Origin: a virus | Lineage: Duplodnaviria; Caudoviricetes | Direction: 5' to 3' (one strand) | Length of the DNA stretch: 56,938 nt | Virus record (IMG/VR): IMGVR_UViG_3300022602_000115 | Location: 1-56,938 of that record | Shown: in pieces, positions 1-56,938 of the stretch | Position numbering within the stretch: position 1 is the first letter of the stretch | Layout: each line of letters begins with the position of its first letter | The notes under the pieces: model-generated | The model's input: the letters and a program-made list of their open reading frames with translations, nothing else | Told to the model about the DNA's origin: nothing | The model's database searches: none | Translations under genes and position numbers: made by a program

Positions 1-126
1 GGCGAACTTTTCTTGAAAGTCATCTTCGAAAGTGTTTTCATAATCTTCGTCTCCGTCATGGTCGTTTGCCTTGTTCAAAGCATATTTTTCGGCTTCATAT
101 ACCAGGCTTTTAATTCGTTCGTTCAT
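1..126 (-). CDS. Small early protein, MNERI...EKFAE paralog family (runs off window start)
   Basis: Manual translation MNERIKSLVYEAEK...FQEKFA; same terminal motifs as 299..529, 723..917 and 1117..1329. Confidence 0.7.
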   Translation of the reverse strand, partial: MNERIKSLVYEAEKYALNKANDHDGDEDYENTFEDDFQEKFA

Positions 127-302
127 AATGTTAATCCGATCCATCTTTTAACCTTATACATAAATGAATTTTTCTTTCGTTCTAATTTCAAATTCTCTTG
201 GTAATTAATAACCTCTATTGCTTCTGAAAAATCAATTGGTTGCCCTTTGCGAACCATATCACTTAATGTTTCCAAACGATCATCTTTCATTTGTGTTTTC
301 AT
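123..302 (-). CDS. Hypothetical protein (59 aa)
   Basis: MKTQMKDDRLETLSDMVRKG...; ATGA overlaps with both neighbours. Confidence 0.6.
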   Translation of the reverse strand: MKTQMKDDRLETLSDMVRKGQPIDFSEAIEVINYQENLKLERKKNSFMYKVKRWIGLTL

Positions 303-529
303 TCTTCAACTCCAAAATGTTTCTTGATATGATAACTTGGCCATTCAACTTTCATAGTCACTTGTGCCATGCCTTCATCAGCAACCTTCATACATTCCCT
401 TACAAGCAACTCGGCGAACTTTTCTAAATCTGTTTCTTTACCATCCACAACAGGAACCATTGGATTGCTCATCAATTGAGTAAATCTCAAGCCAGCCTTT
501 TCAGCAATATCTTTAATTCGTTTGTTCAT
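299..529 (-). CDS. Small early protein, MNERI/EKFAEL/HFGVEE paralog family
   Basis: MNKRIKDIAEKAG...EKFAELLVREC...IKKHFGVEE. Confidence 0.8.
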   Translation of the reverse strand: MNKRIKDIAEKAGLRFTQLMSNPMVPVVDGKETDLEKFAELLVRECMKVADEGMAQVTMKVEWPSYHIKKHFGVEE

Positions 530-726
530 TGTACAAATCTAGGCATACGACCTTCGGTGCCATCGTATTGAAAGTTATCCAACATGGGCACAAGACTGGC
601 CATGTCACTGGCAGGATGGCGATAAACTTCTTTTAAGTCAGCACCATCAATCAACATAAAATACAACTTGGATGTACCTTCTTCAATCTGCGGCTTAAAA
701 ATATATTCCAAATCTTCTAATATCAT
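526..726 (-). CDS. Hypothetical protein
   Basis: ORF track; 4-nt overlaps with neighbours. Confidence 0.65.
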   Translation of the reverse strand: MILEDLEYIFKPQIEEGTSKLYFMLIDGADLKEVYRHPASDMASLVPMLDNFQYDGTEGRMPRFVQ

Positions 727-917
727 TCTTCAACTCCGAAATGTTGTAAGATATTTTTGTGGTCATTTGCTTCTAGACAAATCTCGGCACATTCCCGAAC
801 AATCAACTCGGCGAACTTTTTACGGAAAATAAATTCCCATTCATCTGGGTCAGTTGTTTGCCGACTGGCATACAGACTGGCTTGATCTTCGAGTATTTCA
901 ATTTGTTTGGTGTTCAT
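723..917 (-). CDS. Small early protein, HFGVEE paralog family
   Basis: KKFAELIVREC...ILQHFGVEE. Confidence 0.8.
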   Translation of the reverse strand: MNTKQIEILEDQASLYASRQTTDPDEWEFIFRKKFAELIVRECAEICLEANDHKNILQHFGVEE

Positions 918-1120
918 TTTACTTCTCCTTGTAGGGTTTCGTAATCTGCCACTCGTTGACGCATTTCAGCAATGGCTTGCTCTTGGCCAGCAGGATAACC
1001 TCCAGCAGGACGATTGCGATCAAGCCCACTGAGCACACTCTTGTCCAAGGCAATTGTTGCGTGGTTGTTGATATTGGGGTCAGTGCCACGACCAATAATT
1101 TTCAAATTAGGAAACATCAT
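914..1120 (-). CDS. Hypothetical protein
   Basis: ORF track; 4-nt overlaps with neighbours. Confidence 0.6.
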   Translation of the reverse strand: MMFPNLKIIGRGTDPNINNHATIALDKSVLSGLDRNRPAGGYPAGQEQAIAEMRQRVADYETLQGEVK

Positions 1121-1329
1121 TCAACTCCAAAATGTTTCTTAATCAAATCACAAACATGAAGATTGTTTCCGTTACTCATTAGGGCAACATGAGCACATTC
1201 TTTAATAAGCAACTCGGCGAAATCTTCCAGCGTAAATTCATCAACTTCATCCTCTAGTACACCTGAAAATTGAGCAGGTGTTAGATTTATTCCAGCCTTT
1301 TTGGCAAGTTCCCAAATTCGTTCGTTCAT
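1117..1329 (-). CDS. Small early protein, MNERI/HFGVE paralog family
   Basis: Start re-set to MNERIWELAKKAG; EDFAELLIKEC...IKKHFGVE. Confidence 0.8.
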   Translation of the reverse strand: MNERIWELAKKAGINLTPAQFSGVLEDEVDEFTLEDFAELLIKECAHVALMSNGNNLHVCDLIKKHFGVE

Positions 1330-1330
1330 T

Positions 1331-1429
1331 TTAATTCCTTGTCCTTTTCCAGATTCTAAACATATCCCAACATGCCAAGCCAATAGCGAACCATGCTATC
1401 AATACTAACATTGCGATAATAGTGTTCAT
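1331..1429 (-). CDS. Small membrane peptide (32 aa)
   Basis: MNTIIAMLVLIAWFAIGLACWDMFRIWKRTRN; hydrophobic helix then basic tail. Confidence 0.5.
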   Translation of the reverse strand: MNTIIAMLVLIAWFAIGLACWDMFRIWKRTRN

Positions 1430-1459
1430 TCTTCAACCATTTCTTGTTTCAATAGAGTA

Positions 1460-1488
1460 ATTATATCTGAATTCCGAATTAAAGTAAA
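1460..1488 (-). promoter_or_regulatory. Sigma70-type early promoter
   Basis: TTTACT-N17-TATAAT followed by TACTCTATTG, shared with promoters at 2270, 5711 and 6405. Confidence 0.7.
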
Positions 1489-2240
1489 TCCCCTACAGGT
1501 TGTAGGGTTATTACTGGAAACTTGACGAAACCACTGGTGTCCTTCTTTGCCTTGCCTTTGGCATACAAACCAACGACCACTCCCTTTGGGTCAAGAAAAC
1601 GCAGGTCAGACTCATCGCCATTGAACACAGTGCGACCAGCATAGGTTTCAGGCATGGGCTCAGTTTTCTTCAAGCCAAACACAGTTGCCACGTTGTAGCC
1701 TCGTGCGATTGCTTTGTAAACATCGGCATCGTTGCCATCAGCAGCAGAGAAAGTCAGGTGGTAGTTTGTGATGCCTGAAACCTTACGACCAAGGATCTTG
1801 GTGTAGTCATAGAACTGTACTTCAGGGAATGCTTCAAAGATATTGTTGTACTCAACACCATCACGTTTGACTGAATACTTTTCGAAGGCCAAGTCACTGG
1901 TGCCATTCAAGCGGAACACAGGCGTCAAACCCTTACGCTCGGATGTTTTGATTGCGTTCTTGATATCGCGAACCAACTCAAACATGAACACATCACGCTG
2001 TTCAAAAAACATCTTTGTCTTACGGATGCGTGCCTTCTGAATTGTGTTGGTTGTCTCACCACGTTTGAACATGCCACCTCGCCCAGCTGTGTTCAAGCAA
2101 GCAGCAGTGCAACCAGTAGTGCGTTTCGCACAGGTTTCATAGCCAGACAGATTCGCAGGGGCGAGGTGGAGGATGTAGGTATTAAAACCTTGGGACATAC
2201 CTTTGAGTACTTTTGGGTTACCAGTGCTGAGCAATTTCAT
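1479..2240 (-). CDS. Phage Gp88-like protein (Cys-rich, possibly Fe-S binding)
   Basis: CAKRTTGCTAAC, FRLNGTSD, QFYDYTK, YHLTFS and GDESDLRFLDP motifs of a widespread phage family. Confidence 0.65.
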   Translation of the reverse strand: MKLLSTGNPKVLKGMSQGFNTYILHLAPANLSGYETCAKRTTGCTAACLNTAGRGGMFKRGETTNTIQKARIRKTKMFFEQRDVFMFELVRDIKNAIKTSERKGLTPVFRLNGTSDLAFEKYSVKRDGVEYNNIFEAFPEVQFYDYTKILGRKVSGITNYHLTFSAADGNDADVYKAIARGYNVATVFGLKKTEPMPETYAGRTVFNGDESDLRFLDPKGVVVGLYAKGKAKKDTSGFVKFPVITLQPVGDLL

Positions 2241-2269
2241 AACTATCCTTTCACAATCACAATAGAGTA

Positions 2270-2326
2270 ATTATACCCTACTTTTGAATCAAAGTAAAGC
2301 GATAACCTTACCATCTGTAGGGTTAT
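2270..2326 (-). promoter_or_regulatory. Sigma70-type early promoter with upstream palindrome
   Basis: TTTACT-N17-TATAAT (2270..2298); ACCTTAC-N5-GTAGGGT palindrome within 2302..2326. Confidence 0.7.
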
Positions 2327-2448
2327 TTTAACTCCTGAATTTTGTCCCAAACCTCTGCTGCTGATCTAGCTGCTGCTGTCCCACTAAAATCTTCTCGGAA
2401 TGATGCACGTGCCAATACCCACTGAATCAGGAATTCCTCCTTGGTCAT
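2323..2448 (-). CDS. Hypothetical protein (41 aa)
   Basis: Manual translation MTKEEFLIQWVLARASFREDFSG...; not in the ORF track. Confidence 0.5.
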   Translation of the reverse strand: MTKEEFLIQWVLARASFREDFSGTAAARSAAEVWDKIQELK

Positions 2449-2482
2449 TCTTTGGTTTCTGATTGGTTTTGGAATAACTCTT

Positions 2483-2713
2483 TTATTCATACTCATCATC
2501 CTTCATTGATTCAAGCCAGTTTCTTACCTGCGCAATCGCTCCTTCCTCAGCAGTATCATAGACTCGTATATGTGCCGTTCCCTTGATCACCATTAAATCA
2601 TAGGGAATTGACCCATGCGGCATCCATCCTTTCGGAACTGGTACGTGCACTGTGAATTGTTGTAGGTTTTTGGCTCTCTCTATGATTGCATTGGCTATTT
2701 GTTCTGAGTTCAT
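2483..2713 (-). CDS. Hypothetical protein
   Basis: ORF track; GAGG Shine-Dalgarno. Confidence 0.7.
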   Translation of the reverse strand: MNSEQIANAIIERAKNLQQFTVHVPVPKGWMPHGSIPYDLMVIKGTAHIRVYDTAEEGAIAQVRNWLESMKDDEYE

Positions 2714-2821
2714 TTTATCCTCGTATGAAGCAATAAAGAATAATGAGAATGATCATAATAATTGGAACCCAGTCTTTTAGAGTGAGTTTCTCTCTACTTG
2801 GCACTCTCGGTGGCGTTGGTC

Positions 2822-3091
2822 TTAGCATTCTATCTTTTCCAATGCTTTAATAAGATCAGGAATTGCTCGTCTATCAACGGTAAAGTAGATGCCACGATCG
2901 AATAGATCATCGTAGTTATGCATTCTCATCTTGATCAGATTATCATCCTCTATGATGGAAAGATAGGGTTTCCCATCGGTTGAGTAGATCGTATGGCAGG
3001 GCAGTTCTCGATAGTTCTTATCATCATCTCCCTGCTGTTCTGCTCCTGCTTTAATTGCGTTGAGGCGATCTTCGGTTGTAAATGTTGTCAT
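2822..3091 (-). CDS. Hypothetical protein
   Basis: ORF track; MTTFTTEDR N-terminus seen in T4-like phage proteins. Confidence 0.7.
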   Translation of the reverse strand: MTTFTTEDRLNAIKAGAEQQGDDDKNYRELPCHTIYSTDGKPYLSIIEDDNLIKMRMHNYDDLFDRGIYFTVDRRAIPDLIKALEKIEC

Positions 3092-3215
3092 TTGATTGGA
3101 AAGGTATTTTTACCCTGCAAGGATTTCTTGAGTAGTTTTTTATAGATCTTGGCTTCCTTCTGTACCTGATGCTTCAGAATCGCCTTGTATAGTTTCTTGA
3201 TTAGTTTTCTTACTT

Positions 3216-3716
3216 TCATTCGTTATTTCCTGGTACGTAGACTGGATCCAGTGGTGCCACCTTCACTGGTCCAAAGGTTATTGGGAATTGCGGTAATGGT
3301 AGCGTACTTACATCAATCTCTTGCTCAGTGTCATATGCAAGGGTAATGTGTGGTTTGTATGTATCATAATCACTGGTTGCTCCCTCGGCTGTCAACTTAC
3401 CATTTAGATAATGAGCAAAGGGTAGATCAACTTTTGCAACTAGACACTTGCCCTGATTCTTGGTCGGAAAGATCTCATAGCCAGTAATCCATCCATCAGT
3501 TCTAGATGTTAGACCAGCACTATTTTCTGCAGTAGGAACAGGTGTCCGTGAGTAGATAATCGTAATGTGATATGTGGCTGGATTCACTCGCTCGGTAAGA
3601 CCAAGATTCATCTGTACGAAGTGATCCAGTAATTCCATTGACTCATGGGATAGATCCATTGACACATACGTACCATCTTTATGTGCAGCAAATTCTCGTA
3701 GTGTCATTAAATTCAT
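3216..3716 (-). CDS. acb1: 2H phosphoesterase, T4 gp57B/Acb1-like (candidate anti-CBASS nuclease)
   Basis: Two HxT motifs, YHITIIYSR and YKPHITLAY, with size and spacing like gp57B/Acb1. Confidence 0.75.
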   Translation of the reverse strand: MNLMTLREFAAHKDGTYVSMDLSHESMELLDHFVQMNLGLTERVNPATYHITIIYSRTPVPTAENSAGLTSRTDGWITGYEIFPTKNQGKCLVAKVDLPFAHYLNGKLTAEGATSDYDTYKPHITLAYDTEQEIDVSTLPLPQFPITFGPVKVAPLDPVYVPGNNE

Positions 3717-3895
3717 ATTTCGTCCTCGTCGTAAGGTACAGTATCATAGTCAGACTCATCTATTGTGTCTTCCAATACTTCATATACCATTGTTAGTGGT
3801 ATATTTAGAATCGCTGAAATTGACGTTGGTTTTAAACCTTCGTCAATCATTTGCAAAATTCTACCTGTCACATCAAAATCTTCAACTGATTTCAT
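3713..3895 (-). CDS. Small acidic protein, possible HTH
   Basis: GLKPTSISAILNIPLTMVYEVL resembles a helix-turn-helix. Confidence 0.6.
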   Translation of the reverse strand: MKSVEDFDVTGRILQMIDEGLKPTSISAILNIPLTMVYEVLEDTIDESDYDTVPYDEDEI

Positions 3896-4254
3896 TACTT
3901 CTCCAATGCTTCAAATAACATTTTCCACTTTTCTGCAGGTGTAACTGTGCCAACTGCCATCTCCTTCAGCAATTCACTGTACTCAGCTGGGTGCTTGAAG
4001 TAGAATTCTGCGTATGTGCAGTCAAAGTCATCGTCCTCATCGTAGTCAAACAACGGATGCGTTGCCATTTCATCAAACACATCTTCGTAGTCCTCACGAT
4101 TACCACCACCACAGCGTGTATGAACAACGATGTGAGTATCTGTCACGTAGATAGAACGGTAACGACCAAAGTCCGCAGGTGTTTTACCAAGCAAACCAAA
4201 CAAAAATGGAACTTCTGAACCACCTTCACCAAACAACATGTTATATAAACTCAT
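3895..4254 (-). CDS. Conserved phage hypothetical protein
   Basis: MSLYNMLFG, GRYR, HTRCGGGNR and DDDFDCTYA motifs. Confidence 0.75.
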   Translation of the reverse strand: MSLYNMLFGEGGSEVPFLFGLLGKTPADFGRYRSIYVTDTHIVVHTRCGGGNREDYEDVFDEMATHPLFDYDEDDDFDCTYAEFYFKHPAEYSELLKEMAVGTVTPAEKWKMLFEALEK

Positions 4255-4263
4255 AATAATCTC

Positions 4264-4776
4264 CTAGTGTGCCACATTGGCTAAAAATACATGTGGACCT
4301 GCCATTGCAACGACCACACCTGAATTTCTCCACTTTGGTTTTACATAATTTGCATAGTAATGTAAAACCTTCTTTGTCTTTGTTGATTCAATCTTCTTCA
4401 CTGCGATCTCACCATCAACAAAATTCTGAGCCAGCGTCATGTACCAAAACTGTTCTCTCTCAGTCCAACGAACAACCTTCTCATCGGTCCAGGAAAACTG
4501 CTTCTTGGCAAATACAACCTGACATAGATGCTTGCCCCATGAACCTTCTCTTACTCTGTTGATATGAACCTGAGCCACTGCGAACTGTTGCGTTGCACTC
4601 AATACACCTGCCTCACGGAAAACTGAATACGCAAGGCATGCTACGTCATCTTTATTTTGACCAGCCAATTTCTTTGGGTGCCTTGGCTCAACCACATCCT
4701 TGTTGGTGATCTGTTTGGCTGGCATTGCAATTGCAATATTCGTAAGAAGAGTACCGATCAATAATAAAGATTTCAT
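4264..4776 (-). CDS. Cell wall hydrolase, SleB/Hydrolase_2 family
   Basis: Signal-like N-terminus; CLAYSVFREA, VHINRV, QFSW, HYYANYVKPKW and GPHVF motifs. Confidence 0.85.
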   Translation of the reverse strand: MKSLLLIGTLLTNIAIAMPAKQITNKDVVEPRHPKKLAGQNKDDVACLAYSVFREAGVLSATQQFAVAQVHINRVREGSWGKHLCQVVFAKKQFSWTDEKVVRWTEREQFWYMTLAQNFVDGEIAVKKIESTKTKKVLHYYANYVKPKWRNSGVVVAMAGPHVFLANVAH

Positions 4777-4787
4777 AAAAACTCCAA

Positions 4788-5678
4788 TTAAGCAGTTAAC
4801 ATGTATGTTGCAAGATCTTTCCAATCTTTATTGGAAGCACGAACCTTACTAACAGCGATCAAAGTGCGGAGAGAAATTTCTTTCACATCATCTTTGATAG
4901 CACGGATCAAAGCAAGAGCATCGGACTTAACCTTAGCATCGTACTCAGGCAGAAACTGAGGGATCTTGGAAATATATTCCATACGATCAATCTTTTGATC
5001 AGTGGTCATAGACAGGTCAATCATCATTGAACGACTACGAATCGCTTGATCAATAGATTCTTGATTCAGGTTAGAGATGAAAATCACACGACCTTCAAAG
5101 TTGAAAGATTTAGGAAGATCCTCATCTTTCATGTCAGCATTCCAAGAGATAATACGCTTACCGTAGGAATCCAAAGCACCTTTGAGTAAGTTCAAAGCAA
5201 CTGGGTCTTTCAACACAGCATCACAGTCATCAAAAACGATAATAGACTTATTGTTTTCAAACAATGTACGATACAAACCTTTCGCAGTGGAGTAACCCTT
5301 AACGAAGGTAAAGCACTTGCGAGTGTTAATCACAGAACCAACTTCAAACTCAGCTAGATCAGAAATATCTTTGTAACCATGAGACTCGAGAGTCTTAGTA
5401 ACAGTATAAGTTTTACCTAGACCACCTTCACCAGTGATAACAGCGGATGGCTGAACACCATTAGCAACCATGGTAACAAGTTTCTCAACGAAACCGAAGC
5501 GAGTGTTAATGTCAAACTGATTGTTTTTAACAGATGACGTAGCTACCTGAGCATCTTTCTCAAGGTTAGCCAGCATTTTCTCTAGGAATTTCTTATCCTG
5601 AGTACGCTTCACGAGAGAACCATTAAAGAAACCTTCGTATTTACCAGTAGAAGGGTTAAAGCGGATTTCTGTTTTCAT
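4788..5678 (-). CDS. P-loop AAA-type ATPase
   Basis: Walker A GEGGLGKT, Walker B IIVFDDCD, VIFISN, AIRSR. Confidence 0.85.
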   Translation of the reverse strand: MKTEIRFNPSTGKYEGFFNGSLVKRTQDKKFLEKMLANLEKDAQVATSSVKNNQFDINTRFGFVEKLVTMVANGVQPSAVITGEGGLGKTYTVTKTLESHGYKDISDLAEFEVGSVINTRKCFTFVKGYSTAKGLYRTLFENNKSIIVFDDCDAVLKDPVALNLLKGALDSYGKRIISWNADMKDEDLPKSFNFEGRVIFISNLNQESIDQAIRSRSMMIDLSMTTDQKIDRMEYISKIPQFLPEYDAKVKSDALALIRAIKDDVKEISLRTLIAVSKVRASNKDWKDLATYMLTA

Positions 5679-5710
5679 TTAAAATTTCCTTTTATCAAAT
5701 CAATAGAGTA

Positions 5711-5816
5711 ATTATACGCTTATTGTCATTAATGTAAAGCACTATTTTCACTCTAAAAAACCCTTTAAAATCAACGACTTACAACCCCAAATAACCCTAC
5801 ATTTAGTAGGGTTATT
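5711..5816 (-). promoter_or_regulatory. Early promoter with IHF-like site and palindrome
   Basis: TTTACA-N16-TATAAT; AATCAACGACTTA matches IHF consensus WATCAANNNNTTR; AATAACCCTAC-N5-GTAGGGTTATT. Confidence 0.65.
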
Positions 5817-5817
5817 C

Positions 5818-5991
5818 CTATGAACAACACATATCATCTATGAACAAGATTGGTCCTTCGCCACGTCCATAGTCTCGCACATATACCATTTCTGGCTCAA
5901 CTACGCATCCGTACTCCATGTTCATGGTCATTTCTACGGGCAAATCTGGATCCACTCGGGACAATATCTCTATCAATTCACGTACTAACAT
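5818..5991 (-). CDS. Hypothetical protein
   Basis: Start re-set to MLVRELIEILSRVDPDLPV, a common phage small-protein motif. Confidence 0.65.
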   Translation of the reverse strand: MLVRELIEILSRVDPDLPVEMTMNMEYGCVVEPEMVYVRDYGRGEGPILFIDDMCCS

Positions 5992-5995
5992 AATC

Positions 5996-6220
5996 TCATC
6001 CTGCCTTTCTTGTTTTAAACATTTCCAATATATCACCAGATGGCTCTTTTCTCTGAGGTACTGGAACTTCAACTCTTTCTACTCTGACCTTCGCTGTCTG
6101 AAAGAAACGACCGATCGGACCAAACACAGCATTCAGTATTGAGTGGAAAATCCAACCCCAACCGAAACCACCCAGCAAACAAATCAACTCAACATAGTGT
6201 AGCTTTGCAAAGTGTAACAT
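5996..6220 (-). CDS. Small membrane protein
   Basis: N-terminal hydrophobic helix; AGGAGA Shine-Dalgarno. Confidence 0.6.
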   Translation of the reverse strand: MLHFAKLHYVELICLLGGFGWGWIFHSILNAVFGPIGRFFQTAKVRVERVEVPVPQRKEPSGDILEMFKTRKAG

Positions 6221-6404
6221 TCTATTCTCCTACTATAAACGAAACACACAAGACCAGTGTACCAGTGGTAACTAAAGCAACGAAAATTAAAGCAATCAGA
6301 TCCATGATAATTCCTTACGCAAAAATAAAATAAGAAGCAACCAAACCTAAAATAAAAAATTCGTTTAAACTCATAATAATTACCTTTATCAAATCAATAG
6401 AGTA

Positions 6405-6470
6405 ATTATACTAGAAGTTGCATTAATGTCAACCAAAATGACAAAAACCCTACACTTGGTAGGGTTATTT
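6405..6470 (-). promoter_or_regulatory. Early promoter with upstream palindrome
   Basis: TTGACA-N16-TATAAT; ACCCTAC-N5-GTAGGGT within 6443..6470. Confidence 0.7.
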
Positions 6471-6491
6471 TGGAAATGTAAAACTTTTGGT

Positions 6492-6689
6492 TTAGTTTTT
6501 ATCGCCCAGAGATTCTCCTTGCTGGGTGGTCATTCCTGAGTTTGGTGGTGGTCCAAAGGGATCGTTTGCCCAGTTCATGGCATCCTTTTCTGAAACGAAC
6601 AGAGGACTGACTATGTTATTGTTTGCATTCTTCCAAAAATACGTATACGTATTCATTCCTGCATCGCGATATTTGATTAGTTCCATCAT
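6492..6689 (-). CDS. Hypothetical protein
   Basis: ORF track; operon overlap. Confidence 0.65.
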   Translation of the reverse strand: MMELIKYRDAGMNTYTYFWKNANNNIVSPLFVSEKDAMNWANDPFGPPPNSGMTTQQGESLGDKN

Positions 6690-6973
6690 GCCAGTGTTCT
6701 AATAAGTTTTACCTGTTCGTTTGGTGCAATGTATGCATGTGCTCTTAAAATAATTTCTTGATTCGCGTAATCTTCTTGTTGAGTAATCTCCACTAATCCA
6801 TCCTCGAGTAGTTTATCAACAATTTGATTCACCATTTTCGTTTTAATAAGTTTCTTGAAAAATTCATCACTTTTAGAAATTTCTACATGATCATAAGGAA
6901 CACGCATGAATGCTGTCACAAGTTTACCACCAATGGCATACTCTTTTATTTGTACATAATCATTTGGATTCAT
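6686..6973 (-). CDS. Hypothetical protein
   Basis: ORF track; operon overlap. Confidence 0.7.
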   Translation of the reverse strand: MNPNDYVQIKEYAIGGKLVTAFMRVPYDHVEISKSDEFFKKLIKTKMVNQIVDKLLEDGLVEITQQEDYANQEIILRAHAYIAPNEQVKLIRTLA

Positions 6974-7752
6974 TTTCTAAGAGCCTTATTAGTTTGTCTT
7001 GCTGTCTCGAGCATTACCATTTTAACATTCTTACGCTTCGCTTCACATAACAACGCATCAACATCCTTAGGAAAACATGCACCGCCATAACCACCGAGAC
7101 CATCTGGACCAGGAACCTTCCAATGCGTTGCTCCTAATCTATAATCTCCTGATGCCAAAGTTGCTATCTGTTCCCAGTCAATATTCATTGAATCAGCAAG
7201 TGCTTTAAATTCGTTATTGATAATAACCTTCATTGCCAACTGTGTATTACAAAGATACTTAATGAATGATGCTTCTTCCATTGTACAGAACTCATAGTTA
7301 CCATCGAAGTTGATTCGAGATTTCTTTAAGATATCGTACACTTGCTCGTCGAAGTTAGATTCACAACCAACTAAAATTCTATGTGGATTAAGATAATCGT
7401 TGTTTGAATTTGCCTGTGTCAGAAACTCAGGAACATATGCCATCTTCAAATTAAACAGATGTTTTGCGACGTTAAAAAATGGTGGTGGCGCAGTGCTCTT
7501 GATAATCACCATTCCTCTGTATTGTAGGTCATTTAATGAGTATAATACTTCATGAAGAATAGTAGTGTCGCATCCACCAGTAATGCTAATTGGTGGTGTT
7601 GGTACGCAAACGTATATCGCTTCACAGTCAATTAAATCAGAAACAGATACACTCAAATTCGGATGAGCAGGATCATTAATCCTTACATCTGACATATCAT
7701 AACTGTTGGCCACTGCTTTACCAACAAACCCATAACCTATAATACCAATCAT
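6970..7752 (-). CDS. UDP-glucose/GDP-mannose dehydrogenase family protein (short form)
   Basis: GIIGYGFVG Rossmann motif, VCVPTP, IIKST, PEFL, catalytic GYGGACFPKD. Confidence 0.9.
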   Translation of the reverse strand: MIGIIGYGFVGKAVANSYDMSDVRINDPAHPNLSVSVSDLIDCEAIYVCVPTPPISITGGCDTTILHEVLYSLNDLQYRGMVIIKSTAPPPFFNVAKHLFNLKMAYVPEFLTQANSNNDYLNPHRILVGCESNFDEQVYDILKKSRINFDGNYEFCTMEEASFIKYLCNTQLAMKVIINNEFKALADSMNIDWEQIATLASGDYRLGATHWKVPGPDGLGGYGGACFPKDVDALLCEAKRKNVKMVMLETARQTNKALRK

Positions 7753-8150
7753 TCAGATGCCTTTGCAATCTCTTTGTAACCAGCCCAAGAAGGATGAACA
7801 TTATCTGGTTGCATACGTTCAGTCTTCAACACAGTGTCATGATTCTCATTTGCAAGTTTCCAAACTGCTGCTTGTGCATCTGGAAATTTGTTGCTTGGTA
7901 GAACCCAGTAAACACGATCAGCTTTTGTTAACTGACGAATGGTGCGCAGTTCTTGTTCTGTCTTGATGTATTTGTGATCATTGGAGCCAAGAGAAATAAT
8001 AACATGCTTGGCTTGTAGTGGTGTATTCTGGATATTTTTATCCAACCACTGTTTTGAATTAATACCACCTTTGGAATATGAAACGCATTCTTGTCTTACG
8101 TTTGCAACACCAACTGCAATTGAATCACCTACGATTAAACATTCTAGCAT
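7749..8150 (-). CDS. SGNH/GDSL hydrolase
   Basis: Blocks GDS, G, SLGSND, DNVHP. Confidence 0.85.
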   Translation of the reverse strand: MLECLIVGDSIAVGVANVRQECVSYSKGGINSKQWLDKNIQNTPLQAKHVIISLGSNDHKYIKTEQELRTIRQLTKADRVYWVLPSNKFPDAQAAVWKLANENHDTVLKTERMQPDNVHPSWAGYKEIAKASE

Positions 8151-8211
8151 ATATTCTCCATTATCAAATTGAATATAATAATTATATTCTAAAACTTATT
8201 GTATGTCAAGT

Positions 8212-8412
8212 TTATCCACCACGTCCTTGATGTCTCTGGATTACAGTTTTAGTTGCTCGATTAACAATTCCCTTAACAACTTTGTTCGCTTCGCTCTTAT
8301 CGAAACCTTTCTTTTGCAAATCTTTCTTTACCTTTTTCTTGGTACGTTTCAATGCTTTCTCGGCATGATATCTTTTTGCAAATTCTGATTCTTCTTTAAT
8401 TACGTCATTCAT
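8212..8412 (-). CDS. Small basic hypothetical protein
   Basis: Lys/Arg-rich ORF ending RHQGRGG. Confidence 0.65.
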   Translation of the reverse strand: MNDVIKEESEFAKRYHAEKALKRTKKKVKKDLQKKGFDKSEANKVVKGIVNRATKTVIQRHQGRGG

Positions 8413-9029
8413 TGGTTTTCTCCTCCCATTGTTCCCATTATGTTAAATGTTAACACATATCTGGCATCTGTACCAGTATTCTCTTCAGACCCATGTGTTA
8501 AAAAGTTTGGCATAACAACCATATCTCCAGTTTGTACTGGAACAACCCAACCTTCTTGATTGTTAAGATCGCTCTTATTGCTGTTATAACCAGCCCAGTG
8601 ATATTCCATTGGATCTTTAATCAAAAGATTCCCACCATTCTCTGGAACATTCAAATAATATGCAATTACCATTTGAGTTGTAGCGCCATGTTTATGGAAT
8701 TTTGTTTTTCCACCAGGATAATGTCTATTCGTCCAACACTGAGTGATGTGATATGCGTTATACTCTAACATCCACTCTTTAGAAACATATGATATTGCTT
8801 CCCAAACTTTCGGCATCAGATACGTAAATAAATCAGTATTCAGTATTTTTAAATTATCACCAACTCTATTATTTTGTTCGTATGAAGACTTAGCAGGTCC
8901 AATCTCTAACCCATGTTGATCCTTGATAGTAGCAAGAATATCATCGCAGTGTTTTAGAATCGCATCTTGATTCTCGACAGGAACATGTTCTTTAAAGTAT
9001 AACGGTAGTGGGGTATAATAATTTTGCAT
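8409..9029 (-). CDS. Putative 2OG-Fe(II) oxygenase (TIGR02466-like)
   Basis: CWTN, HKH, YYLNVPENGGNL, LTHGS, RYVLTFN. Confidence 0.8.
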   Translation of the reverse strand: MQNYYTPLPLYFKEHVPVENQDAILKHCDDILATIKDQHGLEIGPAKSSYEQNNRVGDNLKILNTDLFTYLMPKVWEAISYVSKEWMLEYNAYHITQCWTNRHYPGGKTKFHKHGATTQMVIAYYLNVPENGGNLLIKDPMEYHWAGYNSNKSDLNNQEGWVVPVQTGDMVVMPNFLTHGSEENTGTDARYVLTFNIMGTMGGENQ

Positions 9030-9030
9030 T

Positions 9031-9675
9031 TTATTCTTTTATGTTTATGTTTAAAATTACTCTGCGTTCTGTGTTAACAGGAACACCTGCCGTATGATAC
9101 TGCATTCCATCAAACATCACCAATCTGTTTGCCTTTGGTGTTACTGTTTGTTTTACGGTGAATCCTTCTTTAATAAACTGATTGCCATAAAGTATTAATT
9201 CTTCTTGAGTAGTGTTATCAGTTAACTGCTCGATCTTAATATCCAATGGTTTTTGAACCTGATCAAAAATTCTTGTGTCGCCATCACTATCATTCATGTA
9301 GAACACAACAGTTTTGTTTGGCCATGTCGCATCAATGTGTGGTATGTTGTATTTCTCGGCACCAATTCCTGGCTTTGGCCATTTCATTGCTGCTCTAACT
9401 CTATAAAGATTGTCCTCTGTATATCCAAGTATTGCCATGATACGAAGAAGATATGGATACAGAACCTTGTACTCATTGCTTAGGTAATTACGTTCTCTAT
9501 CAACAATAACATTGTGGCATGCATCTGTCTCAACAGCATTTGGATCATTGACAGATATCCATGGTGGCACTGAGATCTGAGGCATGTAAAACCATGGCAT
9601 CTTTGGACCGAGAATCATCTTTTGTAAGTCAGAGAAATCCTCATCGGTAAACACATTGTCAAGAACAGTTATCAT
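9031..9675 (-). CDS. Putative 2OG-Fe(II) oxygenase
   Basis: PHID, FYMNDSDGDT, FDGMQYH, RRVILNIN. Confidence 0.8.
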   Translation of the reverse strand: MITVLDNVFTDEDFSDLQKMILGPKMPWFYMPQISVPPWISVNDPNAVETDACHNVIVDRERNYLSNEYKVLYPYLLRIMAILGYTEDNLYRVRAAMKWPKPGIGAEKYNIPHIDATWPNKTVVFYMNDSDGDTRIFDQVQKPLDIKIEQLTDNTTQEELILYGNQFIKEGFTVKQTVTPKANRLVMFDGMQYHTAGVPVNTERRVILNINIKE

Positions 9676-10789
9676 CGGTAAAGTCGTTTTTCAAATTATA
9701 GTATTGATCGTTTGGTATAGTATACCCGAAATTTTTTTGTTTGTCAAGCCAAACAAAGGGTTTCTTTCTTCTTACTGCAGAACCAAGAGAACCCTGTTTC
9801 TTCTTCTCTTTGTAGTACTGTTCATCTTTGTTGTATTCGTAGATGTACTCTTTCTGAACAAACTTGTATGTGTTTATTGTGTCTTTGATAATAGAATCTC
9901 TATTGTTCATTGACCATAATTGAAATTCATCATTACAAAAGAAAGTTGTATATCCAGTCTCAAACTCAATTTCCTTTGGGTTTGATACAAATCCAAGCAT
10001 TCTACTGTAACATGACTGCCATTTTGTGCAAAGTATGTGCCACCAAAGAATGTCTTGGATATTGTTTATTGGTATCGGACATGACGCAGATGTCTTATCA
10101 AAGATATTATATACAAATTCTGCAGATTTCTTATTTTTGTAGTCTGGAATGGCATAATCAAAATAATCAATTAGCATTCCTTTAGTATACTCTAATGGTC
10201 GTTCAGTTTCTTTTATTCCAATATTCTTATAATCCATAAAATCAAATATGATATTCGGCATGAACAACTGATCAGCCTGTTCTCCACTGATGAGGAGATA
10301 ATCTTTTGATGTTATGTACAATGTGTAGTTAAAAGATGGAACGCATGTTAACTTTTTTGATATATGGTCATAGTAGAAATTTCTGTTTTCATTTATGCTA
10401 TCTTCGTTCATCAGAACAACAACATCTTTCAACTGTTCTTCTGTCAAATTTTTAAGAAAAGCAGTTACGATTAGAGAAGAATCTATTCCACCACTATACA
10501 TTATAGCAATCTTTTTGTTGTTGGATTTTGCTCTTTCATACAATTCTATGACTCGTTCGTCACAAATCTGAGAGAACGATTTATCCATTTTCCTGTACAC
10601 TGGTAGACTCAGATGCGGCATTAATTCATATTTTAATGGTATCTTAACAGCTTCTGTTCTATCATAGTAGACATAATTTCCACCAAGAATATAAAACAAA
10701 TACGAGAAGTTTTTACCTCCTGGTATCTTCTCAAAGTTTTCTTGCTTTCTAAAACAATCAACGCTGTTATAATATATTAGGTTACTCAT
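9659..10789 (-). CDS. PP-loop N-type ATP pyrophosphatase, asparagine-synthetase C-terminal-like
   Basis: MYSGGIDS PP-loop and ISGEQADQLF (GEGADELF-like); no glutaminase domain. Confidence 0.75.
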   Translation of the reverse strand: MSNLIYYNSVDCFRKQENFEKIPGGKNFSYLFYILGGNYVYYDRTEAVKIPLKYELMPHLSLPVYRKMDKSFSQICDERVIELYERAKSNNKKIAIMYSGGIDSSLIVTAFLKNLTEEQLKDVVVLMNEDSINENRNFYYDHISKKLTCVPSFNYTLYITSKDYLLISGEQADQLFMPNIIFDFMDYKNIGIKETERPLEYTKGMLIDYFDYAIPDYKNKKSAEFVYNIFDKTSASCPIPINNIQDILWWHILCTKWQSCYSRMLGFVSNPKEIEFETGYTTFFCNDEFQLWSMNNRDSIIKDTINTYKFVQKEYIYEYNKDEQYYKEKKKQGSLGSAVRRKKPFVWLDKQKNFGYTIPNDQYYNLKNDFTDDNCS

Positions 10790-11535
10790 AAAACACCAAA
10801 TCTAGAGTACCCATATAATTCATTCATTAGATCATGCTCGATGGTTCTGAAGTTAGACATGTCTGTTTCTTCTCTGACAATTCTACTGTATTTTAGTCTT
10901 AGATACTCTAACTCGCTTAGATGTGTGAAGTCATTCTTTATTTGAAAACTCAGTTCTTTGGTTGCATCTTGTAAAGAAATATTTCTATCTCTAGCATATG
11001 CTGAAACAAGAGGATAATTGTTCAGTGAATCTTCTTGAATATTGTTCGTAATTATTTTATTAATCTCATCCAATTTTCCAATCAACATGTACTGTTCGTA
11101 TGGTAATTTATGTGTTAGGCGTGCTTGATTGTTACAGATGGTATTGTTTATACTGTCAATCAACTTCAATTTCTGGTTCATAAAAATTAAATAATCGATC
11201 TGCTCTGTTCCACTAAAATTTAAATCAACACCCCATGTTTCTTTTGATCTATCATATTTGACAGTCCATATTTTAAAATTTGGGACATTAAAATCTGTAT
11301 TTTGCCTTGGAGAACCAAAAAAAAATCTTTCAGATGTATTGTGGTCTAACAGAGATTGTATTGAAAGGAAAGATTTGGCGACACCAATTACTCTAGAAGA
11401 TGCTGTATGCATCAATATCGGGATTACTCCATGACGATCTGAAATGTGAACCATGTAATTCTGATTGTCAACAAAATTGTTTTTATGTTTGTCAACAATA
11501 GCATCGATTTCATACATTTCCATATTATTCTCCAA
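10786..11535 (-). CDS. Hypothetical protein
   Basis: 249-aa ORF overlapping both neighbours. Confidence 0.75.
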   Translation of the reverse strand: MENNMEMYEIDAIVDKHKNNFVDNQNYMVHISDRHGVIPILMHTASSRVIGVAKSFLSIQSLLDHNTSERFFFGSPRQNTDFNVPNFKIWTVKYDRSKETWGVDLNFSGTEQIDYLIFMNQKLKLIDSINNTICNNQARLTHKLPYEQYMLIGKLDEINKIITNNIQEDSLNNYPLVSAYARDRNISLQDATKELSFQIKNDFTHLSELEYLRLKYSRIVREETDMSNFRTIEHDLMNELYGYSRFGVL

Positions 11536-12364
11536 TGAATTTAATCATGGCATCTCTTGTAAGATTAGAGTTGTTCTCCCACATAGAAAAATGCGTACTG
11601 TTTGGTATAACAACACTCTTGTGATGTGGGAACATCTGTTTAAATCTGTTGTCACAAACAGGAGAAGATTTAATTTCAACATCATACTCACCAACAATTC
11701 GTAGAACAGGAATATTTGGGTTTGATTGGATGTCGTGTTTCCTATAAAAACAATAATACGTCATTATGTCTTGTGCTGTTTGGTATGGAGCTTTCCAAGA
11801 CTGTCCTGAAATTTGTTTTACGCTATCAATCCATCCAGCAATTTTGTTAGATTGCGGTATGAGCTTGTCGCTAATGTTTTTAATTCTGTTCTCTAATAAG
11901 GATTCAAAATCAACTTCCATTACCTGTTTAGAGATTTCATAATCAGGAAAAAACTGCCCATTTGGTCTTTGACGTATCAAAGGGCTGTGTACAATAATCT
12001 TATTAAAGTATCCATTATGCCCAGCTATCAGCGCTGGGGCAGTTGATGTAGAGAATCCAAACACAACTTTATTTTCATATGGTTTAATCATCTGGTTTAC
12101 AACAGCAGTAATCTGATTCGCGTACTCAATTCTATTATAATTCTTAAAGACAGTACTTTTCCCATACCCATGAGGATCAAATAAAATTACATCAACACCT
12201 GCTTTCATAAAATAATCAACATGTGTTGAACCATCTGGTAATTTGAATTCCCAGAATGCTCTTGGTGTTAAGGATTGTCCTGGTAGAAGAACCAGTAAAT
12301 TTGAATTACCTTCTGATTGGTAATATTTGTAGTATGTTCCGTTTAGATGGTGTTCTGTAACCAT
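11525..12364 (-). CDS. Alpha/beta hydrolase
   Basis: LLPG, FDPHGYGKS, GFSTS nucleophile elbow, GEYD, THF. Confidence 0.8.
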   Translation of the reverse strand: MVTEHHLNGTYYKYYQSEGNSNLLVLLPGQSLTPRAFWEFKLPDGSTHVDYFMKAGVDVILFDPHGYGKSTVFKNYNRIEYANQITAVVNQMIKPYENKVVFGFSTSTAPALIAGHNGYFNKIIVHSPLIRQRPNGQFFPDYEISKQVMEVDFESLLENRIKNISDKLIPQSNKIAGWIDSVKQISGQSWKAPYQTAQDIMTYYCFYRKHDIQSNPNIPVLRIVGEYDVEIKSSPVCDNRFKQMFPHHKSVVIPNSTHFSMWENNSNLTRDAMIKFIGE

Positions 12365-13170
12365 GTTATAATTTCACTTTCATTAAAATATTTGTTTTCA
12401 AAACATGATACATTTATAACATTACCAGCTGTTGATGTTAGAAACATAGCATCGCAGTTCTCAATATCGTCAGCAGAAATTGCTGCCCAATTAAAATTTT
12501 TGTTATTGAACGCACACAACTGCTCAACCTGATTCATAACTGTTCCATCTAATCTGTTATGCTTAGGTGCGTAGATAATTTCATCTTTAACAATTGCAAC
12601 ATTAAATCCTGGACCTTCAGTTAAGAATCCTCTCGAATCTAATAGAACAGCAGTGTCATATCCACGATCAATTGCTTCCCATTGTGCAAGTGTTAAATCA
12701 TTCCAGGCGAAATTTTTCATACGCTGATCGAATGATGTATTGCGTTGCTGTTTCGACAAGCAAACAGTTGCTGTATTGTTTCTATTAAAACCAAAATATG
12801 GTTTCATATACGCATAGAAGTTTGGTTCGCAACTCTCAAGATCACGAGGATTGCCTGATTTTGGGATACCACGTGTAACTGCAATCCAAACAAGTAAGTC
12901 TTGCGGATATGTTGAGTCCAATTTAGCAAGCATTACTCGAAGTATTGCTTCAATGTCTTCATATGCATATTTAATTGGTATTCTCCATCCCTTACAACTA
13001 TTGATGAATCTTTTAATGTGCGCATCAAGATTAACAAACTCTCTGTCTTTAACAGCAAGAACATCATACGTTGCGTCAGAATGGATGAAACCAAGATCAA
13101 GAATAGAGATCTTTAAATCTTCAACCTTACAAAATTCATTGTTGGTGAAGGCAGGATAATTAAGCATCAA
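12343..13170 (-). CDS. PLP-dependent fold-type IV aminotransferase, (R)-amine transaminase-like
   Basis: DLGFIHSDATYDV, VTRG, KNFAWNDL (catalytic Lys), LTEGPGFN, STAG. Confidence 0.88.
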   Translation of the reverse strand: MMLNYPAFTNNEFCKVEDLKISILDLGFIHSDATYDVLAVKDREFVNLDAHIKRFINSCKGWRIPIKYAYEDIEAILRVMLAKLDSTYPQDLLVWIAVTRGIPKSGNPRDLESCEPNFYAYMKPYFGFNRNNTATVCLSKQQRNTSFDQRMKNFAWNDLTLAQWEAIDRGYDTAVLLDSRGFLTEGPGFNVAIVKDEIIYAPKHNRLDGTVMNQVEQLCAFNNKNFNWAAISADDIENCDAMFLTSTAGNVINVSCFENKYFNESEIITWLQNTI

Positions 13171-13780
13171 CCAGTCCTTTGTCTTTTAGAAATAAAATAA
13201 ACTGTTCATAGTCTTTAAATTGTTTTGTCATATCCAAAATCAGTCCAATTCGTAAGCCTTGTATGTTGTTTACACTATGGATCTCATCATGGTTGAATGT
13301 ATGCCAGCAATGTTGCTCCATCTCATAAGAGAAATATTCAGTAACATCTTGTGGGCGATATACGGTAGATACAAATGGTTCTTCAGTAGTTTTATAGAAT
13401 TTAGTAACAGAAGGTTTATTATCGCTCATCAAATAATAGAGAGAACATTTACGATGACCTCCATCAGTATGAATAAACGAATCTTTACTTTCAATAACCT
13501 GAACATACATGCTATTGATTATTGGAAGATCTAAAGTATTACGAACTACATTCTGTAATGTAACATCAAATCCCTGAGAACGATGTTGTGGTATATGATC
13601 AAATCCATATAGTTGTTTAAGAGTCTCTATACGATCAGATGTTATACCTTCCTCATAGTATTTTTGTCCAATAGTTCCATTGTTATACTTAAATGATTCA
13701 TACTGCGAAGCAACAACAATCAATTTATGTTCTAGTTCGTCGGAGATTCTAGGTAAGTTTACTTTGTAAATTGGATGCAT
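13160..13780 (-). CDS. Putative 2OG-Fe(II)/cupin oxygenase
   Basis: IHTD...IHSV...RIGL arrangement. Confidence 0.65.
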   Translation of the reverse strand: MHPIYKVNLPRISDELEHKLIVVASQYESFKYNNGTIGQKYYEEGITSDRIETLKQLYGFDHIPQHRSQGFDVTLQNVVRNTLDLPIINSMYVQVIESKDSFIHTDGGHRKCSLYYLMSDNKPSVTKFYKTTEEPFVSTVYRPQDVTEYFSYEMEQHCWHTFNHDEIHSVNNIQGLRIGLILDMTKQFKDYEQFILFLKDKGLVDA

Positions 13781-14022
13781 TTTAATATAGGATCTTCAGG
13801 ATGATCTGTTTTAAGTTTAATGATATAATCCACCATCTTTTCTATAACATAGAAACCAACAAGCTGTGGAACAAATGCGTGTATGAGCATTAAACATGCC
13901 CAAACAAGTAGAGTAAAGCAAAGGTGTATTGCCCAGTACATATGTGTAAAGTAAAACAATATTTTATTCTGTTTCATTTTAGAATATGACATTGCTTTAT
14001 CTAGATGATCTTTCTGCATCAT
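13759..14022 (-). CDS. Small membrane protein (DUF6356-like)
   Basis: YFTHM...LIHAFVP motif. Confidence 0.55.
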   Translation of the reverse strand: MMQKDHLDKAMSYSKMKQNKILFYFTHMYWAIHLCFTLLVWACLMLIHAFVPQLVGFYVIEKMVDYIIKLKTDHPEDPILKCIQFTK

Positions 14023-14615
14023 ATAAAATTGTAGTTTATTATTGATCTGATTCCATCTTGAGATACACCCGTAGAATGAAATTGATCATGATTGAAGAGA
14101 ATAATTCTACCTTTTTTCGGTTCAACTATTTTATCAACTTCCATCTCATAATTATTAATCTGTTCATTGGATAGATTTTTTTCTCTAGCTGTTTGATATG
14201 TTTCTTTATAAAACACAGTTGGACCAGTAGATTCGTTTACATAATATACTGCTACTTTAAATTCATCAGTACCGTATTGTTCCGGAAGAGCATCTAAATG
14301 TGGTGTAAGAGCAGTTCTGGTTTCGTGTTTTAATGCATGATGCAGAGTTGCTCTTACTTTAAAAATTTTTCTTGGATTAAATTTTTCTATCGGTTTGAGG
14401 AAAATATCATAAGATGGATCTACTAATGTATTATTGTTTGCTCGAACTATCTCAAAAAAGAATGATGGAGATGATATTTCTTTAGTTAGTGGTGGTATTC
14501 TTTTTGGTGTGTTATATCCTCGATGATACACCCATCTTGGTTTATCAGATCCAAGAACAAGATCTTCAATAAGATCTTGGGTTTCTTTATCAACTACATC
14601 ATCTATAATTTGCAT
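14019..14615 (-). CDS. Putative 2OG-Fe(II) oxygenase
   Basis: PHLD, VYYVNESTGPT, PKKGRIILF, FHST, RSIINYN. Confidence 0.8.
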   Translation of the reverse strand: MQIIDDVVDKETQDLIEDLVLGSDKPRWVYHRGYNTPKRIPPLTKEISSPSFFFEIVRANNNTLVDPSYDIFLKPIEKFNPRKIFKVRATLHHALKHETRTALTPHLDALPEQYGTDEFKVAVYYVNESTGPTVFYKETYQTAREKNLSNEQINNYEMEVDKIVEPKKGRIILFNHDQFHSTGVSQDGIRSIINYNFI

Positions 14616-15235
14616 TATTTCTCGCAGTAGAATGTTGTAAATCCAAGAGAAGAATTAATCATTTGAACATTTTTAAATCCCATGATGCTAAGAGTATAAT
14701 AATACCAACCAAAATCCTCAGTCTTCATTATACCCTGTAGCTGTTTTTCTTTATTGAATATGTATTCATCAGAAACACCATTGTCTCTCTTGAAGTCATA
14801 GTAAAGATCTTTTACCATTGTCGATTGGTTCGTTTTATCAGTTAAAATAAACACACCATCGTCATTCAGATTATCATATATGTCTTTAAGATATGCGTAC
14901 TTGTTTTTGATAAAATGTAATGTCCAATTCATCATGATCATGTCCGCTTTTAAATTTGGATATGTTTCAGAAAGAATAATGTTTTCTTTAAACAAAGAAG
15001 CATCTCTCATCGCTGCACTAGACTCAACACCCCATACATTTGTAAATCCATTGGCTTTAAATTGGTACATTGTTTCACCGAGAGCAGAACCAATATCTAC
15101 AATAGTGGCATCGAGGGGTAAACCCTTTCGCTCAGCAATACTACAACACAATTCTATTACACGCTGATAATCTGGAATGTGATTGTGTGCTTCCTTTTCA
15201 AATCTAGAAGCAACAGTTTTATCAAACTCCCACAT
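14615..15235 (-). CDS. CmoA-like SAM-dependent enzyme (carboxy-SAM synthase family)
   Basis: WEFDKTVA..F, IPDY, DIGSALG, NWTLHFI, LTDK and YDFKRDNG align with CmoA motifs. Confidence 0.8.
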   Translation of the reverse strand: MWEFDKTVASRFEKEAHNHIPDYQRVIELCCSIAERKGLPLDATIVDIGSALGETMYQFKANGFTNVWGVESSAAMRDASLFKENIILSETYPNLKADMIMMNWTLHFIKNKYAYLKDIYDNLNDDGVFILTDKTNQSTMVKDLYYDFKRDNGVSDEYIFNKEKQLQGIMKTEDFGWYYYTLSIMGFKNVQMINSSLGFTTFYCEK

Positions 15236-15929
15236 ATATTGATTCCTCTAATGTTTGTACTTTATCTAAACCTCTTTTATATCTAGCAATGAATCTATCG
15301 CTTCCTGTCTTAGAATTGTAAGCATCATGGCCATGAACAAATGGTTTTGGGTATAGGTTAGCATCCAAAGAAAAACCATTACATTGCATCAAGAGATCTA
15401 TTGCTGGTCTGTTTGGCATAAGCTGAAGACCATTGAATGGTTTATTCACATCATTATGGTTTATCATATTGCCAGCGGTAAGAGCAATTGAGGGTGTATC
15501 TCCATTTATAAGATGGGTTTCAATTATAACATAATCCCTTGCTTTGGAGCATATCTTTTGAATAAACCCAATCAGATCGAAGGTGCCATGAATAACTCCA
15601 GCGGCAATTACGATGTCGTAACTGTCAGAAGTGTTACCTAGGAATTTGTAAATTTGAGCATTATCATACTGCTCTAGAAGATGCTTCGCTTTCTCTTTGT
15701 ATTCCTGTTGGATCTCAACACCATCATACAGATATGCACCATTCTCCATACTCCATTTACCCATTGCGCCTAGTGCACAACCAACATCGAGAATTGATTT
15801 ATTTTTGATCAATTCTGGTGGCAGCATAACTTCGCATCTATTGGTAAGAGATTCGCTTGTTACTGTTACAGTTGCTCGATCCTTTCTTGGATCAAGGGAT
15901 ACAAATTCAGGATACTGATCAAACCACAT
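15222..15929 (-). CDS. Class I SAM-dependent transferase, CmoB-like
   Basis: KSILDVGCALG, YDIVIAAGVIH and VIIET resemble CmoB VLDVGCG/FDTVFSMGVLYH/LVLET. Confidence 0.7.
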   Translation of the reverse strand: MWFDQYPEFVSLDPRKDRATVTVTSESLTNRCEVMLPPELIKNKSILDVGCALGAMGKWSMENGAYLYDGVEIQQEYKEKAKHLLEQYDNAQIYKFLGNTSDSYDIVIAAGVIHGTFDLIGFIQKICSKARDYVIIETHLINGDTPSIALTAGNMINHNDVNKPFNGLQLMPNRPAIDLLMQCNGFSLDANLYPKPFVHGHDAYNSKTGSDRFIARYKRGLDKVQTLEESIYVGV

Positions 15930-16576
15930 TATCTTTTCTCAACATAAAAATTTTGAACTATTTTAGTTCCCTGTTTCTTTGTCATTTTAGAACTATTGAT
16001 AGTTCCAGCTTCCCATGAAACCATTCTGTTGAATACATTTGATATAACATCAGTGACATTAAACTGATTATGATACTCATTAAACAATTTTGTATATTCT
16101 TCAATATTAATTTTACCAGCGTTGTATGCGTTCTTTGGCGCCAAATAATTATTCAATGCTCTATCAAATAGTTCTTGTTGATTCCAATTCAACTCGGGTT
16201 TCGGTTCATAGAATGTTAATCCAGTTTCTTTGTCAGCATCATAAGAAAGAAATATCTGACCACACAATACCAAGTTAAAATCTTCAACTCTTAAATCACA
16301 TTGATTGTTATTTCTACCATCTATATGAGCACAGTATCGATTCAACTGCTCTATTGGATTATATCCATAAGAGGTAAAATATGTAGTGAGATTTAAATTG
16401 CTCGGTAAGTTATGTAATAGAAATATATTCTCTTTGAACTGCGAAAATAACAATGGATCTAGTTGTTCAAGTGGTAGACTTTTAAATCCAACACCACAAC
16501 CTGATCCATTAAAATTAGAATTGATAAGATTGAAGACACGCGAGGTATCTTCATAGAAATGATCAATTATTTTCAT
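15929..16576 (-). CDS. Divergent 2OG-Fe(II) oxygenase-like protein (DUF6445-like)
   Basis: IIDHFY, AHIDG, GQIFLS, NVFNRMV; distal His not evident. Confidence 0.55.
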   Translation of the reverse strand: MKIIDHFYEDTSRVFNLINSNFNGSGCGVGFKSLPLEQLDPLLFSQFKENIFLLHNLPSNLNLTTYFTSYGYNPIEQLNRYCAHIDGRNNNQCDLRVEDFNLVLCGQIFLSYDADKETGLTFYEPKPELNWNQQELFDRALNNYLAPKNAYNAGKINIEEYTKLFNEYHNQFNVTDVISNVFNRMVSWEAGTINSSKMTKKQGTKIVQNFYVEKR

Positions 16577-17154
16577 ACTATAAAATGATAATTTAGAACG
16601 GCTCTTACATCTTTTTTAGGTTTACCTACAGCATGATAGACGCTACCATCAAATATAATCAATCTACCTTTTTTGGGAGTTACTGTCGTTTCAACATCCA
16701 ACAAACCATTCATTACATTTACATGGGTAGTATTACTTGTTGTTTGTTTAAAAATATATGTATCACCATCTGAATCATTTACATAATAAACACCAACTCT
16801 ATATGGAGAATTTCTATACCCATCAATATGCGGTACTCCATATAGTTTATCCTTTTCTGTCAAAACAGGCAACTGTAATTGAGCACGTATTTGCAGAATA
16901 GTTTTTGCTATATTTTTTACAGGGGTTGAATATAATTCAATGTTCGGATCTGATTCTGGTTGGTTCTGAGGGTCCATCATCAGATTAGTAAATGACATCA
17001 AAGAATTTTTCTGAGTTTCATTTACTTCTGGATTAGTACCATCATAAAACACAGTACGTGCAAAAATCCACTTAGTATTCTTACTAAAAATGGATTTTTC
17101 TATTTCGTCCTGTGTTTTCTTATCAACTACATCATCAATAATAACTAGAGACAT
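16573..17154 (-). CDS. Putative 2OG-Fe(II) oxygenase
   Basis: PHIDG, VYYVNDSDGDT, PKKGRLIIFDG, YHA, RAVLNY. Confidence 0.8.
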   Translation of the reverse strand: MSLVIIDDVVDKKTQDEIEKSIFSKNTKWIFARTVFYDGTNPEVNETQKNSLMSFTNLMMDPQNQPESDPNIELYSTPVKNIAKTILQIRAQLQLPVLTEKDKLYGVPHIDGYRNSPYRVGVYYVNDSDGDTYIFKQTTSNTTHVNVMNGLLDVETTVTPKKGRLIIFDGSVYHAVGKPKKDVRAVLNYHFIV

Positions 17155-17891
17155 TATGCTTCCAAATCTCCAGATGCTGTTCTACCAATATAATGGTCGT
17201 AATCTTTTAGAACCTGAACAAAATCATCATGCGTTCTATGGAGGTTTGAAATAATAGCAGTTCTTGTTCCATAGTGCATACCCATATCAACATTAGATGG
17301 TTCAACAAAGTGTAACAAATATCCTGGATGGATAATCATTAGCCCCTGTTCTACACGTACCTTCTTGAATGCTGTAAATTGATTAGTCCAATTTACACCA
17401 CCACGTGGGTCAACCATCATAAGGTTTCCTGGGTTTCTTTCATCAGCAGTAACATAAAGCATACCAACACCAAGTGTGTTACCATGTTTATGTGGGGTAA
17501 TTCTATACACATTATCTCCAGTCGTGTATCTGAAATATCCTTTTGATGCTGTAAATTTAGGAAGAGGCATTTCTGCCAATGGTCTATAATATTTCTCCAT
17601 CAACTCAAGCATCTTCAGCTTAACCTGAACCAATGAATCTGGCAGATCTGGTAACGACCAAATGTCTGTGTGATTAAAAGTTCCTGGAGCACCTGGTTTT
17701 AGAAGATACGCCATGTCTTCTCTTAATTTATCAATGAATTCATCAGTAAATGGTTTTGCCATAACAACTGGTGTTGGCCATAACATGTGACATTGCTCTT
17801 CACCATCAGCTGGCTTTTCTAGAATGGTAATGCTACCTTCTTTTCTTAGAGCAGTATCATCATCGTTGTCAGTGAACATCCTCATTTCCAT
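17154..17891 (-). CDS. Putative 2OG-Fe(II) oxygenase (TIGR02466-like)
   Basis: LWPTP, PHKH, GNL..VDPRG, LLHFVEP, RTAIISN. Confidence 0.75.
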   Translation of the reverse strand: MEMRMFTDNDDDTALRKEGSITILEKPADGEEQCHMLWPTPVVMAKPFTDEFIDKLREDMAYLLKPGAPGTFNHTDIWSLPDLPDSLVQVKLKMLELMEKYYRPLAEMPLPKFTASKGYFRYTTGDNVYRITPHKHGNTLGVGMLYVTADERNPGNLMMVDPRGGVNWTNQFTAFKKVRVEQGLMIIHPGYLLHFVEPSNVDMGMHYGTRTAIISNLHRTHDDFVQVLKDYDHYIGRTASGDLEA

Positions 17892-17902
17892 TTTCGTTTT
17901 CC

Positions 17903-18520
17903 TTATAGTGGTAACCAGTGATTAGTATTTAGATGAAATCCAGCATCGATTAAACTTTGTGCTGGAATTATATCAAATGCCAATGTGATTCTTGGGTAAT
18001 TATTTTTCCAGTCAGAAGATCTATGTAAATCTCCATTGCTTGGACCCATTACCAATAGATTGTTTTTACTCTGAACGTCAATGTCTCCATTAACATTCGG
18101 TATTCTATATGTAGTGTGCGACTCTGGCTCCGTTTCTAAACAGAAGAAGCCATGCCATGTTTTGTATTTGGATTCCCAGTGTCCATGCCAATTAATGTAC
18201 TCACCTGTATGGTAGTAATTAATCCAACACTGAATGAAATAATCGCCATATGGTTCTTCCGAATTCATATGGCGATTAGCTGCGTGAAAGGTATCTCGTA
18301 CCTCTGTGTATAGTTTATGTACCTCTGGTAGAGGATACATAAAGAGATTGTATTTTGAATATAATTCTAATTTTAATTGCGACTGGCCATTGAAATCTTC
18401 GCCTTTGGCAAATCTATCTTTAACATATTCGTATATTGTATTTACGGATTTGTTTAATGTAGGTAGATCAAGATCTAACTGCCTAGTGTACAAATAATTT
18501 TCTATTAAATTTAAGTGCAT
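17903..18520 (-). CDS. Putative 2OG-Fe(II) oxygenase; paralog of 40169..40762
   Basis: CWIN, WHGH, HGFF, GDLHRSS, RITLAFD. Confidence 0.75.
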   Translation of the reverse strand: MHLNLIENYLYTRQLDLDLPTLNKSVNTIYEYVKDRFAKGEDFNGQSQLKLELYSKYNLFMYPLPEVHKLYTEVRDTFHAANRHMNSEEPYGDYFIQCWINYYHTGEYINWHGHWESKYKTWHGFFCLETEPESHTTYRIPNVNGDIDVQSKNNLLVMGPSNGDLHRSSDWKNNYPRITLAFDIIPAQSLIDAGFHLNTNHWLPL

Positions 18521-18533
18521 AATTAACAATCAA

Positions 18534-18609
18534 TGGAGCGGGATAAGAGATTCGAACTCTCGACCTCGACGTTGGCAACGTTGTGCTCTACCAGCTGAGC
18601 TAATCCCGC
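18534..18609 (-). tRNA. tRNA-Gly(GCC)
   Basis: Cloverleaf, loop TTGCCAA, encoded CCA. Confidence 0.95.
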
Positions 18610-18621
18610 ATTATAATGTAT

Positions 18622-19095
18622 TTATGCTGCCATGTATGACTTATATCTATCTGCTGCGTATGAAGCAGCGAATGCTTTTGGTTTAACCATAGGGATGACA
18701 TTACACATACCCTTGATGTAACCAGTAGCTTCGTTAATGACGCATGAAGAACCATGAATTTCATTTGGGTTAATGTCCAAGTGAACTTCTACTTCACGAT
18801 CTTCAAGTACATCATGTAACTTCATGTACAAGTCAGCAATTTTATAAACTTCATTCATCAGGCGCATACGTGGACGATTCTTGGTTTTATCCCAATCACG
18901 TTCTCGTTGCACTTCACCAAAAATCTTGCATCCGTTGTTTCCATTAATATGAACAACAACAACCAAGATGTAATCTGCGTACCAGTCTTTACCGATCAAA
19001 TGTCTTTCAGAATCTCCACCGATGTAGATTTTAGATTCTGGACTTTGCGCCATGATGAATTCTCTTACTTCATCAATGTCAATTTGCTTACGCAT
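18622..19095 (-). CDS. RNase H-like YkuK family protein
   Basis: IYIGGDS, RLMNEV, EVHLDIN, ASYAAD; start re-set after a GAGGT SD so it no longer overlaps the tRNA. Confidence 0.85.
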   Translation of the reverse strand: MRKQIDIDEVREFIMAQSPESKIYIGGDSERHLIGKDWYADYILVVVVHINGNNGCKIFGEVQRERDWDKTKNRPRMRLMNEVYKIADLYMKLHDVLEDREVEVHLDINPNEIHGSSCVINEATGYIKGMCNVIPMVKPKAFAASYAADRYKSYMAA

Positions 19096-19112
19096 ATCAT
19101 ACCTCATTTCTA

Positions 19113-19186
19113 TGGAGCGGGACACGAGAATCGAACTCGTAACTGAAGTTTGGAAGACTGCCGTTTTACCACTAAACTAGTCCCGC
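19113..19186 (-). tRNA. tRNA-Gly(TCC)
   Basis: Cloverleaf, loop CTTCCAA, CCA. Confidence 0.95.
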
Positions 19187-19192
19187 ATTATT

Positions 19193-19266
19193 TGGCTACC
19201 CAGCAGGGATTTGAACCCCGACCAACAGTTTTGGAGACTGGTATGCTGCCGTTACACTACTGAGTA
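19193..19266 (-). tRNA. tRNA-Trp(CCA)
   Basis: Cloverleaf, loop CTCCAAA, CCA. Confidence 0.93.
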
Positions 19267-19272
19267 ATATTA

Positions 19273-19473
19273 TTAAGCGTAAGTATTTTGTGTTAGATCT
19301 TCGCTAATTGTATGTATCAATTCTGCATTCTCACCATAAACCTTAGCATTATGACCAGTACCACGTGTCATATGTTTCGCATGCTCAATTGCTTCTTCAA
19401 GAGTATTATGTGTTGATGTTGCAATTTTTAACATGCCATTGACCCAACGATGAATCTTTACTGTATGTGACAT
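19273..19473 (-). CDS. Hypothetical protein
   Basis: ORF track; AAGGA SD. Confidence 0.7.
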   Translation of the reverse strand: MSHTVKIHRWVNGMLKIATSTHNTLEEAIEHAKHMTRGTGHNAKVYGENAELIHTISEDLTQNTYA

Positions 19474-20520
19474 TTATTTTCCTTTAAAATAGTTTTCCCA
19501 AATTGCTTTGGTTTTATTTGTATATCTTTTCATGGCAAATTGATTTAAATATGTATTCAATCTAGGATATTCATACGCATTCTTTAAACCCTCAACGATT
19601 CCTGCGCTTTCAGTTGGATCGCAACGACCAACAACCTGCCATGGTATTTCTTTACTACCAATCAAAGGAACTCCCTGAGAAATTAAATCAGCACCAACGA
19701 TGTTGAATGTTTCAGAGAAGTTACATTGCATACCTAAATCCATTTGAGCACACAGTTCCAGGAACTGTTCTCTTGGTGTCCAATTATGATTGATCAACTC
19801 ATGACCTTCATCATACACATGCTGAAATAAACCCTTAAGATTATGTACAGCTGGTCCACCATTCATTTCTATTCTACCTGCATTCACGTGAAAACGCAAC
19901 TTTTTATTGATTGAGTTTGCGAACTCAATTGCAGCAATTGCCTGAACCAAGTGATTTTTTAATGGACGAATCGCACCGAAACATCCAATGTCAATATACT
20001 CTTTTGTTTTGTCTAAAGTTTTGCGTTTAAACACTTGAGGATAGTAGTTCGGTAGATAGATTACTTTATAATCCCATATTCTCCATGGCGATTTTGCTTT
20101 CATAATCTCTTTAACTTCGCGCATCATACGTGGAGCATTGCAAGCTACATAAACATTATCCATCATTGCATACTCAGGAATCCAATCCATTGCTGGACCT
20201 TCACCTGACATAAAAGGCATCTCTGAATGTAAACGAACAATCCATTTAACATTCGGATGTAATTTCTTTAATACTTGGAATTTTTCTGGGACAACCCAGA
20301 GTGCTTCAATGATTACGTGAGTTGGTTTGTAATTAGAAACTTCTCTATCGATATGATTGTTATCTGGAACAACAACCATCTTTGATTCAATGCCAGCGTC
20401 AAGTAGCATGTTATCCATAAACTTTGCTGAGTTGTATAGACCTGTGCTTAGACCTATCGTATTATCTCTTTCAACATGGTAATCATCTTTTCGTTTTAGA
20501 ACGAACAGAACCTTTGACAT
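19474..20520 (-). CDS. Putative GT-B glycosyltransferase-like protein
   Basis: FGAIRPLKN, SETFNIVGAD and GVPLIGS resemble the GT4 donor-binding region. Confidence 0.65.
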   Translation of the reverse strand: MSKVLFVLKRKDDYHVERDNTIGLSTGLYNSAKFMDNMLLDAGIESKMVVVPDNNHIDREVSNYKPTHVIIEALWVVPEKFQVLKKLHPNVKWIVRLHSEMPFMSGEGPAMDWIPEYAMMDNVYVACNAPRMMREVKEIMKAKSPWRIWDYKVIYLPNYYPQVFKRKTLDKTKEYIDIGCFGAIRPLKNHLVQAIAAIEFANSINKKLRFHVNAGRIEMNGGPAVHNLKGLFQHVYDEGHELINHNWTPREQFLELCAQMDLGMQCNFSETFNIVGADLISQGVPLIGSKEIPWQVVGRCDPTESAGIVEGLKNAYEYPRLNTYLNQFAMKRYTNKTKAIWENYFKGK

Positions 20521-20588
20521 TTTATTTAATCTTAATAGTTAACATACAACTATTTAGCGTCGTTGTAATTTTTATAGTTTTATTAAAA

Positions 20589-20664
20589 TGGTGCCCTTTT
20601 ACGGATTCGAACCGCAGACCTCCTCATTACTAATGAGATGCTCTACCAACTGAGCTAAAAGGGC
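20589..20664 (-). tRNA. tRNA-Thr(AGT)
   Basis: Cloverleaf, loop TTAGTAA, G1-C72/C2-G71, CCA. Confidence 0.9.
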
Positions 20665-20686
20665 ATTAATCGTAAATTAAATTATT

Positions 20687-20762
20687 TGGTGGCGAAGGAG
20701 AGATCCGAGCTCCCAACCTTGTCCGTATGAAGAACCTGCTCTACCAGTTGAGCTACATCGCC
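20687..20762 (-). tRNA. tRNA-Met(CAT), elongator-like, atypical T-loop
   Basis: Loop TTCATAC; T-loop CTCGGAT; CCA. Confidence 0.75.
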
Positions 20763-20880
20763 ATTTAATTTTTTGTCTAATACAAATTCACCAGGAACAC
20801 AACTATACATTCTTTGTTTGTATGGTTTGTTTGATAATTTGTACAATATTTTAAAATCATCATCTTCCATATATTTCCTT

Positions 20881-20957
20881 TGGTGCCCCAAGAGAGACTC
20901 GAACTCTCAAAATTTGGCTTCTAAGACCAACACGTATACCAATTCCGTCATCGGGGC
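20881..20957 (-). tRNA. tRNA-Leu(TAG), short variable region
   Basis: Loop CTTAGAA; 5-nt variable loop; CCA. Confidence 0.88.
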
Positions 20958-20958
20958 A

Positions 20959-21127
20959 TATTGATTAGAGTACTGTTGTGATTTTAAGAGCATTCGCTCA
21001 CTAAATGTGCATTTAAGATTACCTTCGGCATCAGTAATCATCTCCGTATGACTGGAATTGGACACTTAGCGATGTTCTTCCCTAACAGTTGGGATTGCCT
21101 TTTCTTTTGCATTCACTCTAATCAATA
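20959..21127 (-). ncRNA. Putative structured RNA closed by a 13-bp stem
   Basis: Perfect inverted repeat TATTGATTAGAGT/ACTCTAATCAATA ending next to the tRNA-Leu 5' end. Confidence 0.45.
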
Positions 21128-21313
21128 GGAACTCTCCCTAAAGAATTCCACTTGAGTCTTTTGATATTGGACGACAGTCCTCAGGTCTGAACATCCGTAA
21201 GCGAAGTCCACCATCACTCGCTTATTTTTAACGATGGGACTTGCACCCACCACGACAAAGTGAGCCACGATAAACTAGGGATGTTTACCGTAAGCCTATC
21301 GGGACTAATTTTT

Positions 21314-21389
21314 TGGTTGCGGAGTGCTGGAATCGAACCAACGACCTGGAGCTTATGAGACTCCTGAGATACCACTTCTCCAACCCGCA
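21314..21389 (-). tRNA. tRNA-Met(CAT), initiator-like but atypical
   Basis: TGCGGG...CCGCAACCA acceptor as in fMet; loop CTCATAA; lacks the three consecutive G-C pairs next to the anticodon loop. Confidence 0.75.
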
Positions 21390-21390
21390 A

Positions 21391-21756
21391 TTAAACCTTT
21401 GACCACTCTTGGATATGACTTTTGTCAATCTTTCTTTGGTCACCTTTACCATATCTTGTTACCATGGTAACAATTCTTGGCACTATGTACAACTGAAACA
21501 TTATTTCATTATTACGTTTCTTCTCAACGTAATTATAAGGTTTACCAGCTAGATATGCTCTTGCCAGTTCAGTCGCACGACTTTCATTTCTAACATTCCA
21601 CTTACGATGATTAACAAGATCATTCAGTTTCCAGATTAGACTAATGTCAGTACCTTTGGTGTATTTAATTTGTTTCTTTAACTTTTTCTCTTCACGCTTG
21701 ATTATAGATGGTTCAAGTGCTAGATGTTTTGCTTTAATTTTTAATTCGATATTCAT
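21391..21756 (-). CDS. Conserved basic phage protein of unknown function
   Basis: LKIKAKHLALE, HRKWNVRNESRATELARAYLAGKPY motif; AAGGAG SD. Confidence 0.8.
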   Translation of the reverse strand: MNIELKIKAKHLALEPSIIKREEKKLKKQIKYTKGTDISLIWKLNDLVNHRKWNVRNESRATELARAYLAGKPYNYVEKKRNNEIMFQLYIVPRIVTMVTRYGKGDQRKIDKSHIQEWSKV

Positions 21757-21804
21757 TTAATTCTCCTTGATTGTTTAAAATAAAATTCCATACAAACAAG
21801 AAGA

Positions 21805-21840
21805 TTACGGAGGGCGAATCTACAAACGCATGTCTTTCAT
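21805..21840 (-). CDS. Minigene MKDMRL-UAG (readthrough product MKDMRL-X-IRPP)
   Basis: SD GAAAGGGA; ATG AAA GAC ATG CGT TTG TAG ATT CGC CCT CCG TAA; 23 nt downstream of the suppressor tRNA. Confidence 0.55.
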
Positions 21841-21863
21841 GGCATTCCCTTTCATTAAATTTT

Positions 21864-21940
21864 TGGTGCGTCAGACAGGAATCGAACCTGCTACAAATCG
21901 TTTTAGAGACGACCACCCCTACCTTTTGGGTTCCTGACGC
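21864..21940 (-). tRNA. Amber suppressor tRNA (anticodon CTA)
   Basis: Acceptor GCGTCAG/CTGACGC-A-CCA; anticodon arm GTCGT-CTCTAAA-ACGAT; T-arm GCAGG-TTCGATT-CCTGT; G instead of U at position 8. Confidence 0.88.
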
Positions 21941-22119
21941 AGATTTTCTTTCTGTTCCTCATCATTATATATAAACGCTGGAAAGAATTTCCATCCCCAG
22001 CTTTTCCAATATTTGTGTATAATGTTATTGATTGCTACAGCAGTGACAACAATAATAATAAAAGCCATTGATGTCAAAATTGTTCCAACTAAAAATACTG
22101 CTGCTTTATCAATATCCAT
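21919..22119 (-). CDS. Small membrane protein whose UAG stop lies inside the suppressor tRNA
   Basis: Start re-set to MDIDKAAVFLVG after a TAAGGA SD; long hydrophobic helix. Confidence 0.7.
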   Translation of the reverse strand: MDIDKAAVFLVGTILTSMAFIIIVVTAVAINNIIHKYWKSWGWKFFPAFIYNDEEQKENLRQEPKR

Positions 22120-22211
22120 TTTTACTTCCTTATTACAAAATAGTCGAGACACAGTGGTTGGTGGGTCACTGTTGATTATAATTACGCACCCCAATGCGAA
22201 TTTCTCATTAC

Positions 22212-22286
22212 TGGCTCCAGAGGCAGGGATCGAACCTACGACCAATTGATTAACAGTCAACTGCACTACCGCTGTGCTACTCTGGA
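22212..22286 (-). tRNA. tRNA-Asn(GTT)
   Basis: Cloverleaf, loop CTGTTAA, CCA. Confidence 0.95.
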
Positions 22287-22384
22287 ATAAATTTCTGGTG
22301 TGTATTTCTTACACGGCTTCCAACCTTCCGTGACGTTACGGTTGCTAACTTACCTGCAGGACGCGATAGCAACTATCTTACATT

Positions 22385-22459
22385 TGGCGACTCGTAGGAG
22401 AATCGAACTCCTGTATCCACTTAGACAGAGTGGCATAATGACCATTATATTAACGAGCC
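22385..22459 (-). tRNA. tRNA-Asp(GTC)
   Basis: Cloverleaf, loop CTGTCTA, CCA. Confidence 0.93.
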
Positions 22460-22467
22460 GAAAACTT

Positions 22468-22552
22468 TGGTGGAGATGGTAAGATTCGAACCTACTAGTC
22501 CTAGGAAACAGATTTACAGTCTGCCGCACCCCTCCAACTGTGCCGCATCTCC
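22468..22552 (-). tRNA. tRNA-Tyr(GTA)
   Basis: Loop CTGTAAA, long variable arm, CCA. Confidence 0.93.
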
Positions 22553-22709
22553 ATTGTTTTTGTTTAGTGCTATCATGCCGATTTGTCAACAATGTAGCTA
22601 GCACTGACAAGCGAATAGCAGTTATATCAGGATCCGTTCCTCGCACAGTTGGACCCGAATAGTCATAGCGTCCTATGACGATACCTTGATAACACTAAAC
22701 AAAAACAAT
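22553..22709 (-). ncRNA. Putative multi-hairpin RNA closed by a 23-bp stem
   Basis: 23-bp inverted repeat (one G-U pair on the minus strand) abutting the tRNA-Tyr 5' end; internal hairpin GTCATAG-GACG-CTATGAC. Confidence 0.55.
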
Positions 22710-22767
22710 TATGGTAGGAAAGGTCGCCCAATCCTTTCTTTACTACGAGACTTGTTTATAACCTCTA

Positions 22768-22992
22768 CCATATTAAATTATACTGGGGTATTTAGCAACA
22801 ACTCTCACCCGAGAGATAGCCACGTAGTCGTCCTACGATTGGTCGCATTATACATTACAATCCAATAATATCCAGCGTCCTCCTGATATAATCTCAAGGT
22901 TTCGTGTAAACTTAAAGTGGTCAGGACGGCTCCTGATTAACACCAAATTAAGCTACCTACTGGTATTGGCAACCCAATACAATTTAATATGG
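22768..22992 (-). ncRNA. Putative structured RNA closed by a 20-bp stem starting at the tRNA-Glu CCA
   Basis: CCATATTAAATTGTATTGGG pairs with CCCAGTATAATTTAATATGG, with two G-U pairs. Confidence 0.55.
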
Positions 22993-23064
22993 TACTGCGT
23001 ACGAGAGTCGAACTCGTCTTCTCAGGTTGAAAACCTGATGTCCTAACCGATAGACGAACGCAGT
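22990..23064 (-). tRNA. tRNA-Glu(TTC)
   Basis: Cloverleaf, loop TTTTCAA, CCA. Confidence 0.93.
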
Positions 23065-23165
23065 AAAGGTGGTGGTTTTGAAAAATCTGGAGACACCACC
23101 AACCAGTTTACTTATTACCTCATGCTTCCGACTTCACGTAAAGACTTAGAGAGGATTTTCAGAAT

Positions 23166-23243
23166 TTATTCTTTTGGAGCACCTGGAGCTTTACATCCCT
23201 TTACACCATTAAAATGCCATTTCCTGCAAAATACACATTCCAT
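23166..23243 (-). CDS. 25-aa Cys-rich peptide MECVFCRKWHFNGVKGCKAPGAPKE
   Basis: AAGGA SD; lies directly downstream of a consensus promoter. Confidence 0.45.
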   Translation of the reverse strand: MECVFCRKWHFNGVKGCKAPGAPKE

Positions 23244-23272
23244 AACAAATCCTTTTTAACTTCAGAACCTTA

Positions 23273-23427
23273 ATTATATCTTAGTTTCAAATTAATGTCA
23301 AGCATTATTTTCAACTATTTTAAAATTATTTTCAAGACTCCTTATCAACTTCAGAACCTTAATTATACTCTATTTGGTATAAATGTCAAGCAATTTAAAT
23401 AATAACCTTACCAGTGTAAGGGTTATT
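23273..23427 (-). promoter_or_regulatory. Tandem duplicated sigma70 promoters inside the tRNA array, plus palindrome
   Basis: TTGACA-N17-TATAAT (23273..23301) and TTGACA-N16-TATAAT (23362..23389), both followed by TAAGGTTCTGAAGTT; palindrome at 23401..23427. Confidence 0.75.
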
Positions 23428-23428
23428 T

Positions 23429-23504
23429 TGGAGTACGTGATAGGAATCGAACCTACATAAAACAGGGTTGCAAACTGTTCCCTAGCCATTCGGGTCACAC
23501 GTAC
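23429..23504 (-). tRNA. tRNA-Cys(GCA)
   Basis: Loop TTGCAAC, U73, CCA. Confidence 0.9.
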
Positions 23505-23509
23505 ATATT

Positions 23510-23588
23510 TGGTACCTCGAGTGAGATTCGAACTCACAGAATCTTCTCCTTTTGAGAGAGACGACTTTACCAATTTGTCCATCGAGGC
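23510..23588 (-). tRNA. tRNA-Leu(CAA), short variable region
   Basis: Loop CTCAAAA; ~7-nt variable region; CCA. Confidence 0.88.
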
Positions 23589-23589
23589 A

Positions 23590-23664
23590 TGGTGGGCTCA
23601 CCGAGATTCGAACTCGAACCTTATCAATTATGAGTTGACGGCACTACCTTTATGCTATAAGCCC
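23590..23664 (-). tRNA. tRNA-CAT, probably Ile2 (lysidine type)
   Basis: Loop CTCATAA; GGGCTTA acceptor; Ile2 versus Met identity is inferred. Confidence 0.75.
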
Positions 23665-23670
23665 AACAAC

Positions 23671-23745
23671 TGGGGCGGCAAGAAGGAATCGAACCCTCAT
23701 TCGTAGGGTAGAAGCCTACTGTATTGTCCATTATACGATCGCCGC
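23671..23745 (-). tRNA. tRNA-Arg(TCT)
   Basis: Arm GTAGG-CTTCTAC-CCTAC; CCA. Confidence 0.92.
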
Positions 23746-23751
23746 AAAAAC

Positions 23752-23837
23752 TGGTACGAGTGGAGGGACTTGAACCCTCAATCCATTACTGGCGACAGAT
23801 TTTAAGTCTGTAGTGTATACCATTCCACCACACTCGC
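23752..23837 (-). tRNA. tRNA-Leu(TAA)
   Basis: Loop CTTAAAA, long variable arm, CCA. Confidence 0.93.
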
Positions 23838-23839
23838 AT

Positions 23840-23929
23840 TGGCAGTGAGTCAGGGAGTCGAACCCTGTGACCTGCTTTCACAAGTCTACGGATTAGCAAT
23901 CCGCTGCATTACCATCCTGCCCACTCACT
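23840..23929 (-). tRNA. tRNA-Ser(GCT)
   Basis: Loop TTGCTAA, long variable arm, G73, CCA. Confidence 0.92.
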
Positions 23930-24482
23930 AATAATTGCCATTGGTAAATCCTACTGTACCACCCTCATCTTTAATCTTTTGGATTACTTGCTCAAACAAG
24001 ATGGGTCTGAAGTCTGTTTGTTCAACGCAGACAGAGTGGTACCTCGGATCAATTTTACCATTCAACATAACACGATTACTATGCAAGTGACCATGAATGT
24101 TAACACCAAATCTACCCAACGAATCGCTATGAATAGGTATGTGGCTTAAGATCATTCCATTCATCACGTGGTATGCACGTAACTCACGAAAGTGTTCACG
24201 GTAGTCGTCATCTTTAAAGATGTCATGGTTACCACGAATTAAAACCTTATCGCCATTTAACCTACGCATGATTCCCAATGCTTTGCGATTGATAACAACA
24301 TCACCAAGATGATAAACTTTATCTGTTGGCTTTACTGTTTCGTTCCACATTTTAACCATGGCTTCATCCATTTCTTCGGCATTATCCCATGGTCTTAATT
24401 TTGTCACACCATCGTCACGAGTGAACCTGCATACACCAGCATGACCGAAGTGCGTATCACTTACTAAAAATACACTTGGCAT
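23928..24482 (-). CDS. Calcineurin-like metallophosphoesterase
   Basis: SDTHFGH, HLGDV, RGNHD, LSHIP, HGHLH. Confidence 0.9.
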   Translation of the reverse strand: MPSVFLVSDTHFGHAGVCRFTRDDGVTKLRPWDNAEEMDEAMVKMWNETVKPTDKVYHLGDVVINRKALGIMRRLNGDKVLIRGNHDIFKDDDYREHFRELRAYHVMNGMILSHIPIHSDSLGRFGVNIHGHLHSNRVMLNGKIDPRYHSVCVEQTDFRPILFEQVIQKIKDEGGTVGFTNGNY

Positions 24483-24509
24483 ATACAACTCCTTTTCAAT
24501 TTAATCATT

Positions 24510-24538
24510 ATTATACCTTACTTCTTAATCAAAGTAAA
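24510..24538 (-). promoter_or_regulatory. Sigma70-type promoter
   Basis: TTTACT-N17-TATAAT; near-identical to the promoter at 33682..33710. Confidence 0.7.
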
Positions 24539-24548
24539 GCATTATTTT

Positions 24549-24642
24549 TGGCGGAGAGCAGAGGAGTCGAACCCCATCCACATTTCTGCAGAACCCAGTT
24601 TTCAAGGCTGGTCGGGGAACCAACTCCCCTGCATTACTCTCC
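24549..24642 (-). tRNA. tRNA-Ser(TGA)
   Basis: Loop CTTGAAA, long variable arm, CCA. Confidence 0.92.
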
Positions 24643-24647
24643 ATATT

Positions 24648-24723
24648 TGGTACCCAATAGAGGAATCGAACCTCTACCTCTGCGTTCGTAGCACAGTATG
24701 ATCATCCATTTCACCAATCGGGC
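24648..24723 (-). tRNA. tRNA-Arg(ACG)
   Basis: Loop CTACGAA, CCA. Confidence 0.92.
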
Positions 24724-24729
24724 ATAACT

Positions 24730-24803
24730 TGGTACCTCGTGACAGAATCGAACTGCCGTATCCCACTTGTAAGGAGGGTGTTTTACCATTCAACTAACGA
24801 GGC
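24730..24803 (-). tRNA. tRNA-Val(TAC)
   Basis: Loop CTTACAA, CCA. Confidence 0.92.
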
Positions 24804-24809
24804 AAAATT

Positions 24810-24884
24810 TGGTGGACCGTAAGAGAATCGAACTCTTACCTCTGACGTGCAAAGCCAGCGTGCTCCCATTATCACTAACAGCCC
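24810..24884 (-). tRNA. tRNA-Ala(TGC)
   Basis: Loop TTTGCAC, G3-U70, CCA. Confidence 0.93.
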
Positions 24885-24891
24885 AAAACAT

Positions 24892-24968
<77 letters not shown>

Positions 24969-24976
24969 ATAAAAAC

Positions 24977-25050
24977 TGGTGCTCCGCGACAGAATCGAAC
25001 TGCCGTCTTCGGATTACAAAACCGACATAATGCCATTATACTAGCAGAGC
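24977..25050 (-). tRNA. tRNA-Thr(TGT)
   Basis: Loop TTTGTAA, CCA. Confidence 0.93.
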
Positions 25051-25053
25051 AAT

Positions 25054-25127
25054 TGGTTCCTTCGACAAGAATTGAACTTGTATCTATCGGTTATCAGCCG
25101 ATTGCTCTACCACTGAGCTACGAAGGA
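25054..25127 (-). tRNA. tRNA-Ile(GAT)
   Basis: Loop CTGATAA, CCA. Confidence 0.93.
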
Positions 25128-25136
25128 ATAAAACTT

Positions 25137-25212
25137 TGGTGCAACCTGTAGGAATCGAACCTACTTCAATGGCTCTTCAGACCACCGCTATGACCACATC
25201 AGCTAAAGTTGC
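25137..25212 (-). tRNA. tRNA-Phe(GAA)
   Basis: Loop CTGAAGA, CCA. Confidence 0.93.
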
Positions 25213-25214
25213 AT

Positions 25215-25290
25215 TGGGGTATTCTATGAGGATCGAACTCATACTATCTCGGTCACAGCGAGAGGTGCAGACCACTACACTAAGAACACC
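25215..25290 (-). tRNA. tRNA-His(GTG)
   Basis: Loop CTGTGAC, G-1:C73, CCA. Confidence 0.92.
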
Positions 25291-25294
25291 ACTG

Positions 25295-25776
25295 ACCATA
25301 TAGAAACACACTCGGTGCTGATCAGGCACTTACAGGAATTGAACCTGCCACTCCGGAGTCCAGAGCTGTATCCAACAAACCAATGCGCTTGGTCTGAATG
25401 TGTTTTTATATGGTGTAGTAATTGGGTATCGAACCCAACTAGTCGTTTGTTTTACAAACAGGCGATATCATTTCCTGCCGCCATATGCCCCTCGGGTTTG
25501 CAATCCTGCTACGCATACGGTCAAACAACTTGTCGACCATGACTTACCACCATATAGAAACACACTAGACGAGGCGACCTCGTGGCCACAAGTTCCTGCT
25601 TATCTCTAATGTGTTTTTATATGGTGTTGGATATGTGCATTTATCTACTGTCCAACACAATAGGTCATTTCGTAGCACATTACGCTATGATATTTACTAC
25701 CATATAGAAACACACTAACCTTGAAGAAGCCAGGTATAAATCTAGCAACGAATCAGCCAGTATGTTTTTATATGGT
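25295..25776 (-). repeat. Three cassettes of conserved 18-bp inverted repeats enclosing variable inserts
   Basis: ACCATATAGAAACACACT at 25295, 25549 and 25699, paired with A(A/G)T(G/A)TGTTTTTATATGGT at 25397, 25608 and 25759. Confidence 0.9.
25411..25550 (-). ncRNA. 140-nt tRNA-like RNA (acceptor stem, T-arm and CCA; no anticodon arm)
   Basis: GTGGTAA/TTACTAC-A-CCA acceptor with G3-U70; T-arm TTGGG-TTCGATA-CCCAA; helix AGTTGTTTG/CAAACGACT. Confidence 0.7.
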
Positions 25777-25846
25777 AGGGGCACAGAGAATCGAACTCTG
25801 ATTAATAGGTTAAAAGCCTACTACTTTGCCGTTAAGTTATACCCCC
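25773..25846 (-). tRNA. tRNA-Lys(TTT)
   Basis: Loop CTTTTAA, CCA. Confidence 0.93.
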
Positions 25847-25850
25847 GAAT

Positions 25851-25926
25851 TGGTCCACTCAGTGAGATTCGAACTCACACCTCATTGATTAAGAGTCAAG
25901 TGCGCTACCATTAACGCTACGAGTGG
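25851..25926 (-). tRNA. tRNA-Lys(CTT)
   Basis: Loop CTCTTAA, CCA. Confidence 0.93.
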
Positions 25927-25951
25927 GTTGTCGTAATTAATTTTATTTTAC

Positions 25952-26009
25952 GTGCCAACCCAAGACCAATACGGGATCTTGAGCGACACTAGAGTTTACC
26001 TCGCTTCAT
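25952..26009 (-). other. Minigene MKRGKL-UAG (25989..26009) followed immediately by a ~15-bp hairpin
   Basis: AGGAGA SD; ATG AAG CGA GGT AAA CTC TAG; hairpin GTGTCG-CTCAAGATC/GGTCTTGGG-TTGGCAC. Confidence 0.55.
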
Positions 26010-26138
26010 GTCATTCTCCTGTTAAATTAAAAAAAGATTGGTTGCGATGTTGAGTACCTTACTGGCCAACGCTCAAGTTCATCCAGTCGCTTCTAGGTCA
26101 TAATCTGCGAGTAATTAATTCGCTTCATATCATCACTA

Positions 26139-26218
26139 CCAAACAGAAATGCAATGCCCCACAACCATAGCAGATCATTACCAGCGGACTGCGATTTACG
26201 CAATGCATTTCTGTTTGG
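26139..26218 (-). ncRNA. Putative hairpin RNA starting at the tRNA-Gln CCA
   Basis: Perfect 15-bp inverted repeat CCAAACAGAAATGCA/TGCATTTCTGTTTGG. Confidence 0.55.
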
Positions 26219-26289
26219 CACCCGAGATAAGAATCGAACTTATACTAACAGAGTCAAAGTCTGTTGTGCTACCACTACACCACTCGGGA
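26216..26289 (-). tRNA. tRNA-Gln(TTG); first tRNA of the array
   Basis: Loop CTTTGAC, G73, CCA. Confidence 0.93.
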
Positions 26290-26304
26290 ACATTTGGTAC
26301 GCAA

Positions 26305-26389
26305 ATTTTTAAAGAACAGAAGCAATTATACCTTAATTTATATTAATGTCAAATTTCTTCTTTAATAACCCTACTGGATAGTAGGGTAT
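26305..26389 (-). promoter_or_regulatory. Promoter of the tRNA array with boxA-like element and palindrome
   Basis: TTGACA-N16-TATAAT (26325..26352); downstream TGTTCTTTAAAAA resembles rrn boxA; palindrome at 26364..26389. Confidence 0.65.
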
Positions 26390-26426
26390 AAAACAAAAAA
26401 CCCTCTAGACTTTCATCTTAGAGGGT
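26390..26426 (-). terminator. Intrinsic terminator (candidate attenuator)
   Basis: ACCCTCTA/TAGAGGGT stem followed by TTTTTGTTTT. Confidence 0.85.
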
Positions 26427-26457
26427 AGGATTGATAAAATAAACTTGTTAATTTACT

Positions 26458-26580
26458 TTAGCCATCCCACCCCTCATCATACTCAATCGCTGTGGCAACG
26501 AACTGTGGACGTGAGCATGTCCAGCCACTATTAAGTGGAAGATGTTTATTCAACGATCTGGATATGTTTAACGATTTCAT
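26458..26580 (-). CDS. 40-aa leader peptide containing all 20 amino acids
   Basis: MKSLNISRSLNKHLPLNSGWTCSRPQFVATAIEYDEGWDG; ATG lies 7 nt after a perfect -10 box (leaderless); below the ORF-track cutoff. Confidence 0.75.
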   Translation of the reverse strand: MKSLNISRSLNKHLPLNSGWTCSRPQFVATAIEYDEGWDG

Positions 26581-26587
26581 AGTAGAA

Positions 26588-26662
26588 ATTATACGTCTCT
26601 TTTGTTTAAATGTCAAGTAAATTTAAAAATAACCCTACTTCTTGTAAGGTTATTTATTTATA
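26588..26662 (-). promoter_or_regulatory. Perfect sigma70 promoter, palindrome and T4 late promoter
   Basis: TTGACA-N17-TATAAT (26588..26616); palindrome at 26628..26654; TATAAATA at 26655..26662. Confidence 0.85.
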
Positions 26663-26666
26663 CATC

Positions 26667-26963
26667 TTAGTTCGGCACTAGGACGTATTGTTGATAATTA
26701 TTTTGAGGATTAATCATTAACTGGTAATGATAACCTACAGGTGGCACAGGTAATTGTGGTTGTTGATATACAACAGGTGGTTGCTGGACAATCACTGGTT
26801 GTTGCACAACAACAGGTGGACGAGCAAGTTCATAACCAATCACACCACCAATAACTGCTGGACCAACCCAACCATATGGATGGTATCCATAACCACGATA
26901 GCAACATGCCTCGGCAGATGCAACACCAGATAACAATACTAATGCTAGAATAAGTTTCTTCAC
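26667..26963 (-). CDS. Secreted Pro/Gln/Tyr-rich small protein
   Basis: Signal peptide MKKLILALVLLSGVASAEA; PVVVQQP repeats; AGGAG SD. Confidence 0.75.
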   Translation of the reverse strand: MKKLILALVLLSGVASAEACCYRGYGYHPYGWVGPAVIGGVIGYELARPPVVVQQPVIVQQPPVVYQQPQLPVPPVGYHYQLMINPQNNYQQYVLVPN

Positions 26964-26997
26964 AATTATCTCCTTGTTAGACTTATTATACTACATC

Positions 26998-27005
26998 TAT
27001 TTATA
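26998..27005 (-). promoter_or_regulatory. T4-type late promoter
   Basis: TATAAATA upstream of 26667..26963. Confidence 0.6.
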
Positions 27006-27009
27006 AATG

Positions 27010-28548
27010 TCAAGTTATTTCTGTTCTACCTTTTGTTCCATATGTTGCATAAAATGCCTTCGCCCAACCTTCTGTTGTGTAGCAGGTGTCCATCATTTTC
27101 TTTTTAAATGCTTCTTTTTCTGGAATAATTTTATTCTCATACACATAAATCGCATCTTGAGAGTTCAAATTATAAAGTCTATCTCTAATTTTATCTTTAT
27201 CGAATAGATGTAGAGCCTGTCCAACTGTCAGGAAACTGCCAGCTGAGTAAGCTGAGTAGAGATTGTATTCTCCAAGGATACCATTCCCCCACATATCAAC
27301 ATAATCTTTAACACGATCAGTCCAAGTCGAACGATCTTTTAGTTTTAACCAGTAAGAACTGTCAGTTCGTTTACCTCTGTAATGCAGATTTATAAAATCA
27401 ATCACACCTGTAGTTTGACGAAGCATCTCTTCGTTGTATAATTTCTTTTCTGCAACTCCAGTTTTATTGTATGGATCCCAGTACAAAGAAAGATTAACAA
27501 TACTATGAACAGCAACACCAAGACCATTAGACTCAAGTGGTTCTGCAAATCCAGTACTTATACCAACACCAATGACATTGTTTTTCCAAAATTCAGATGC
27601 CAAGTCTGGCTTATATGTAAACGATGCGATTGGATCAATTTTAATGTTAAATCTTTTTTCAGCTTCTTCAAGAGCCTGATCAGCAGTTATTTCTGTATTG
27701 TCGTAGATATATCCATTTCCGCTTCTATTTCGTATATTGATGTTCCAAGACCATCCATACTTCATAGCAGTTAGTTCAGTGTATGATTTATACTCAACCT
27801 CTTTACCCCACCAACCAAGAACTGATGAAGCAGGAAACTGTTGTGAGTAATCAATATATTTTACACCAAGAGCTTCTTTCAACAACAGTTTAGCAAAACC
27901 AGAACAATCAAAAAACCAATCTCCTTCAATAGAAGTGGCATCATCAAATATCAATGATAAAATATCACCAGTATCTCCATCATATGTATGTTTTACAAAT
28001 TTCTTTTCAAGTAACTTTACGCCTCGCACTAAACCAATCTTCTTAAGATAAGCAGCATTCGCTCTGCTATCGAAATGATACATTGGCATAATATACGCAT
28101 CATATCCTCTCTTGTCAGATGTAACATGAGGGATCATGTTGTTTTCTAAAAGACAATTCCAGTAATATGAATCGGATACGCTAATACCTTTGTCAAGAGT
28201 TATAAGATCATACAATTGATGTGTTATTGGAGCAGATTCTGCAATCTGTTTCTGTCTCTTATTTGTATCGATGACAGAATGTGTGAAAGTATGACCAAGA
28301 TCATACCAATCAACAAACTTTCCACCAAGTTTTGGCATTGCGTTTGTGTTGATAGCCCATTGAAACAAATCAATATCTAACTCTTCGAGCAAATTATTAA
28401 CAGCAAAAGAACCAGACTCTCCTGCAATAATTGGTGGTTTACTTGGATCTTCGACAACAGTTATATCAAGATTTTTCCATTTCTTTTTAAGAAACAAAGC
28501 CGTTAACCAACCAGCAGTTCCGCCACCAAGAATAACAATCTTTTTCAT
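27010..28548 (-). CDS. Flavin-dependent halogenase, tryptophan-halogenase family
   Basis: GGGTAG, IAGES, PKLG (catalytic Lys position), FFDCSGF, WSWNI (WxWxI), FAEPLESNG. Confidence 0.88.
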   Translation of the reverse strand: MKKIVILGGGTAGWLTALFLKKKWKNLDITVVEDPSKPPIIAGESGSFAVNNLLEELDIDLFQWAINTNAMPKLGGKFVDWYDLGHTFTHSVIDTNKRQKQIAESAPITHQLYDLITLDKGISVSDSYYWNCLLENNMIPHVTSDKRGYDAYIMPMYHFDSRANAAYLKKIGLVRGVKLLEKKFVKHTYDGDTGDILSLIFDDATSIEGDWFFDCSGFAKLLLKEALGVKYIDYSQQFPASSVLGWWGKEVEYKSYTELTAMKYGWSWNINIRNRSGNGYIYDNTEITADQALEEAEKRFNIKIDPIASFTYKPDLASEFWKNNVIGVGISTGFAEPLESNGLGVAVHSIVNLSLYWDPYNKTGVAEKKLYNEEMLRQTTGVIDFINLHYRGKRTDSSYWLKLKDRSTWTDRVKDYVDMWGNGILGEYNLYSAYSAGSFLTVGQALHLFDKDKIRDRLYNLNSQDAIYVYENKIIPEKEAFKKKMMDTCYTTEGWAKAFYATYGTKGRTEIT

Positions 28549-28979
28549 TTCATCTTTTCCACATCAATGTAGCACTGGTGAAGAAAATCAATTCCAGATT
28601 GATCGCGATAAGAATTTCTATAAAATAGTTTACGAATACCAGCACCGTAAATCAATTTGGCGCAATCCATACATGGTGCGTGCGTTGTGTAGATATATGC
28701 TCCAATGCCAGACTCACCATCTCTTGCGAGTTTAGTGATGGCGTTCGCTTCAGCATGAATAACTTCTTTCTTTGTAACATCTTCTGCGACCATAGTTTGT
28801 GGATTAACAAAGCGATATTCGCACTCGTTACTCCAGCCAGAAGGTGTTCCATTGTAGCCGATAGAGATGATTCTATTGTCTTTTACAACAACAGCACCAA
28901 CCTTTAATCGTTTAGCAGTTGACAGCTGAGAAAATCTCTCAGCTGTATCCATAAATGCATCATCCCACTTTGTTGTCAT
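28545..28979 (-). CDS. cd: dCMP deaminase
   Basis: VGAVVV, GYNGTP, HAEANAI, PCMDC zinc motifs. Confidence 0.93.
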   Translation of the reverse strand: MTTKWDDAFMDTAERFSQLSTAKRLKVGAVVVKDNRIISIGYNGTPSGWSNECEYRFVNPQTMVAEDVTKKEVIHAEANAITKLARDGESGIGAYIYTTHAPCMDCAKLIYGAGIRKLFYRNSYRDQSGIDFLHQCYIDVEKMK

Positions 28980-29785
28980 TTTCCAAATCCAAAAGGACAT
29001 TTACGTTTTTCGGCAGCATCTTCCGCATCCATTCTATCAAGAGCAGCTTTATCTTTCCAAAATCTAGCCCAGCGTCTTCCTGGTATGAAATTCGGATACA
29101 GAACACTCACTTGATTTTTTTTCATCCAATCATGATGATCAACAAGATGACATTTATATTCTACTTCATTTTCAGTCAATGGTGTAATATGAATTAAAGG
29201 AGTTCCTGCGCTCAATGTAAATGGATCAGCATCATTTCTTACCATAGCATTAACATTTGTTTGACATTGCCAATCATAGAAAGATACTCCTGGAGGAATA
29301 ATTATATCACGATTTAAATTGTTAAGATTCCAAAAAGCAGAATTCCATAAAAATTTAACACCTCTTTTTTCTTGTAGATTCCAAATTCCTATGAATTTAA
29401 TATGCGTATAATCATTTAAGATACCAACAAACTGTTGTCTTGGGTGTTCGTGTAATTTATCAGCATACCAAGGTTCAGTCATAGCCAAAGCACTCTTTCC
29501 TTCCAAATGTGTTTTTGGAGAAAATTTAATGTCTGTCCACATAGGAATTATTGCACCATGTTTATACAATTCATTAATGCCAGTACATTGTTTTATGGTT
29601 GGGGTGTTAATCTCAATATTTGTTTTAGGATCTCTAGGCACATCTTTTGTTACCCATGGGTCCATTTTTTTAATTATTTCTGGATAGTATCTGATAGCCT
29701 TTCTAATTTTAAAAAACTCGTAAGCTACATCAACATAAGTGAAACAATCAACAACAATTTTCGTTTTCTTGGTAAAGAATAACAT
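28976..29785 (-). CDS. Conserved phage hypothetical protein
   Basis: TIKQCTG, GAIIPMWTD, IPPG, AGTPLIHITP, terminal CPFGF; family usually found among oxygenase genes. Confidence 0.7.
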   Translation of the reverse strand: MLFFTKKTKIVVDCFTYVDVAYEFFKIRKAIRYYPEIIKKMDPWVTKDVPRDPKTNIEINTPTIKQCTGINELYKHGAIIPMWTDIKFSPKTHLEGKSALAMTEPWYADKLHEHPRQQFVGILNDYTHIKFIGIWNLQEKRGVKFLWNSAFWNLNNLNRDIIIPPGVSFYDWQCQTNVNAMVRNDADPFTLSAGTPLIHITPLTENEVEYKCHLVDHHDWMKKNQVSVLYPNFIPGRRWARFWKDKAALDRMDAEDAAEKRKCPFGFGK

Positions 29786-29792
29786 AATTTCC

Positions 29793-30338
29793 TTAGATAT
29801 AATTAAAATTTAGAACAACTCTACGCAAAGTATTTACTGGTGATGTAGAAGAATGGTATGTTAATCCATCAAAAACAACAAGTTTGTTTTCTTCTGGAGT
29901 AATTGTTTTGTCGATTGTAACAATACCGTTTAAAGAGTTTTGATAATGGTCATATAACGAACCAAAAGATTTGTCAAATTTTTCTTTGTAAAAAATAGTA
30001 TCACCATCAGAATCGTTTAGGTATATTAAACCAGTTTTGTGTTCTTCTGTCATATCAACATGAGGGTTGCTTTTTACTTGCATATTTGATTTGGTATGCA
30101 TACCAAATCGAATTTTGTATATTTTAGTATAATTATTTTGGAGAGCACTGTTTATAACATCAATACAAGCAGTATAAACTGGTGATACACGCTTACCATT
30201 ATACCAAACAAGGTGCGCCCAGCTTAGATCAGTTCCATTTTCTAGTTCAACAAACCATGGAAAATTAGAATTGTCGAAACAGATATCTTTTAATTTTTTA
30301 AAAATATATGGATCAGAAGCATTATTTTTTATAATCAT
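29793..30338 (-). CDS. Putative 2OG-Fe(II) oxygenase
   Basis: PHVD, IYLNDSDGDT, FDGLTYHSS, RRVVLNFN. Confidence 0.8.
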   Translation of the reverse strand: MIIKNNASDPYIFKKLKDICFDNSNFPWFVELENGTDLSWAHLVWYNGKRVSPVYTACIDVINSALQNNYTKIYKIRFGMHTKSNMQVKSNPHVDMTEEHKTGLIYLNDSDGDTIFYKEKFDKSFGSLYDHYQNSLNGIVTIDKTITPEENKLVVFDGLTYHSSTSPVNTLRRVVLNFNYI

Positions 30339-30549
30339 TTTTTATTCTACTAATTACTTCAGCAGCTTCATGCATACCGTATTTTTCCATATCATCATCA
30401 AACAATTCTTCTTTTGCAAGTTGGATGTTGTTTAATATAATCATTGCTTCTTCATCAGTCATTGAGTTTAACATCATTTTAAACTCATCCTCTTCCAGAC
30501 TTAGAAGGAATAGAATGAAATCTCTATCATCATCCTCTAGATGTCTCAC
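30322..30549 (-). CDS. Small acidic hypothetical protein
   Basis: ORF track. Confidence 0.65.
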   Translation of the reverse strand: MRHLEDDDRDFILFLLSLEEDEFKMMLNSMTDEEAMIILNNIQLAKEELFDDDMEKYGMHEAAEVISRIKNDYKK

Positions 30550-30967
30550 TGGCTTTTACCTTCTTTTCAAGAGGAGGAATGAACCCAGCATCAGTAACAA
30601 GTTTACGTGTAATCTTTGGGTATTTCTTATGAAGTGTTTGATCTTTTGTTGCAATTAAGATTTCTGCCTCAGAAGGATGAACACCTTCAAGCAAAGAGAT
30701 GAATAACGATTCACGCTTCAATGGTTTTAAATCTTCACGGCAAAAAACATACATACGACGCATCTCACCAAATAGATTTGTCGGTGTCATACCCAATGGT
30801 TCAGAAGCAGGTTTGTATGGAGGAGTGCCCTCAGGAAGAATCATTTTCTTTGCTGGGTCAAAAGCATACTCAAAGAGAATTCTTAGAACAGCATCATTTT
30901 TATAATTATCGATACACTTTGGGTCAGCTTGAATTTCATCAAGAATCTGAGTTACATATTTACGCAT
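30530..30967 (-). CDS. Conserved T4-like hypothetical protein (DUF6433-like)
   Basis: LPEGTPPY, KRESLFISLLEGVHPSEAEIL; usual neighbour of rnh. Confidence 0.75.
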   Translation of the reverse strand: MRKYVTQILDEIQADPKCIDNYKNDAVLRILFEYAFDPAKKMILPEGTPPYKPASEPLGMTPTNLFGEMRRMYVFCREDLKPLKRESLFISLLEGVHPSEAEILIATKDQTLHKKYPKITRKLVTDAGFIPPLEKKVKASETSRG

Positions 30968-31860
30968 TAGAAGTCCTCTAGTTCATTCAGTAATAAACGG
31001 CATTGATGTTTCATTAGATAATTCATAATTGACATTTTATCGCCAGTTGGTTTACTACTTATATATGAAGTAACGATAGTTTCCTCAACATCAGGTGGAA
31101 TATTATCGAAATTTACAAGAACTGCATTGCGATGCCAGTTACGTTTCTCTTCATCGCTGCGACAAGCATCAATACCTTTCTCGATAAATTCAGCAAGTCG
31201 TTTTGCGCTCATAGGTTTTTGACGCTCGCCCTTCATAAAGACATCGTCTTTACTTAGAATATTCGGAACCCCATCGCCAGCGTCGCCTTTAACGATATGT
31301 TCAATGATGTATTCTTGAATCTCTTTCTTAGTTGCAGATACATACTTCTTCTGCATTGGAGACCACTGTTTTACAGTAGGATATACGTGCAGTTGTTTAA
31401 AATCTTTATCTGAAGAAAGAATCAAAACCTTTTGTGGTTCTTCAACCAATCCTTCTTGAACAAGTTCATTTTCTTGTGCATATTTTGTCAAAACAGCAAT
31501 AATATCATCTGCCTCGGCACGTTCAATGTGCATAACCTTATACGGAAAATGTTTTGCAAGATCATCACGCATTTCTGAAAGTGTGTCAAAAATTAAATTC
31601 CAATCAAGATCAGATTTCTCACGAGCTGCTTTACGCATACCTTTGTAGTGTTCAAAGTAATCTCTGCGCCAGTACTTACGCCCATCACAACAGATAACAA
31701 TCTGTCCATATTCTTTATCATACTTTTTCTTGTATGATTTAATTGTTGACAGAGTAACATGACGGATAAGGTTTTTAATCTCGGCTGGTGTTCCCTTTAA
31801 CTCTCGTTGGAAAGTTAGAATAGCACTTAACGCTACTTGTGAATAGTCAATTAGAATCAT
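30967..31860 (-). CDS. rnh: T4-type RNase H (5'-3' exonuclease)
   Basis: MILID, YWRRDYF..YK..R, EADDII, SSDKDF.QL, KGDAGDGVPN. Confidence 0.95.
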   Translation of the reverse strand: MILIDYSQVALSAILTFQRELKGTPAEIKNLIRHVTLSTIKSYKKKYDKEYGQIVICCDGRKYWRRDYFEHYKGMRKAAREKSDLDWNLIFDTLSEMRDDLAKHFPYKVMHIERAEADDIIAVLTKYAQENELVQEGLVEEPQKVLILSSDKDFKQLHVYPTVKQWSPMQKKYVSATKKEIQEYIIEHIVKGDAGDGVPNILSKDDVFMKGERQKPMSAKRLAEFIEKGIDACRSDEEKRNWHRNAVLVNFDNIPPDVEETIVTSYISSKPTGDKMSIMNYLMKHQCRLLLNELEDF

Positions 31861-32522
31861 TGTTTAACTTTCATTTCTTTTGGTACTGGATGTTCAGCCA
31901 TGTTTAAAAATATTGAGTTACAATATCTTCCATTTGTGCTTAACGTGTTTGTAAGTTGGGATTCAATTTTTGTAACTTCATGGTATGTTGAACCAGTAAC
32001 AATAACAACTCTGTTATGTTTGAATTCTATCTCTGCAATTTTGTCAGAGTTGCAAGAGTATACTTTTAAATTACCACCAGTAAATTGTTTTGGTTCTTTA
32101 GAAAACCAATTTAAAACTGTAAATGTAGTCTGATCAGTATGTGGTTTATAGTAATCTGAATTCTCATAATAGGAAACTAGATGAGTTCTAGAATCACAAT
32201 GGTAAAGTATTTTATAAAATGTGCTGAATTCGTATAGTTTATTTCTAACTTCTTCTTTTAAGAAATTATCCATTGCATATTTTATCAATGCTGAATGTTT
32301 CCAATTTTTAAAAACTTCCTCTAAGAAAACACCACGCTTAGATGTAAACACCTCTCCAGTTTCGACATTAACAGAAGATCCAAGAGATTCTCCTTGGCTT
32401 AACATTACTGATGGTTTCGTTAACCATTGCAATTCAAGCATTATCTCTTTTAATTGATCTTCTGTATAAAAATTATCTATTACAACAGCATCTATACCGT
32501 CACCTACAAAATTAAATTCCAT
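31857..32522 (-). CDS. 2OG-Fe(II) oxygenase, prolyl-4-hydroxylase-like
   Basis: YYKPHTD, FTGGNL, YHEV, GRY. Confidence 0.85.
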   Translation of the reverse strand: MEFNFVGDGIDAVVIDNFYTEDQLKEIMLELQWLTKPSVMLSQGESLGSSVNVETGEVFTSKRGVFLEEVFKNWKHSALIKYAMDNFLKEEVRNKLYEFSTFYKILYHCDSRTHLVSYYENSDYYKPHTDQTTFTVLNWFSKEPKQFTGGNLKVYSCNSDKIAEIEFKHNRVVIVTGSTYHEVTKIESQLTNTLSTNGRYCNSIFLNMAEHPVPKEMKVKQ

Positions 32523-33661
32523 TAAAATGCTCCGAGGATAATAGTTTCCTCATTAATACGACCATTCGGTTGAGAAGGTTTAGTAGTCAAAGATTTAATT
32601 GCAGCACCCAAAGCACGCTTACCCAAGGATAATCCCTTGAAGAACTCCTCTGGTTTACGAAGAGTAAACTGTTTAGATTCTTTGATATCAAACCCAATGA
32701 TGGTTGTTCCTTTAACAGATAGACTTCCACTTTCTGCTTTATAAACACCTACACGACGGTATTTAGTATTATAGAACCATACCTCTGTTGCTCCGACGCA
32801 GTTGCTTGGTTGAATAGATTTCAGATTCAACTCAGCAAACTCCTTGAGGTACTTCATCTTAGATGCAAGTTTAACAGGATTAACTGGTTTTGTTTTACGT
32901 GGCGCACGATTTGCCTTTGCAGTCTGAACCATTTGATTACAGTCAGAGATAATACCATCAACAAACTCAGCGAAACGCTTTAGTTCACGCTTGGTAAAAT
33001 TCGAGTAACCTTCTACAAGTTGCGCATCATCTCCTTCAAGTGCTTCTCTAAGTTCTTTGGAAGTACCTTGAAAGAGTTCTCCAATGCGTTTAGCAATCGG
33101 TCCTGCAACTTGATTCGCCAGCAAGTAATTTTTTGTTGAGAAGTCTGACTTGCAATCATTGAGAACAAAGTCATCAATCGCACCTTCAATCTCACCAGCA
33201 AGTTCATGCGCCTTATCTTCCATTCGTTGTTGAATTGAAATTACATTGGCTGGTAATGCAGCCTTAGCAGCATCGGCAAGTTTCTTATCTGCTTTGTCTT
33301 GGGATTTTTGACGAACATTCACTTGAGATACTAAAAATTCAATGCGTTCGTTTAGGAAGGTTTGTTCTTTTTCTTGGAGAACAGAACCAAGATCAATGAG
33401 TCTGGCTAGAATTCCAGCATGACGGAAATGATACTCATCAACCTTCAACAAAGATGCTGCGATCTTTTTATCAATCTTAGCGTAGTGACTGATGAACCAC
33501 TTCTTCTTATCTTTGTCATCATGGTTTGAGTTGTAGTAATTTAAAGCAACCAACAAATCTCGTTGATAGTTGTCTTCAGTCAATGCAAACTCAGAACCAC
33601 CCTTGGCAATTCGGTCTGCTTTTTCAATCAATTGTCGTTGCTTCAAATTAGTAGCCATCAT
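32522..33661 (-). CDS. Conserved T4-like hypothetical protein
   Basis: EGYS, VWFYNTKYR, SVKGTTI, TLRKPEE and NGRIN motifs. Confidence 0.75.
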   Translation of the reverse strand: MMATNLKQRQLIEKADRIAKGGSEFALTEDNYQRDLLVALNYYNSNHDDKDKKKWFISHYAKIDKKIAASLLKVDEYHFRHAGILARLIDLGSVLQEKEQTFLNERIEFLVSQVNVRQKSQDKADKKLADAAKAALPANVISIQQRMEDKAHELAGEIEGAIDDFVLNDCKSDFSTKNYLLANQVAGPIAKRIGELFQGTSKELREALEGDDAQLVEGYSNFTKRELKRFAEFVDGIISDCNQMVQTAKANRAPRKTKPVNPVKLASKMKYLKEFAELNLKSIQPSNCVGATEVWFYNTKYRRVGVYKAESGSLSVKGTTIIGFDIKESKQFTLRKPEEFFKGLSLGKRALGAAIKSLTTKPSQPNGRINEETIILGAF

Positions 33662-33681
33662 TTTTCTCCATAATAAACATT

Positions 33682-33710
33682 ATTATACCTTACTTCTAAA
33701 TGAAAGTAAA
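33682..33710 (-). promoter_or_regulatory. Sigma70-type promoter
   Basis: TTTACT-N17-TATAAT. Confidence 0.7.
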
Positions 33711-33722
33711 GCATTATTTTCA

Positions 33723-33905
33723 TCAAAGGTAACCCATTACAATACCAACTGGCGCAACAAAGATCCCAACTACACGGAGAATAATCTCTCCAGTAATCGA
33801 ACCCATACCAGTGTGGTAGAGAATCACAATGTTATTGATCCATCCGTAGACAATTCCACATACAATGGCCAACCAAAAAACAACTGCAAATGTTTTATCA
33901 CTCAT
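33723..33905 (-). CDS. Small two-helix membrane protein
   Basis: GWINNI...LRVVGIFVAPVG hydrophobic motif. Confidence 0.7.
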   Translation of the reverse strand: MSDKTFAVVFWLAIVCGIVYGWINNIVILYHTGMGSITGEIILRVVGIFVAPVGIVMGYL

Positions 33906-34201
33906 AACATAAACTCCACTTTAGTTACGCTGTCCCAGCGGAAAGAACGCCATTCATTTTTTTCTGTGTCGAAAACTCGTACTGCGGATCCAGTAGCTTG
34001 GCTACCTTCTGATTTTGTTTTCGGTAGCTTTTCTGTTGGGATTCTTGACTCAACAAGGGTACATTGCATTGCTCGTTCTGTACCATCGGTTTTCGTGAAA
34101 GTAACGCACATATCTTTGACGTTGTCGTCATGTAGAACTCCTAGTGTCCAGGTTTTAAACTCTTCGAATTCTTTATCAGTTTTGAATACTGTCTGCATCA
34201 T
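33902..34201 (-). CDS. WYL_2/SH3-like beta-barrel protein
   Basis: VTFTKTDGTERAM.CT, VFDTEKNEWRSFR. Confidence 0.8.
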   Translation of the reverse strand: MMQTVFKTDKEFEEFKTWTLGVLHDDNVKDMCVTFTKTDGTERAMQCTLVESRIPTEKLPKTKSEGSQATGSAVRVFDTEKNEWRSFRWDSVTKVEFML

Positions 34202-34415
34202 ATCTCACTTTCTTCATATTTAAAATTAATGGAATAAACAAGTCATCGAACTCTTTTTGATTAAAAAAGAATTCATCAGTTGAAAACACATCACCATCGA
34301 CAAATTTTCTTTCAATTGTAAGGGCAACTAAATCTGTAGTTAGATTTGTTGTTACATTTACCTTTGTAGTAACTGCGCCCTGATTAACTGAATGCTCAAC
34401 TGTATAACGCTTCAT
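34176..34415 (-). CDS. Hypothetical protein
   Basis: Start re-set to MKRYTVEH. Confidence 0.6.
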   Translation of the reverse strand: MKRYTVEHSVNQGAVTTKVNVTTNLTTDLVALTIERKFVDGDVFSTDEFFFNQKEFDDLFIPLILNMKKVRYDADSIQN

Positions 34416-34524
34416 TTGATTTCCTATGCTTAGGTTTACGACTGTACTGAACCTTCGACTCCACAACACGCATACGGTATTTCGGAGTGCGCAAATCCTT
34501 GGCTACAAGGTTTTTTGGTTTCAT
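34396..34524 (-). CDS. 42-aa basic peptide, ArfA-like
   Basis: MKPKNLVAKDLRTPKYRMRVVESKVQYSRKPKHRKSNEALYS; leaderless behind TTGCTT-N17-TATAAT. Confidence 0.6.
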   Translation of the reverse strand: MKPKNLVAKDLRTPKYRMRVVESKVQYSRKPKHRKSNEALYS

Positions 34525-34545
34525 AGGTATATTATACTTCATCTT

Positions 34546-34770
34546 TCATTGCAAAGCAAATTTGCTTAAAACTTCTTTGGCTTCCTTAAATTCATTCATG
34601 TCTTCTTCCATTGATTCTGCAACAACCATTTGTTGTAGAACATCGATCAAACGCTGTGTTCGTCTGTCATGGGTATTATACCATTGCATAAAATCTTCAT
34701 ATGTGTCAAGTTCCCACATCTCATCGAGCAAACGCACTTGACGCTTAGACAAACCAGTAATTTGAATCAT
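34546..34770 (-). CDS. Hypothetical protein
   Basis: ORF track; operon overlap. Confidence 0.7.
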   Translation of the reverse strand: MIQITGLSKRQVRLLDEMWELDTYEDFMQWYNTHDRRTQRLIDVLQQMVVAESMEEDMNEFKEAKEVLSKFALQ

Positions 34771-35051
34771 ACAGTTTCCTTAAAAATTCCAGACCATGTC
34801 ATAAGTTTGTTCAGTTTCTCATTCTTTGCAGCTAACACTGCTGATTCACTGACAATACCATTATCAATCAGAAGATCAATCATACACATTAAATCACCGA
34901 TTTCTTCTTCCAGATGTTCACGATTGGTTTCACCCTTATGAGTGTCTTCCATACCGAAACGAAACACTTTACTGATCGCCTGAGTAACCTCGGCACATTC
35001 TTCCTGCGTAATCAACAGGATTTCGCGATTAACTTCATTGATTTCACGCAT
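34767..35051 (-). CDS. MazG-like nucleotide pyrophosphohydrolase
   Basis: QEECAEV.QAISK..RFG, LEEEIGDL. Confidence 0.8.
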   Translation of the reverse strand: MREINEVNREILLITQEECAEVTQAISKVFRFGMEDTHKGETNREHLEEEIGDLMCMIDLLIDNGIVSESAVLAAKNEKLNKLMTWSGIFKETV

Positions 35052-35223
35052 TTTCAAAAACTTCATTTCTTGCACCTTTCATAATATTTTCCCATCTTTC
35101 TTCAACTACTGTGTTGACCATTTCAACTGGGCAACCGACAGCATTGGCAATCTCATCGATCATGAACCTAGTGTTATCCAGATAATGATTGATTTCAGCA
35201 TTCAGTTCAGACATCTTACTCAT
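35044..35223 (-). CDS. Small hypothetical protein, possible HTH
   Basis: Start re-set to MSKMSEL; DEIANAVGCPVEMV. Confidence 0.65.
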   Translation of the reverse strand: MSKMSELNAEINHYLDNTRFMIDEIANAVGCPVEMVNTVVEERWENIMKGARNEVFENA

Positions 35224-35257
35224 TTGGGAACCTTTCTTTATCAAACTCAACAGGGTT

Positions 35258-35322
35258 ATTATACGCTGATTGTAGTAAATGTCAAGTAAAAATGTGAAAA
35301 ACCCTACCAAAAGTAGGGTTTT
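35258..35322 (-). promoter_or_regulatory. Early promoter with upstream palindrome
   Basis: TTGACA-N16-TATAAT; AAAACCCTAC-N5-GTAGGGTTTT. Confidence 0.7.
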
Positions 35323-35344
35323 GCAAAAAAGTAAACCTTTTCTA

Positions 35345-35560
35345 TTACATAATATGAGAACCGAACACTGGATCAACAAACTTTTCTTGAAACATTCGGT
35401 CCAGTTTTCTTCCCAAAGAAGGATGCAAAACCAGCAACATTTGAAAAACAATCACCAACATCAAAGTTGATAATAGTATGACTGCAGATAAGATAGGTAT
35501 AGTTATGAATGCAAGAACCCATGCCATAATTTGACATAATTTAAGAAGAAACTTGATCAC
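35345..35560 (-). CDS. Small membrane protein
   Basis: Long hydrophobic stretch. Confidence 0.5.
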   Translation of the reverse strand: MIKFLLKLCQIMAWVLAFITIPILSAVILLSTLMLVIVFQMLLVLHPSLGRKLDRMFQEKFVDPVFGSHIM

Positions 35561-35562
35561 AT

Positions 35563-36207
35563 TTATCTTTCTATCAATTCGTTTATAAATTGCAGCAAAA
35601 CTTTATGCTGCGATCCTTGGTGATACTTTCCCTGCATCCAACTGTAACTCTCATACCAGAATTCTTGACTTTCTGGATGACAACCGATTAATCCGATGTT
35701 CTTTTGCATAATTGCCATCGGTAATCCAGATTCAGAATATGTTGCAACTGTTTCATAGTTGCCCTCGCCAACGTAGGTTGGTCCATCATAAAAAAACATA
35801 TGATCTTCTTGACCATTAAATGTTACCATCATATTTTTAGCATGGGGTCTTCTGGTTTTTGATTCTGGTTGTTTTATGTATTGAACAACATCGATACCAT
35901 CAAGAAGATTGAAATAACTTTTACCTGCCCAATATGCACCCATACATATTCCAAGATATTTTCCACCCTTACGAACAAATTTCTTTACACTCTTAGCATT
36001 ATACTTCATCAATTGATCGAAGGAATCGGCATCACCGATTCCTCCTGGAATAATAATCATATCAACATCATCAAAGAAGTTGTATTCAACTTCACTTTTT
36101 GAGAATATTTTTAATTTGTAGTTATCTTGCAGTGTGCTTATAACACCATTACAACTTTGCACTGAACACTTTGGATCATATACAAATAAAGCAACGGTAT
36201 GTTTCAT
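35563..36207 (-). CDS. BPL_N / class I glutamine amidotransferase-like protein
   Basis: IIPGG, GGKYLGICMGAY nucleophile, CHPE. Confidence 0.8.
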   Translation of the reverse strand: MKHTVALFVYDPKCSVQSCNGVISTLQDNYKLKIFSKSEVEYNFFDDVDMIIIPGGIGDADSFDQLMKYNAKSVKKFVRKGGKYLGICMGAYWAGKSYFNLLDGIDVVQYIKQPESKTRRPHAKNMMVTFNGQEDHMFFYDGPTYVGEGNYETVATYSESGLPMAIMQKNIGLIGCHPESQEFWYESYSWMQGKYHQGSQHKVLLQFINELIER

Positions 36208-36459
36208 AATGTATGTCCATTCCAAAGCCAAGTTGCCAAAAGTATTACCCAAAGTATTCTGAGTATATCATCAAGAAATCTTTCTGCGTGATCTAACCAT
36301 GTTTTCTTTTTATTTTCGGTAGTCATGTTGTACTTCTTGTTTCTCAATTGCTGGAACATCAATATACTTGTCCCAAACTACCTGACCACTATTCCAACCG
36401 AAAACTGTTATAAACCCAATAGCCAAATACTCTAATATAAACATAACAAAACCTAATTG

Positions 36460-36693
36460 TTATAATAACTGACTTGCTAAAAATTGTGCAGATTCAACAA
36501 TAAATCTCATTGCTTCTTCATCAGTTGCTAATTCTTGTGCTGCTTGAACTTCGGCAATTTGTCTTAATAAGAATGTATATTCATCATTAGTGTAATTACC
36601 TGCTTCGTATTGCTCGCGGATAACCAATAGTTGATTGGCCAGTGGTGCTGCTGGTCCACCTAATCCTGCAGCTTCTCTTAAATTCTCTAACAT
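36460..36693 (-). CDS. Hypothetical protein
   Basis: ORF track, start re-set. Confidence 0.65.
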   Translation of the reverse strand: MLENLREAAGLGGPAAPLANQLLVIREQYEAGNYTNDEYTFLLRQIAEVQAAQELATDEEAMRFIVESAQFLASQLL

Positions 36694-37028
36694 TATCTTC
36701 CCTTCCATGCATCAGCGACAACGTCAATACGTGTCTTGTTAATTGTTAAGATCGATTCACAAAATAATTTACTATTGGAACTCTTTGCTTTTGCGATGGC
36801 TTCTTCAAGTTCAGATATAGACTGCGCCTGAGGATCGCCTCTTAAAGTAGCATATACGTTTAAATGATGTATTTTGGCTTGAGCATCTTCCCAATTTTTA
36901 TCATCGCATGTCAAACTATCAACTGCAATTTTAGTTTCAACCAAGTCATCGAACAACGCTGGGTCATGGGCACGTGGCATCAAGGAACACCCAGATAATA
37001 GTACTGCAATTAGAATTAATTTTCTCAT
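36693..37028 (-). CDS. Lipoprotein
   Basis: MRKLILIAVLLSGC lipobox. Confidence 0.75.
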   Translation of the reverse strand: MRKLILIAVLLSGCSLMPRAHDPALFDDLVETKIAVDSLTCDDKNWEDAQAKIHHLNVYATLRGDPQAQSISELEEAIAKAKSSNSKLFCESILTINKTRIDVVADAWKGR

Positions 37029-37048
37029 ATATTCACCTTTCGTTCTAT

Positions 37049-37828
37049 TTATCTTCCCACCCAAACCTGTGGTTGAGAATCTCGTTTTCTATGTTCCTCT
37101 GTCTTTGGTGTCCAACCATTACCAAGTTGTGGATATTTTTCTATTCTATCCTGTACAATTAGCATCATAAGAACCCATACTACAAATATCAGAATAAGAA
37201 CTGAGGCTCCTAGAACTGCATCAACAGTAAGTTTTCTCATTCTTTCTTTACGACGAGCTTCTTGTGCTGCTTGTTTTTTCATTTCCTTGGTAATAAGAAC
37301 TTTTTGTTCTTTACCAAGTTTAACCATCATCTCATTGACTTCTGTATACAAGGCACCAAGTTCAGGTGGGCTTTCATATACCATTATCTGACGCAATTCT
37401 TCACCCATTTGTTCTAATTGTTTTCTCATTAGAACACGCTGTAGCGCACGTTTACCTAAAGAAGCGTCGCCATGATACAATTCTGTTTTACTTCTTCGTT
37501 CCTCTTCTTCGAACAGTGCTATGCACTTGTAGTAATTATCATAGTAAATACCGAGATGCTCGCCAAGTTGGGTGTAAACATCAGTATGTTCACCAGAATT
37601 TCCACGTTTGTTTAAATCAACAACACGATTACGTTCTTCAACGTAAGCATTCTTTTGTTCAACAGTTGGTGGTTTATCTTTATAAAGGTCGTTGAACTGC
37701 TTATCAAGGTCTTTGAGGACATCTTTGACGTCCCCAGCAGCACCCTTAATATCTTTGTATAACTTACATCCTGCCTTTACAGCAGAGACGGCACTATTAG
37801 CTAGTGCAAATAGTGTTAACGGATCCAC
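37049..37828 (-). CDS. Coiled-coil membrane protein
   Basis: MDPLTLFA N-terminus, helical body, C-terminal TM helix. Confidence 0.7.
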   Translation of the reverse strand: MDPLTLFALANSAVSAVKAGCKLYKDIKGAAGDVKDVLKDLDKQFNDLYKDKPPTVEQKNAYVEERNRVVDLNKRGNSGEHTDVYTQLGEHLGIYYDNYYKCIALFEEEERRSKTELYHGDASLGKRALQRVLMRKQLEQMGEELRQIMVYESPPELGALYTEVNEMMVKLGKEQKVLITKEMKKQAAQEARRKERMRKLTVDAVLGASVLILIFVVWVLMMLIVQDRIEKYPQLGNGWTPKTEEHRKRDSQPQVWVGR

Positions 37829-37840
37829 ATCGTGGTCCCT

Positions 37841-38425
37841 TTAGAACCAGAGAAATAATCCGTTAAGACTTAATAATAAACCAACACCAGCAACTACAAA
37901 GCTGCCCCAGAACAAATACATACTAACAGCAAGAATACTCGCTGATAGAACCACAATGCTTAACTGATATGCTGTTGATGCGTACCCAATCCATGGGCTG
38001 CGTTTCTTAGCGTCATCTCTATCTGCTTCAAGAGCTTTCGCCTTTTTAAGAAGATCTTTTTTACCTTCGTTTGGTTCGTTTTCATAACGATCGATCTTAG
38101 CGATCATCTCTGCTGCACGTTGCTTATCGCCATTGTGTTGCGCTTCATACAAGTTTTGCTCTGCTAGACTTTGTTTGATTGCCTTTGCTTGATAGAAACT
38201 ATATACGTCGTTTGCTTTGATTGTGTTGTTTAGTACACGTGAACCCAATGTTCCACCGTACCATGCGTTGACAGCTAAAAGAAGTGCGAATACGTTGATA
38301 ACCATACCAGCTTTATCTTTTATTTTCGCCTCACGTTCTGAACGTGATCCCACTGGTGGTTTCGGTGCTTCTGGATCTTTTGGTGTTTTATTGATTAAAT
38401 TTAGAATTGAATCTACGAGTGCCAT
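37841..38425 (-). CDS. DUF4337-like membrane protein
   Basis: TM helix, ANDVYSFYQAKAIKQ, coiled coil, then QLSIVVLSASIL and two TM helices. Confidence 0.7.
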   Translation of the reverse strand: MALVDSILNLINKTPKDPEAPKPPVGSRSEREAKIKDKAGMVINVFALLLAVNAWYGGTLGSRVLNNTIKANDVYSFYQAKAIKQSLAEQNLYEAQHNGDKQRAAEMIAKIDRYENEPNEGKKDLLKKAKALEADRDDAKKRSPWIGYASTAYQLSIVVLSASILAVSMYLFWGSFVVAGVGLLLSLNGLFLWF

Positions 38426-38471
38426 TTTGTTTCCTTTTATAACTACATGACAAAAACTACAATTCAACAGT

Positions 38472-39590
38472 CTATTTATTCTTTTGCAATTCTTCCACTT
38501 CTTTTTCTATGGTTTTTACACCTGTAGTTGTAAAAACATCTTTGGCTTTATTCAAAAAGTTTTTTGCTTTATCTGACATACTTTCAGGACTTCTTCTTTC
38601 AAGTCTATCATATAAACTTGCTTCCCAATCCTTGCTTTCTTCAACTTTAATGTCTAAATCTTCTTCTACAGATTCAGTTACCTCTGGAACATCTTGAGAA
38701 TAAGTCGGATTTATTTCGACGGTCTCATCTGCAGAAATATCATCTCCAACCGAGATACTAATAGTTTTAGTTGGTTCTGGTGTTGGCTCAGGAACAGGTG
38801 GATCTGGTAATTGATAATCGTCTTCAACTGGTAAAACTTTAATTTCTTCTTGTTTTTGTTGCCAGTTTGCAGCAATTAATAATAGAACTGCCAGTGGATC
38901 GAATACAGAAACAATTAAGATAATAACCCAGCGAACTGCTTTCTCTAGTACATCGCTCTCTAGGTTATCACCATAGATTAATGCTGCTATGTACTTGATC
39001 GGTCCAACTTCTGCTTCGACTTTTCTGACTTCGCTCGCGATTGGAGCACGCTCTTCGTTGTACGTGGCGATTTTAGATTGCGAGTCGGAGATTTCTTTAA
39101 GGATTCTTTGACGATCTTTTTGCTGTCCTCGTCTAATGGAAATGGCACGCTCGGCTCCTTTATCGTCACTGGTTCTTCCGATGGTTTGGTCCACTTGTTG
39201 ATCAAGTTGAGTAATTTCTTTACGACTAGCATTGATGTTCTCCTTTTCGGTTTTAATTTTTTCATCAATTAATGCAAGTTTTGCTGCTACGTCACCACTA
39301 GGAATATTTTGATCTAAGTGTGCTTTAGACAGATATCCAAAAATACCCATTGATGTCAACATCATTAAAATCAACAAAGCAATAGTAAAGTATGTTTTCA
39401 TCATAAGTGGAATTTCTTTCCAGTTACGATAAATCCAAGATGCAACTACAAGTTTAGTCGCCTCAAGTAAAGTGCCCATGATAAAAATTGGAACTACTGA
39501 TGCTGCGAATATCGCAATAAGTCCCATCACAGAATAATATGCAGCACAGGCAGATAAACCTAATGCTGCAGCAAATAGTAGATATGTCAT
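38472..39590 (-). CDS. Membrane protein with coiled-coil periplasmic region
   Basis: AAYYSVMGL, LEATKLV, TSMGIFGYLSKAH, EVGPIKYIA, VFDPLAV. Confidence 0.75.
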   Translation of the reverse strand: MTYLLFAAALGLSACAAYYSVMGLIAIFAASVVPIFIMGTLLEATKLVVASWIYRNWKEIPLMMKTYFTIALLILMMLTSMGIFGYLSKAHLDQNIPSGDVAAKLALIDEKIKTEKENINASRKEITQLDQQVDQTIGRTSDDKGAERAISIRRGQQKDRQRILKEISDSQSKIATYNEERAPIASEVRKVEAEVGPIKYIAALIYGDNLESDVLEKAVRWVIILIVSVFDPLAVLLLIAANWQQKQEEIKVLPVEDDYQLPDPPVPEPTPEPTKTISISVGDDISADETVEINPTYSQDVPEVTESVEEDLDIKVEESKDWEASLYDRLERRSPESMSDKAKNFLNKAKDVFTTTGVKTIEKEVEELQKNK

Positions 39591-40012
39591 AATTTATTTT
39601 TAATATGAGAACCATGGACTCGGACAGAAATTTGTCCATTGTAATAGTCGTCTGATTCTAATACTCTCCTTACAAATTGTTCACGAGCCTCAATATATGA
39701 GCACTCAGCTTTAGATTTACAATAAAAAAGAATCTCTCTTGTAAAGTTATCTTTACCAAGAGCCTCTACATCTTTATTTAGTTCTATACTTGAACCATAG
39801 TATTCACGCCAGTCAGAATCGATTTTAGATTTTATCTTCTTTCGTTTCTTAGTTCCATTCTTTAACTTAACAGTCTTGTAAGTTGTCTTTGAAAATTTAG
39901 AAAGTTTCTTACCAATATACATGCGACTGTTGGCTTTGTTCGTAATTAAATAAACAAAGCCAACGCAATCTTCAGGCAGTTCTTCAACGATTTGATTATT
40001 ATATGTCCACAT
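39587..40012 (-). CDS. GIY-YIG nuclease-domain protein
   Basis: GFVYLITN...MYIGKK, YYGSS, FTREIL, YYN; ATAAATA late-like motif at 40020..40026. Confidence 0.8.
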   Translation of the reverse strand: MWTYNNQIVEELPEDCVGFVYLITNKANSRMYIGKKLSKFSKTTYKTVKLKNGTKKRKKIKSKIDSDWREYYGSSIELNKDVEALGKDNFTREILFYCKSKAECSYIEAREQFVRRVLESDDYYNGQISVRVHGSHIKNKL

Positions 40013-40022
40013 AGTGGACTAT

Positions 40023-40172
40023 TTATTCATCCTCGTCTAGATCCTCTTCTTCGTATATGTCTGCCGAACAAACTGGGCAGTAAACAATATCCTCTAGTTG
40101 AGTATCTTCACCTTTGATTATTATTTTTCCTAGAGCACCGCATTCTGTGCACTCAAAATGTTTTGTTGTCAT
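40023..40172 (-). CDS. 49-aa zinc-ribbon protein with acidic tail
   Basis: MTTKHFECTECG...YCPVCSADIYEEEDLDEDE; not in the ORF track. Confidence 0.75.
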   Translation of the reverse strand: MTTKHFECTECGALGKIIIKGEDTQLEDIVYCPVCSADIYEEEDLDEDE

Positions 40173-40762
40173 ATTGGTATCCAGTTATTTGTTCTATCGA
40201 AATGCATGAAAGTATGATTAGCAACAGTATATGGCACTATATCAAATGCCAGGGTTATTCTGGTTGTATCTTCTTTCCATACGCTTACGCAATGTTTGTC
40301 TCCATCACTTCTACTTAATACTAATTGATTATTTTTATTTACAACTGATTCTATTGTTCCATCTGGTAGTTTGTATGTTGTAGTAGATGGTTCTGCGTTA
40401 ACTGCAAAATAACCATGATATGAATTATCTTCTGGAGGATTATGTGTGTGCCAATTTAAATGTTGATCTTTATTATGAAGATTCAACCACATAGTTATGT
40501 AGTACTGTCCATCATGAACACGAACATCATCAAACATTTTTTTAATTTCAAAAAACAATTTATGTAATTCTTTATTTGTGAACATTAAAAAATTGTAGTA
40601 AGCATGCAATTTTGATGTTAAAGAAACATCTGGAAATAAAAGAATATTCCCATCTTCGATCTTTGAACTCCACTTTTTAATGATTGTTGGAGAAACATCA
40701 ATACAATATTTACCTAACTTTTCTAAATCAAGGTTCAATTGTTTTGTATGAGTATAACTCAT
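40169..40762 (-). CDS. Putative 2OG-Fe(II) oxygenase; paralog of 17903..18520
   Basis: MWLN, WHTH, HGYF, GDKH, RITLAFD. Confidence 0.75.
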   Translation of the reverse strand: MSYTHTKQLNLDLEKLGKYCIDVSPTIIKKWSSKIEDGNILLFPDVSLTSKLHAYYNFLMFTNKELHKLFFEIKKMFDDVRVHDGQYYITMWLNLHNKDQHLNWHTHNPPEDNSYHGYFAVNAEPSTTTYKLPDGTIESVVNKNNQLVLSRSDGDKHCVSVWKEDTTRITLAFDIVPYTVANHTFMHFDRTNNWIPI

Positions 40763-41751
40763 GCTGCTTTACCCCATACATCATTCCAGCTACCAGTCAA
40801 TGCACCTTTAGCATAGTCAGTAACACGATTCTCGAAGAAATTGCCATGTACTGGCGCATTGATCATTTCTTCAACCCACGGTAATGGATTCTTTTTAACT
40901 TTGAAAATACCTTTCATTCCAAGACTGATCAATCTACGATCAGCAATGTAACGAATATACTTCTTAACATCTTCTGCCGATAGATCTCTCATATCACCAT
41001 TGGCATAACAAAGGTCAATGAACTTGTCTTCCAACTCAACCATCTTCTCAGCGATTGTATAAATTTTAGATTTTAACTCATCGTTCCAGATTTCGTTGTT
41101 CTCTTTGATAAATTCCTTGAACAAACGAATCATGTTCTCAGAGTGCATTGTTTCATCAACAATACTCCAAGTAACAATCTGACCCATACCCTTCATAATA
41201 CCATGACGAGGGAAATTAAGAAGCATGATAAAAGAACTAAACAACTGCATACCCTCAGTGAATGCAGAGAATACAGCAATGTGAGTAGCAGTGGACTCAA
41301 GAGTACCATTGCGAGAAGATAGATCGGTAACGTAGTCATGTTTATCTTTCATTTCTTGGTATTCTAAAAATTCATTATAAGTTGACTCAGGCATTCCAAG
41401 AGTTTCAATCAGATGTGAATACGCAGCAATATGTAATGCTTCGCGAGCAGCGAAGCCCATAAGCATCATTCTGATTTCAGGTTGTGGGAAATATGGCAGA
41501 TAGTTATTTACATATCCACCAGCTACATCAATGTCTCCCTGCGTGAAGAAACGAAAAATATTTGTTAAAAACTGCTTTTCTTCTGCAGTTAATTTCTTTT
41601 TCCAATCTTTAACATCTTCAGCCATTGGCACTTCAGAGTGAAGCCAGTGGGCTTGTTCATGTTTCAACCATGCTTCATATGCCCATGGATAGTTGAATGG
41701 TTTAAAATATGTTCGTTGATCAGTTAAATTATTTTTTGTTTTTGTTATCAT
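40759..41751 (-). CDS. nrdB: Ribonucleotide reductase class Ia beta subunit
   Basis: FFTQGD, EALHIAAY, EGMQLFSSF, DETMH, NFFE. Confidence 0.96.
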   Translation of the reverse strand: MITKTKNNLTDQRTYFKPFNYPWAYEAWLKHEQAHWLHSEVPMAEDVKDWKKKLTAEEKQFLTNIFRFFTQGDIDVAGGYVNNYLPYFPQPEIRMMLMGFAAREALHIAAYSHLIETLGMPESTYNEFLEYQEMKDKHDYVTDLSSRNGTLESTATHIAVFSAFTEGMQLFSSFIMLLNFPRHGIMKGMGQIVTWSIVDETMHSENMIRLFKEFIKENNEIWNDELKSKIYTIAEKMVELEDKFIDLCYANGDMRDLSAEDVKKYIRYIADRRLISLGMKGIFKVKKNPLPWVEEMINAPVHGNFFENRVTDYAKGALTGSWNDVWGKAA

Positions 41752-42269
41752 TTTATTACCTTAAATTTGTAAGCAATACTAACACGCATGTCTAAACAAT
41801 AAGTTGTTGGTTCAAGTGCAACATGACTCATTTGAGAATTAAACATTACCGCTGAATTTGTTTTTGGAAAAATAGATTTTGTTACATTTGGTCCATCGCA
41901 AAAAACTAGATGACCCCCATGATATGGTAACCAGTTTTTATGTAGATAAAATACTAAACTTCCACCATATTCATTGTCGTCCTCATGAACGAAACCACAT
42001 TGTCCATGAGACTGACCATTTCCATAAAATCGTTCAGTTTTTATTTTAACATTAAGTAAAGATTCTATTTTAGTTTTAAATAAAGATTCTATCTCAGATC
42101 CTTTTAGTTCTTTATACCAAAAAGATCTTATCGGAATTCCTTTATTTCTTAACTCTAATTCACCACCAAGTAAGAACCAATTATATTCTTCAAATTGTTT
42201 TTCTACAATATTAAATTCATTTTCAGTAAGAAAATTTTCAATCTCATATATTTTTCCATATTCTAGCAT
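41748..42269 (-). CDS. 2OG-Fe(II) oxygenase
   Basis: NGQ, HED, GGHL, SHVA, RVSIAYK. Confidence 0.8.
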   Translation of the reverse strand: MLEYGKIYEIENFLTENEFNIVEKQFEEYNWFLLGGELELRNKGIPIRSFWYKELKGSEIESLFKTKIESLLNVKIKTERFYGNGQSHGQCGFVHEDDNEYGGSLVFYLHKNWLPYHGGHLVFCDGPNVTKSIFPKTNSAVMFNSQMSHVALEPTTYCLDMRVSIAYKFKVIK

Positions 42270-42271
42270 AA

Positions 42272-42877
42272 TTATTTTTTAAATTTTATTTTTGTTGAAA
42301 AAATTAAAATCAATCTATTTTCGAAAACAACATTTTCTCTATGAAATTTGTGACTATTAAAAATAAATGCTCTGTTAAATATATTGGATACTTCTATATT
42401 TGTTACAAATTGACTGTTATGTTCAATTCTTTTGTCATCAGCATTATCTATCTCACCTTTGTATAGAGTATTTCTTGCTGGTATTGTTTTAAGTATATGT
42501 TCCTGTTTTTTCCAATCATCTGGATTAATTGGATCACACATAATTGTACCAGAGTTCAATGGAGCATCTGGAGTTAGATAAACAATACCTGACATATCAG
42601 CATATCTTCCATCTTCATGAGCCCAACCTTCTTTGTATATACCCTGACCAAGCTGAAATTTCATATCCATATCATATTCTATGTTTGAATAATCACCAAA
42701 CATAACAGACATAATTTTATGGGTCAAACTTTTATACAGTTCAGGATTAAGATCCTTTAGATGGAATGTTCTTTTGCCAGGATAAATTCCTTTACTTGGA
42801 TAATCAAGCGACATCGCATAGTCTCTCAAAGAATATGGATCTTCAAAAAAATTATCGATGACAGTGGCTTTTATCAT
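42272..42877 (-). CDS. 2OG-Fe(II) oxygenase-like protein (DUF6445-like)
   Basis: VIDNFFEDP, YPGKRT, WAHED, GIVYLTPDAP..SGT, FNR, FH, RL. Confidence 0.75.
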   Translation of the reverse strand: MIKATVIDNFFEDPYSLRDYAMSLDYPSKGIYPGKRTFHLKDLNPELYKSLTHKIMSVMFGDYSNIEYDMDMKFQLGQGIYKEGWAHEDGRYADMSGIVYLTPDAPLNSGTIMCDPINPDDWKKQEHILKTIPARNTLYKGEIDNADDKRIEHNSQFVTNIEVSNIFNRAFIFNSHKFHRENVVFENRLILIFSTKIKFKK

Positions 42878-44676
42878 TATCCCTCACAAGCCAAACAAGT
42901 ATCTGCATCACCAGTAAGAGCATGCAGGTCAATCTCTTTAATTACTTCACGTTCAATTCGTTTAGAAACTTTATCAGCCTTTGCAATTTTATCTGAACGA
43001 CAGTAGTACATAGTTTTCAAACCTTGCTTCCATGCTTGGAAATGTACAGCATGAATATATTTGATGTTACTGTCAGGTCTAAAAAATACATTTAGTGATT
43101 GAGCTTGGTCTATATATACTTGCCTGTCTGCGGCATGTTGAACGACCCAGCGCTGGTCAATTTCCATAGACGTTTTGAAAACATCTTTTGTCCAGTCTTC
43201 CATCCAGTCAAGGTGCTGAACTGAACCATCATTCGCAATGATACTACTCCAAGTTTCTTCATACCAACCATCCTTATGATTCTCAGCCTCTTTCTTTATA
43301 ATAATGTCAAGATAGCGATTTTTATTTAAGTGAGAACCTGATAAAGTATCCTGGCGATAAGCATTGGCACGATAAGGTTCAATGCTAGGACTAGTATTGC
43401 CCATGAGAATGGAAGAAGAAGCATTGGGAGCAATAGCCATAAGATGACTAAACCTATTCCCAGTACCCAACGCATCAGGTGCTTCACCTCTCTCCAATCC
43501 CAATTCTTTATTAGCTGCATCTAGAGATTCCCTGATATGTTTAAAGATATTCTTGTTGCGACCAATTGCCATTGGTGATTCCCAAGCAAGATTATTTTTC
43601 TGTAGATATGCGTGCCAACCTAATGCGCCAATACCAATAGACCTTTCTTGTTTGGCAGAGTAGATTGCACGCTTGATAGTTTTCGGTGCGTTCTGAATAA
43701 AATATTCAAGAACATTGTCAAGCATCTCAGCAACATCTCGAAGAAATAATTTATCGTTTTTCCAATCATCATAATATTCTAGATTCAAAGAAGATAAACA
43801 ACAGACAGCAGTTCGCTTCTCGTTTGTTGGTAGGATAATCTCTGAACAAAGATTTGATTGATGCACTTTCAAACCTTTATCTTTAAGCCATTGTGGTAGC
43901 TTACGATTAGATTCATCAATAAAGTGAATATATGGTTCGCCAGTCATCATACGCATTTCAAGAATGCGTTGCCATAATTCCTTTGCTGATACAACTTCAC
44001 GAACTTCTTTAGATGCTGGGTCAATTAATTGCCATGAATCATCAGCATCATTGTCGATCATACACTTCTCAACAAGTTCCATAAATGCATCAGGAATATT
44101 AATACCATGATGCATGTTTAGAGTACGCATGTTCTGGTCGCCAGTTGGCTTACGCATCTCTAAAAAATTAATGATATCAGGATGACTAATATCGAGATAG
44201 GCAGCATAACTACCACGACGAGTACGACCTTGACGATACGCCAAAGAAGAAGCATCATACATTTTAAGATGTGGCATAACCCCAGTAGACTTGTCATCAG
44301 CAGAGCGAATACCAAACCCAATACCAACGCCACCCCCAAGCATAGAGAGCCAATTCGTTTCTGAAAGATTGTCAACTAATCCCTCCGCAGTATCTTCAAT
44401 ATAATTAAGGAAACATGATATAGGCATACCACGCTTACTACGACCAAAAGAAAGAATGGGAGTAGAGTAAGAGAGCCAATGCTTACTTGAATATTCATAA
44501 AGTCGTTGCGCATGTTCTTCGTTACTCCCAAATGTTTTAGAAACAAAAGCAAACCTCTCTTGTGGGCTTACTTCTTCATCCTTCATGTAACTTTCTTTTA
44601 ATCTTAACTTACCTAATTCATCAAACAAACTATCACGAGAATAGTCTACCTTTATGCCATGCACAATATCTGTCAT
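42877..44676 (-). CDS. nrdA: Ribonucleotide reductase class Ia alpha subunit (no ATP cone)
   Basis: ISCF, SNLCSE, AVCCLSS, APNASSS, KTMYY, C-terminal CLAC. Confidence 0.96.
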   Translation of the reverse strand: MTDIVHGIKVDYSRDSLFDELGKLRLKESYMKDEEVSPQERFAFVSKTFGSNEEHAQRLYEYSSKHWLSYSTPILSFGRSKRGMPISCFLNYIEDTAEGLVDNLSETNWLSMLGGGVGIGFGIRSADDKSTGVMPHLKMYDASSLAYRQGRTRRGSYAAYLDISHPDIINFLEMRKPTGDQNMRTLNMHHGINIPDAFMELVEKCMIDNDADDSWQLIDPASKEVREVVSAKELWQRILEMRMMTGEPYIHFIDESNRKLPQWLKDKGLKVHQSNLCSEIILPTNEKRTAVCCLSSLNLEYYDDWKNDKLFLRDVAEMLDNVLEYFIQNAPKTIKRAIYSAKQERSIGIGALGWHAYLQKNNLAWESPMAIGRNKNIFKHIRESLDAANKELGLERGEAPDALGTGNRFSHLMAIAPNASSSILMGNTSPSIEPYRANAYRQDTLSGSHLNKNRYLDIIIKKEAENHKDGWYEETWSSIIANDGSVQHLDWMEDWTKDVFKTSMEIDQRWVVQHAADRQVYIDQAQSLNVFFRPDSNIKYIHAVHFQAWKQGLKTMYYCRSDKIAKADKVSKRIEREVIKEIDLHALTGDADTCLACEG

Positions 44677-44692
44677 ACTTGCCCCAATTTTA

Positions 44693-45361
44693 TTATTGTT
44701 TTGTTAATTCTTTTGCTAAAGGAAATACCTTAGCAATTACTTTTGCACATTCACGTGCTACTTCTTGGTGTTCTTTTTGTGTGCCATTTGCGCTACGCAA
44801 TTCAATGAAATGAATCCAACTACGTAGAGTGCCGTTCATATAAAGACGAGAAACAGTTAGTCCTTCTGGAAGTACTGCTCTTGCCTGTTCTTTGGCAATT
44901 CCATTTAGGATTGCCCACTCATATGCATCTTTGGCTTCTTGTATCACACGCTTCTGTCTTTCTTCCCAAAATGCAGCCAATGCTAAATTTGTATTTTCAA
45001 TACTATTTTGACGATTCTTCGTATCTTGGAGTCGGGCTTCCCTAAGAACGAAAGATAAGTCTTTGGTTGGGTCAGCATATCGCTGGCTGAATTCTTGGAA
45101 CGAGAAAGAACGGTGACGCAAGATTTGTCTTGCAATATCACGAGTAGTTTCAATTTCTAAACAAGCACTTACCATTTCTAATGGCGACCAGTGTTGATTC
45201 TTGATTAGATACTTAATTAACTTCTCTGATGTGTCAGTGTTGAATTGATTGCTTGGATTACTAACACGTGCACAGAACGCAATCAACTCCTGTACATCAG
45301 TCAAACCATCATTCTCAAATTCATCGGTGGCTTGACTGTAACTTACCATTTTTACTTTCAT
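44693..45361 (-). CDS. thyX: Flavin-dependent thymidylate synthase
   Basis: HWSPLE, RHRSFSFQEFSQRY, EQARAVLP. Confidence 0.96.
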   Translation of the reverse strand: MKVKMVSYSQATDEFENDGLTDVQELIAFCARVSNPSNQFNTDTSEKLIKYLIKNQHWSPLEMVSACLEIETTRDIARQILRHRSFSFQEFSQRYADPTKDLSFVLREARLQDTKNRQNSIENTNLALAAFWEERQKRVIQEAKDAYEWAILNGIAKEQARAVLPEGLTVSRLYMNGTLRSWIHFIELRSANGTQKEHQEVARECAKVIAKVFPLAKELTKQ

Positions 45362-46386
45362 ATTTTCTTCCATGTACTATATCTCAATTTTGCTTCTATA
45401 CCTTTGAAGGTATTTTTATTTATGACCTCAACGATTTCATCAGGCGATAAACCAGCCAAAACCATCTCATTTATGTCCTTTTGTTCAATATGTTCAGGAA
45501 ACATACAAACACTATATCCTGCATTGATGTTTTTATTAAGTAATTTAGTTATATCCTTACTTCGAGGTTCGTTATCCATTACAAGAGTCGCATTAGTAAG
45601 CAACTGCTTAATAGTAGGGGTATCAAAACTTGCTCCTGACACAGCGATTGAGTTTGGAATAAACAGAGAGTCAATCGGTCCTTCAACCACATAGATTCGT
45701 TTTGAATAGTCAACTCTATCAAGTCCATAAATCTTCTCCTGTGTTTCATCAATTTTGATTGCATAATACTTAGGTTCTTCCTTACCGTATGCCCTCGCTG
45801 AATAAGCGAAACATTTACCAGCTGGTGTAAAATAAGGAATAATCATTCTAGGATGTTCATCTTGAATTGGTTCTCTAAATTTAGGTGTCACTGAATTTGT
45901 GAACGCTTTAAATTTAGGGGAAAAATAAAGTAGACTCCATTTATCTCTTGGAATTTTTCTATCAATAAGATACTTAACTGCTGGGTGTGTTAATGGTAGT
46001 TTATCTAAGCGAGATAAACTTGAGAGGATATTATCCTCAAGTAATTCTTCTTTGGGAGTTTCTAACACGACAGATGTTTGTTTAACATCTTTATGTGACT
46101 TGTGTTTATTTGCGCCAGATTTATAACGCTCTAAAACATATTCATCATATAAGTTTGAATCAACGTACTTGATTAGATTACCAAGACTTGCACCATGACC
46201 ACAATTGTGACACTTTGAAACAATATCTTGTCCTCTGACAAAAAGATATCCACGTGCCTTTAATTTGTTCTTTGATGAATCACCGCATACTGGACAACTG
46301 TAGTTCCAGAGATCGGCTTTCTTTTGTTTGAAGTTCCTTAGACGAGTACCAAGGATATTAGTGTATTTGGTATCAATATAGAGCAT
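45358..46386 (-). CDS. gp61: DNA primase, T4 gp61-like
   Basis: CPVCGDS/CHNC zinc finger, EGPIDSLF, DNEPR, KDINE; leaderless behind TTGCTT-N17-TATAAT. Confidence 0.95.
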   Translation of the reverse strand: MLYIDTKYTNILGTRLRNFKQKKADLWNYSCPVCGDSSKNKLKARGYLFVRGQDIVSKCHNCGHGASLGNLIKYVDSNLYDEYVLERYKSGANKHKSHKDVKQTSVVLETPKEELLEDNILSSLSRLDKLPLTHPAVKYLIDRKIPRDKWSLLYFSPKFKAFTNSVTPKFREPIQDEHPRMIIPYFTPAGKCFAYSARAYGKEEPKYYAIKIDETQEKIYGLDRVDYSKRIYVVEGPIDSLFIPNSIAVSGASFDTPTIKQLLTNATLVMDNEPRSKDITKLLNKNINAGYSVCMFPEHIEQKDINEMVLAGLSPDEIVEVINKNTFKGIEAKLRYSTWKKI

Positions 46387-46428
46387 AAGGTATATTATAC
46401 CTTAAATACTCTTGCAAAGCAAAATTAA

Positions 46429-47124
46429 TTAAGGGATTGCATACCACTTAGAAGTAGCTGCATGATATACATATTTAAACTGATATCCACTGCTATAAGG
46501 ACCAGATAATGCTGGAACTAATGTTGCTCCAGATGCAACGCTAAACACTGTGGTATAACCACTATTTGTCCATGAGCAAATTTGCCCATCAACTGGATTT
46601 GGTGGCATTGTCCAAGTAATGTTTGTTGAACTGTTTGGGATTAATAATACATTTGTAGAAACTGTTGTGCTTGCAGAATAAGTACCAGTCCCACTAACAG
46701 TAATAAAGTTTGGTTGAATTGTTTCGTAGCCAGTAAAAGTAAAGTTACCTTGGACTGATAAGTTTGGAGCAACTAATTGATTTGCTCCAGAAATTTGTAG
46801 AACACCATTAGTAATAGTAATTTCTACGTTTAAACCAGCATTATTTGTATCTTGGATATAAAGAGATCCTGGACCAATATAAACTGCAGCCCAACGTTGT
46901 GTTGGAGAACCAAGTGTATATGTGTTATCAACAGATGGAATTATGTTTGCATCTTTAATTACGTTGGCTTCATCAATGGTTAGTGGTTGACCACCTGGAG
47001 TCGTTCCATCTGATAATCTCAAAAACCCAATTGCTGGATCATAAAATATTTCTCCAGCATTACCGATGTATGTAGATGCGACACGGGGCATCTTATCGGC
47101 AAATAATTTGTAGGTTTTTGACAT
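46429..47124 (-). CDS. Putative virion/fibre-associated protein
   Basis: GEIFYD..LRLSDG.TPGG and IIPSVDNTYTLGS..RW modules common in tail proteins. Confidence 0.6.
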   Translation of the reverse strand: MSKTYKLFADKMPRVASTYIGNAGEIFYDPAIGFLRLSDGTTPGGQPLTIDEANVIKDANIIPSVDNTYTLGSPTQRWAAVYIGPGSLYIQDTNNAGLNVEITITNGVLQISGANQLVAPNLSVQGNFTFTGYETIQPNFITVSGTGTYSASTTVSTNVLLIPNSSTNITWTMPPNPVDGQICSWTNSGYTTVFSVASGATLVPALSGPYSSGYQFKYVYHAATSKWYAIP

Positions 47125-47132
47125 TTGAATCC

Positions 47133-47456
47133 TTATTTAAAAATCTTGTCTATGATATTGATATGGGAAATTAGATATCCAACTGCAATTGCACCACCAA
47201 CAATCATCCACTTCCAACGCTCAAGAAGATCAACTCTTGTTTTCATTTCATCGATTTTCTTTGCCATGCTTGTGTGTTGGTCAGCATCATTTTTTGCAAG
47301 CTCATCGATCTTTGTATCGATGTGATCAGTGATCTCTCGTGTTGTTGTAGTAATACGAGAATGAAGTTCTTTGATGTCTTGTTTCACAGCAGCGACATCT
47401 TCTTTTATGCCTTCTACTTGTGCTTCCAATTTAGCTATTCTTTCTGGTAGTTCCAT
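47133..47456 (-). CDS. Coiled-coil protein with C-terminal TM helix (holin/XhlA-like candidate)
   Basis: Heptad pattern, LERWKWMIVGG TM; follows the spanins. Confidence 0.55.
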   Translation of the reverse strand: MELPERIAKLEAQVEGIKEDVAAVKQDIKELHSRITTTTREITDHIDTKIDELAKNDADQHTSMAKKIDEMKTRVDLLERWKWMIVGGAIAVGYLISHINIIDKIFK

Positions 47457-47457
47457 G

Positions 47458-47718
47458 TTACTTTACACTCTTGAATATAGAATTTTGTTTGTTATACCAG
47501 TCAATCCATTCTTGGTTCTTCAGCTGGCATTCTTTATATAAACTGTAATTGTAAGTAACAACCGAAACAACATCACTCAGTTTTGTTGTAGGCTCAATCA
47601 GTTTTAAATCTTGACATGCAGATTTTAATTCTTCTGGCGCATCAGGAAAAGACTGTTTAACAGGAACAACTGTTGAACAACCAGTTAACATTAATAAAAT
47701 TACTAATATCTTTTTCAT
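47458..47718 (-). CDS. Outer-membrane spanin (Rz1-like lipoprotein)
   Basis: LLMLTGC lipobox, Pro-rich linker, C...NY..Y.EC. Confidence 0.8.
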   Translation of the reverse strand: MKKILVILLMLTGCSTVVPVKQSFPDAPEELKSACQDLKLIEPTTKLSDVVSVVTYNYSLYKECQLKNQEWIDWYNKQNSIFKSVK

Positions 47719-48137
47719 TTATCGCTCGCAGCATTATTTAGTATAGTTATAACTTCAGGATCAACAACGCATTGTTTGTCAATCTTAGCAGCATCTTGTA
47801 TTATTTGTTTCTGAATAATTATTTGTTTATCGTGTATAATTTGTGTTTTCTGAGCAATTAAACCAGCTATTTGTTTATTCGCATCATCGGATTTAACTTT
47901 CGCTGCATCAATTTCTTTTTGTAGTTCTTCAGTTCTGCTGCGCCATGACATTTCAGTAGAGTAGCTTCCATAAAAATATATACCAGCAACAGTTAGTAAA
48001 GTACCAACTACTCTGATAATATTTCTATATGGCAACAGTGGTATGAAACTTACAATGTATGCACTGATGCCAGAAATTAATACAGCATATACTGCATAGT
48101 GTAACCAAGCATCAGGAACGAATGACAAAATCCACAT
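47715..48137 (-). CDS. Inner-membrane spanin (Rz-like)
   Basis: N-terminal TMs, coiled coil, C-terminal Cys; overlaps the o-spanin. Confidence 0.75.
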   Translation of the reverse strand: MWILSFVPDAWLHYAVYAVLISGISAYIVSFIPLLPYRNIIRVVGTLLTVAGIYFYGSYSTEMSWRSRTEELQKEIDAAKVKSDDANKQIAGLIAQKTQIIHDKQIIIQKQIIQDAAKIDKQCVVDPEVITILNNAASDK

Positions 48138-48138
48138 T

Positions 48139-48720
48139 TTAAGTTATCTCTTGAACACCTAATGGTTTACGGCGACCTAATCCAAAAATTATTTTTGATT
48201 TACCGCTCTGATATTTTTTAATATCTTTCTTCTTAATCTTTGGCTCTTGAGTGGCAACCATACCAGATGTATTATTTGTTGGGGGTCCACCTGGATTAGT
48301 CATGTTACCACCAGATAATCCGCCACCATCGCCATCTTCTTTTAAAAATCTACCAACTAAAATTTCTTCTTCAACTAAATGGACATTACTTTCCATTAGA
48401 TGTTTAAACTGTTCTTCTAGATAAATCGTAGATCTTTTACCAACTCTAAGATTTTCTTGAATCAACCAAAGGGCAGCAGCAATACTTTTTAATCTGCTTT
48501 CTCCACCAAATTTATTGATTAATTTTTTAAGATTAAACACAAGACGAGTTAGATAATCGTACGCATCTCTTTGTTCTTGTGTTTTAAATTGGCTACTCTT
48601 AATGAGGTTTTTACCTTTGGCATCAATTATTCCTAATTTGAATGCAGCAGTGTCTGTGAAGTTAGTCACAAGCATGTGTAAAACTCTTAGTGCTATTGCA
48701 TTGTCGATTAATTGACTCAT
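48139..48720 (-). CDS. Conserved T4-like hypothetical protein
   Basis: AFKLGIIDAKG, RLVFNLKKLI, AAALWLI. Confidence 0.75.
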   Translation of the reverse strand: MSQLIDNAIALRVLHMLVTNFTDTAAFKLGIIDAKGKNLIKSSQFKTQEQRDAYDYLTRLVFNLKKLINKFGGESRLKSIAAALWLIQENLRVGKRSTIYLEEQFKHLMESNVHLVEEEILVGRFLKEDGDGGGLSGGNMTNPGGPPTNNTSGMVATQEPKIKKKDIKKYQSGKSKIIFGLGRRKPLGVQEIT

Positions 48721-49097
48721 TAGATTTCCCTTAGCTTCGCTATAACTGTTTCATCTAAAATAAACTCAGAAAGATTTATTTTATAATCAGGAACTGTCTC
48801 TGGCATTTTGTTTAGATACACTAAAAATGTAACTAAAATATCCCAACAGCTTTCATCAATTTTATAAAATAACATCTTTGTTGTGGCATCACCAAACAAA
48901 TTATATAAAACAATAATATGATTTAATATAAGTCTTTCTTTTAATTCACTAGTATTTTTATATCTTGATAATAATTTCTTTAAATACAAAAACTTCTTTA
49001 AATCATCTTCAAATTCTGCCAAACTATAACACTGAGTGTTATCGTAATGATGCATTGCATAAAGTAGAAAGTTCGCTTCATTTAGTTTTTCATTCAC
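48720..49097 (-). CDS. Conserved T4-like hypothetical protein
   Basis: LNEANFLLYAM..YDN, ERLILNHIIVLYNLFG. Confidence 0.8.
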   Translation of the reverse strand: MNEKLNEANFLLYAMHHYDNTQCYSLAEFEDDLKKFLYLKKLLSRYKNTSELKERLILNHIIVLYNLFGDATTKMLFYKIDESCWDILVTFLVYLNKMPETVPDYKINLSEFILDETVIAKLREI

Positions 49098-49119
49098 ACC
49101 ATTATACCTTCAAGGAATG

Positions 49120-49138
49120 ATGGGGAGCACCTCCCCAT
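49120..49138 (-). terminator. GC-rich hairpin after the structural gene (possible terminator)
   Basis: ATGGGGA/TCCCCAT stem; weak U-tract. Confidence 0.4.
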
Positions 49139-49155
49139 GTCTACATAATTATTTA

Positions 49156-50046
49156 TTAAGCAACAGTTAGAGTTGCAGATGCAGATTGTACTGTTGGGTA
49201 GTCAGTAGCGGACAATACGCAATAGTATACGTCGCCGTTATTGGCTAGAACAGTAGTTGCTCCTGTTGTGTATGAAGCGGAAGTTGCGCCAGAAACAGCA
49301 GTGAAGCTACCAGTGCCGTTCGCTTGACGATACCATTGATATCCAATAGTTCCGTTACCAGTAATAGAAGCTGCAACAGTGAATGTAGCAGTTGCTGGGT
49401 GAGTAACAGAAGCATTAACTGGTTGAGTATTAATAGTGATATCACCAGATACTAATGGATCGTTGTTAGTTACATAGTTAGCAAAAGACTCAGTAACTTC
49501 ACCTTGTAGAGCAACAAGTTTCTCTACTTTATGACGAACTGAACTATCACCAGCAGTGAATGTTAGATACTTCCACCAGCCAGCAGATTTAATACCGATA
49601 GCACGGTTTTCTGGTGCTTGAGCTTCTTCTTTAGTTACTAAAAATACTGTTGAACCACCATTTGCGCGACCATATGCGTTTGAAACACCTGGATTGCGTT
49701 GTAGTGAATGAGCAGTACCAGTACCAGCAGCAGTTAAAGAAACTAGACCAGTAGCTGAACCAGTAGCAATAGCATGCGCATATGTATCAAACAATTCTAC
49801 GTTAAAAGAATCTACACGACGTGCGTAATAAGTAGTTCCATCTGTTAGACCACCAACTGCAGTTCCGCCATTTACACTGTAAACAACAGCGTCGCCAGTA
49901 GCGAAGTTGTGTGCTTGACCTTGAAAACTGATAGTAGAGTTAGCTGTACTTACAACAGAAGTTGTATTTGTTGCATCGAAATATGCTTTTCTTGCAATAT
50001 TCTTTGGTGCTGAAGACAATGCGTCTTGATTTCCCCATAGTGCCAT
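49156..50046 (-). CDS. Virion structural protein with C-terminal Ig-like domain
   Basis: MALWG start; ITINTQP...ATFTV...YQWY...YYC...ATLTV Ig pattern. Confidence 0.75.
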   Translation of the reverse strand: MALWGNQDALSSAPKNIARKAYFDATNTTSVVSTANSTISFQGQAHNFATGDAVVYSVNGGTAVGGLTDGTTYYARRVDSFNVELFDTYAHAIATGSATGLVSLTAAGTGTAHSLQRNPGVSNAYGRANGGSTVFLVTKEEAQAPENRAIGIKSAGWWKYLTFTAGDSSVRHKVEKLVALQGEVTESFANYVTNNDPLVSGDITINTQPVNASVTHPATATFTVAASITGNGTIGYQWYRQANGTGSFTAVSGATSASYTTGATTVLANNGDVYYCVLSATDYPTVQSASATLTVA

Positions 50047-50073
50047 TTTTATTCTCCTTGAATTTGGACTTTA

Positions 50074-50907
50074 TTATTTATCGTTTTTTGGCTGGCGACG
50101 TTTGTAAGAGCCAACACTTGAACCTGCTTGACGACCAGATTTTTTAGCTGGTTTTTTCATATCGTCTTTAGATTCGAATTCGCCTTCTGGATCATTGTAT
50201 GATGTTCCATAAGATGCTTTCTTTGTGTGACGATAAACACCGTTCTTGTCTGATTCATATTCTTTTAATACACCGACAAAGTCTTTAAATGATTTCATTT
50301 CTGATTCCTTTAGTTTACCTTCTCTTGCTTCGGCACGCTTCTCAGCATCTTCAAGCCATTTTGGTTTCTTTTTCTTTTCTTCTTCATTAACCTGAAGATC
50401 TGCTTCAATATAATCAGCAACAGTTCCAATGTAGTCAGCTGCCATTGTAATCTTAGCCTCTACCCACTCTGGTAAATCCATCTCTTTGCCAATACATTTC
50501 TCTAGACGATTAACATGATTGATAATAGTTTGAAGATCAATCATAACCATCTCTTTATCTTCACCTTCGTTAAGATTGTGAGCGATTTTAAACTTATGAA
50601 CAGTTCCTTTTTTCTTTGGATCATATGAGTCATGAGTTTGTTTCATATGAACTTCAGTTGCGCTTTTATGCATAACTTTACCAGAAACTTTATCACCAGT
50701 TCCTGGCTCATAATAATCATGTTCTTGACCAACAGACATATGTTTAGCCATGTCTGGGTGCATTTTATGAGCAGCGGCAAACTCGCGATGATTTGCTTCT
50801 TTAATATTCTTTGGTTCTAATTCGCTTTGTTTAGCCATATCTTTGAATTTCTTAAGACGCTTATTATGATCTGCTGCTTGTTCAGCAGTTTCTTCTCTAA
50901 TACTCAT
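50074..50907 (-). CDS. Charged His-rich protein, putative internal head protein
   Basis: Modules separated by IKE/LNE/VNE/LKE; internal MKSFKDF; LPEWVEAKI module. Confidence 0.6.
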   Translation of the reverse strand: MSIREETAEQAADHNKRLKKFKDMAKQSELEPKNIKEANHREFAAAHKMHPDMAKHMSVGQEHDYYEPGTGDKVSGKVMHKSATEVHMKQTHDSYDPKKKGTVHKFKIAHNLNEGEDKEMVMIDLQTIINHVNRLEKCIGKEMDLPEWVEAKITMAADYIGTVADYIEADLQVNEEEKKKKPKWLEDAEKRAEAREGKLKESEMKSFKDFVGVLKEYESDKNGVYRHTKKASYGTSYNDPEGEFESKDDMKKPAKKSGRQAGSSVGSYKRRQPKNDK

Positions 50908-53339
50908 TACTTGCTCCCTTTAATTTTTGGTGCTTCCCAGCCTTCTTCAGTTTCTCTTCCGACTGAACCAGCACTGATTTTAACCAATGATGTTTTGAAT
51001 TTCTTTAAACCTGATTTCTTACCAGTCTTTTCTCCATCCATTTCTCCTGGAGCTGAAGTTTGAGTTGGAATTGAATCATCACCAGATGGTTGCTCAACAG
51101 CTTCTTTAACTGCTTTATGAGAATCTTTTTTATGAATCTCTTTTGGGTCAATAAAATGTTCTTGACCTTTGTAGAATTTAAACTTTTTCTTATTGTTGTT
51201 CGTTTCTTCATTCATTGTATGATGAGGAACTACTGTAGAGTTACCACCATTGGCACCTTGAAAGTGAACATGTTCACCTTTACGACGAGCAGTCCAATGA
51301 CGACCTGTCTCATCTTTAAAATGATGCTCTTGTTCATCTTTTAATTTTGCGATTGCTTGATGATGTTCAGGATGTAATGGAATAGAGAAATGAGATCCAT
51401 GGTGAACAGTCTTCATAGTTCCCCATGAATACTTTTTAGTGTCAACAGTTGGTTTAACATGTTGACTGCCTTCATGAATGTGCTCACCATTTACCCAGTG
51501 GTCTGGACGAACACCATACATATTCATATGAGCTTTTGCAGCTTTAGCGTGTTCGGCACTTGGAAATTTAAAGTATGTAGCTTTATCGCTATGGCCATTA
51601 TGTTTTCCACCATGCGTTTCAATTGCCTTTTTAATGTGTTCATGGCGAGAGATTGGTTCATCATGATGAACACCAAGTTCATGAGTCTCAGTTTCTTCCT
51701 TAATACCTTTTGCTTTGGCAGCCATATAAGCACCAATAGCCATACGTCTACGTTCTTCTTTAGATTTATTTACAAAACGTGGATTAGTAGATTTAATGAA
51801 ATCATTGATGTAAGCACCCGCACCCATTGCTGGGTTTAAATGCTCATCTAACGATTCGCTAACAATGTTTAAATGTTTAGCGTCATGAACTTTGAAACCC
51901 ATCTTTTTAAAGTAACGCTTTGCATTCAAAACAGCAGTTGCTTTGCTTGGTGCAGATGTTTTAATAAAACGCTCTGTTGGTTCACGCTTGCTTTCATGCT
52001 TATGATCTGGTTCAGAACAAGTTACACAAACACGATGAACAGGATCTGGTTTTTCTTCTTTCTGTTCAGTCTCTTCATCCATCTTAGATTTGAATGCTCG
52101 ATTCAAAATGTTAGTGCTTTTTTTAATCACTTTTTTAGGGGTAGTTGATTTAGCAGTTAAATCAGGTCCTGCAATATTATGTCCGTCTCTTGAACCATAT
52201 GTACTGTGGCTTCTTGTGCCATCGGGTTTGATGCGACCTTGTGGTTGTTGACTGTCCATTTCCGCCACAACTTCAACTTCTTCTGGTAGATTTGGTTTAG
52301 TGTGTTTGCCTAATGATGCTTTAATATCATTCTTCAAACGACTTGGTTGTGAATCTCTTTCACCTTGAGAGAACTTATTTTTACTATCTGGTCTATTTCC
52401 AGATGGAATATTTCTCAAATCAGTTTGACCTTCTCTTGGTTTCTTGTTAACAATATTTGTACCAATACGACCACGCAATTCGTCTTTCTCATCTAATTCA
52501 ACTTTTTCAGACTTATCTAGAGAACCTTCAGTATCTTTAGCTGGACCATTGCGTTTGGTCATGCTCTTAACCAACTCTTTGTATGTTTTCTTCTCAACTT
52601 TCTTTGAAGGAATTTGAGTAGTTGGTTCATTTGTAGAAACAGACTCATGAATACCTAAACCATGACGAACATCTTTGTACATTGCGTCTTTATCTTTTGG
52701 CGACATTTTAGATGGAGCACCAGCATGGAATTCTTTCTTGTTACCAGCTGCAGCATGTTCGCGCATTTTTGTTGCTGACATACCACTAGTTCCTTCTGAA
52801 TCTGGATCACGCTCGCCAGAAGAATGAACAGTAATTTTCTTAAAGTTATAATGACCATGACCAGCATGCTCACCATTGTACTTGTGTAATAACTCATGCA
52901 AGTCATGATGGCGATCAGAACCAGCGATTACGTGTAGGTGAGTAACACCTTGTTTATGTAATTCTGCAGCATGGTGTAAAATAGTAGGTGCTTCTTTACT
53001 TGAAGATTTTACATTAGTTCCAGGAAATGCTTTCTTAGCATGTCCAACTTTCTGCTCAGCAGTAAGTGGATTCTTAGCAAGATCTTTCTTTGTTTTACCT
53101 TGGCTATGAGAAACAACTAATGTATGACCAGCGTTATGTTCTTTAGCAACTTCATGCATCTTATTTACTACTGCTTCGTGACCAGTAGTAATTGGATTCA
53201 TACGACCAAATACCATCGCATGATGTTTTTCTGTTTCTTCTTTCACACAGCTTCCTTTATCGTAGGCTTTGGTACCTTTCTTGCGCTTATATCCTGGCCA
53301 GCAGATACCTTTTTCTTGTAGTTCTTTGTAAGTAATCAT
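50907..53339 (-). CDS. Cytidylyltransferase-like (HIGH nucleotidyltransferase) multidomain protein
   Basis: FGRMNPITTGH, KNPL, AGSDR, SGERDPD, MSATKMR, followed by many small modules. Confidence 0.8.
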   Translation of the reverse strand: MITYKELQEKGICWPGYKRKKGTKAYDKGSCVKEETEKHHAMVFGRMNPITTGHEAVVNKMHEVAKEHNAGHTLVVSHSQGKTKKDLAKNPLTAEQKVGHAKKAFPGTNVKSSSKEAPTILHHAAELHKQGVTHLHVIAGSDRHHDLHELLHKYNGEHAGHGHYNFKKITVHSSGERDPDSEGTSGMSATKMREHAAAGNKKEFHAGAPSKMSPKDKDAMYKDVRHGLGIHESVSTNEPTTQIPSKKVEKKTYKELVKSMTKRNGPAKDTEGSLDKSEKVELDEKDELRGRIGTNIVNKKPREGQTDLRNIPSGNRPDSKNKFSQGERDSQPSRLKNDIKASLGKHTKPNLPEEVEVVAEMDSQQPQGRIKPDGTRSHSTYGSRDGHNIAGPDLTAKSTTPKKVIKKSTNILNRAFKSKMDEETEQKEEKPDPVHRVCVTCSEPDHKHESKREPTERFIKTSAPSKATAVLNAKRYFKKMGFKVHDAKHLNIVSESLDEHLNPAMGAGAYINDFIKSTNPRFVNKSKEERRRMAIGAYMAAKAKGIKEETETHELGVHHDEPISRHEHIKKAIETHGGKHNGHSDKATYFKFPSAEHAKAAKAHMNMYGVRPDHWVNGEHIHEGSQHVKPTVDTKKYSWGTMKTVHHGSHFSIPLHPEHHQAIAKLKDEQEHHFKDETGRHWTARRKGEHVHFQGANGGNSTVVPHHTMNEETNNNKKKFKFYKGQEHFIDPKEIHKKDSHKAVKEAVEQPSGDDSIPTQTSAPGEMDGEKTGKKSGLKKFKTSLVKISAGSVGRETEEGWEAPKIKGSK

Positions 53340-53340
53340 T

Positions 53341-53862
53341 TTAGCAGTTCCATTTTCTTAATGCTAATGCTTTACGAGTTGGTTCACCATTAGGTTTCTT
53401 CATTGGACCTTCAACACCACTCATGCGAGCACAGAAAGATTTTCTACGATTCGCAGCTTTACTTCCTGCTTTCAATTTAGAAGGAGGAGTTGTCACTGGT
53501 GCTTTTAAGTGTCCACCTGTTTCTCTATTATAATGGTCGCGACCTTTTTGAGTCAGACCACCAGTTGGGTTTTTATAACCCTTTGCGTCTTCCATAATCC
53601 AAGTATCTGGGATTTCTTTATACTTATCAACCCACATATCGTGCATTTCTTGCCCAGAGATATTATGAGACTTGGCAATTGATGTCATTAAACGATTAAT
53701 AATCGCATATACTTTATCTGGATTATCTTTAACTGCATTGATTTCTTTTTTATGATCAAGCAAAGCATACTTTAATTCTTCAACTGCTTTACCATCTTCT
53801 TTGTGATCCATGCATGCTGCACAACCGCAGTTCTCAGCAAAGTATTTTTTAAATGAAATCAT
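53341..53862 (-). CDS. Basic putative internal protein (DUF6321-like)
   Basis: KNPTGGLTQKGR, RRKSFCARM, LRKWNC; N-terminal MISFKKYFAE. Confidence 0.7.
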   Translation of the reverse strand: MISFKKYFAENCGCAACMDHKEDGKAVEELKYALLDHKKEINAVKDNPDKVYAIINRLMTSIAKSHNISGQEMHDMWVDKYKEIPDTWIMEDAKGYKNPTGGLTQKGRDHYNRETGGHLKAPVTTPPSKLKAGSKAANRRKSFCARMSGVEGPMKKPNGEPTRKALALRKWNC

Positions 53863-55088
53863 TTTGGTTGATTCCATTTTTTAACTTTTAATAGATTTGC
53901 CTTTGCAAACTCTCCACGATTAACCAGTTTAGTTGGTTGTTCTTTACCATTATGTTCATGGTTAACAACGAAACCTTCTGGATCAGTTTTCTTGTCATCG
54001 ATATGATGTTCAAGACCATTGGTATTCTTGTTAAGATTTTTAACCAATGTATTCTTAGCCTGAGCCAAGTGATGATGCATTGTTAATAGATTACTGTAGT
54101 GACCCTTGTTTGCTTCAACATGGGCAACTTGAGAAGCACCTTCGCCAGTATGCGCAGCCTTTGCTTTCTCTGTCTTAACCTTTGCAGCTTTCTTTTCATA
54201 TGCTGCAGTAACATGTTTCTTGAAACCTTCTACATTTGGTACTTCGTCATTACGAACAGTGCTGTTAATGTAAGTTCCTAGATGACCACCTTCGCCTTTG
54301 TGCTCTGGATGAATAGCATCATACATTTTATGGCCATGAGTGTCATGAATTTCTTTGGCAGCATTCATATGCTTATGAAATTCTTTCTGATCTTTCTCAG
54401 GGTAATCAATCTTACTTGTGTCGTGATTAGCTGTCTTTAAATGAACATCTTTATGTTCTTTAAAGTTATGAGTATCTGGATGTGGAGTAACATGCATTGA
54501 CTCAAGAGATTTCTTATCAGCACCTTCACCATGTTCATATTTCTGATGAACAACAACACCTACCTTAGATTCTGCAGCTTTCTTGGCTTCATCACCATGA
54601 GCAGTGTAAGAGATTGTATTTGGTGTAAACTTAGCAGTACCCTTTTTCTTATCATGCTGAACATCGCCTTCTGAGTGCATCAAGTCGCCCTGATAAACAC
54701 CTTTCTTCGGTGTAACTTTTGGTAGATGTTCAAGAGCATGGTGAAGTTTCTGAGCAAGACCAGGAGCATGCCCATGGTTCTTTTCAATATCTTCGTGAGT
54801 ATGATTAATCTTTGGCTCTTTGTTAAATGCACCTTTAGTTGCAACAAAGAATTTATTATTTTTAGGATGATGTCCAAACACTACAGAAGGAGAACCATCA
54901 TATTTCATAGTCAGGTTACTATTGTGTCCACCTGCCTTCATATGTTCATGAGCCTGAGTCAATGCACCATGAGCATGCTCAAAACCTTCGTGACCATGAA
55001 ATAATGGACGATCTTCAGCATGAGTAATATGTGTCAACTTTTCGTTGTTCTCAGCTTCTTCTTTTAAATATGTTTGAAAACTTTTCAT
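53859..55088 (-). CDS. DUF6267-like protein with ligase-type nucleotidyltransferase motifs
   Basis: KYDG, YQGDL, EGFVV, KLV; N-terminal MKSFQTYLKEE. Confidence 0.7.
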   Translation of the reverse strand: MKSFQTYLKEEAENNEKLTHITHAEDRPLFHGHEGFEHAHGALTQAHEHMKAGGHNSNLTMKYDGSPSVVFGHHPKNNKFFVATKGAFNKEPKINHTHEDIEKNHGHAPGLAQKLHHALEHLPKVTPKKGVYQGDLMHSEGDVQHDKKKGTAKFTPNTISYTAHGDEAKKAAESKVGVVVHQKYEHGEGADKKSLESMHVTPHPDTHNFKEHKDVHLKTANHDTSKIDYPEKDQKEFHKHMNAAKEIHDTHGHKMYDAIHPEHKGEGGHLGTYINSTVRNDEVPNVEGFKKHVTAAYEKKAAKVKTEKAKAAHTGEGASQVAHVEANKGHYSNLLTMHHHLAQAKNTLVKNLNKNTNGLEHHIDDKKTDPEGFVVNHEHNGKEQPTKLVNRGEFAKANLLKVKKWNQPK

Positions 55089-55091
55089 TTA

Positions 55092-55538
55092 TTATCCTAT
55101 TTTCTTACGAGAAGATTTTAACCACCAGCCATGCTTTTGGTGATGATCAATTCTATCTGCCACAAAGTTACAAATGCCTTGCTCTTTGTTCTTCATAGCA
55201 ATGTCGAACACTTTATTTAGGCTGTTAATGACTTCGTCGTTTGCAATAACTAACTTATCAAGTATATCCACAAGAAGAACAACTCTTTCTGTTTCTTCTT
55301 CTAGAGTTTTATATTTGTAAAGTTCATCAATACTGACTGGAGCATATACATCAAACTTTCTTAACCACTCTGCAGTTGGATCAATCGCATCATAAACATC
55401 AGTATAAATTTCTTCGAAGAATGCATGGTACTGAGTAAATTCTATACCTTCTACATTCCAATGAAATTGATGTGTCTTATAATACATTACTGTTGTATTT
55501 GCCAACAGTACTTTAATTGCTGTTGTTAATTCATTCAT
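55092..55538 (-). CDS. dps: Dps family DNA-binding ferritin-like protein
   Basis: HQFHWNVEG..F...H..FEE.Y, D..AE..R, H.K..W.L. Confidence 0.92.
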   Translation of the reverse strand: MNELTTAIKVLLANTTVMYYKTHQFHWNVEGIEFTQYHAFFEEIYTDVYDAIDPTAEWLRKFDVYAPVSIDELYKYKTLEEETERVVLLVDILDKLVIANDEVINSLNKVFDIAMKNKEQGICNFVADRIDHHQKHGWWLKSSRKKIG

Positions 55539-56938
55539 GGTAAATTACCCACACTTGAGAATACATCATATGGCTGGTGACCATCAGCTGGTGGTGCATC
55601 AGAAGGAGCCTGTCCTTGACCGCTTTGTTGATCGCCTTTGAACTCGTCTTGGTGTACGTGAAAAGACATGTTAGATAATGTCATTGTATCAACACTGTGC
55701 GGAGCAAAGTGAATACGCTCACCTTTCTTAACAGCATGCCAATGATTACCGTCTTGATCTTTAAAAGTATGACGACCACCATGCTCTAAATTGTTAATAT
55801 CGTTATGGTGTTCTTTACCAATTTTAATTTGAACTGCATGTCCATGATGAACAATCTTGTGATCTTTATGATGTTCAACACCAGACTTACCATTCATTTC
55901 AATTTCTTCAGCAATATAAGGATGCTTTAAAAATTCTTCATGATGTTTTTCAGCTTTATCGTATTCTTTATCGGCAATCGCATGGCGACCTTTAGATGTA
56001 TGCCATTTACCCAATTCATCATGATGATTGACCATGTGCGAGTGGAAAGAACCCATATTATTCTTTGCTTTAGCTTTTTCAGCATTGTCTCTATGCATTT
56101 GAGCGTTGTTATAATGATCATCATGCTCTTCATTAACTGGTTTGCTATTCATACTGTGCATAATTGCACGAAGTCTGCGTTGATGTTCATCATAATCTAA
56201 ACCAGAAAGACCAGTCTTTCCTCTGTTATTCTTTTCACGTTCACGCTCAAGTGCTCTTTGCAATTTCTGAGCAGCACTCATTGCTCTTGATTTTCTTGCT
56301 TCAGTAACTGGCTTTACATTGTGAATCCACTTTGTTACAAGAGCACCTGTATCTTCTTTAAGAAGTAGGTGGTTTGATCCACGCTTAACAATCTCCATTT
56401 GTTTGCCATCAGATTCAACGATCTCACCAACACTGAAGATTTCTCCACGGAAATATTTTTCTCTCATTTCGTCTTTTACCAATTTAAGTTCTTCTTTAAT
56501 TGGTTCTAATCCAGAACCAACCCTAATATCATTCATCAATCTACGAGAATCTAAATCGCGAATTGATGAAGGTAAATTCTTTTTAAAATCTTCATACAAT
56601 CCTTTAACTGCTTGACTACGTATTGTGTCATCAGAATCTGGATCTGTGTCGCCTGCAGATATAATTTTAGCTTCTCTAATTTTCTTAAAGGAAGATACTT
56701 TATCTGAGCTGGTAACAATAATAATGTTTCTGTAAGTTTCTTTTAGTTTCTTAACTTCTTCAGCTAAGTCAGAATACCCAACGAAATTTGTGTTCGGAAA
56801 CAACAGATTTAAGTACTGAAGTTTCTTTTCTACTACTAGAGGATTCTTTTTGGCGTCGCTTGTATCGGACGCATAGATTACGTGGCTAGCATTATTTTGC
56901 TCAGCCAGTTTTTTGACAGCTTTAACGAGAAGCTCATG
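55535..56938 (-). CDS. Second cytidylyltransferase-like multidomain protein (5' end outside window)
   Basis: Frame stays open to the window end (HELLVKAVKK...KKNPL); SAGDTDPD; REKYFRGEIF.VG SH3-like module; His-rich tail. Confidence 0.75.
   Translation of the reverse strand, partial: HELLVKAVKKLAEQNNASHVIYASDTSDAKKNPLVVEKKLQYLNLLFPNTNFVGYSDLAEEVKKLKETYRNIIIVTSSDKVSSFKKIREAKIISAGDTDPDSDDTIRSQAVKGLYEDFKKNLPSSIRDLDSRRLMNDIRVGSGLEPIKEELKLVKDEMREKYFRGEIFSVGEIVESDGKQMEIVKRGSNHLLLKEDTGALVTKWIHNVKPVTEARKSRAMSAAQKLQRALEREREKNNRGKTGLSGLDYDEHQRRLRAIMHSMNSKPVNEEHDDHYNNAQMHRDNAEKAKAKNNMGSFHSHMVNHHDELGKWHTSKGRHAIADKEYDKAEKHHEEFLKHPYIAEEIEMNGKSGVEHHKDHKIVHHGHAVQIKIGKEHHNDINNLEHGGRHTFKDQDGNHWHAVKKGERIHFAPHSVDTMTLSNMSFHVHQDEFKGDQQSGQGQAPSDAPPADGHQPYDVFSSVGNLP

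Follow-up and report, generated by a model that had tools for sequence, protein, structure and literature searches.

[quoted passage not shown] Forms lacking the coding sequence (CDS) for the tag have been described as well. A CDS-less, TLD-only form belongs to mycobacteriophage DS6A, according to passages of PMC4131195 and PMC11915505, and the latter source counts DS6A, as its phage example, among 9 sequences classed as 'standard, no CDS'. For the CDS-less forms of plastids, the criterion given in the same part of that source was a sequence kinship closer to tmRNAs than to tRNAs (PMC11915505). The known forms without a tag frame are a handful of sequences and amount to little more than a bare tRNA-like domain.

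We analysed a 56,938-nt stretch of a Caudoviricetes genome (IMG/VR record IMGVR_UViG_3300022602_000115; hereafter the window), in which the minus strand encodes a 140-nt RNA (25550..25411) within an array of 29 tRNAs. The closest known system is the DS6A form, and the two were compared directly after the DS6A RNA had been located at L345:28478-28560. Both have a tmRNA-type tRNA-like domain and no tag reading frame, are phage-encoded in the standard (unpermuted) gene order, and share a G3:U70 and A73 acceptor, a T arm, a helix replacing the anticodon arm, and a D region with the motif UGGUCGAC. However, the DS6A RNA is ~80 nt long with a 5-bp helix and a ~20-nt hairpin, whereas the relatives of our RNA are 135-141 nt long and have a conserved two-hairpin junction. 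In DS6A, A73 is followed by CTA and the CCA end is not encoded, while CCA was encoded in 19/19 of the aligned relatives. DS6A is also a temperate phage of mycobacteria, whereas the present family lies in tRNA arrays of large freshwater phages. In the present family the same tRNA-like domain is joined with a conserved extra domain, with clear covariation, on phage contigs from many freshwater samples.

Architecture and covariation

RNA positions (p) are given as 25551 minus the window coordinate. The RNA is composed as follows.

25411..25550, minus strand: whole tRNA-like RNA, 140.2 bits with the covariance model R2, included in the 19-sequence alignment A6
25544..25550, minus strand: acceptor stem, 5′ strand GUGGUAA, carrying the G3 of G3:U70
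25532..25543, minus strand: reduced D region of 12 nt, GUC-AUGGUC-GAC, with a GG loop and the motif UGGUCGAC
25522..25530, minus strand: helix P2, 5′ strand, in place of the anticodon stem, pairing with 25441-25449
25481..25520, minus strand: hairpin P3, with an 8-bp stem (25513-25520 with 25481-25488)
25457..25479, minus strand: hairpin P4, with a 6-bp stem and an 11-nt loop
25450..25456, minus strand: conserved single-stranded joiner UGUAAAA
25441..25449, minus strand: helix P2, 3′ strand
25422..25438, minus strand: T arm UUGGG-UUCGAUA-CCCAA
25411..25421, minus strand: acceptor stem, 3′ strand UUACUAC (with U70), followed by A73 and the encoded CCA

The original prediction had described a 7-bp acceptor stem (GUGGUAA/UUACUAC) with G3:U70, A73 and CCA, a canonical T arm, a D-like segment and a helix leading into a compact domain, and on the minus strand each of these was found. 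The helix, P2, has 9 bp (AGUUGUUUG/CAAACGACU) and opens into a 72-nt two-hairpin junction formed by P3 and P4; inside the P3 stem are internal loops, which are conserved, and a small helix GG...CC. P2 and the junction occupy the place of the anticodon arm, which is missing as predicted, and the gap from P2 to the T arm is only 2 nt. The description of the domain as GC-rich held relative to the genome (50% G+C, versus 36.7% for the window) and not otherwise. Folded as a single sequence, the RNA reached a predicted minimum free energy of -43.6 kcal/mol (z = -2.64), with 1/200 shuffles equally good, so that the modelled fold of the window taken alone is modestly better than chance. It is the comparison of 19 sequences and their compensatory changes, rather than the folding energy, that shows the RNA to be more than chance.

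Relatives were collected by pattern scans and profile searches. The first pattern scan returned 9 stretches, all of them chance matches. Full-length relatives were found on 9 further contigs of viruses, on 17 from metagenomes and on one belonging to a bacterial metagenome-assembled genome (MAG). The family consists of 20 distinct sequences; alignment A6 holds 19 of them, with 58-99% identity, and L343 is the twentieth. Scores with R2 ranged over 119-148 bits. Six helices were common to all 19 aligned sequences, with 96.7% of cells paired. Compensatory (two-sided) changes occurred in 18/37 pairs, whereas shuffles gave 10.9 +/- 1.4 on average; none of 500 shuffles reached 18, and slid controls gave at most 5.

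The acceptor pairs 1:72 (G1-C72), 3:70 (G3:U70), 4:69 (G4-C69) and 7:66 were invariant, as were A73 and the encoded CCA (19/19 in each case), and the pairs 2:71, 5:68 and 6:67 covaried. The D region spanned 10-12 nt with GG and GAC across the family, and a 3-bp D stem is possible, its pairs being 100% paired with variation on one side only. In P2, two-sided changes were seen in 6/8 modelled pairs (90% of cells paired), and in P4 in 4/6 pairs (97.4%). The P3 stem was paired in 100% of cells, with two-sided changes at 2 pairs, and the segments GUAG and CC.AGGGG were conserved within P3. The T arm was likewise fully paired, three of its pairs changing together between UUG/CAA (n=10) and GCA/UGU (n=9). 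The joiner, 7-11 nt long and abutting P2, had the motif GUARA in 19/19 sequences. All covarying pairs were nested and no pseudoknots were predicted; an all-against-all scan of column complementarity for tertiary pairs was noisy and uninformative. We are confident that this is a real, selected family of tRNA-like RNAs.

An alanine identity, as originally predicted for a tRNA mimic, is well in keeping with the invariant A73, G3:U70 and G4-C69. In a table of PMC9976931, the acceptor-stem determinants given for bacterial tRNA-Ala are A73, G2-C71, G3:U70 and G4-C69. Three of these four were invariant in the family. The fourth, G2-C71, was absent, pair 2:71 being U-A in 14 sequences, C-G in 3, U-G in 1 and unpaired in 1. 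On these marks, the RNA is probably alanylated.

Relation to tmRNA, tRNA-Ala and other stable RNAs

The likeness to a miniature tmRNA proved partly right. The tRNA-like domain and the D region were of the tmRNA type: the RNA had the 7-bp acceptor, G3:U70, discriminator A, CCA and T arm of a tmRNA tRNA-like domain, together with a reduced GG/GAC D region, no anticodon arm, and P2 leaving the domain. However, no conserved tag reading frame was found. Three-frame translations of 3 members had no frame in common, and an in-frame stop stood shortly before the conserved stop in L166 and, on hand reading, in L234. In the window, 10 codons can be read up to the conserved UAA, but this frame was dropped, as it is not conserved. 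Lacking a conserved frame, the RNA is not a true tmRNA; it also differs from tmRNA in having no mRNA-like domain and no predicted pseudoknots and in its length of ~140 nt.

The one feature that pointed toward tmRNA rather than tRNA kinship was the D-region motif, which reads UGGUCGAC in the window and in the DS6A RNA and AUGGUUUCGAC in the two-piece tmRNA of a member phage. With R2, the DS6A RNA scored 26.4 bits, a generic level that lends no support to common descent with the present family, and the best non-member match was an unusual phage tRNA-Ala (L228:4807-4881, 42.4 bits). Since the DS6A score is below that of the tRNA-Ala, the scores give no support for descent from tmRNA over descent from tRNA-Ala. 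Like tRNA-Ala, the RNA has the acceptor identity set A73, G3:U70 and G4-C69, a T arm and an encoded CCA. Unlike it, the RNA has no anticodon arm, a D region of 12 nt, a variable region of 2 nt, and a pair 2:71 that is not G-C.

Kinship with the stable RNAs C and D of phage T4, to which the original prediction had pointed, was not borne out by homology. These RNAs (rnaC, L271:1909-2047, 139 nt; rnaD, L271:2054-2172, 119 nt) are of similar size and lie at the edge of a tRNA cluster, and rnaC contains a T-arm-like hairpin. With filters off, the model R1 gave 20.6 bits on rnaC, the level of an ordinary T4 tRNA, and the T-arm part alone aligned. The annotated end of rnaC is not ACCA, and its segment aligned as an acceptor stem begins with CGG, leaving no place for G3:U70. 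Like the present family, bacterial Y RNAs are non-coding RNAs that mimic tRNA (PMC4201824). A likeness to YrlA had also been suggested, but none of the 11 Rfam matches listed at E<=10 was to YrlA or another Y-RNA family. The two ends of YrlA pair to give a Ro-binding stem, and it is not known to have an aminoacylatable CCA end.

Existing tools passed over the RNA. The Infernal search against Rfam proposed as a check produced no call at the gathering score with Rfam 15, and ARAGORN called the RNA neither as tRNA nor as tmRNA. The sole overlapping match between 25250 and 25800 at E<=10 was to tmRNA_permuted (RF04321; 12.3 bits, E 2.8, gathering score 47), at 25377-25438, and reached no further into the RNA than its final 28 nt. 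This was the best overlap among the tmRNA models RF00023, RF04321 and RF01849-51. RF00023 did not match the RNA in the 10 member records at E<=0.001, and the tRNA model RF00005 did not match it either, there being no cloverleaf with a 7-nt anticodon loop. Full-text literature searches produced no published description of the RNA; a set of 8,495 IMG/VR candidate RNAs is reported in PMC10690425. The gene is unannotated and overlooked by tRNA and tmRNA finders, and R2 could be used to annotate it.

Genomic setting and distribution

Every member whose surroundings were read belonged to a tRNA array and was immediately preceded by a tRNA or a spacer. Among the 184 tRNAs called by ARAGORN at 10 member loci, 179 had an encoded CCA and 16 had G3:U70, including all 12 tRNA-Ala. 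In the window the RNA is flanked by two spacer hairpins.

25546..25630, minus strand: upstream spacer hairpin of ~22 bp, whose 3′ arm reaches the first bases of the RNA (-33.8 kcal/mol, z = -5.87)
25292..25417, minus strand: downstream spacer hairpin, whose 5′ arm begins in the ACCA end of the RNA (-47 kcal/mol, z = -4.90)

The arms flanking the RNA on either side were 94% complementary to each other, and the 481-nt block holding the RNA has inverted repeats at its borders. The downstream hairpin encloses a further tRNA-like element without an anticodon loop (25389-25324), which scored 18.9 bits with the Rfam tRNA model, below the gathering score of 29.

In a contig from an RNA library of a relative, tRNA-Lys was joined to tRNA-His and the 481-nt block was absent. 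The RNA was also absent from all 80 syntenic loci retrieved via the phosphoesterase gene, where R1 matched ordinary tRNAs only (<=28 bits), and from 42/42 whole related records. It is therefore dispensable for this phage group. A descriptor of acceptor stem and T arm run over the 80 loci gave 131 candidates, nearly all of them adjacent tRNA pairs. The RNA had no blastn match in the first 89 loci, nor did BLAST of 25280-25780 return any from 50,697 phage records in near and distant modes. The closest cultured relative by phosphoesterase protein was Synechococcus phage BUCT-ZZ01 (59% identity), in which the corresponding place lacks a tRNA array. In related arrays, further oversize tRNA-like RNAs ending in CCA were noticed, with inserts of other kinds (e.g. 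L071:2208-2328, L075:2885-2992, L199 and L227).

Six of the 22 sequencing runs listed were RNA libraries, in none of which more than a tenth of the sampled words was present, and 4 of these were compared. Their contigs fell mainly on tRNAs. Run X16 had a depth of 2.06 and 4.89 in two bins (25393-25514), and the other 3 had no depth over the RNA; contigs from RNA libraries are no proof of transcription.

A complete two-piece tmRNA was also encoded by 6 of the 10 member records, being of beta type in 2 and of alpha type in 1 of the 4 loci scanned. This sits badly with a pure inhibitor role for the 140-nt RNA. A two-piece tmRNA was present, too, in 19 of the 42 related phages without the RNA, including all 4 near-complete ones, so that the co-occurrence is not specific. 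No SmpB gene was found in the window or in the 9 other member records, and a host protein would therefore be needed. Peptidyl-tRNA hydrolase was found in none of the 10 records and a gene with an RF-1 domain in one.

Proposed working and rival explanations

The sequences support the conserved fold, the constancy of the alanine marks, a D region of TLD type and the absence of a reading frame. Building on these, we tentatively suggest, at somewhat less than even confidence, that the gene specifies a small, stable, phage-borne RNA which would be processed, charged with alanine, and engage SmpB and EF-Tu. It would be transcribed together with the minus-strand tRNA array and excised by tRNA-processing enzymes, with RNase P cutting at G1 and 3′ trimming proceeding to the encoded CCA; in the window, the long flanking duplexes may first serve as sites for double-strand-specific cleavage. 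Host alanyl-tRNA synthetase would then charge the RNA, which might bind SmpB and EF-Tu like a tmRNA devoid of its coding sequence, and either compete with full tmRNA for SmpB or enter stalled ribosomes without delivering a tag. The original prediction had likewise proposed a putative role in ribosome rescue or as a decoy. That SmpB or trans-translation is the target is, from the analysis as it stands, a rather doubtful part of the proposal. If the RNA is charged and binds SmpB, it would provide a natural means of testing how viruses adjust ribosome rescue, and would reveal which tmRNA parts serve which step.

The strongly conserved P3/P4 junction is assigned no role by the SmpB model. It is conceivable, though unlikely, that large freshwater phages run their own ribosome-rescue toolkit, consisting of a two-piece tmRNA and, in some, a frame-less alanine-charged RNA whose junction would equip it for a distinct job at stalled ribosomes. 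The RNA might, for instance, rescue ribosomes through SmpB by appending one alanine in place of a degradation tag, so that phage proteins are spared, or it might impose a timed blockade on host tagging. If true, this would be the first conserved, elaborated 'tag-less tmRNA' class used by viruses.

The junction lies at the centre of the rival that we consider unlikely but serious, namely a tRNA-scaffolded functional RNA in which the junction does the work, the tRNA half provides processing and stability, and charging is incidental or absent. The junction could then serve, for instance, as a docking site for a protein of phage or host, for a small ligand or for another RNA. It does contain the most conserved of the unpaired segments (GUAG, CC.AGGGG, GUARA and the P4 loop), its helices P3 and P4 are held by covariation, it is left idle by the SmpB model, and the oversize CCA-ended RNAs with other inserts suggest a general way of packaging RNAs. 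However, a pure scaffold needs neither G3:U70, G4-C69 nor A73, yet these were kept in 19/19 sequences while 2:71, 5:68 and 6:67 drifted; moreover, the D region follows the tmRNA pattern and not that of a normal D arm, and the insert matched no Rfam family. Were the junction the active part, the RNA would represent a natural tRNA-scaffold route to a stable small RNA. The invariant alanine marks also speak for an off-ribosome alanine carrier, which would donate alanine to a transferase (e.g. for cell wall, lipid or peptide) and be barred from translation by its missing anticodon arm. Dedicated non-translational tRNAs exist in bacteria. This explanation is nevertheless improbable: no transferase is known beside the gene, whose neighbours are tRNAs and spacers, and the TLD-type D region is left unexplained.

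We regard it as very improbable that the RNA is a true, tiny tmRNA whose extremely short tag frame closes at the stop in the GUARA joiner. A stop triplet stood at the same place in 19/19 sequences (UAA in 18, UAG in 1), and tags of 2 residues are reported from some bacteria in a passage of PMC11915505. However, the frames running into the stop were not conserved, ending in ...IACL, in ...ITMS or, downstream of an in-frame stop, in YYPL; the P4 stem contains the codons that precede the conserved stop, the joiner of 7-11 nt directly abuts P2, no pseudoknots are predicted, and both ARAGORN and the Rfam tmRNA models were silent. The chance is similarly slight that the locus is a functionless remnant, either a gene for tRNA-Ala or tmRNA in the course of decay, or a tRNA gene with an intron or inserted element. 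The absence of the RNA from the 80 syntenic loci and 42 related records, the direct tRNA-Lys to tRNA-His junction in the RNA-library contig, and the inverted-repeat borders of the block speak for this reading. Against it, compensatory changes preserve every helix across 20 distinct sequences, of which the 19 aligned are 58-99% identical. A tRNA with an excisable intron, which the original prediction had itself named as the competing case, is unlikely because the D region has 12 nt, the gap between P2 and the T arm 2 nt, and the insert 72 nt, and because none of the 11 E<=10 matches listed was to a group I or other intron family; removal of the insert would leave no normal tRNA, there being no anticodon loop.

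As to hosts, the beta-proteobacterial type of two of the phage tmRNAs is a hint only. One of the members sat on a contig of 183 kb that had been placed in a Haliscomenobacter MAG; since this contig is phage-like, with 20 tRNAs in 8 kb, it is not taken to assign the host.

Structure and extent of the RNA family

The tRNA-like RNA predicted at 25411-25550 was confirmed on the minus strand (25550..25411). It has the upper half of a tRNA, with a 7-bp acceptor stem, G3:U70, A73, an encoded CCA and, as originally predicted, a canonical T arm; the D-like segment is a 12-nt region that holds UGGUCGAC. The anticodon arm is indeed missing, and in the place of its stem a 9-bp helix (P2) leads to 72 nt folding as two hairpins (P3 and P4). 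The fold of the single sequence was modestly unusual (z = -2.64). Neither ARAGORN nor Rfam called the RNA, no Rfam 15 family matched it, and a search of full-text literature turned up no published description.

BLAST of phage records with the region returned nothing, and a covariance model built from the single RNA found no relatives in 80 syntenic loci, chosen through the phosphoesterase gene, or in 42 whole related records. In viral contigs, a structure-aware DNA pattern gave 95 stretches, two of them true relatives, and a pattern requiring the T arm, U70 and ACCA gave 88, of which eight were relatives. A further relative with a differing T stem (locus L127) came from a profile search of the collected loci. 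Patterns based on the inner domain, which left the acceptor stem free, recovered eight known members and no new ones from viral contigs (45 stretches), 17 members from metagenomes (22 stretches; one of the 17 was the window's own sequence) and one from reference genomes (two stretches). The contig of the last (L343) is 183 kb long, has 20 tRNAs within 8 kb and was binned with a Haliscomenobacter MAG. The family totals 20 distinct sequences. The 19 that were aligned are 135-141 nt long, with 58-99% identity (median 72%), and each member examined sits within a tRNA array, preceded by a tRNA or a spacer. Since the search patterns were derived from the family itself, its actual spread exceeds what was recovered, and the T loop and some motifs owe part of their invariance to the search.

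Covariation showed that the fold is under selection. Among the 19 sequences fitted to the model, standard pairs occupied 96.7% of 701 cells, and 18 of the 37 pairs had changed on both sides (88 cells). Shuffled controls yielded 10.9 ± 1.4 such pairs and 30 ± 5 cells, and reached the observed values in none of 500 trials; with the partners shifted by 1 to 3 columns, at most five both-side-changed pairs remained and pairing did not exceed 48%. The alignment was fitted to the structure, a bias in the structure's favour; the slid and shuffled controls and an independent MAFFT/RNAalifold run agreed with its result. Covariation was strongest in P2, P4 and the T stem. The 3-bp D "stem" changed on one side only and is a candidate, not a proven, stem. 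P3 holds two conserved unpaired segments, GUAG and CC.AGGGG; the P4 loop and a GUARA joining P4 to P2 are likewise conserved and unpaired.

Alanine identity

G1-C72, G3:U70, G4-C69, A7-U66, A73 and CCA were invariant in 19 of 19 sequences, while pairs 2:71, 5:68 and 6:67 varied, mostly with compensatory changes. All 18 members added by the acceptor-unconstrained patterns (17 from metagenomes, plus L343) kept G3:U70 and ACCA. The bacterial tRNA-Ala identity table in PMC9976931 gives A73, G2-C71, G3:U70 and G4-C69; of these listed determinants three are fixed in the family and G2-C71 is absent. The invariant marks support the predicted alanine identity. Of 184 tRNAs called in 10 member loci, 16 carried G3:U70, namely all 12 tRNA-Ala and four others, among them tRNA-His, whose match we take to be an offset from its extra 5′ base. 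Because G3:U70, G4-C69 and A73 are fixed and G3:U70 marks every tRNA-Ala of these loci, charging with alanine is a reasonable inference.

The best non-member match of the family covariance model was an unusual phage tRNA-Ala(UGC) (42.4 bits). Genes for it, with a 4-nt D loop and the anticodon at position 30, were seen at L228:4807-4881 and L234:8935-9009, in arrays that also hold a normal tRNA-Ala.

Relation to tmRNA and possible function

The original prediction likened the RNA to a mini-tmRNA. It is laid out like the tRNA-like domain (TLD) of tmRNA, with an acceptor, a D region that is short and contains GG and GAC, a helix where the anticodon arm would be, and a T arm after 2 nt. The D motif of the "TLD only" RNA of mycobacteriophage DS6A (L345:28478-28560) is identical to UGGUCGAC, and the coding piece of a two-piece tmRNA from a member phage has the close AUGGUUUCGAC. 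The family has no conserved reading frame: the frames that end at the conserved stop vary in both length and sequence, and stops interrupt them in some members. No pseudoknot was evident in the family, and curated tmRNA models did not reach the RNA; at E ≤ 10 the sole overlapping Rfam match was tmRNA_permuted, at 12.3 bits over the last 28 nt. The RNA is therefore not a tmRNA in the full sense. It matches the small group of tmRNA forms that lack a coding sequence, and we rate the family as a relative or look-alike of these that is conserved, elaborated and carried by phages. The family model scored 26.4 bits on the DS6A RNA, against 42.4 on the odd tRNA-Ala, and both tmRNA and tRNA-Ala are candidate ancestors. 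The T4 RNAs C and D, also proposed for comparison, showed no homology to it.

Permuted two-piece tmRNA was present in 6 of 10 member records at 97-121 bits (for example L331:1470-1879 and L334:1471-1972). When four tmRNA loci were scanned with Rfam, two passed the cut-off of the betaproteobacterial model and one that of the alphaproteobacterial model. ARAGORN called tags in three of five loci, ANDSSFALAA and ANDSVYALAA among them. As a control, of 42 related records lacking the 140-nt RNA, 19 had the permuted tmRNA, including 4 of 4 at ≥90% completeness; the phage group as a whole thus has tmRNA as a trait. A minority carries the 140-nt RNA as an accessory, and co-occurrence of the two says little. 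Neither the window nor nine other member records, including a 99% complete one, yielded an smpB gene. The group as a whole, made up of large freshwater phages, seems to have tmRNA of its own but no smpB. Peptidyl-tRNA hydrolase was found in none of 10 member records. One of the 10 (L346) has a 187-aa open frame with an RF-1 domain (ArfB-like; G049:13264-13572) directly upstream of the phage's tmRNA (14047-14356), and the two may form a small ribosome-rescue module.

The RNA would be co-transcribed with the tRNA array, cut at its 5′ end by RNase P and trimmed at its 3′ end to CCA like its tRNA neighbours (CCA is encoded in 179 of the 184 tRNAs). A host enzyme would then alanylate it, and the alanylated RNA would bind SmpB and EF-Tu, either competing for SmpB or entering stalled ribosomes without a tag. 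This is our leading model by analogy, because PMC4131195 and PMC11915505 describe inhibition of tmRNA in E. coli by a TLD-only molecule like that of DS6A, perhaps through titration of SmpB. It is an awkward match for phages with a full tmRNA of their own, and it leaves the conserved P3/P4 junction without explanation. The main rival explanation assigns the activity to that junction and makes the tRNA half a scaffold for processing and stability.

Other oversize CCA-ended tRNA-like RNAs (108-121 nt) were noted at L071:2208-2328, L075:2885-2992, L199:1249-1358 and L227:3854-3962. They have a 7-bp acceptor stem and T arm, with different inserts; the L199 and L227 RNAs have G3:U70, ACCA and a common AGUAGCC...GGAGCAU segment. 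They may be further families of the same general kind.

Genomic setting and flanking hairpins

The 56,938-base viral contig is about 35% complete (CheckV) and has 29 tRNA genes on the minus strand at 18.5-26.3 kb (ARAGORN; Rfam). The phage is of a large freshwater type, with gene neighbours including ribonucleotide reductase, 2OG-Fe(II) oxygenases and a phosphoesterase, by which its nearest cultured relative is Synechococcus phage BUCT-ZZ01 (59% identity). Lake and freshwater metagenome runs contain DNA of the stretch.

The 483-base gap that separates tRNA-Lys(UUU) from tRNA-His holds the RNA. Three minus-strand spacers, which lie between tRNA-Lys, a CCA-ended segment, the 140-nt RNA and tRNA-His, form 20-24-bp hairpins.

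Features flanking the 140-nt RNA in the window
25292-25417, minus: spacer hairpin beside the 140-nt RNA, z = -4.9
25324-25389, minus: tRNA-like element with T arm and no anticodon loop, within hairpin 25292-25417
25546-25630, minus: spacer hairpin beside the 140-nt RNA, z = -5.9
25627-25697, minus: CCA-ended segment, about 70 nt, with a hairpin on either side
25695-25782, minus: spacer hairpin, z = -7.2

The spacer arms, CCAUAUAAAAACACA and UGUGUUUCUAUAUGG, reach into the adjoining RNAs, covering the CCA end of one and the first bases of the next, and the two arms that flank the 140-nt RNA can also pair with each other. The arm pair recurs in many related loci (L002-L081) with matching changes on both arms. 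The hairpins resemble stems processed by a double-strand-specific nuclease; they may be such stems or a cassette bounded by repeats. The tRNA-like element scored 18.9 bits with the Rfam tRNA model (cut-off 29) and had a weak mascRNA-like match (15 bits); its own fold was no better than shuffles (z = 0.08). The CCA-ended segment does not fold like a tRNA, and its structure was not significant (z = -0.89).

One RNA-library contig (run X15, depth 2.79) joined tRNA-His straight to tRNA-Lys with four other letters between (window 25291 to 25773), and therefore represents a relative without the whole 481-nt block of the 140-nt RNA and its neighbours. The arrays also hold suppressor-type tRNAs, with anticodons CUA (window 21864-21940), UUA (L163:7324-7398), and UCA and CUA (L310:12972-13056 and 13569-13645), which could hint that these phages reassign stop codons or read through them.

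What the first reader, a model, noticed from the sequence alone, without database searches (positions are those of the whole stretch)
26305..26616. Candidate universal tRNA-starvation attenuator: a leader peptide with all 20 amino acids gating the phage tRNA array
Seen: a perfect TTGACA-N17-TATAAT promoter lies 7 nt before the ATG of a 40-codon ORF (26458..26580). The ORF uses 30 distinct codons and has included all 20 amino acids by codon 35; uniform sampling would need about 72 residues on average. It samples several isoacceptor boxes (Ser TCG/TCC/AGT/TCA, Leu TTA/TTG/CTT, Ile ATA/ATT, Arg AGA/CGT). Codons 36-39 (GAGGGGUGGGAU) pair with AUCCUACCCUC downstream, extended by UAAAGUAAAUU/AGUUUAUUUUA. 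That 3' arm overlaps the 5' arm of an intrinsic terminator (26390..26426). A boxA-like element and a tRNA array covering all 20 amino acids follow. Established: mutually exclusive antiterminator/terminator hairpins are the trp/his attenuation logic, but those leaders sense one or a few amino acids; host anticodon nucleases destroy tRNAs during infection. Inference: a ribosome reaching the stop blocks the antiterminator, whereas stalling at any depleted tRNA allows readthrough, so tRNAs are boosted on demand. Caveat: a second promoter-like sequence (N16 spacer, 26325..26352) lies after the terminator, so this may be a booster rather than the sole switch.
Basis: partly seen in the sequence, partly recalled or inferred. 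Interest (0 to 1): 0.95.

Follow-up and report, generated by a model that had tools for sequence, protein, structure and literature searches.

The report
All-amino-acid leader gating phage tRNAs
A lake-water T4-like phage, like dozens of its relatives, puts a tiny gene that uses nearly every amino acid in front of a stop/go RNA switch ahead of its tRNA genes, which looks like a sensor that makes more tRNAs whenever decoding of any codon slows.

Summary
The window holds a perfect sigma-70 promoter 7 nt before the ATG, a 40-codon ORF with all 20 amino acids, an antiterminator hairpin that overlaps an intrinsic terminator, a boxA and a 29-30 tRNA array.

I collected tRNA-array starts from related IMG/VR phage contigs without using the leader as a search key. 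There were 51 distinct array-start modules. In 47 the ORF ending at the terminator has 50 codons or fewer; 34 of these have 20 amino-acid types and 10 have 19. Background ORFs of 35-45 aa reach 20 types in 6 of 1247 cases. The peptides fall into about 14 sequence clusters, and Cys, His and Tyr change position within a family.

Cognate antiterminator arms pair far better than permuted arms: -18.0 against -13.2 kcal/mol, with 0 of 10,000 permutations as low. Terminator stems covary. The -10 box ends 5-10 nt before the start codon in 34 of 53 modules, implying a leaderless mRNA. No second promoter follows the terminator in 13 of 53.

The boxA 17-mer is identical to the rRNA-operon boxA of Polynucleobacter and Pseudomonas.

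My best reading is ribosome-mediated attenuation that senses whole-repertoire decoding. Nothing has been tested experimentally. I found no cultured member and no description in print.

The parts
26627..26655 (-). Stem-loop (AAATAACCTTAC..GTAGGGTTATTT) after the preceding 98-aa gene. It is the stem-loop half of a PeSL-like stem-loop plus promoter cassette.
   Evidence: Listed as terminator-like. The GTAGGGTTAT motif occurs 16 times against 2.1 expected.
26588..26616 (-). Promoter P1, TTGACA-N17-TATAAT. Its -10 box ends 7 nt before the ATG, so the transcript should begin at or next to the AUG (leaderless mRNA).
   Evidence: The same geometry (-10 box ending 5-10 nt before the start codon) is found in 34 of 53 related modules.
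26458..26580 (-). Leader ORF of 40 codons plus TAA, with all 20 amino acids and 30 distinct codons.
   Evidence: Homologues and analogues appear.
26464..26475 (-). Antiterminator 5' arm, GAGGGGTGGGAT (codons 36-39).
   Evidence: Folds. Duplex of -17.5 kcal/mol.
26435..26460 (-). Inner stem of the antiterminator (TAAAGTAAATT / AGTTTATTTTA). The stop codon lies inside it.
26421..26431 (-). Antiterminator 3' arm, ATCCTACCCTC. Its last 5 nt are the first 5 nt of the terminator 5' arm.
26391..26425 (-). Intrinsic terminator: CCCTCTA, an 11-nt loop, TAGAGGG, then TTTTTTGTTT.
   Evidence: Forms at -16.5 kcal/mol when the ORF end is excluded. In 17 relatives the stem is 99.1% paired, with compensatory changes at 4 of 7 pairs.
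26360..26386 (-). Stem-loop ACCCTACT-ATCC-AGTAGGGT, just upstream of P2 (PeSL-like cassette).
26325..26352 (-). Promoter P2, TTGACA-N16-TATAAT, downstream of the terminator.
   Evidence: Present in 40 of 53 related modules and absent in 13.
26306..26318 (-). boxA, TGTTCTTTAAAAA. The 17-mer TGTTCTTTAAAAATTTG spans 26318..26302.
   Evidence: Of 132 hits of the 16-mer in viral contigs, 77 lie just before a tRNA. The 17-mer sits in rRNA operons in 10 of 10 bacterial loci checked.
18534..26289 (-). tRNA array: 29 ARAGORN tRNAs plus tRNA-Ser(UGA) at 24553..24642. tRNA-Gln (26216..26289) comes first.

Best explanation
This is a ribosome-dependent transcription attenuator that gates, or in this window boosts, transcription of the phage tRNA array. 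Its leader ORF is built to sample the whole decoding repertoire.

Proposed sequence of events:
1. Host RNA polymerase starts at P1 and makes an mRNA that begins at the AUG of the 40-codon ORF.
2. The last four codons and the stop codon form the 5' side of a long hairpin, the antiterminator. Its 3' side contains CCCUC, which the terminator stem also needs.
3. If a ribosome keeps pace with the polymerase and reaches the end of the ORF, it unwinds or covers the 5' arm. The terminator then folds and the transcript ends after about 190 nt.
4. If the ribosome is delayed at any codon, or never loads, the antiterminator persists. The polymerase reads through and crosses a boxA identical to the host-type rRNA-operon boxA. 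I infer that this recruits Nus-factor antitermination, which would carry the polymerase through about 8 kb of untranslated tRNA genes.

The ORF holds all 20 amino acids, both codon boxes of Leu, Ser and Arg, and AUA. The switch therefore reports the slowest step of the whole tRNA pool. More phage tRNA would speed the leader and shut the switch again, giving negative feedback.

Shown here: the anatomy, its conservation, the composition and codon bias, the alternative folds and the arm covariation.

Inferred: the transcription start site, translation of the ORF, the response to stalling, boxA function and the natural trigger.
For: Composition.
- There are 51 distinct array-start modules, chosen by tRNA and terminator position only. 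In 47 the ORF ending at the terminator has 50 codons or fewer. Of these, 34 have 20 amino-acid types, 10 have 19, and one each has 18, 17 and 13.
- Apparent exceptions start with GTG and are then complete.
- Null values: P(20 types) = 0.007 for 40-mers, and 6 of 1247 background ORFs reach 20.

Independence of the examples.
- The peptides form about 14 sequence clusters.
- In family 1, Cys sits at alignment column 4/5 or at column 24, His at 7, 11 or 13, and Tyr at 29, 36, 38 or 40.
- In family 1, 15 of 16 peptides are complete, against 0.125 expected if alignment columns were independent. In family 2, 10 of 16 are complete against 0.236.

Codon level, in 49 leaders.
- Both Leu boxes are present in 42 (31.4 expected), both Ser boxes in 47 (36.1) and both Arg boxes in 34 (20.6).
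- ATA is present in 38 (17.6 expected).
- The mean number of decoding units is 25.9, against 24.3 after synonymous resampling; the highest of 300 resampled means is 24.8.
- Leader codons are read by 341 of 379 phage tRNA species, against 312.6 expected.

Switch structure.
- The antiterminator region folds at -22.3 kcal/mol, against -12.9 for shuffles; terminators average -13.3.
- The terminator-arm partner lies within the last 35 nt of the ORF in 52 of 52 modules. The minimum-free-energy fold of the whole region is the terminator in 20 and the antiterminator in 24.
- Cognate arms give -18.0 against -13.15 +/- 0.47 for permuted arms, with 0 of 10,000 permutations as low. Thirteen ordinary ORF/terminator sites give -7.3.
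- Masking the ORF end flips the fold from antiterminator to terminator in three different modules.
- In family 1 the terminator stem is 99.1% paired with 4 of 7 compensatory pairs, and the antiterminator is 94.9% paired against 29-71% when the partner is slid by 1-3 columns.

Translation signals.
- 34 of 53 modules have leaderless geometry and 8 have a Shine-Dalgarno sequence.
- An ORF is intact in every module.

Gate.
- 13 of 53 modules have no promoter between the terminator and the first tRNA, which lie 40-59 nt apart.

boxA.
Against: - No expression or functional data exist. RNA-library contigs cover mainly the tRNAs. The single contig of a relative that bridges leader, tRNA-Gln and tRNA-Lys could be DNA carry-over.
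- A second promoter follows the terminator in the window and in 40 of 53 modules. In most phages, therefore, the switch can only add to a basal level.
- Completeness is not strict. Ten of 47 short leaders have 19 types and 3 have fewer. Database variants of family 1 lack Cys.
- Counting only codons upstream of the antiterminator arm, 24 of 49 leaders have 20 types and 15 have 19. With a 13-nt ribosome-footprint margin, only 1 of 49 has 20. Some amino acids therefore sit where a stalled ribosome might mask the arm. The reading needs the ribosome's unwinding point, not its footprint edge, to set the limit, and that figure comes from recalled literature.
- Peptide motifs are conserved within families (KHLPLxSGW, EYRT..SW). 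They could reflect a peptide or RNA function that I did not test.
- Within family 1 the antiterminator arms hardly vary: 2 pairs change on both sides, and 59 of 500 shuffles do as well. The covariation evidence for the antiterminator comes from between-family comparison.
- Sequences are related, so counts of sequences overstate the number of independent events.
- No 1:2-type pause or anti-antiterminator hairpin is evident.
Confidence: 0.7

Rival explanations
1. General translation-activity sensor. The switch is real, but what it reads in nature is whether ribosomes load on and move along a leaderless mRNA at all. Causes could be host shut-off, ribosome inactivation or initiation changes after infection, rather than shortage of a particular tRNA. 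The broad composition would then only make the ORF an average message.
For: The anatomy is the same as in the best explanation. With no ribosome the antiterminator is the default fold, so any block of translation gives read-through. Leaderless starts occur in 34 of 53 modules and depend on 70S initiation (recalled).
Against: This does not explain why completeness is maintained through relocation of single Cys, His and Tyr residues. It does not explain why both codon boxes of Leu, Ser and Arg and the rare ATA codon are over-represented relative to synonymous resampling. An average message of 40 codons would carry about 16.6 types.
Confidence: 0.15
2. Independent small-protein gene. P1, the ORF and the terminator are a self-contained early gene for a 31-46 residue peptide that has its own function. 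The hairpin over the stop codon is a stabilising 3' structure, and the tRNA array is driven by P2 or by other promoters.
For: Motifs are conserved within families. P2 is present in 40 of 53 modules. Five database proteins are called 'hypothetical protein' or carry no name.
Against: About 14 clusters without detectable similarity share only position, length, composition and the hairpin geometry. The module always sits directly before the first tRNA of an array. In 13 of 53 modules no promoter lies between the terminator and the tRNA. The hairpin specifically sequesters the terminator's 5' arm and covaries with it, whereas 13 ordinary gene-end/terminator sites show no such pairing (-7.3 kcal/mol).
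Confidence: 0.08
3. Non-coding RNA. The roughly 190-nt P1 transcript is a small RNA or a processing/structural leader, and the ORF is not translated.
For: There is no Shine-Dalgarno sequence in the window. The leader RNA is more structured than shuffles, z = -3.2.
Against: An intact ORF of 27-46 codons ends at the same place in the hairpin in every module, across clusters that share no sequence. The start codon sits at the predicted transcription start in 34 of 53 modules or behind a Shine-Dalgarno sequence in 8. No Rfam family matches the leader.
Confidence: 0.03

Closest known systems
Leader-peptide transcription attenuators of amino-acid biosynthetic operons (trpL, hisL, leuL, pheL; multivalent thrL and ilv leaders). 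Recalled textbook knowledge; pheL paper PMC3082878 seen as search listing only.
   Same: A short translated leader, an intrinsic terminator, and an antiterminator that competes for the terminator's 5' arm. Ribosome position decides which one folds. Completed translation gives termination.
   Different: Those leaders carry runs of one to three cognate amino acids, start from a Shine-Dalgarno sequence, have an extra 1:2 hairpin and control biosynthetic enzymes. This leader samples 19-20 amino acids once or a few times each, is mostly leaderless, shows no evident 1:2 hairpin and controls tRNA genes of a virus.
Leaderless polycysteine short ORFs acting as Cys-responsive attenuators in mycobacteria (bioRxiv 10.1101/834739; title and start of abstract seen in the listing).
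   Same: A leaderless mRNA whose first short ORF regulates downstream genes through ribosome progress.
   Different: That system senses one amino acid, belongs to the host chromosome and does not concern tRNA genes.
Translation-stress-sensing leader peptides of antibiotic-resistance and related genes (erm, cat, vmlR-type leaders, toiL). Recalled; not looked up here.
   Same: Ribosome stalling in a leader ORF switches downstream expression, and the signal is translation status rather than one metabolite.
   Different: Those leaders respond to drug-bound ribosomes at specific peptide motifs. None is reported to need a complete amino-acid set or to drive tRNA genes.
T-box riboswitches.
   Same: Antiterminator/terminator choice coupled to tRNA status.
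   Different: T-boxes bind one uncharged tRNA directly, have no ORF and control aminoacyl-tRNA synthetase or amino-acid genes. No T-box match was found in 18000..27500.
rRNA-operon boxA / Nus-factor antitermination.
   Same: The phage element is identical over 17 nt to the boxA in the 16S-23S spacer or leader of Polynucleobacter, Pseudomonas and other Burkholderiales rRNA operons. It precedes long untranslated RNA genes.
   Different: It stands before a phage tRNA array and downstream of a translational attenuator. Factor binding has not been tested.
PeSL cassettes (promoter-early stem-loops) of T4-like phages (PMC2839356, listing only; PMC4122927, passages read).
   Same: Repeated stem-loop plus sigma-70 early promoter units. 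In the window, stem-loops ATAACCCTAC..GTAGGGTTAT sit next to five of the eight perfect promoters. This explains why P2 is present or absent between relatives.
   Different: The stem-loop sequence differs from the published ones. PeSLs are not translational switches.

Membership tests
Ribosome-mediated (leader-peptide) transcription attenuator | Short ORF with a usable start directly behind a promoter | tested here: met
   In the window the -10 box ends 7 nt before the ATG. Of 53 modules, 34 have the -10 box ending 5-10 nt before the start, 8 have a Shine-Dalgarno sequence, 8 have neither by my criteria and 3 are over-extended ORFs. Three apparent exceptions start with GTG.
Ribosome-mediated (leader-peptide) transcription attenuator | Intrinsic terminator between the leader ORF and the regulated genes | tested here: met
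   GC-rich 7-10 bp stem plus U-run in every module. Folds. Compensatory changes at 4 of 7 stem pairs.
Ribosome-mediated (leader-peptide) transcription attenuator | Antiterminator mutually exclusive with the terminator, with its 5' arm inside or next to the ORF end | tested here: met
   The partner of the terminator arm lies 0-35 nt upstream of the stop codon in 52 of 52 modules.
Ribosome-mediated (leader-peptide) transcription attenuator | Runs or clusters of codons for the one amino acid that is sensed | tested here: not met
   There are no runs. Instead, 19-20 different amino acids occur in 31-46 codons. This is the respect in which it is a variant.
Ribosome-mediated (leader-peptide) transcription attenuator | Upstream 1:2 (pause / anti-antiterminator) hairpin | tested here: inconclusive
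   The minimum-free-energy fold of the window leader shows only small local hairpins in the ORF and none pairing with the antiterminator arm. This was not examined across relatives.
Ribosome-mediated (leader-peptide) transcription attenuator | Read-through rises when the ribosome stalls in the leader | not testable with these tools
   This needs reporter fusions, coupled in vitro transcription-translation or Term-seq.
rrn-type boxA antitermination site | Sequence identity with the boxA of rRNA operons | tested here: met
   TGTTCTTTAAAAATTTG lies between the spacer tRNAs and 23S, or before 16S, in 10 of 10 bacterial loci checked out of 80 listed. The resemblance to the E. coli consensus is recalled.
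rrn-type boxA antitermination site | Position after the promoter and before the structural RNA genes | tested here: met
   Of 132 occurrences of the 16-mer in viral contigs, 77 lie within 150 nt upstream of a tRNA, at array starts and at internal restarts before tRNA-Glu.
rrn-type boxA antitermination site | Binding of NusB/NusE and resistance to Rho | not testable with these tools
   No assay is available here.
T-box riboswitch | Match to the T-box covariance model (specifier loop and T-box sequence) | tested here: not met
   No T-box hit at E <= 1 in 18000..27500.

The most novel reading that the evidence does not exclude
A whole family of freshwater T4-like phages carries a 'universal decoding meter'. 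It is a leaderless mini-gene selected to contain every amino acid and both codon boxes of the six-fold amino acids, and it is biased towards wobble-read and rare codons. It runs a kinetic race against RNA polymerase and switches the phage's own tRNA factory on whenever any single tRNA of the infected cell is limiting. The cause could be codon-pool mismatch in a new host or tRNA-cleaving defence systems. As phage tRNAs accumulate, the switch turns off again. This would be the first attenuator known to sense the entire tRNA pool and the first regulatory circuit described for a viral tRNA array.
Probability: 0.55. Interest if true: 0.92.

Novelty: new variant of a known kind. Interest (0 to 1): 0.88.

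Why it matters
Why phages carry tRNA arrays has been debated for about 50 years. The candidates include codon compensation and escape from tRNA-targeting defences (the latter two ideas: PMC10264068, where I saw the abstract start and ran a term search; PMC11555353 and PMC12409363, listings only). Almost nothing is known about how these arrays are regulated. A term search of PMC10264068 found no mention of attenuation, leader, promoter or terminator.

A conserved sensor in front of the array would say what the phage itself 'measures' before investing in tRNAs. That makes the question directly testable. The design principle is also new for attenuation: one copy of everything instead of many copies of one thing.

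The element is small, about 230 bp, and is built from sigma-70, intrinsic-terminator and boxA parts that should work in laboratory proteobacteria. It could therefore serve as a compact reporter of global decoding capacity.

The finding also shows that gene callers systematically miss this gene. Only 5 proteins were found in a 5.8-billion-protein collection, and none carried an informative name.

Tried and rejected
1. Relatives found through the neighbouring Trp-halogenase-like gene. All 42 loci had no tRNA, so they were of no use for this question.

2. Cultured relatives.
- blastn of three different modules against 50,697 phage records matched only tRNA genes or nothing.
- The best protein hits were Synechococcus phage BUCT-ZZ01 (phosphoesterase, 59%) and Methylophilales phage Melnitz (primase, 47%). 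The BUCT-ZZ01 region has no annotated tRNAs.
- Acinetobacter phages Acj61 and 133 show no such module before their arrays. In Acj61 the preceding ORF is 60 aa with 18 types.
- Vibrio phage KVP40: the 700 nt before the first annotated tRNA hold ORFs of 73 aa with 18 types, 31 aa with 17 and 29 aa with 14, and no module. That region also contains further tRNA-like sequences, so its array start is unclear.

3. Rfam gave no family for the leader.

4. A MAFFT alignment of 48 of the 51 modules (A2) put the antiterminator arms out of register, so it was not used for pair counts. I used alignment-free comparison of cognate against permuted duplexes instead. I did not build a covariance model.

5. RNA evidence. 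Four metatranscriptome runs were laid as contigs. Cover falls on tRNA-Lys and tRNA-Gln. One 807-nt contig of a relative touches the leader ORF, the boxA/tRNA-Gln region and tRNA-Lys. No cover of the window's own leader was seen. Contigs cannot show starts, ends or absence, so this is neither support nor evidence against.

6. A stricter 'sensing window' (codons at least 13 nt before the arm) gives completeness in only 1 of 49 leaders. I report this as evidence against the simplest geometry.

No earlier findings were seen.

8. Supplementary files of papers were not consulted. The PeSL papers' supplementary tRNA tables might list arrays worth checking.

9. Rows dropped.
- The composition counts use all 51 array-start modules.
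- For the codon and structure analyses I kept ORFs with at least 17 amino-acid types.
- I dropped L238 (30 aa, 13 types), L055 (the end of the phosphoesterase gene) and the 52-aa MIELIT/MIQLIN ORFs before lone tRNA-Met genes. The dropped rows that had an ORF served as the 13 natural controls.
- Codon-usage expectations come from the window's long ORFs only (12,673 codons).
Full report
WHAT IS THERE

The window is an IMG/VR virus record judged about 35% complete. All long ORFs are on the minus strand. The primase is gp61-like, 47% identical to that of Methylophilales phage Melnitz and about 42% to those of cyanomyoviruses. The stretch is held by lake-water metagenomes. It is therefore a freshwater T4-like phage.

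On the minus strand the elements run in this order:

| Element | Coordinates | Detail |
|---|---|---|
| Stem-loop | 26655..26627 | follows the preceding 98-aa gene |
| Promoter P1 | 26616..26588 | TTGACA-N17-TATAAT |
| Spacer | 7 nt | no Shine-Dalgarno sequence |
| Leader ORF | 26580..26458 | 40 codons plus TAA |
| Long hairpin (antiterminator) | 26475..26421 | contains the stop codon |
| Intrinsic terminator | 26425..26391 | stem, 11-nt loop, U-run |
| Second stem-loop | 26386..26360 | precedes P2 |
| Promoter P2 | 26352..26325 | TTGACA-N16-TATAAT |
| boxA-like element | 26318..26306 | TGTTCTTTAAAAA |
| tRNA-Gln | 26289..26216 | first of 29 ARAGORN tRNAs |

The array also holds a tRNA-Ser(UGA) that only the Rfam scan picked up. 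Eight perfect consensus promoters, all on the coding strand, occur against 0.08 expected. P1 is therefore not a chance match.

IS THE ALL-20 ORF MORE THAN LUCK?

Taken alone it might not be. Random 40-mers with this phage's amino-acid usage are complete with P = 0.007. Six of 1247 background ORFs of 35-45 aa in the window and its relatives are complete. I therefore collected relatives in two ways, neither of which uses the leader:
- through the phosphoesterase gene that lies inside the tRNA array, giving 80 loci at 76-87% identity;
- through the boxA 16-mer, giving 114 stretches; 132 motif hits, of which 77 lie just before a tRNA.

A first look with tblastn and phmmer found 12 homologues of the window peptide, 10 of them distinct. 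All have 20 amino-acid types in 37-44 residues.

I then applied a rule based on position only:
1. Take every tRNA with no tRNA in the 500 nt upstream. This gave 382 sites.
2. Find a stem-plus-U-run terminator 30-350 nt upstream. This left 91 sites.
3. Take the longest ATG ORF whose stop lies from 90 nt before the terminator stem to 20 nt past its first base, using GTG or TTG only if no ATG ORF of at least 25 aa exists.

Sites followed by at least 2 more tRNAs within 1.5 kb gave 51 distinct modules, of which 47 have ORFs of 50 codons or fewer. Of those 47, 34 have 20 types, 10 have 19, and one each has 18, 17 and 13. Three of the four longer ORFs are over-extended versions of the same leaders and have 20 types. 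The fourth is the end of a real gene.

The 18 other distinct sites are lone tRNAs or contig ends. Three had no ORF. Most of the rest have 13-18 types, and the four with 19-20 types include at least three leader modules cut off by contig ends. Three apparent exceptions start with GTG and are then complete.

INDEPENDENCE OF THE EXAMPLES

The leaders fall into about 14 clusters, most without recognisable similarity to one another. Examples include a 31-residue and a 32-residue peptide that each hold all 20 types.

Within the two large families the rare residues move. In family 1:
- Cys is at alignment column 4/5 in seven sequences, at column 24 in eight, and at columns 5 and 20 in one;
- His is at column 7, 11 or 13;
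- Tyr is at column 29, 36, 38 or 40.

If columns were independent, only 12.5% (family 1) and 23.6% (family 2) of sequences would be complete. Observed are 15 of 16 and 10 of 16. Shared descent inflates this contrast, but the relocations themselves need either a double or a missing intermediate.

Completeness is not absolute. Close variants differ by loss of one type (L068 against L230, L164 against L049). Three family-1 proteins in the public protein collection lack Cys.

CODON LEVEL

I compared the 49 leaders with synonymous resampling from the phage's own codon usage.

| Feature | Observed | Expected |
|---|---|---|
| Both Leu codon boxes present | 42 | 31.4 |
| Both Ser codon boxes present | 47 | 36.1 |
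| Both Arg codon boxes present | 34 | 20.6 |
| ATA present | 38 | 17.6 |
| Mean decoding units per leader | 25.9 | 24.3 (highest of 300 resampled means, 24.8) |

In 16 loci with at least 24 tRNAs, leader codons are read by 341 of 379 phage tRNA species under strict wobble, against 312.6 expected.

Leader codon usage is also skewed against the phage's genes:
- TTT 69 against TTC 3, and TAT 49 against TAC 2;
- GAT 49 against GAC 4, and ATT 51 against ATC 6;
- GAG 45 against GAA 17;
- NNC and NNG are favoured in four-codon boxes, and NNT is depleted.

Where the phage tRNA has G34 or U34, the wobble-read or rarer codon is preferred. Rare codons are known to sharpen attenuators (leu leader, recalled). 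I treat this as suggestive, because related sequences are not independent and part of the bias may reflect conserved nucleotides.

THE SWITCH

The leader RNA of the window folds with the antiterminator as its minimum-free-energy structure, z = -3.2.

Folding from just after the stop codon gives the terminator: -16.5 kcal/mol in the window, -19.2 in L049 and -16.8 in L068. Adding the last 20-30 nt of the ORF flips the fold to the antiterminator at about -26 kcal/mol, and the terminator stem is lost. This holds in all three, which belong to two different families.

Across 52 distinct modules:
- the region from the ORF end to the terminator 5' arm folds at -22.3 kcal/mol, against -12.9 for shuffles;
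- terminators average -13.3 kcal/mol;
- the partner of the terminator arm always lies in the last 35 nt of the ORF;
- the fold of the whole region shows the terminator in 20 and the antiterminator in 24, as expected for two states of similar stability.

The arms differ widely between clusters. Examples are GAGGGTTTTGG/CCAAAACCCTC, GAGGGGTGGGAT/ATCCTACCCTC, CTGGGTTTTGTG/CACAAAACCCAG and ACCGAGGG/CCCTCGGT, and each pair stays complementary. Cognate pairs give -18.0 kcal/mol against -13.15 +/- 0.47 for permuted pairs, with 0 of 10,000 permutations as low. Thirteen ordinary ORF/terminator sites from the same loci give -7.3.

On the family-1 alignment the terminator is 99.1% paired, with compensatory changes at 4 of 7 pairs and 0 of 500 shuffles reaching its covariation score. 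The antiterminator is 94.9% paired, against 29-71% when the partner is slid. It is nearly invariant within the family, so it offers little covariation there.

TRANSLATION SIGNALS AND THE GATE

In 34 of 53 modules a near-consensus promoter ends 5-10 nt, mostly 6-7 nt, before the start codon. That places the canonical +1 on the A of AUG. Eight modules have a Shine-Dalgarno sequence instead (sequences). Two different ways of starting translation at the same ORF argue that it is translated.

In 13 of 53 modules nothing promoter-like lies between the terminator and the first tRNA, which are only 40-59 nt apart. In those modules, array transcription from the nearest promoter must pass the terminator.

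In 40 of 53 modules, including the window, a second promoter is present. In the window it comes with the stem-loop ATACCCTACT..AGTAGGGTTAT. This stem-loop is repeated next to five of the eight perfect promoters and resembles the PeSL stem-loop plus early-promoter cassettes of T4-like phages (PMC4122927, passages). A mobile cassette would explain why P2 comes and goes. In such phages the attenuator can only add to a basal level.

boxA

The 17-mer TGTTCTTTAAAAATTTG was found in at least 120 stretches of bacterial genomes. I checked ten of them: Pseudomonas/Aquipseudomonas, Polynucleobacter and other Burkholderiales. In all ten it lies in an rRNA operon, between the spacer tRNAs and 23S or just before 16S. 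This is where boxA sits (recalled).

The phage therefore carries the exact rRNA-operon boxA of beta- and gamma-proteobacteria in front of its tRNA genes. In relatives it appears again before an internal restart at tRNA-Glu. This fits Nus-factor antitermination of a long untranslated transcript and hints at a Polynucleobacter-like host. Both points are inference.

HOW IT MOST LIKELY WORKS

The element sets up a race between the first ribosome and RNA polymerase.
- If the ribosome reaches the last codons in time, it opens the 5' arm, the terminator folds and the transcript ends.
- If the ribosome is late at any codon, the antiterminator holds and the tRNA array is transcribed from the strong P1.

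An open point is how close to the arm a stall still counts. Counting all codons before the arm, 39 of 49 leaders have 19-20 types. With a 13-nt footprint margin, only 15 of 49 do.

The missing types are typically supplied by the three or four codons just before the arm. In the window these are exactly E, Y and D. This suggests that those codons are under the same selection. That is compatible with the ribosome having to unwind the first arm bases, the ones paired to CCCUC, before the terminator can form. The unwinding point about 11 nt from the P site is recalled, not tested.

WHAT IS KNOWN

Five full-text searches found no description of a leader with all amino acids or of an attenuator before phage tRNA genes. 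The eLife paper on phage tRNAs and defence does not mention attenuation, leader, promoter or terminator.

The protein collection holds 5 relatives of the peptide. None carries an informative name; two are labelled 'hypothetical protein'.

The mechanism class, ribosome-mediated attenuation, is classical. What is new is the sensor design, the regulated genes and the viral setting.

VERDICT

It is a new variant of a known kind of switch and of high interest.

Noticed in passing
window 21864..21940 (-): A tRNA with anticodon CUA, which ARAGORN labels 'Pyl'. It is an amber-suppressor-type tRNA inside the array. Some related leaders end in TAG (for example L219, L133, L134).
   Followed up: no
window 24553..24642 (-): A long-arm tRNA that ARAGORN missed and Rfam scored as tRNA-Sec-like (35.9 bits, below the cut-off). 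The anticodon loop reads CTTGAAA, so it is tRNA-Ser(UGA). This brings the array to 30 tRNAs.
   Followed up: partly
window 6405..6468, 23362..23421, 26325..26386, 26588..26655, 35258..35322 (-): A repeated cassette: the stem-loop ATAACCCTAC-N4-6-GTAGGGTTAT directly upstream of a perfect TTGACA-N16/17-TATAAT promoter. It resembles the PeSL mobile regulatory cassettes of T4-like phages.
   Followed up: partly
window 26302..26318 (-); bacterial loci L244, L258, L262, L267, L275, L282, L301, L313, L315, L321: The phage boxA 17-mer is identical to the rRNA-operon boxA of Polynucleobacter, Pseudomonas and other Burkholderiales. This is a possible host hint for an uncultured lake phage.
   Followed up: partly
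window 27010..28548 (-): A 512-aa Trp-halogenase-family flavoprotein (Pfam PF04820, E = 3e-78) sits just upstream of the leader. It has 42 relatives at 28-45% identity on other viral contigs, none of them near tRNAs.
   Followed up: partly
window 26667..26963 (-): A 98-aa ORF with a signal-peptide-like N-terminus and a Pro/Gln/Val-rich repeat region. It has its own perfect promoter (27013..26985) and a Shine-Dalgarno sequence, and no Pfam match.
   Followed up: no
window 23166..23389 (-): Two tandem perfect promoters after tRNA-Cys are followed by a 25-aa Cys-rich ORF (MECVFCRKWHFNGVKGCKAPGAPKE) before tRNA-Glu. A similar peptide occurs in L054. In many relatives a second boxA copy stands at this internal restart.
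   Followed up: no
leader ORFs of 49 modules (window 26458..26580 and loci L046-L235): Leader codon usage is strongly skewed against the phage's own genes. TTT, TAT, GAT and ATT are preferred over their C-ending partners. GAG is preferred over GAA. NNC and NNG are favoured and NNT depleted in four-codon boxes. CGC occurs in 40 of 49 leaders.
   Followed up: partly
window 25773..26544, RNA run X22 record 21: One 807-nt contig from a lake metatranscriptome, belonging to a relative, matches part of the leader ORF, the boxA/tRNA-Gln region and tRNA-Lys. This would fit a read-through transcript, but DNA carry-over cannot be excluded.
   Followed up: no
L366 (Vibrio phage KVP40, 181214..181913): The region upstream of the first annotated KVP40 tRNA holds further tRNA-like sequences with insertions. 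These overlap the annotated CDS KVP40.0319.
   Followed up: no
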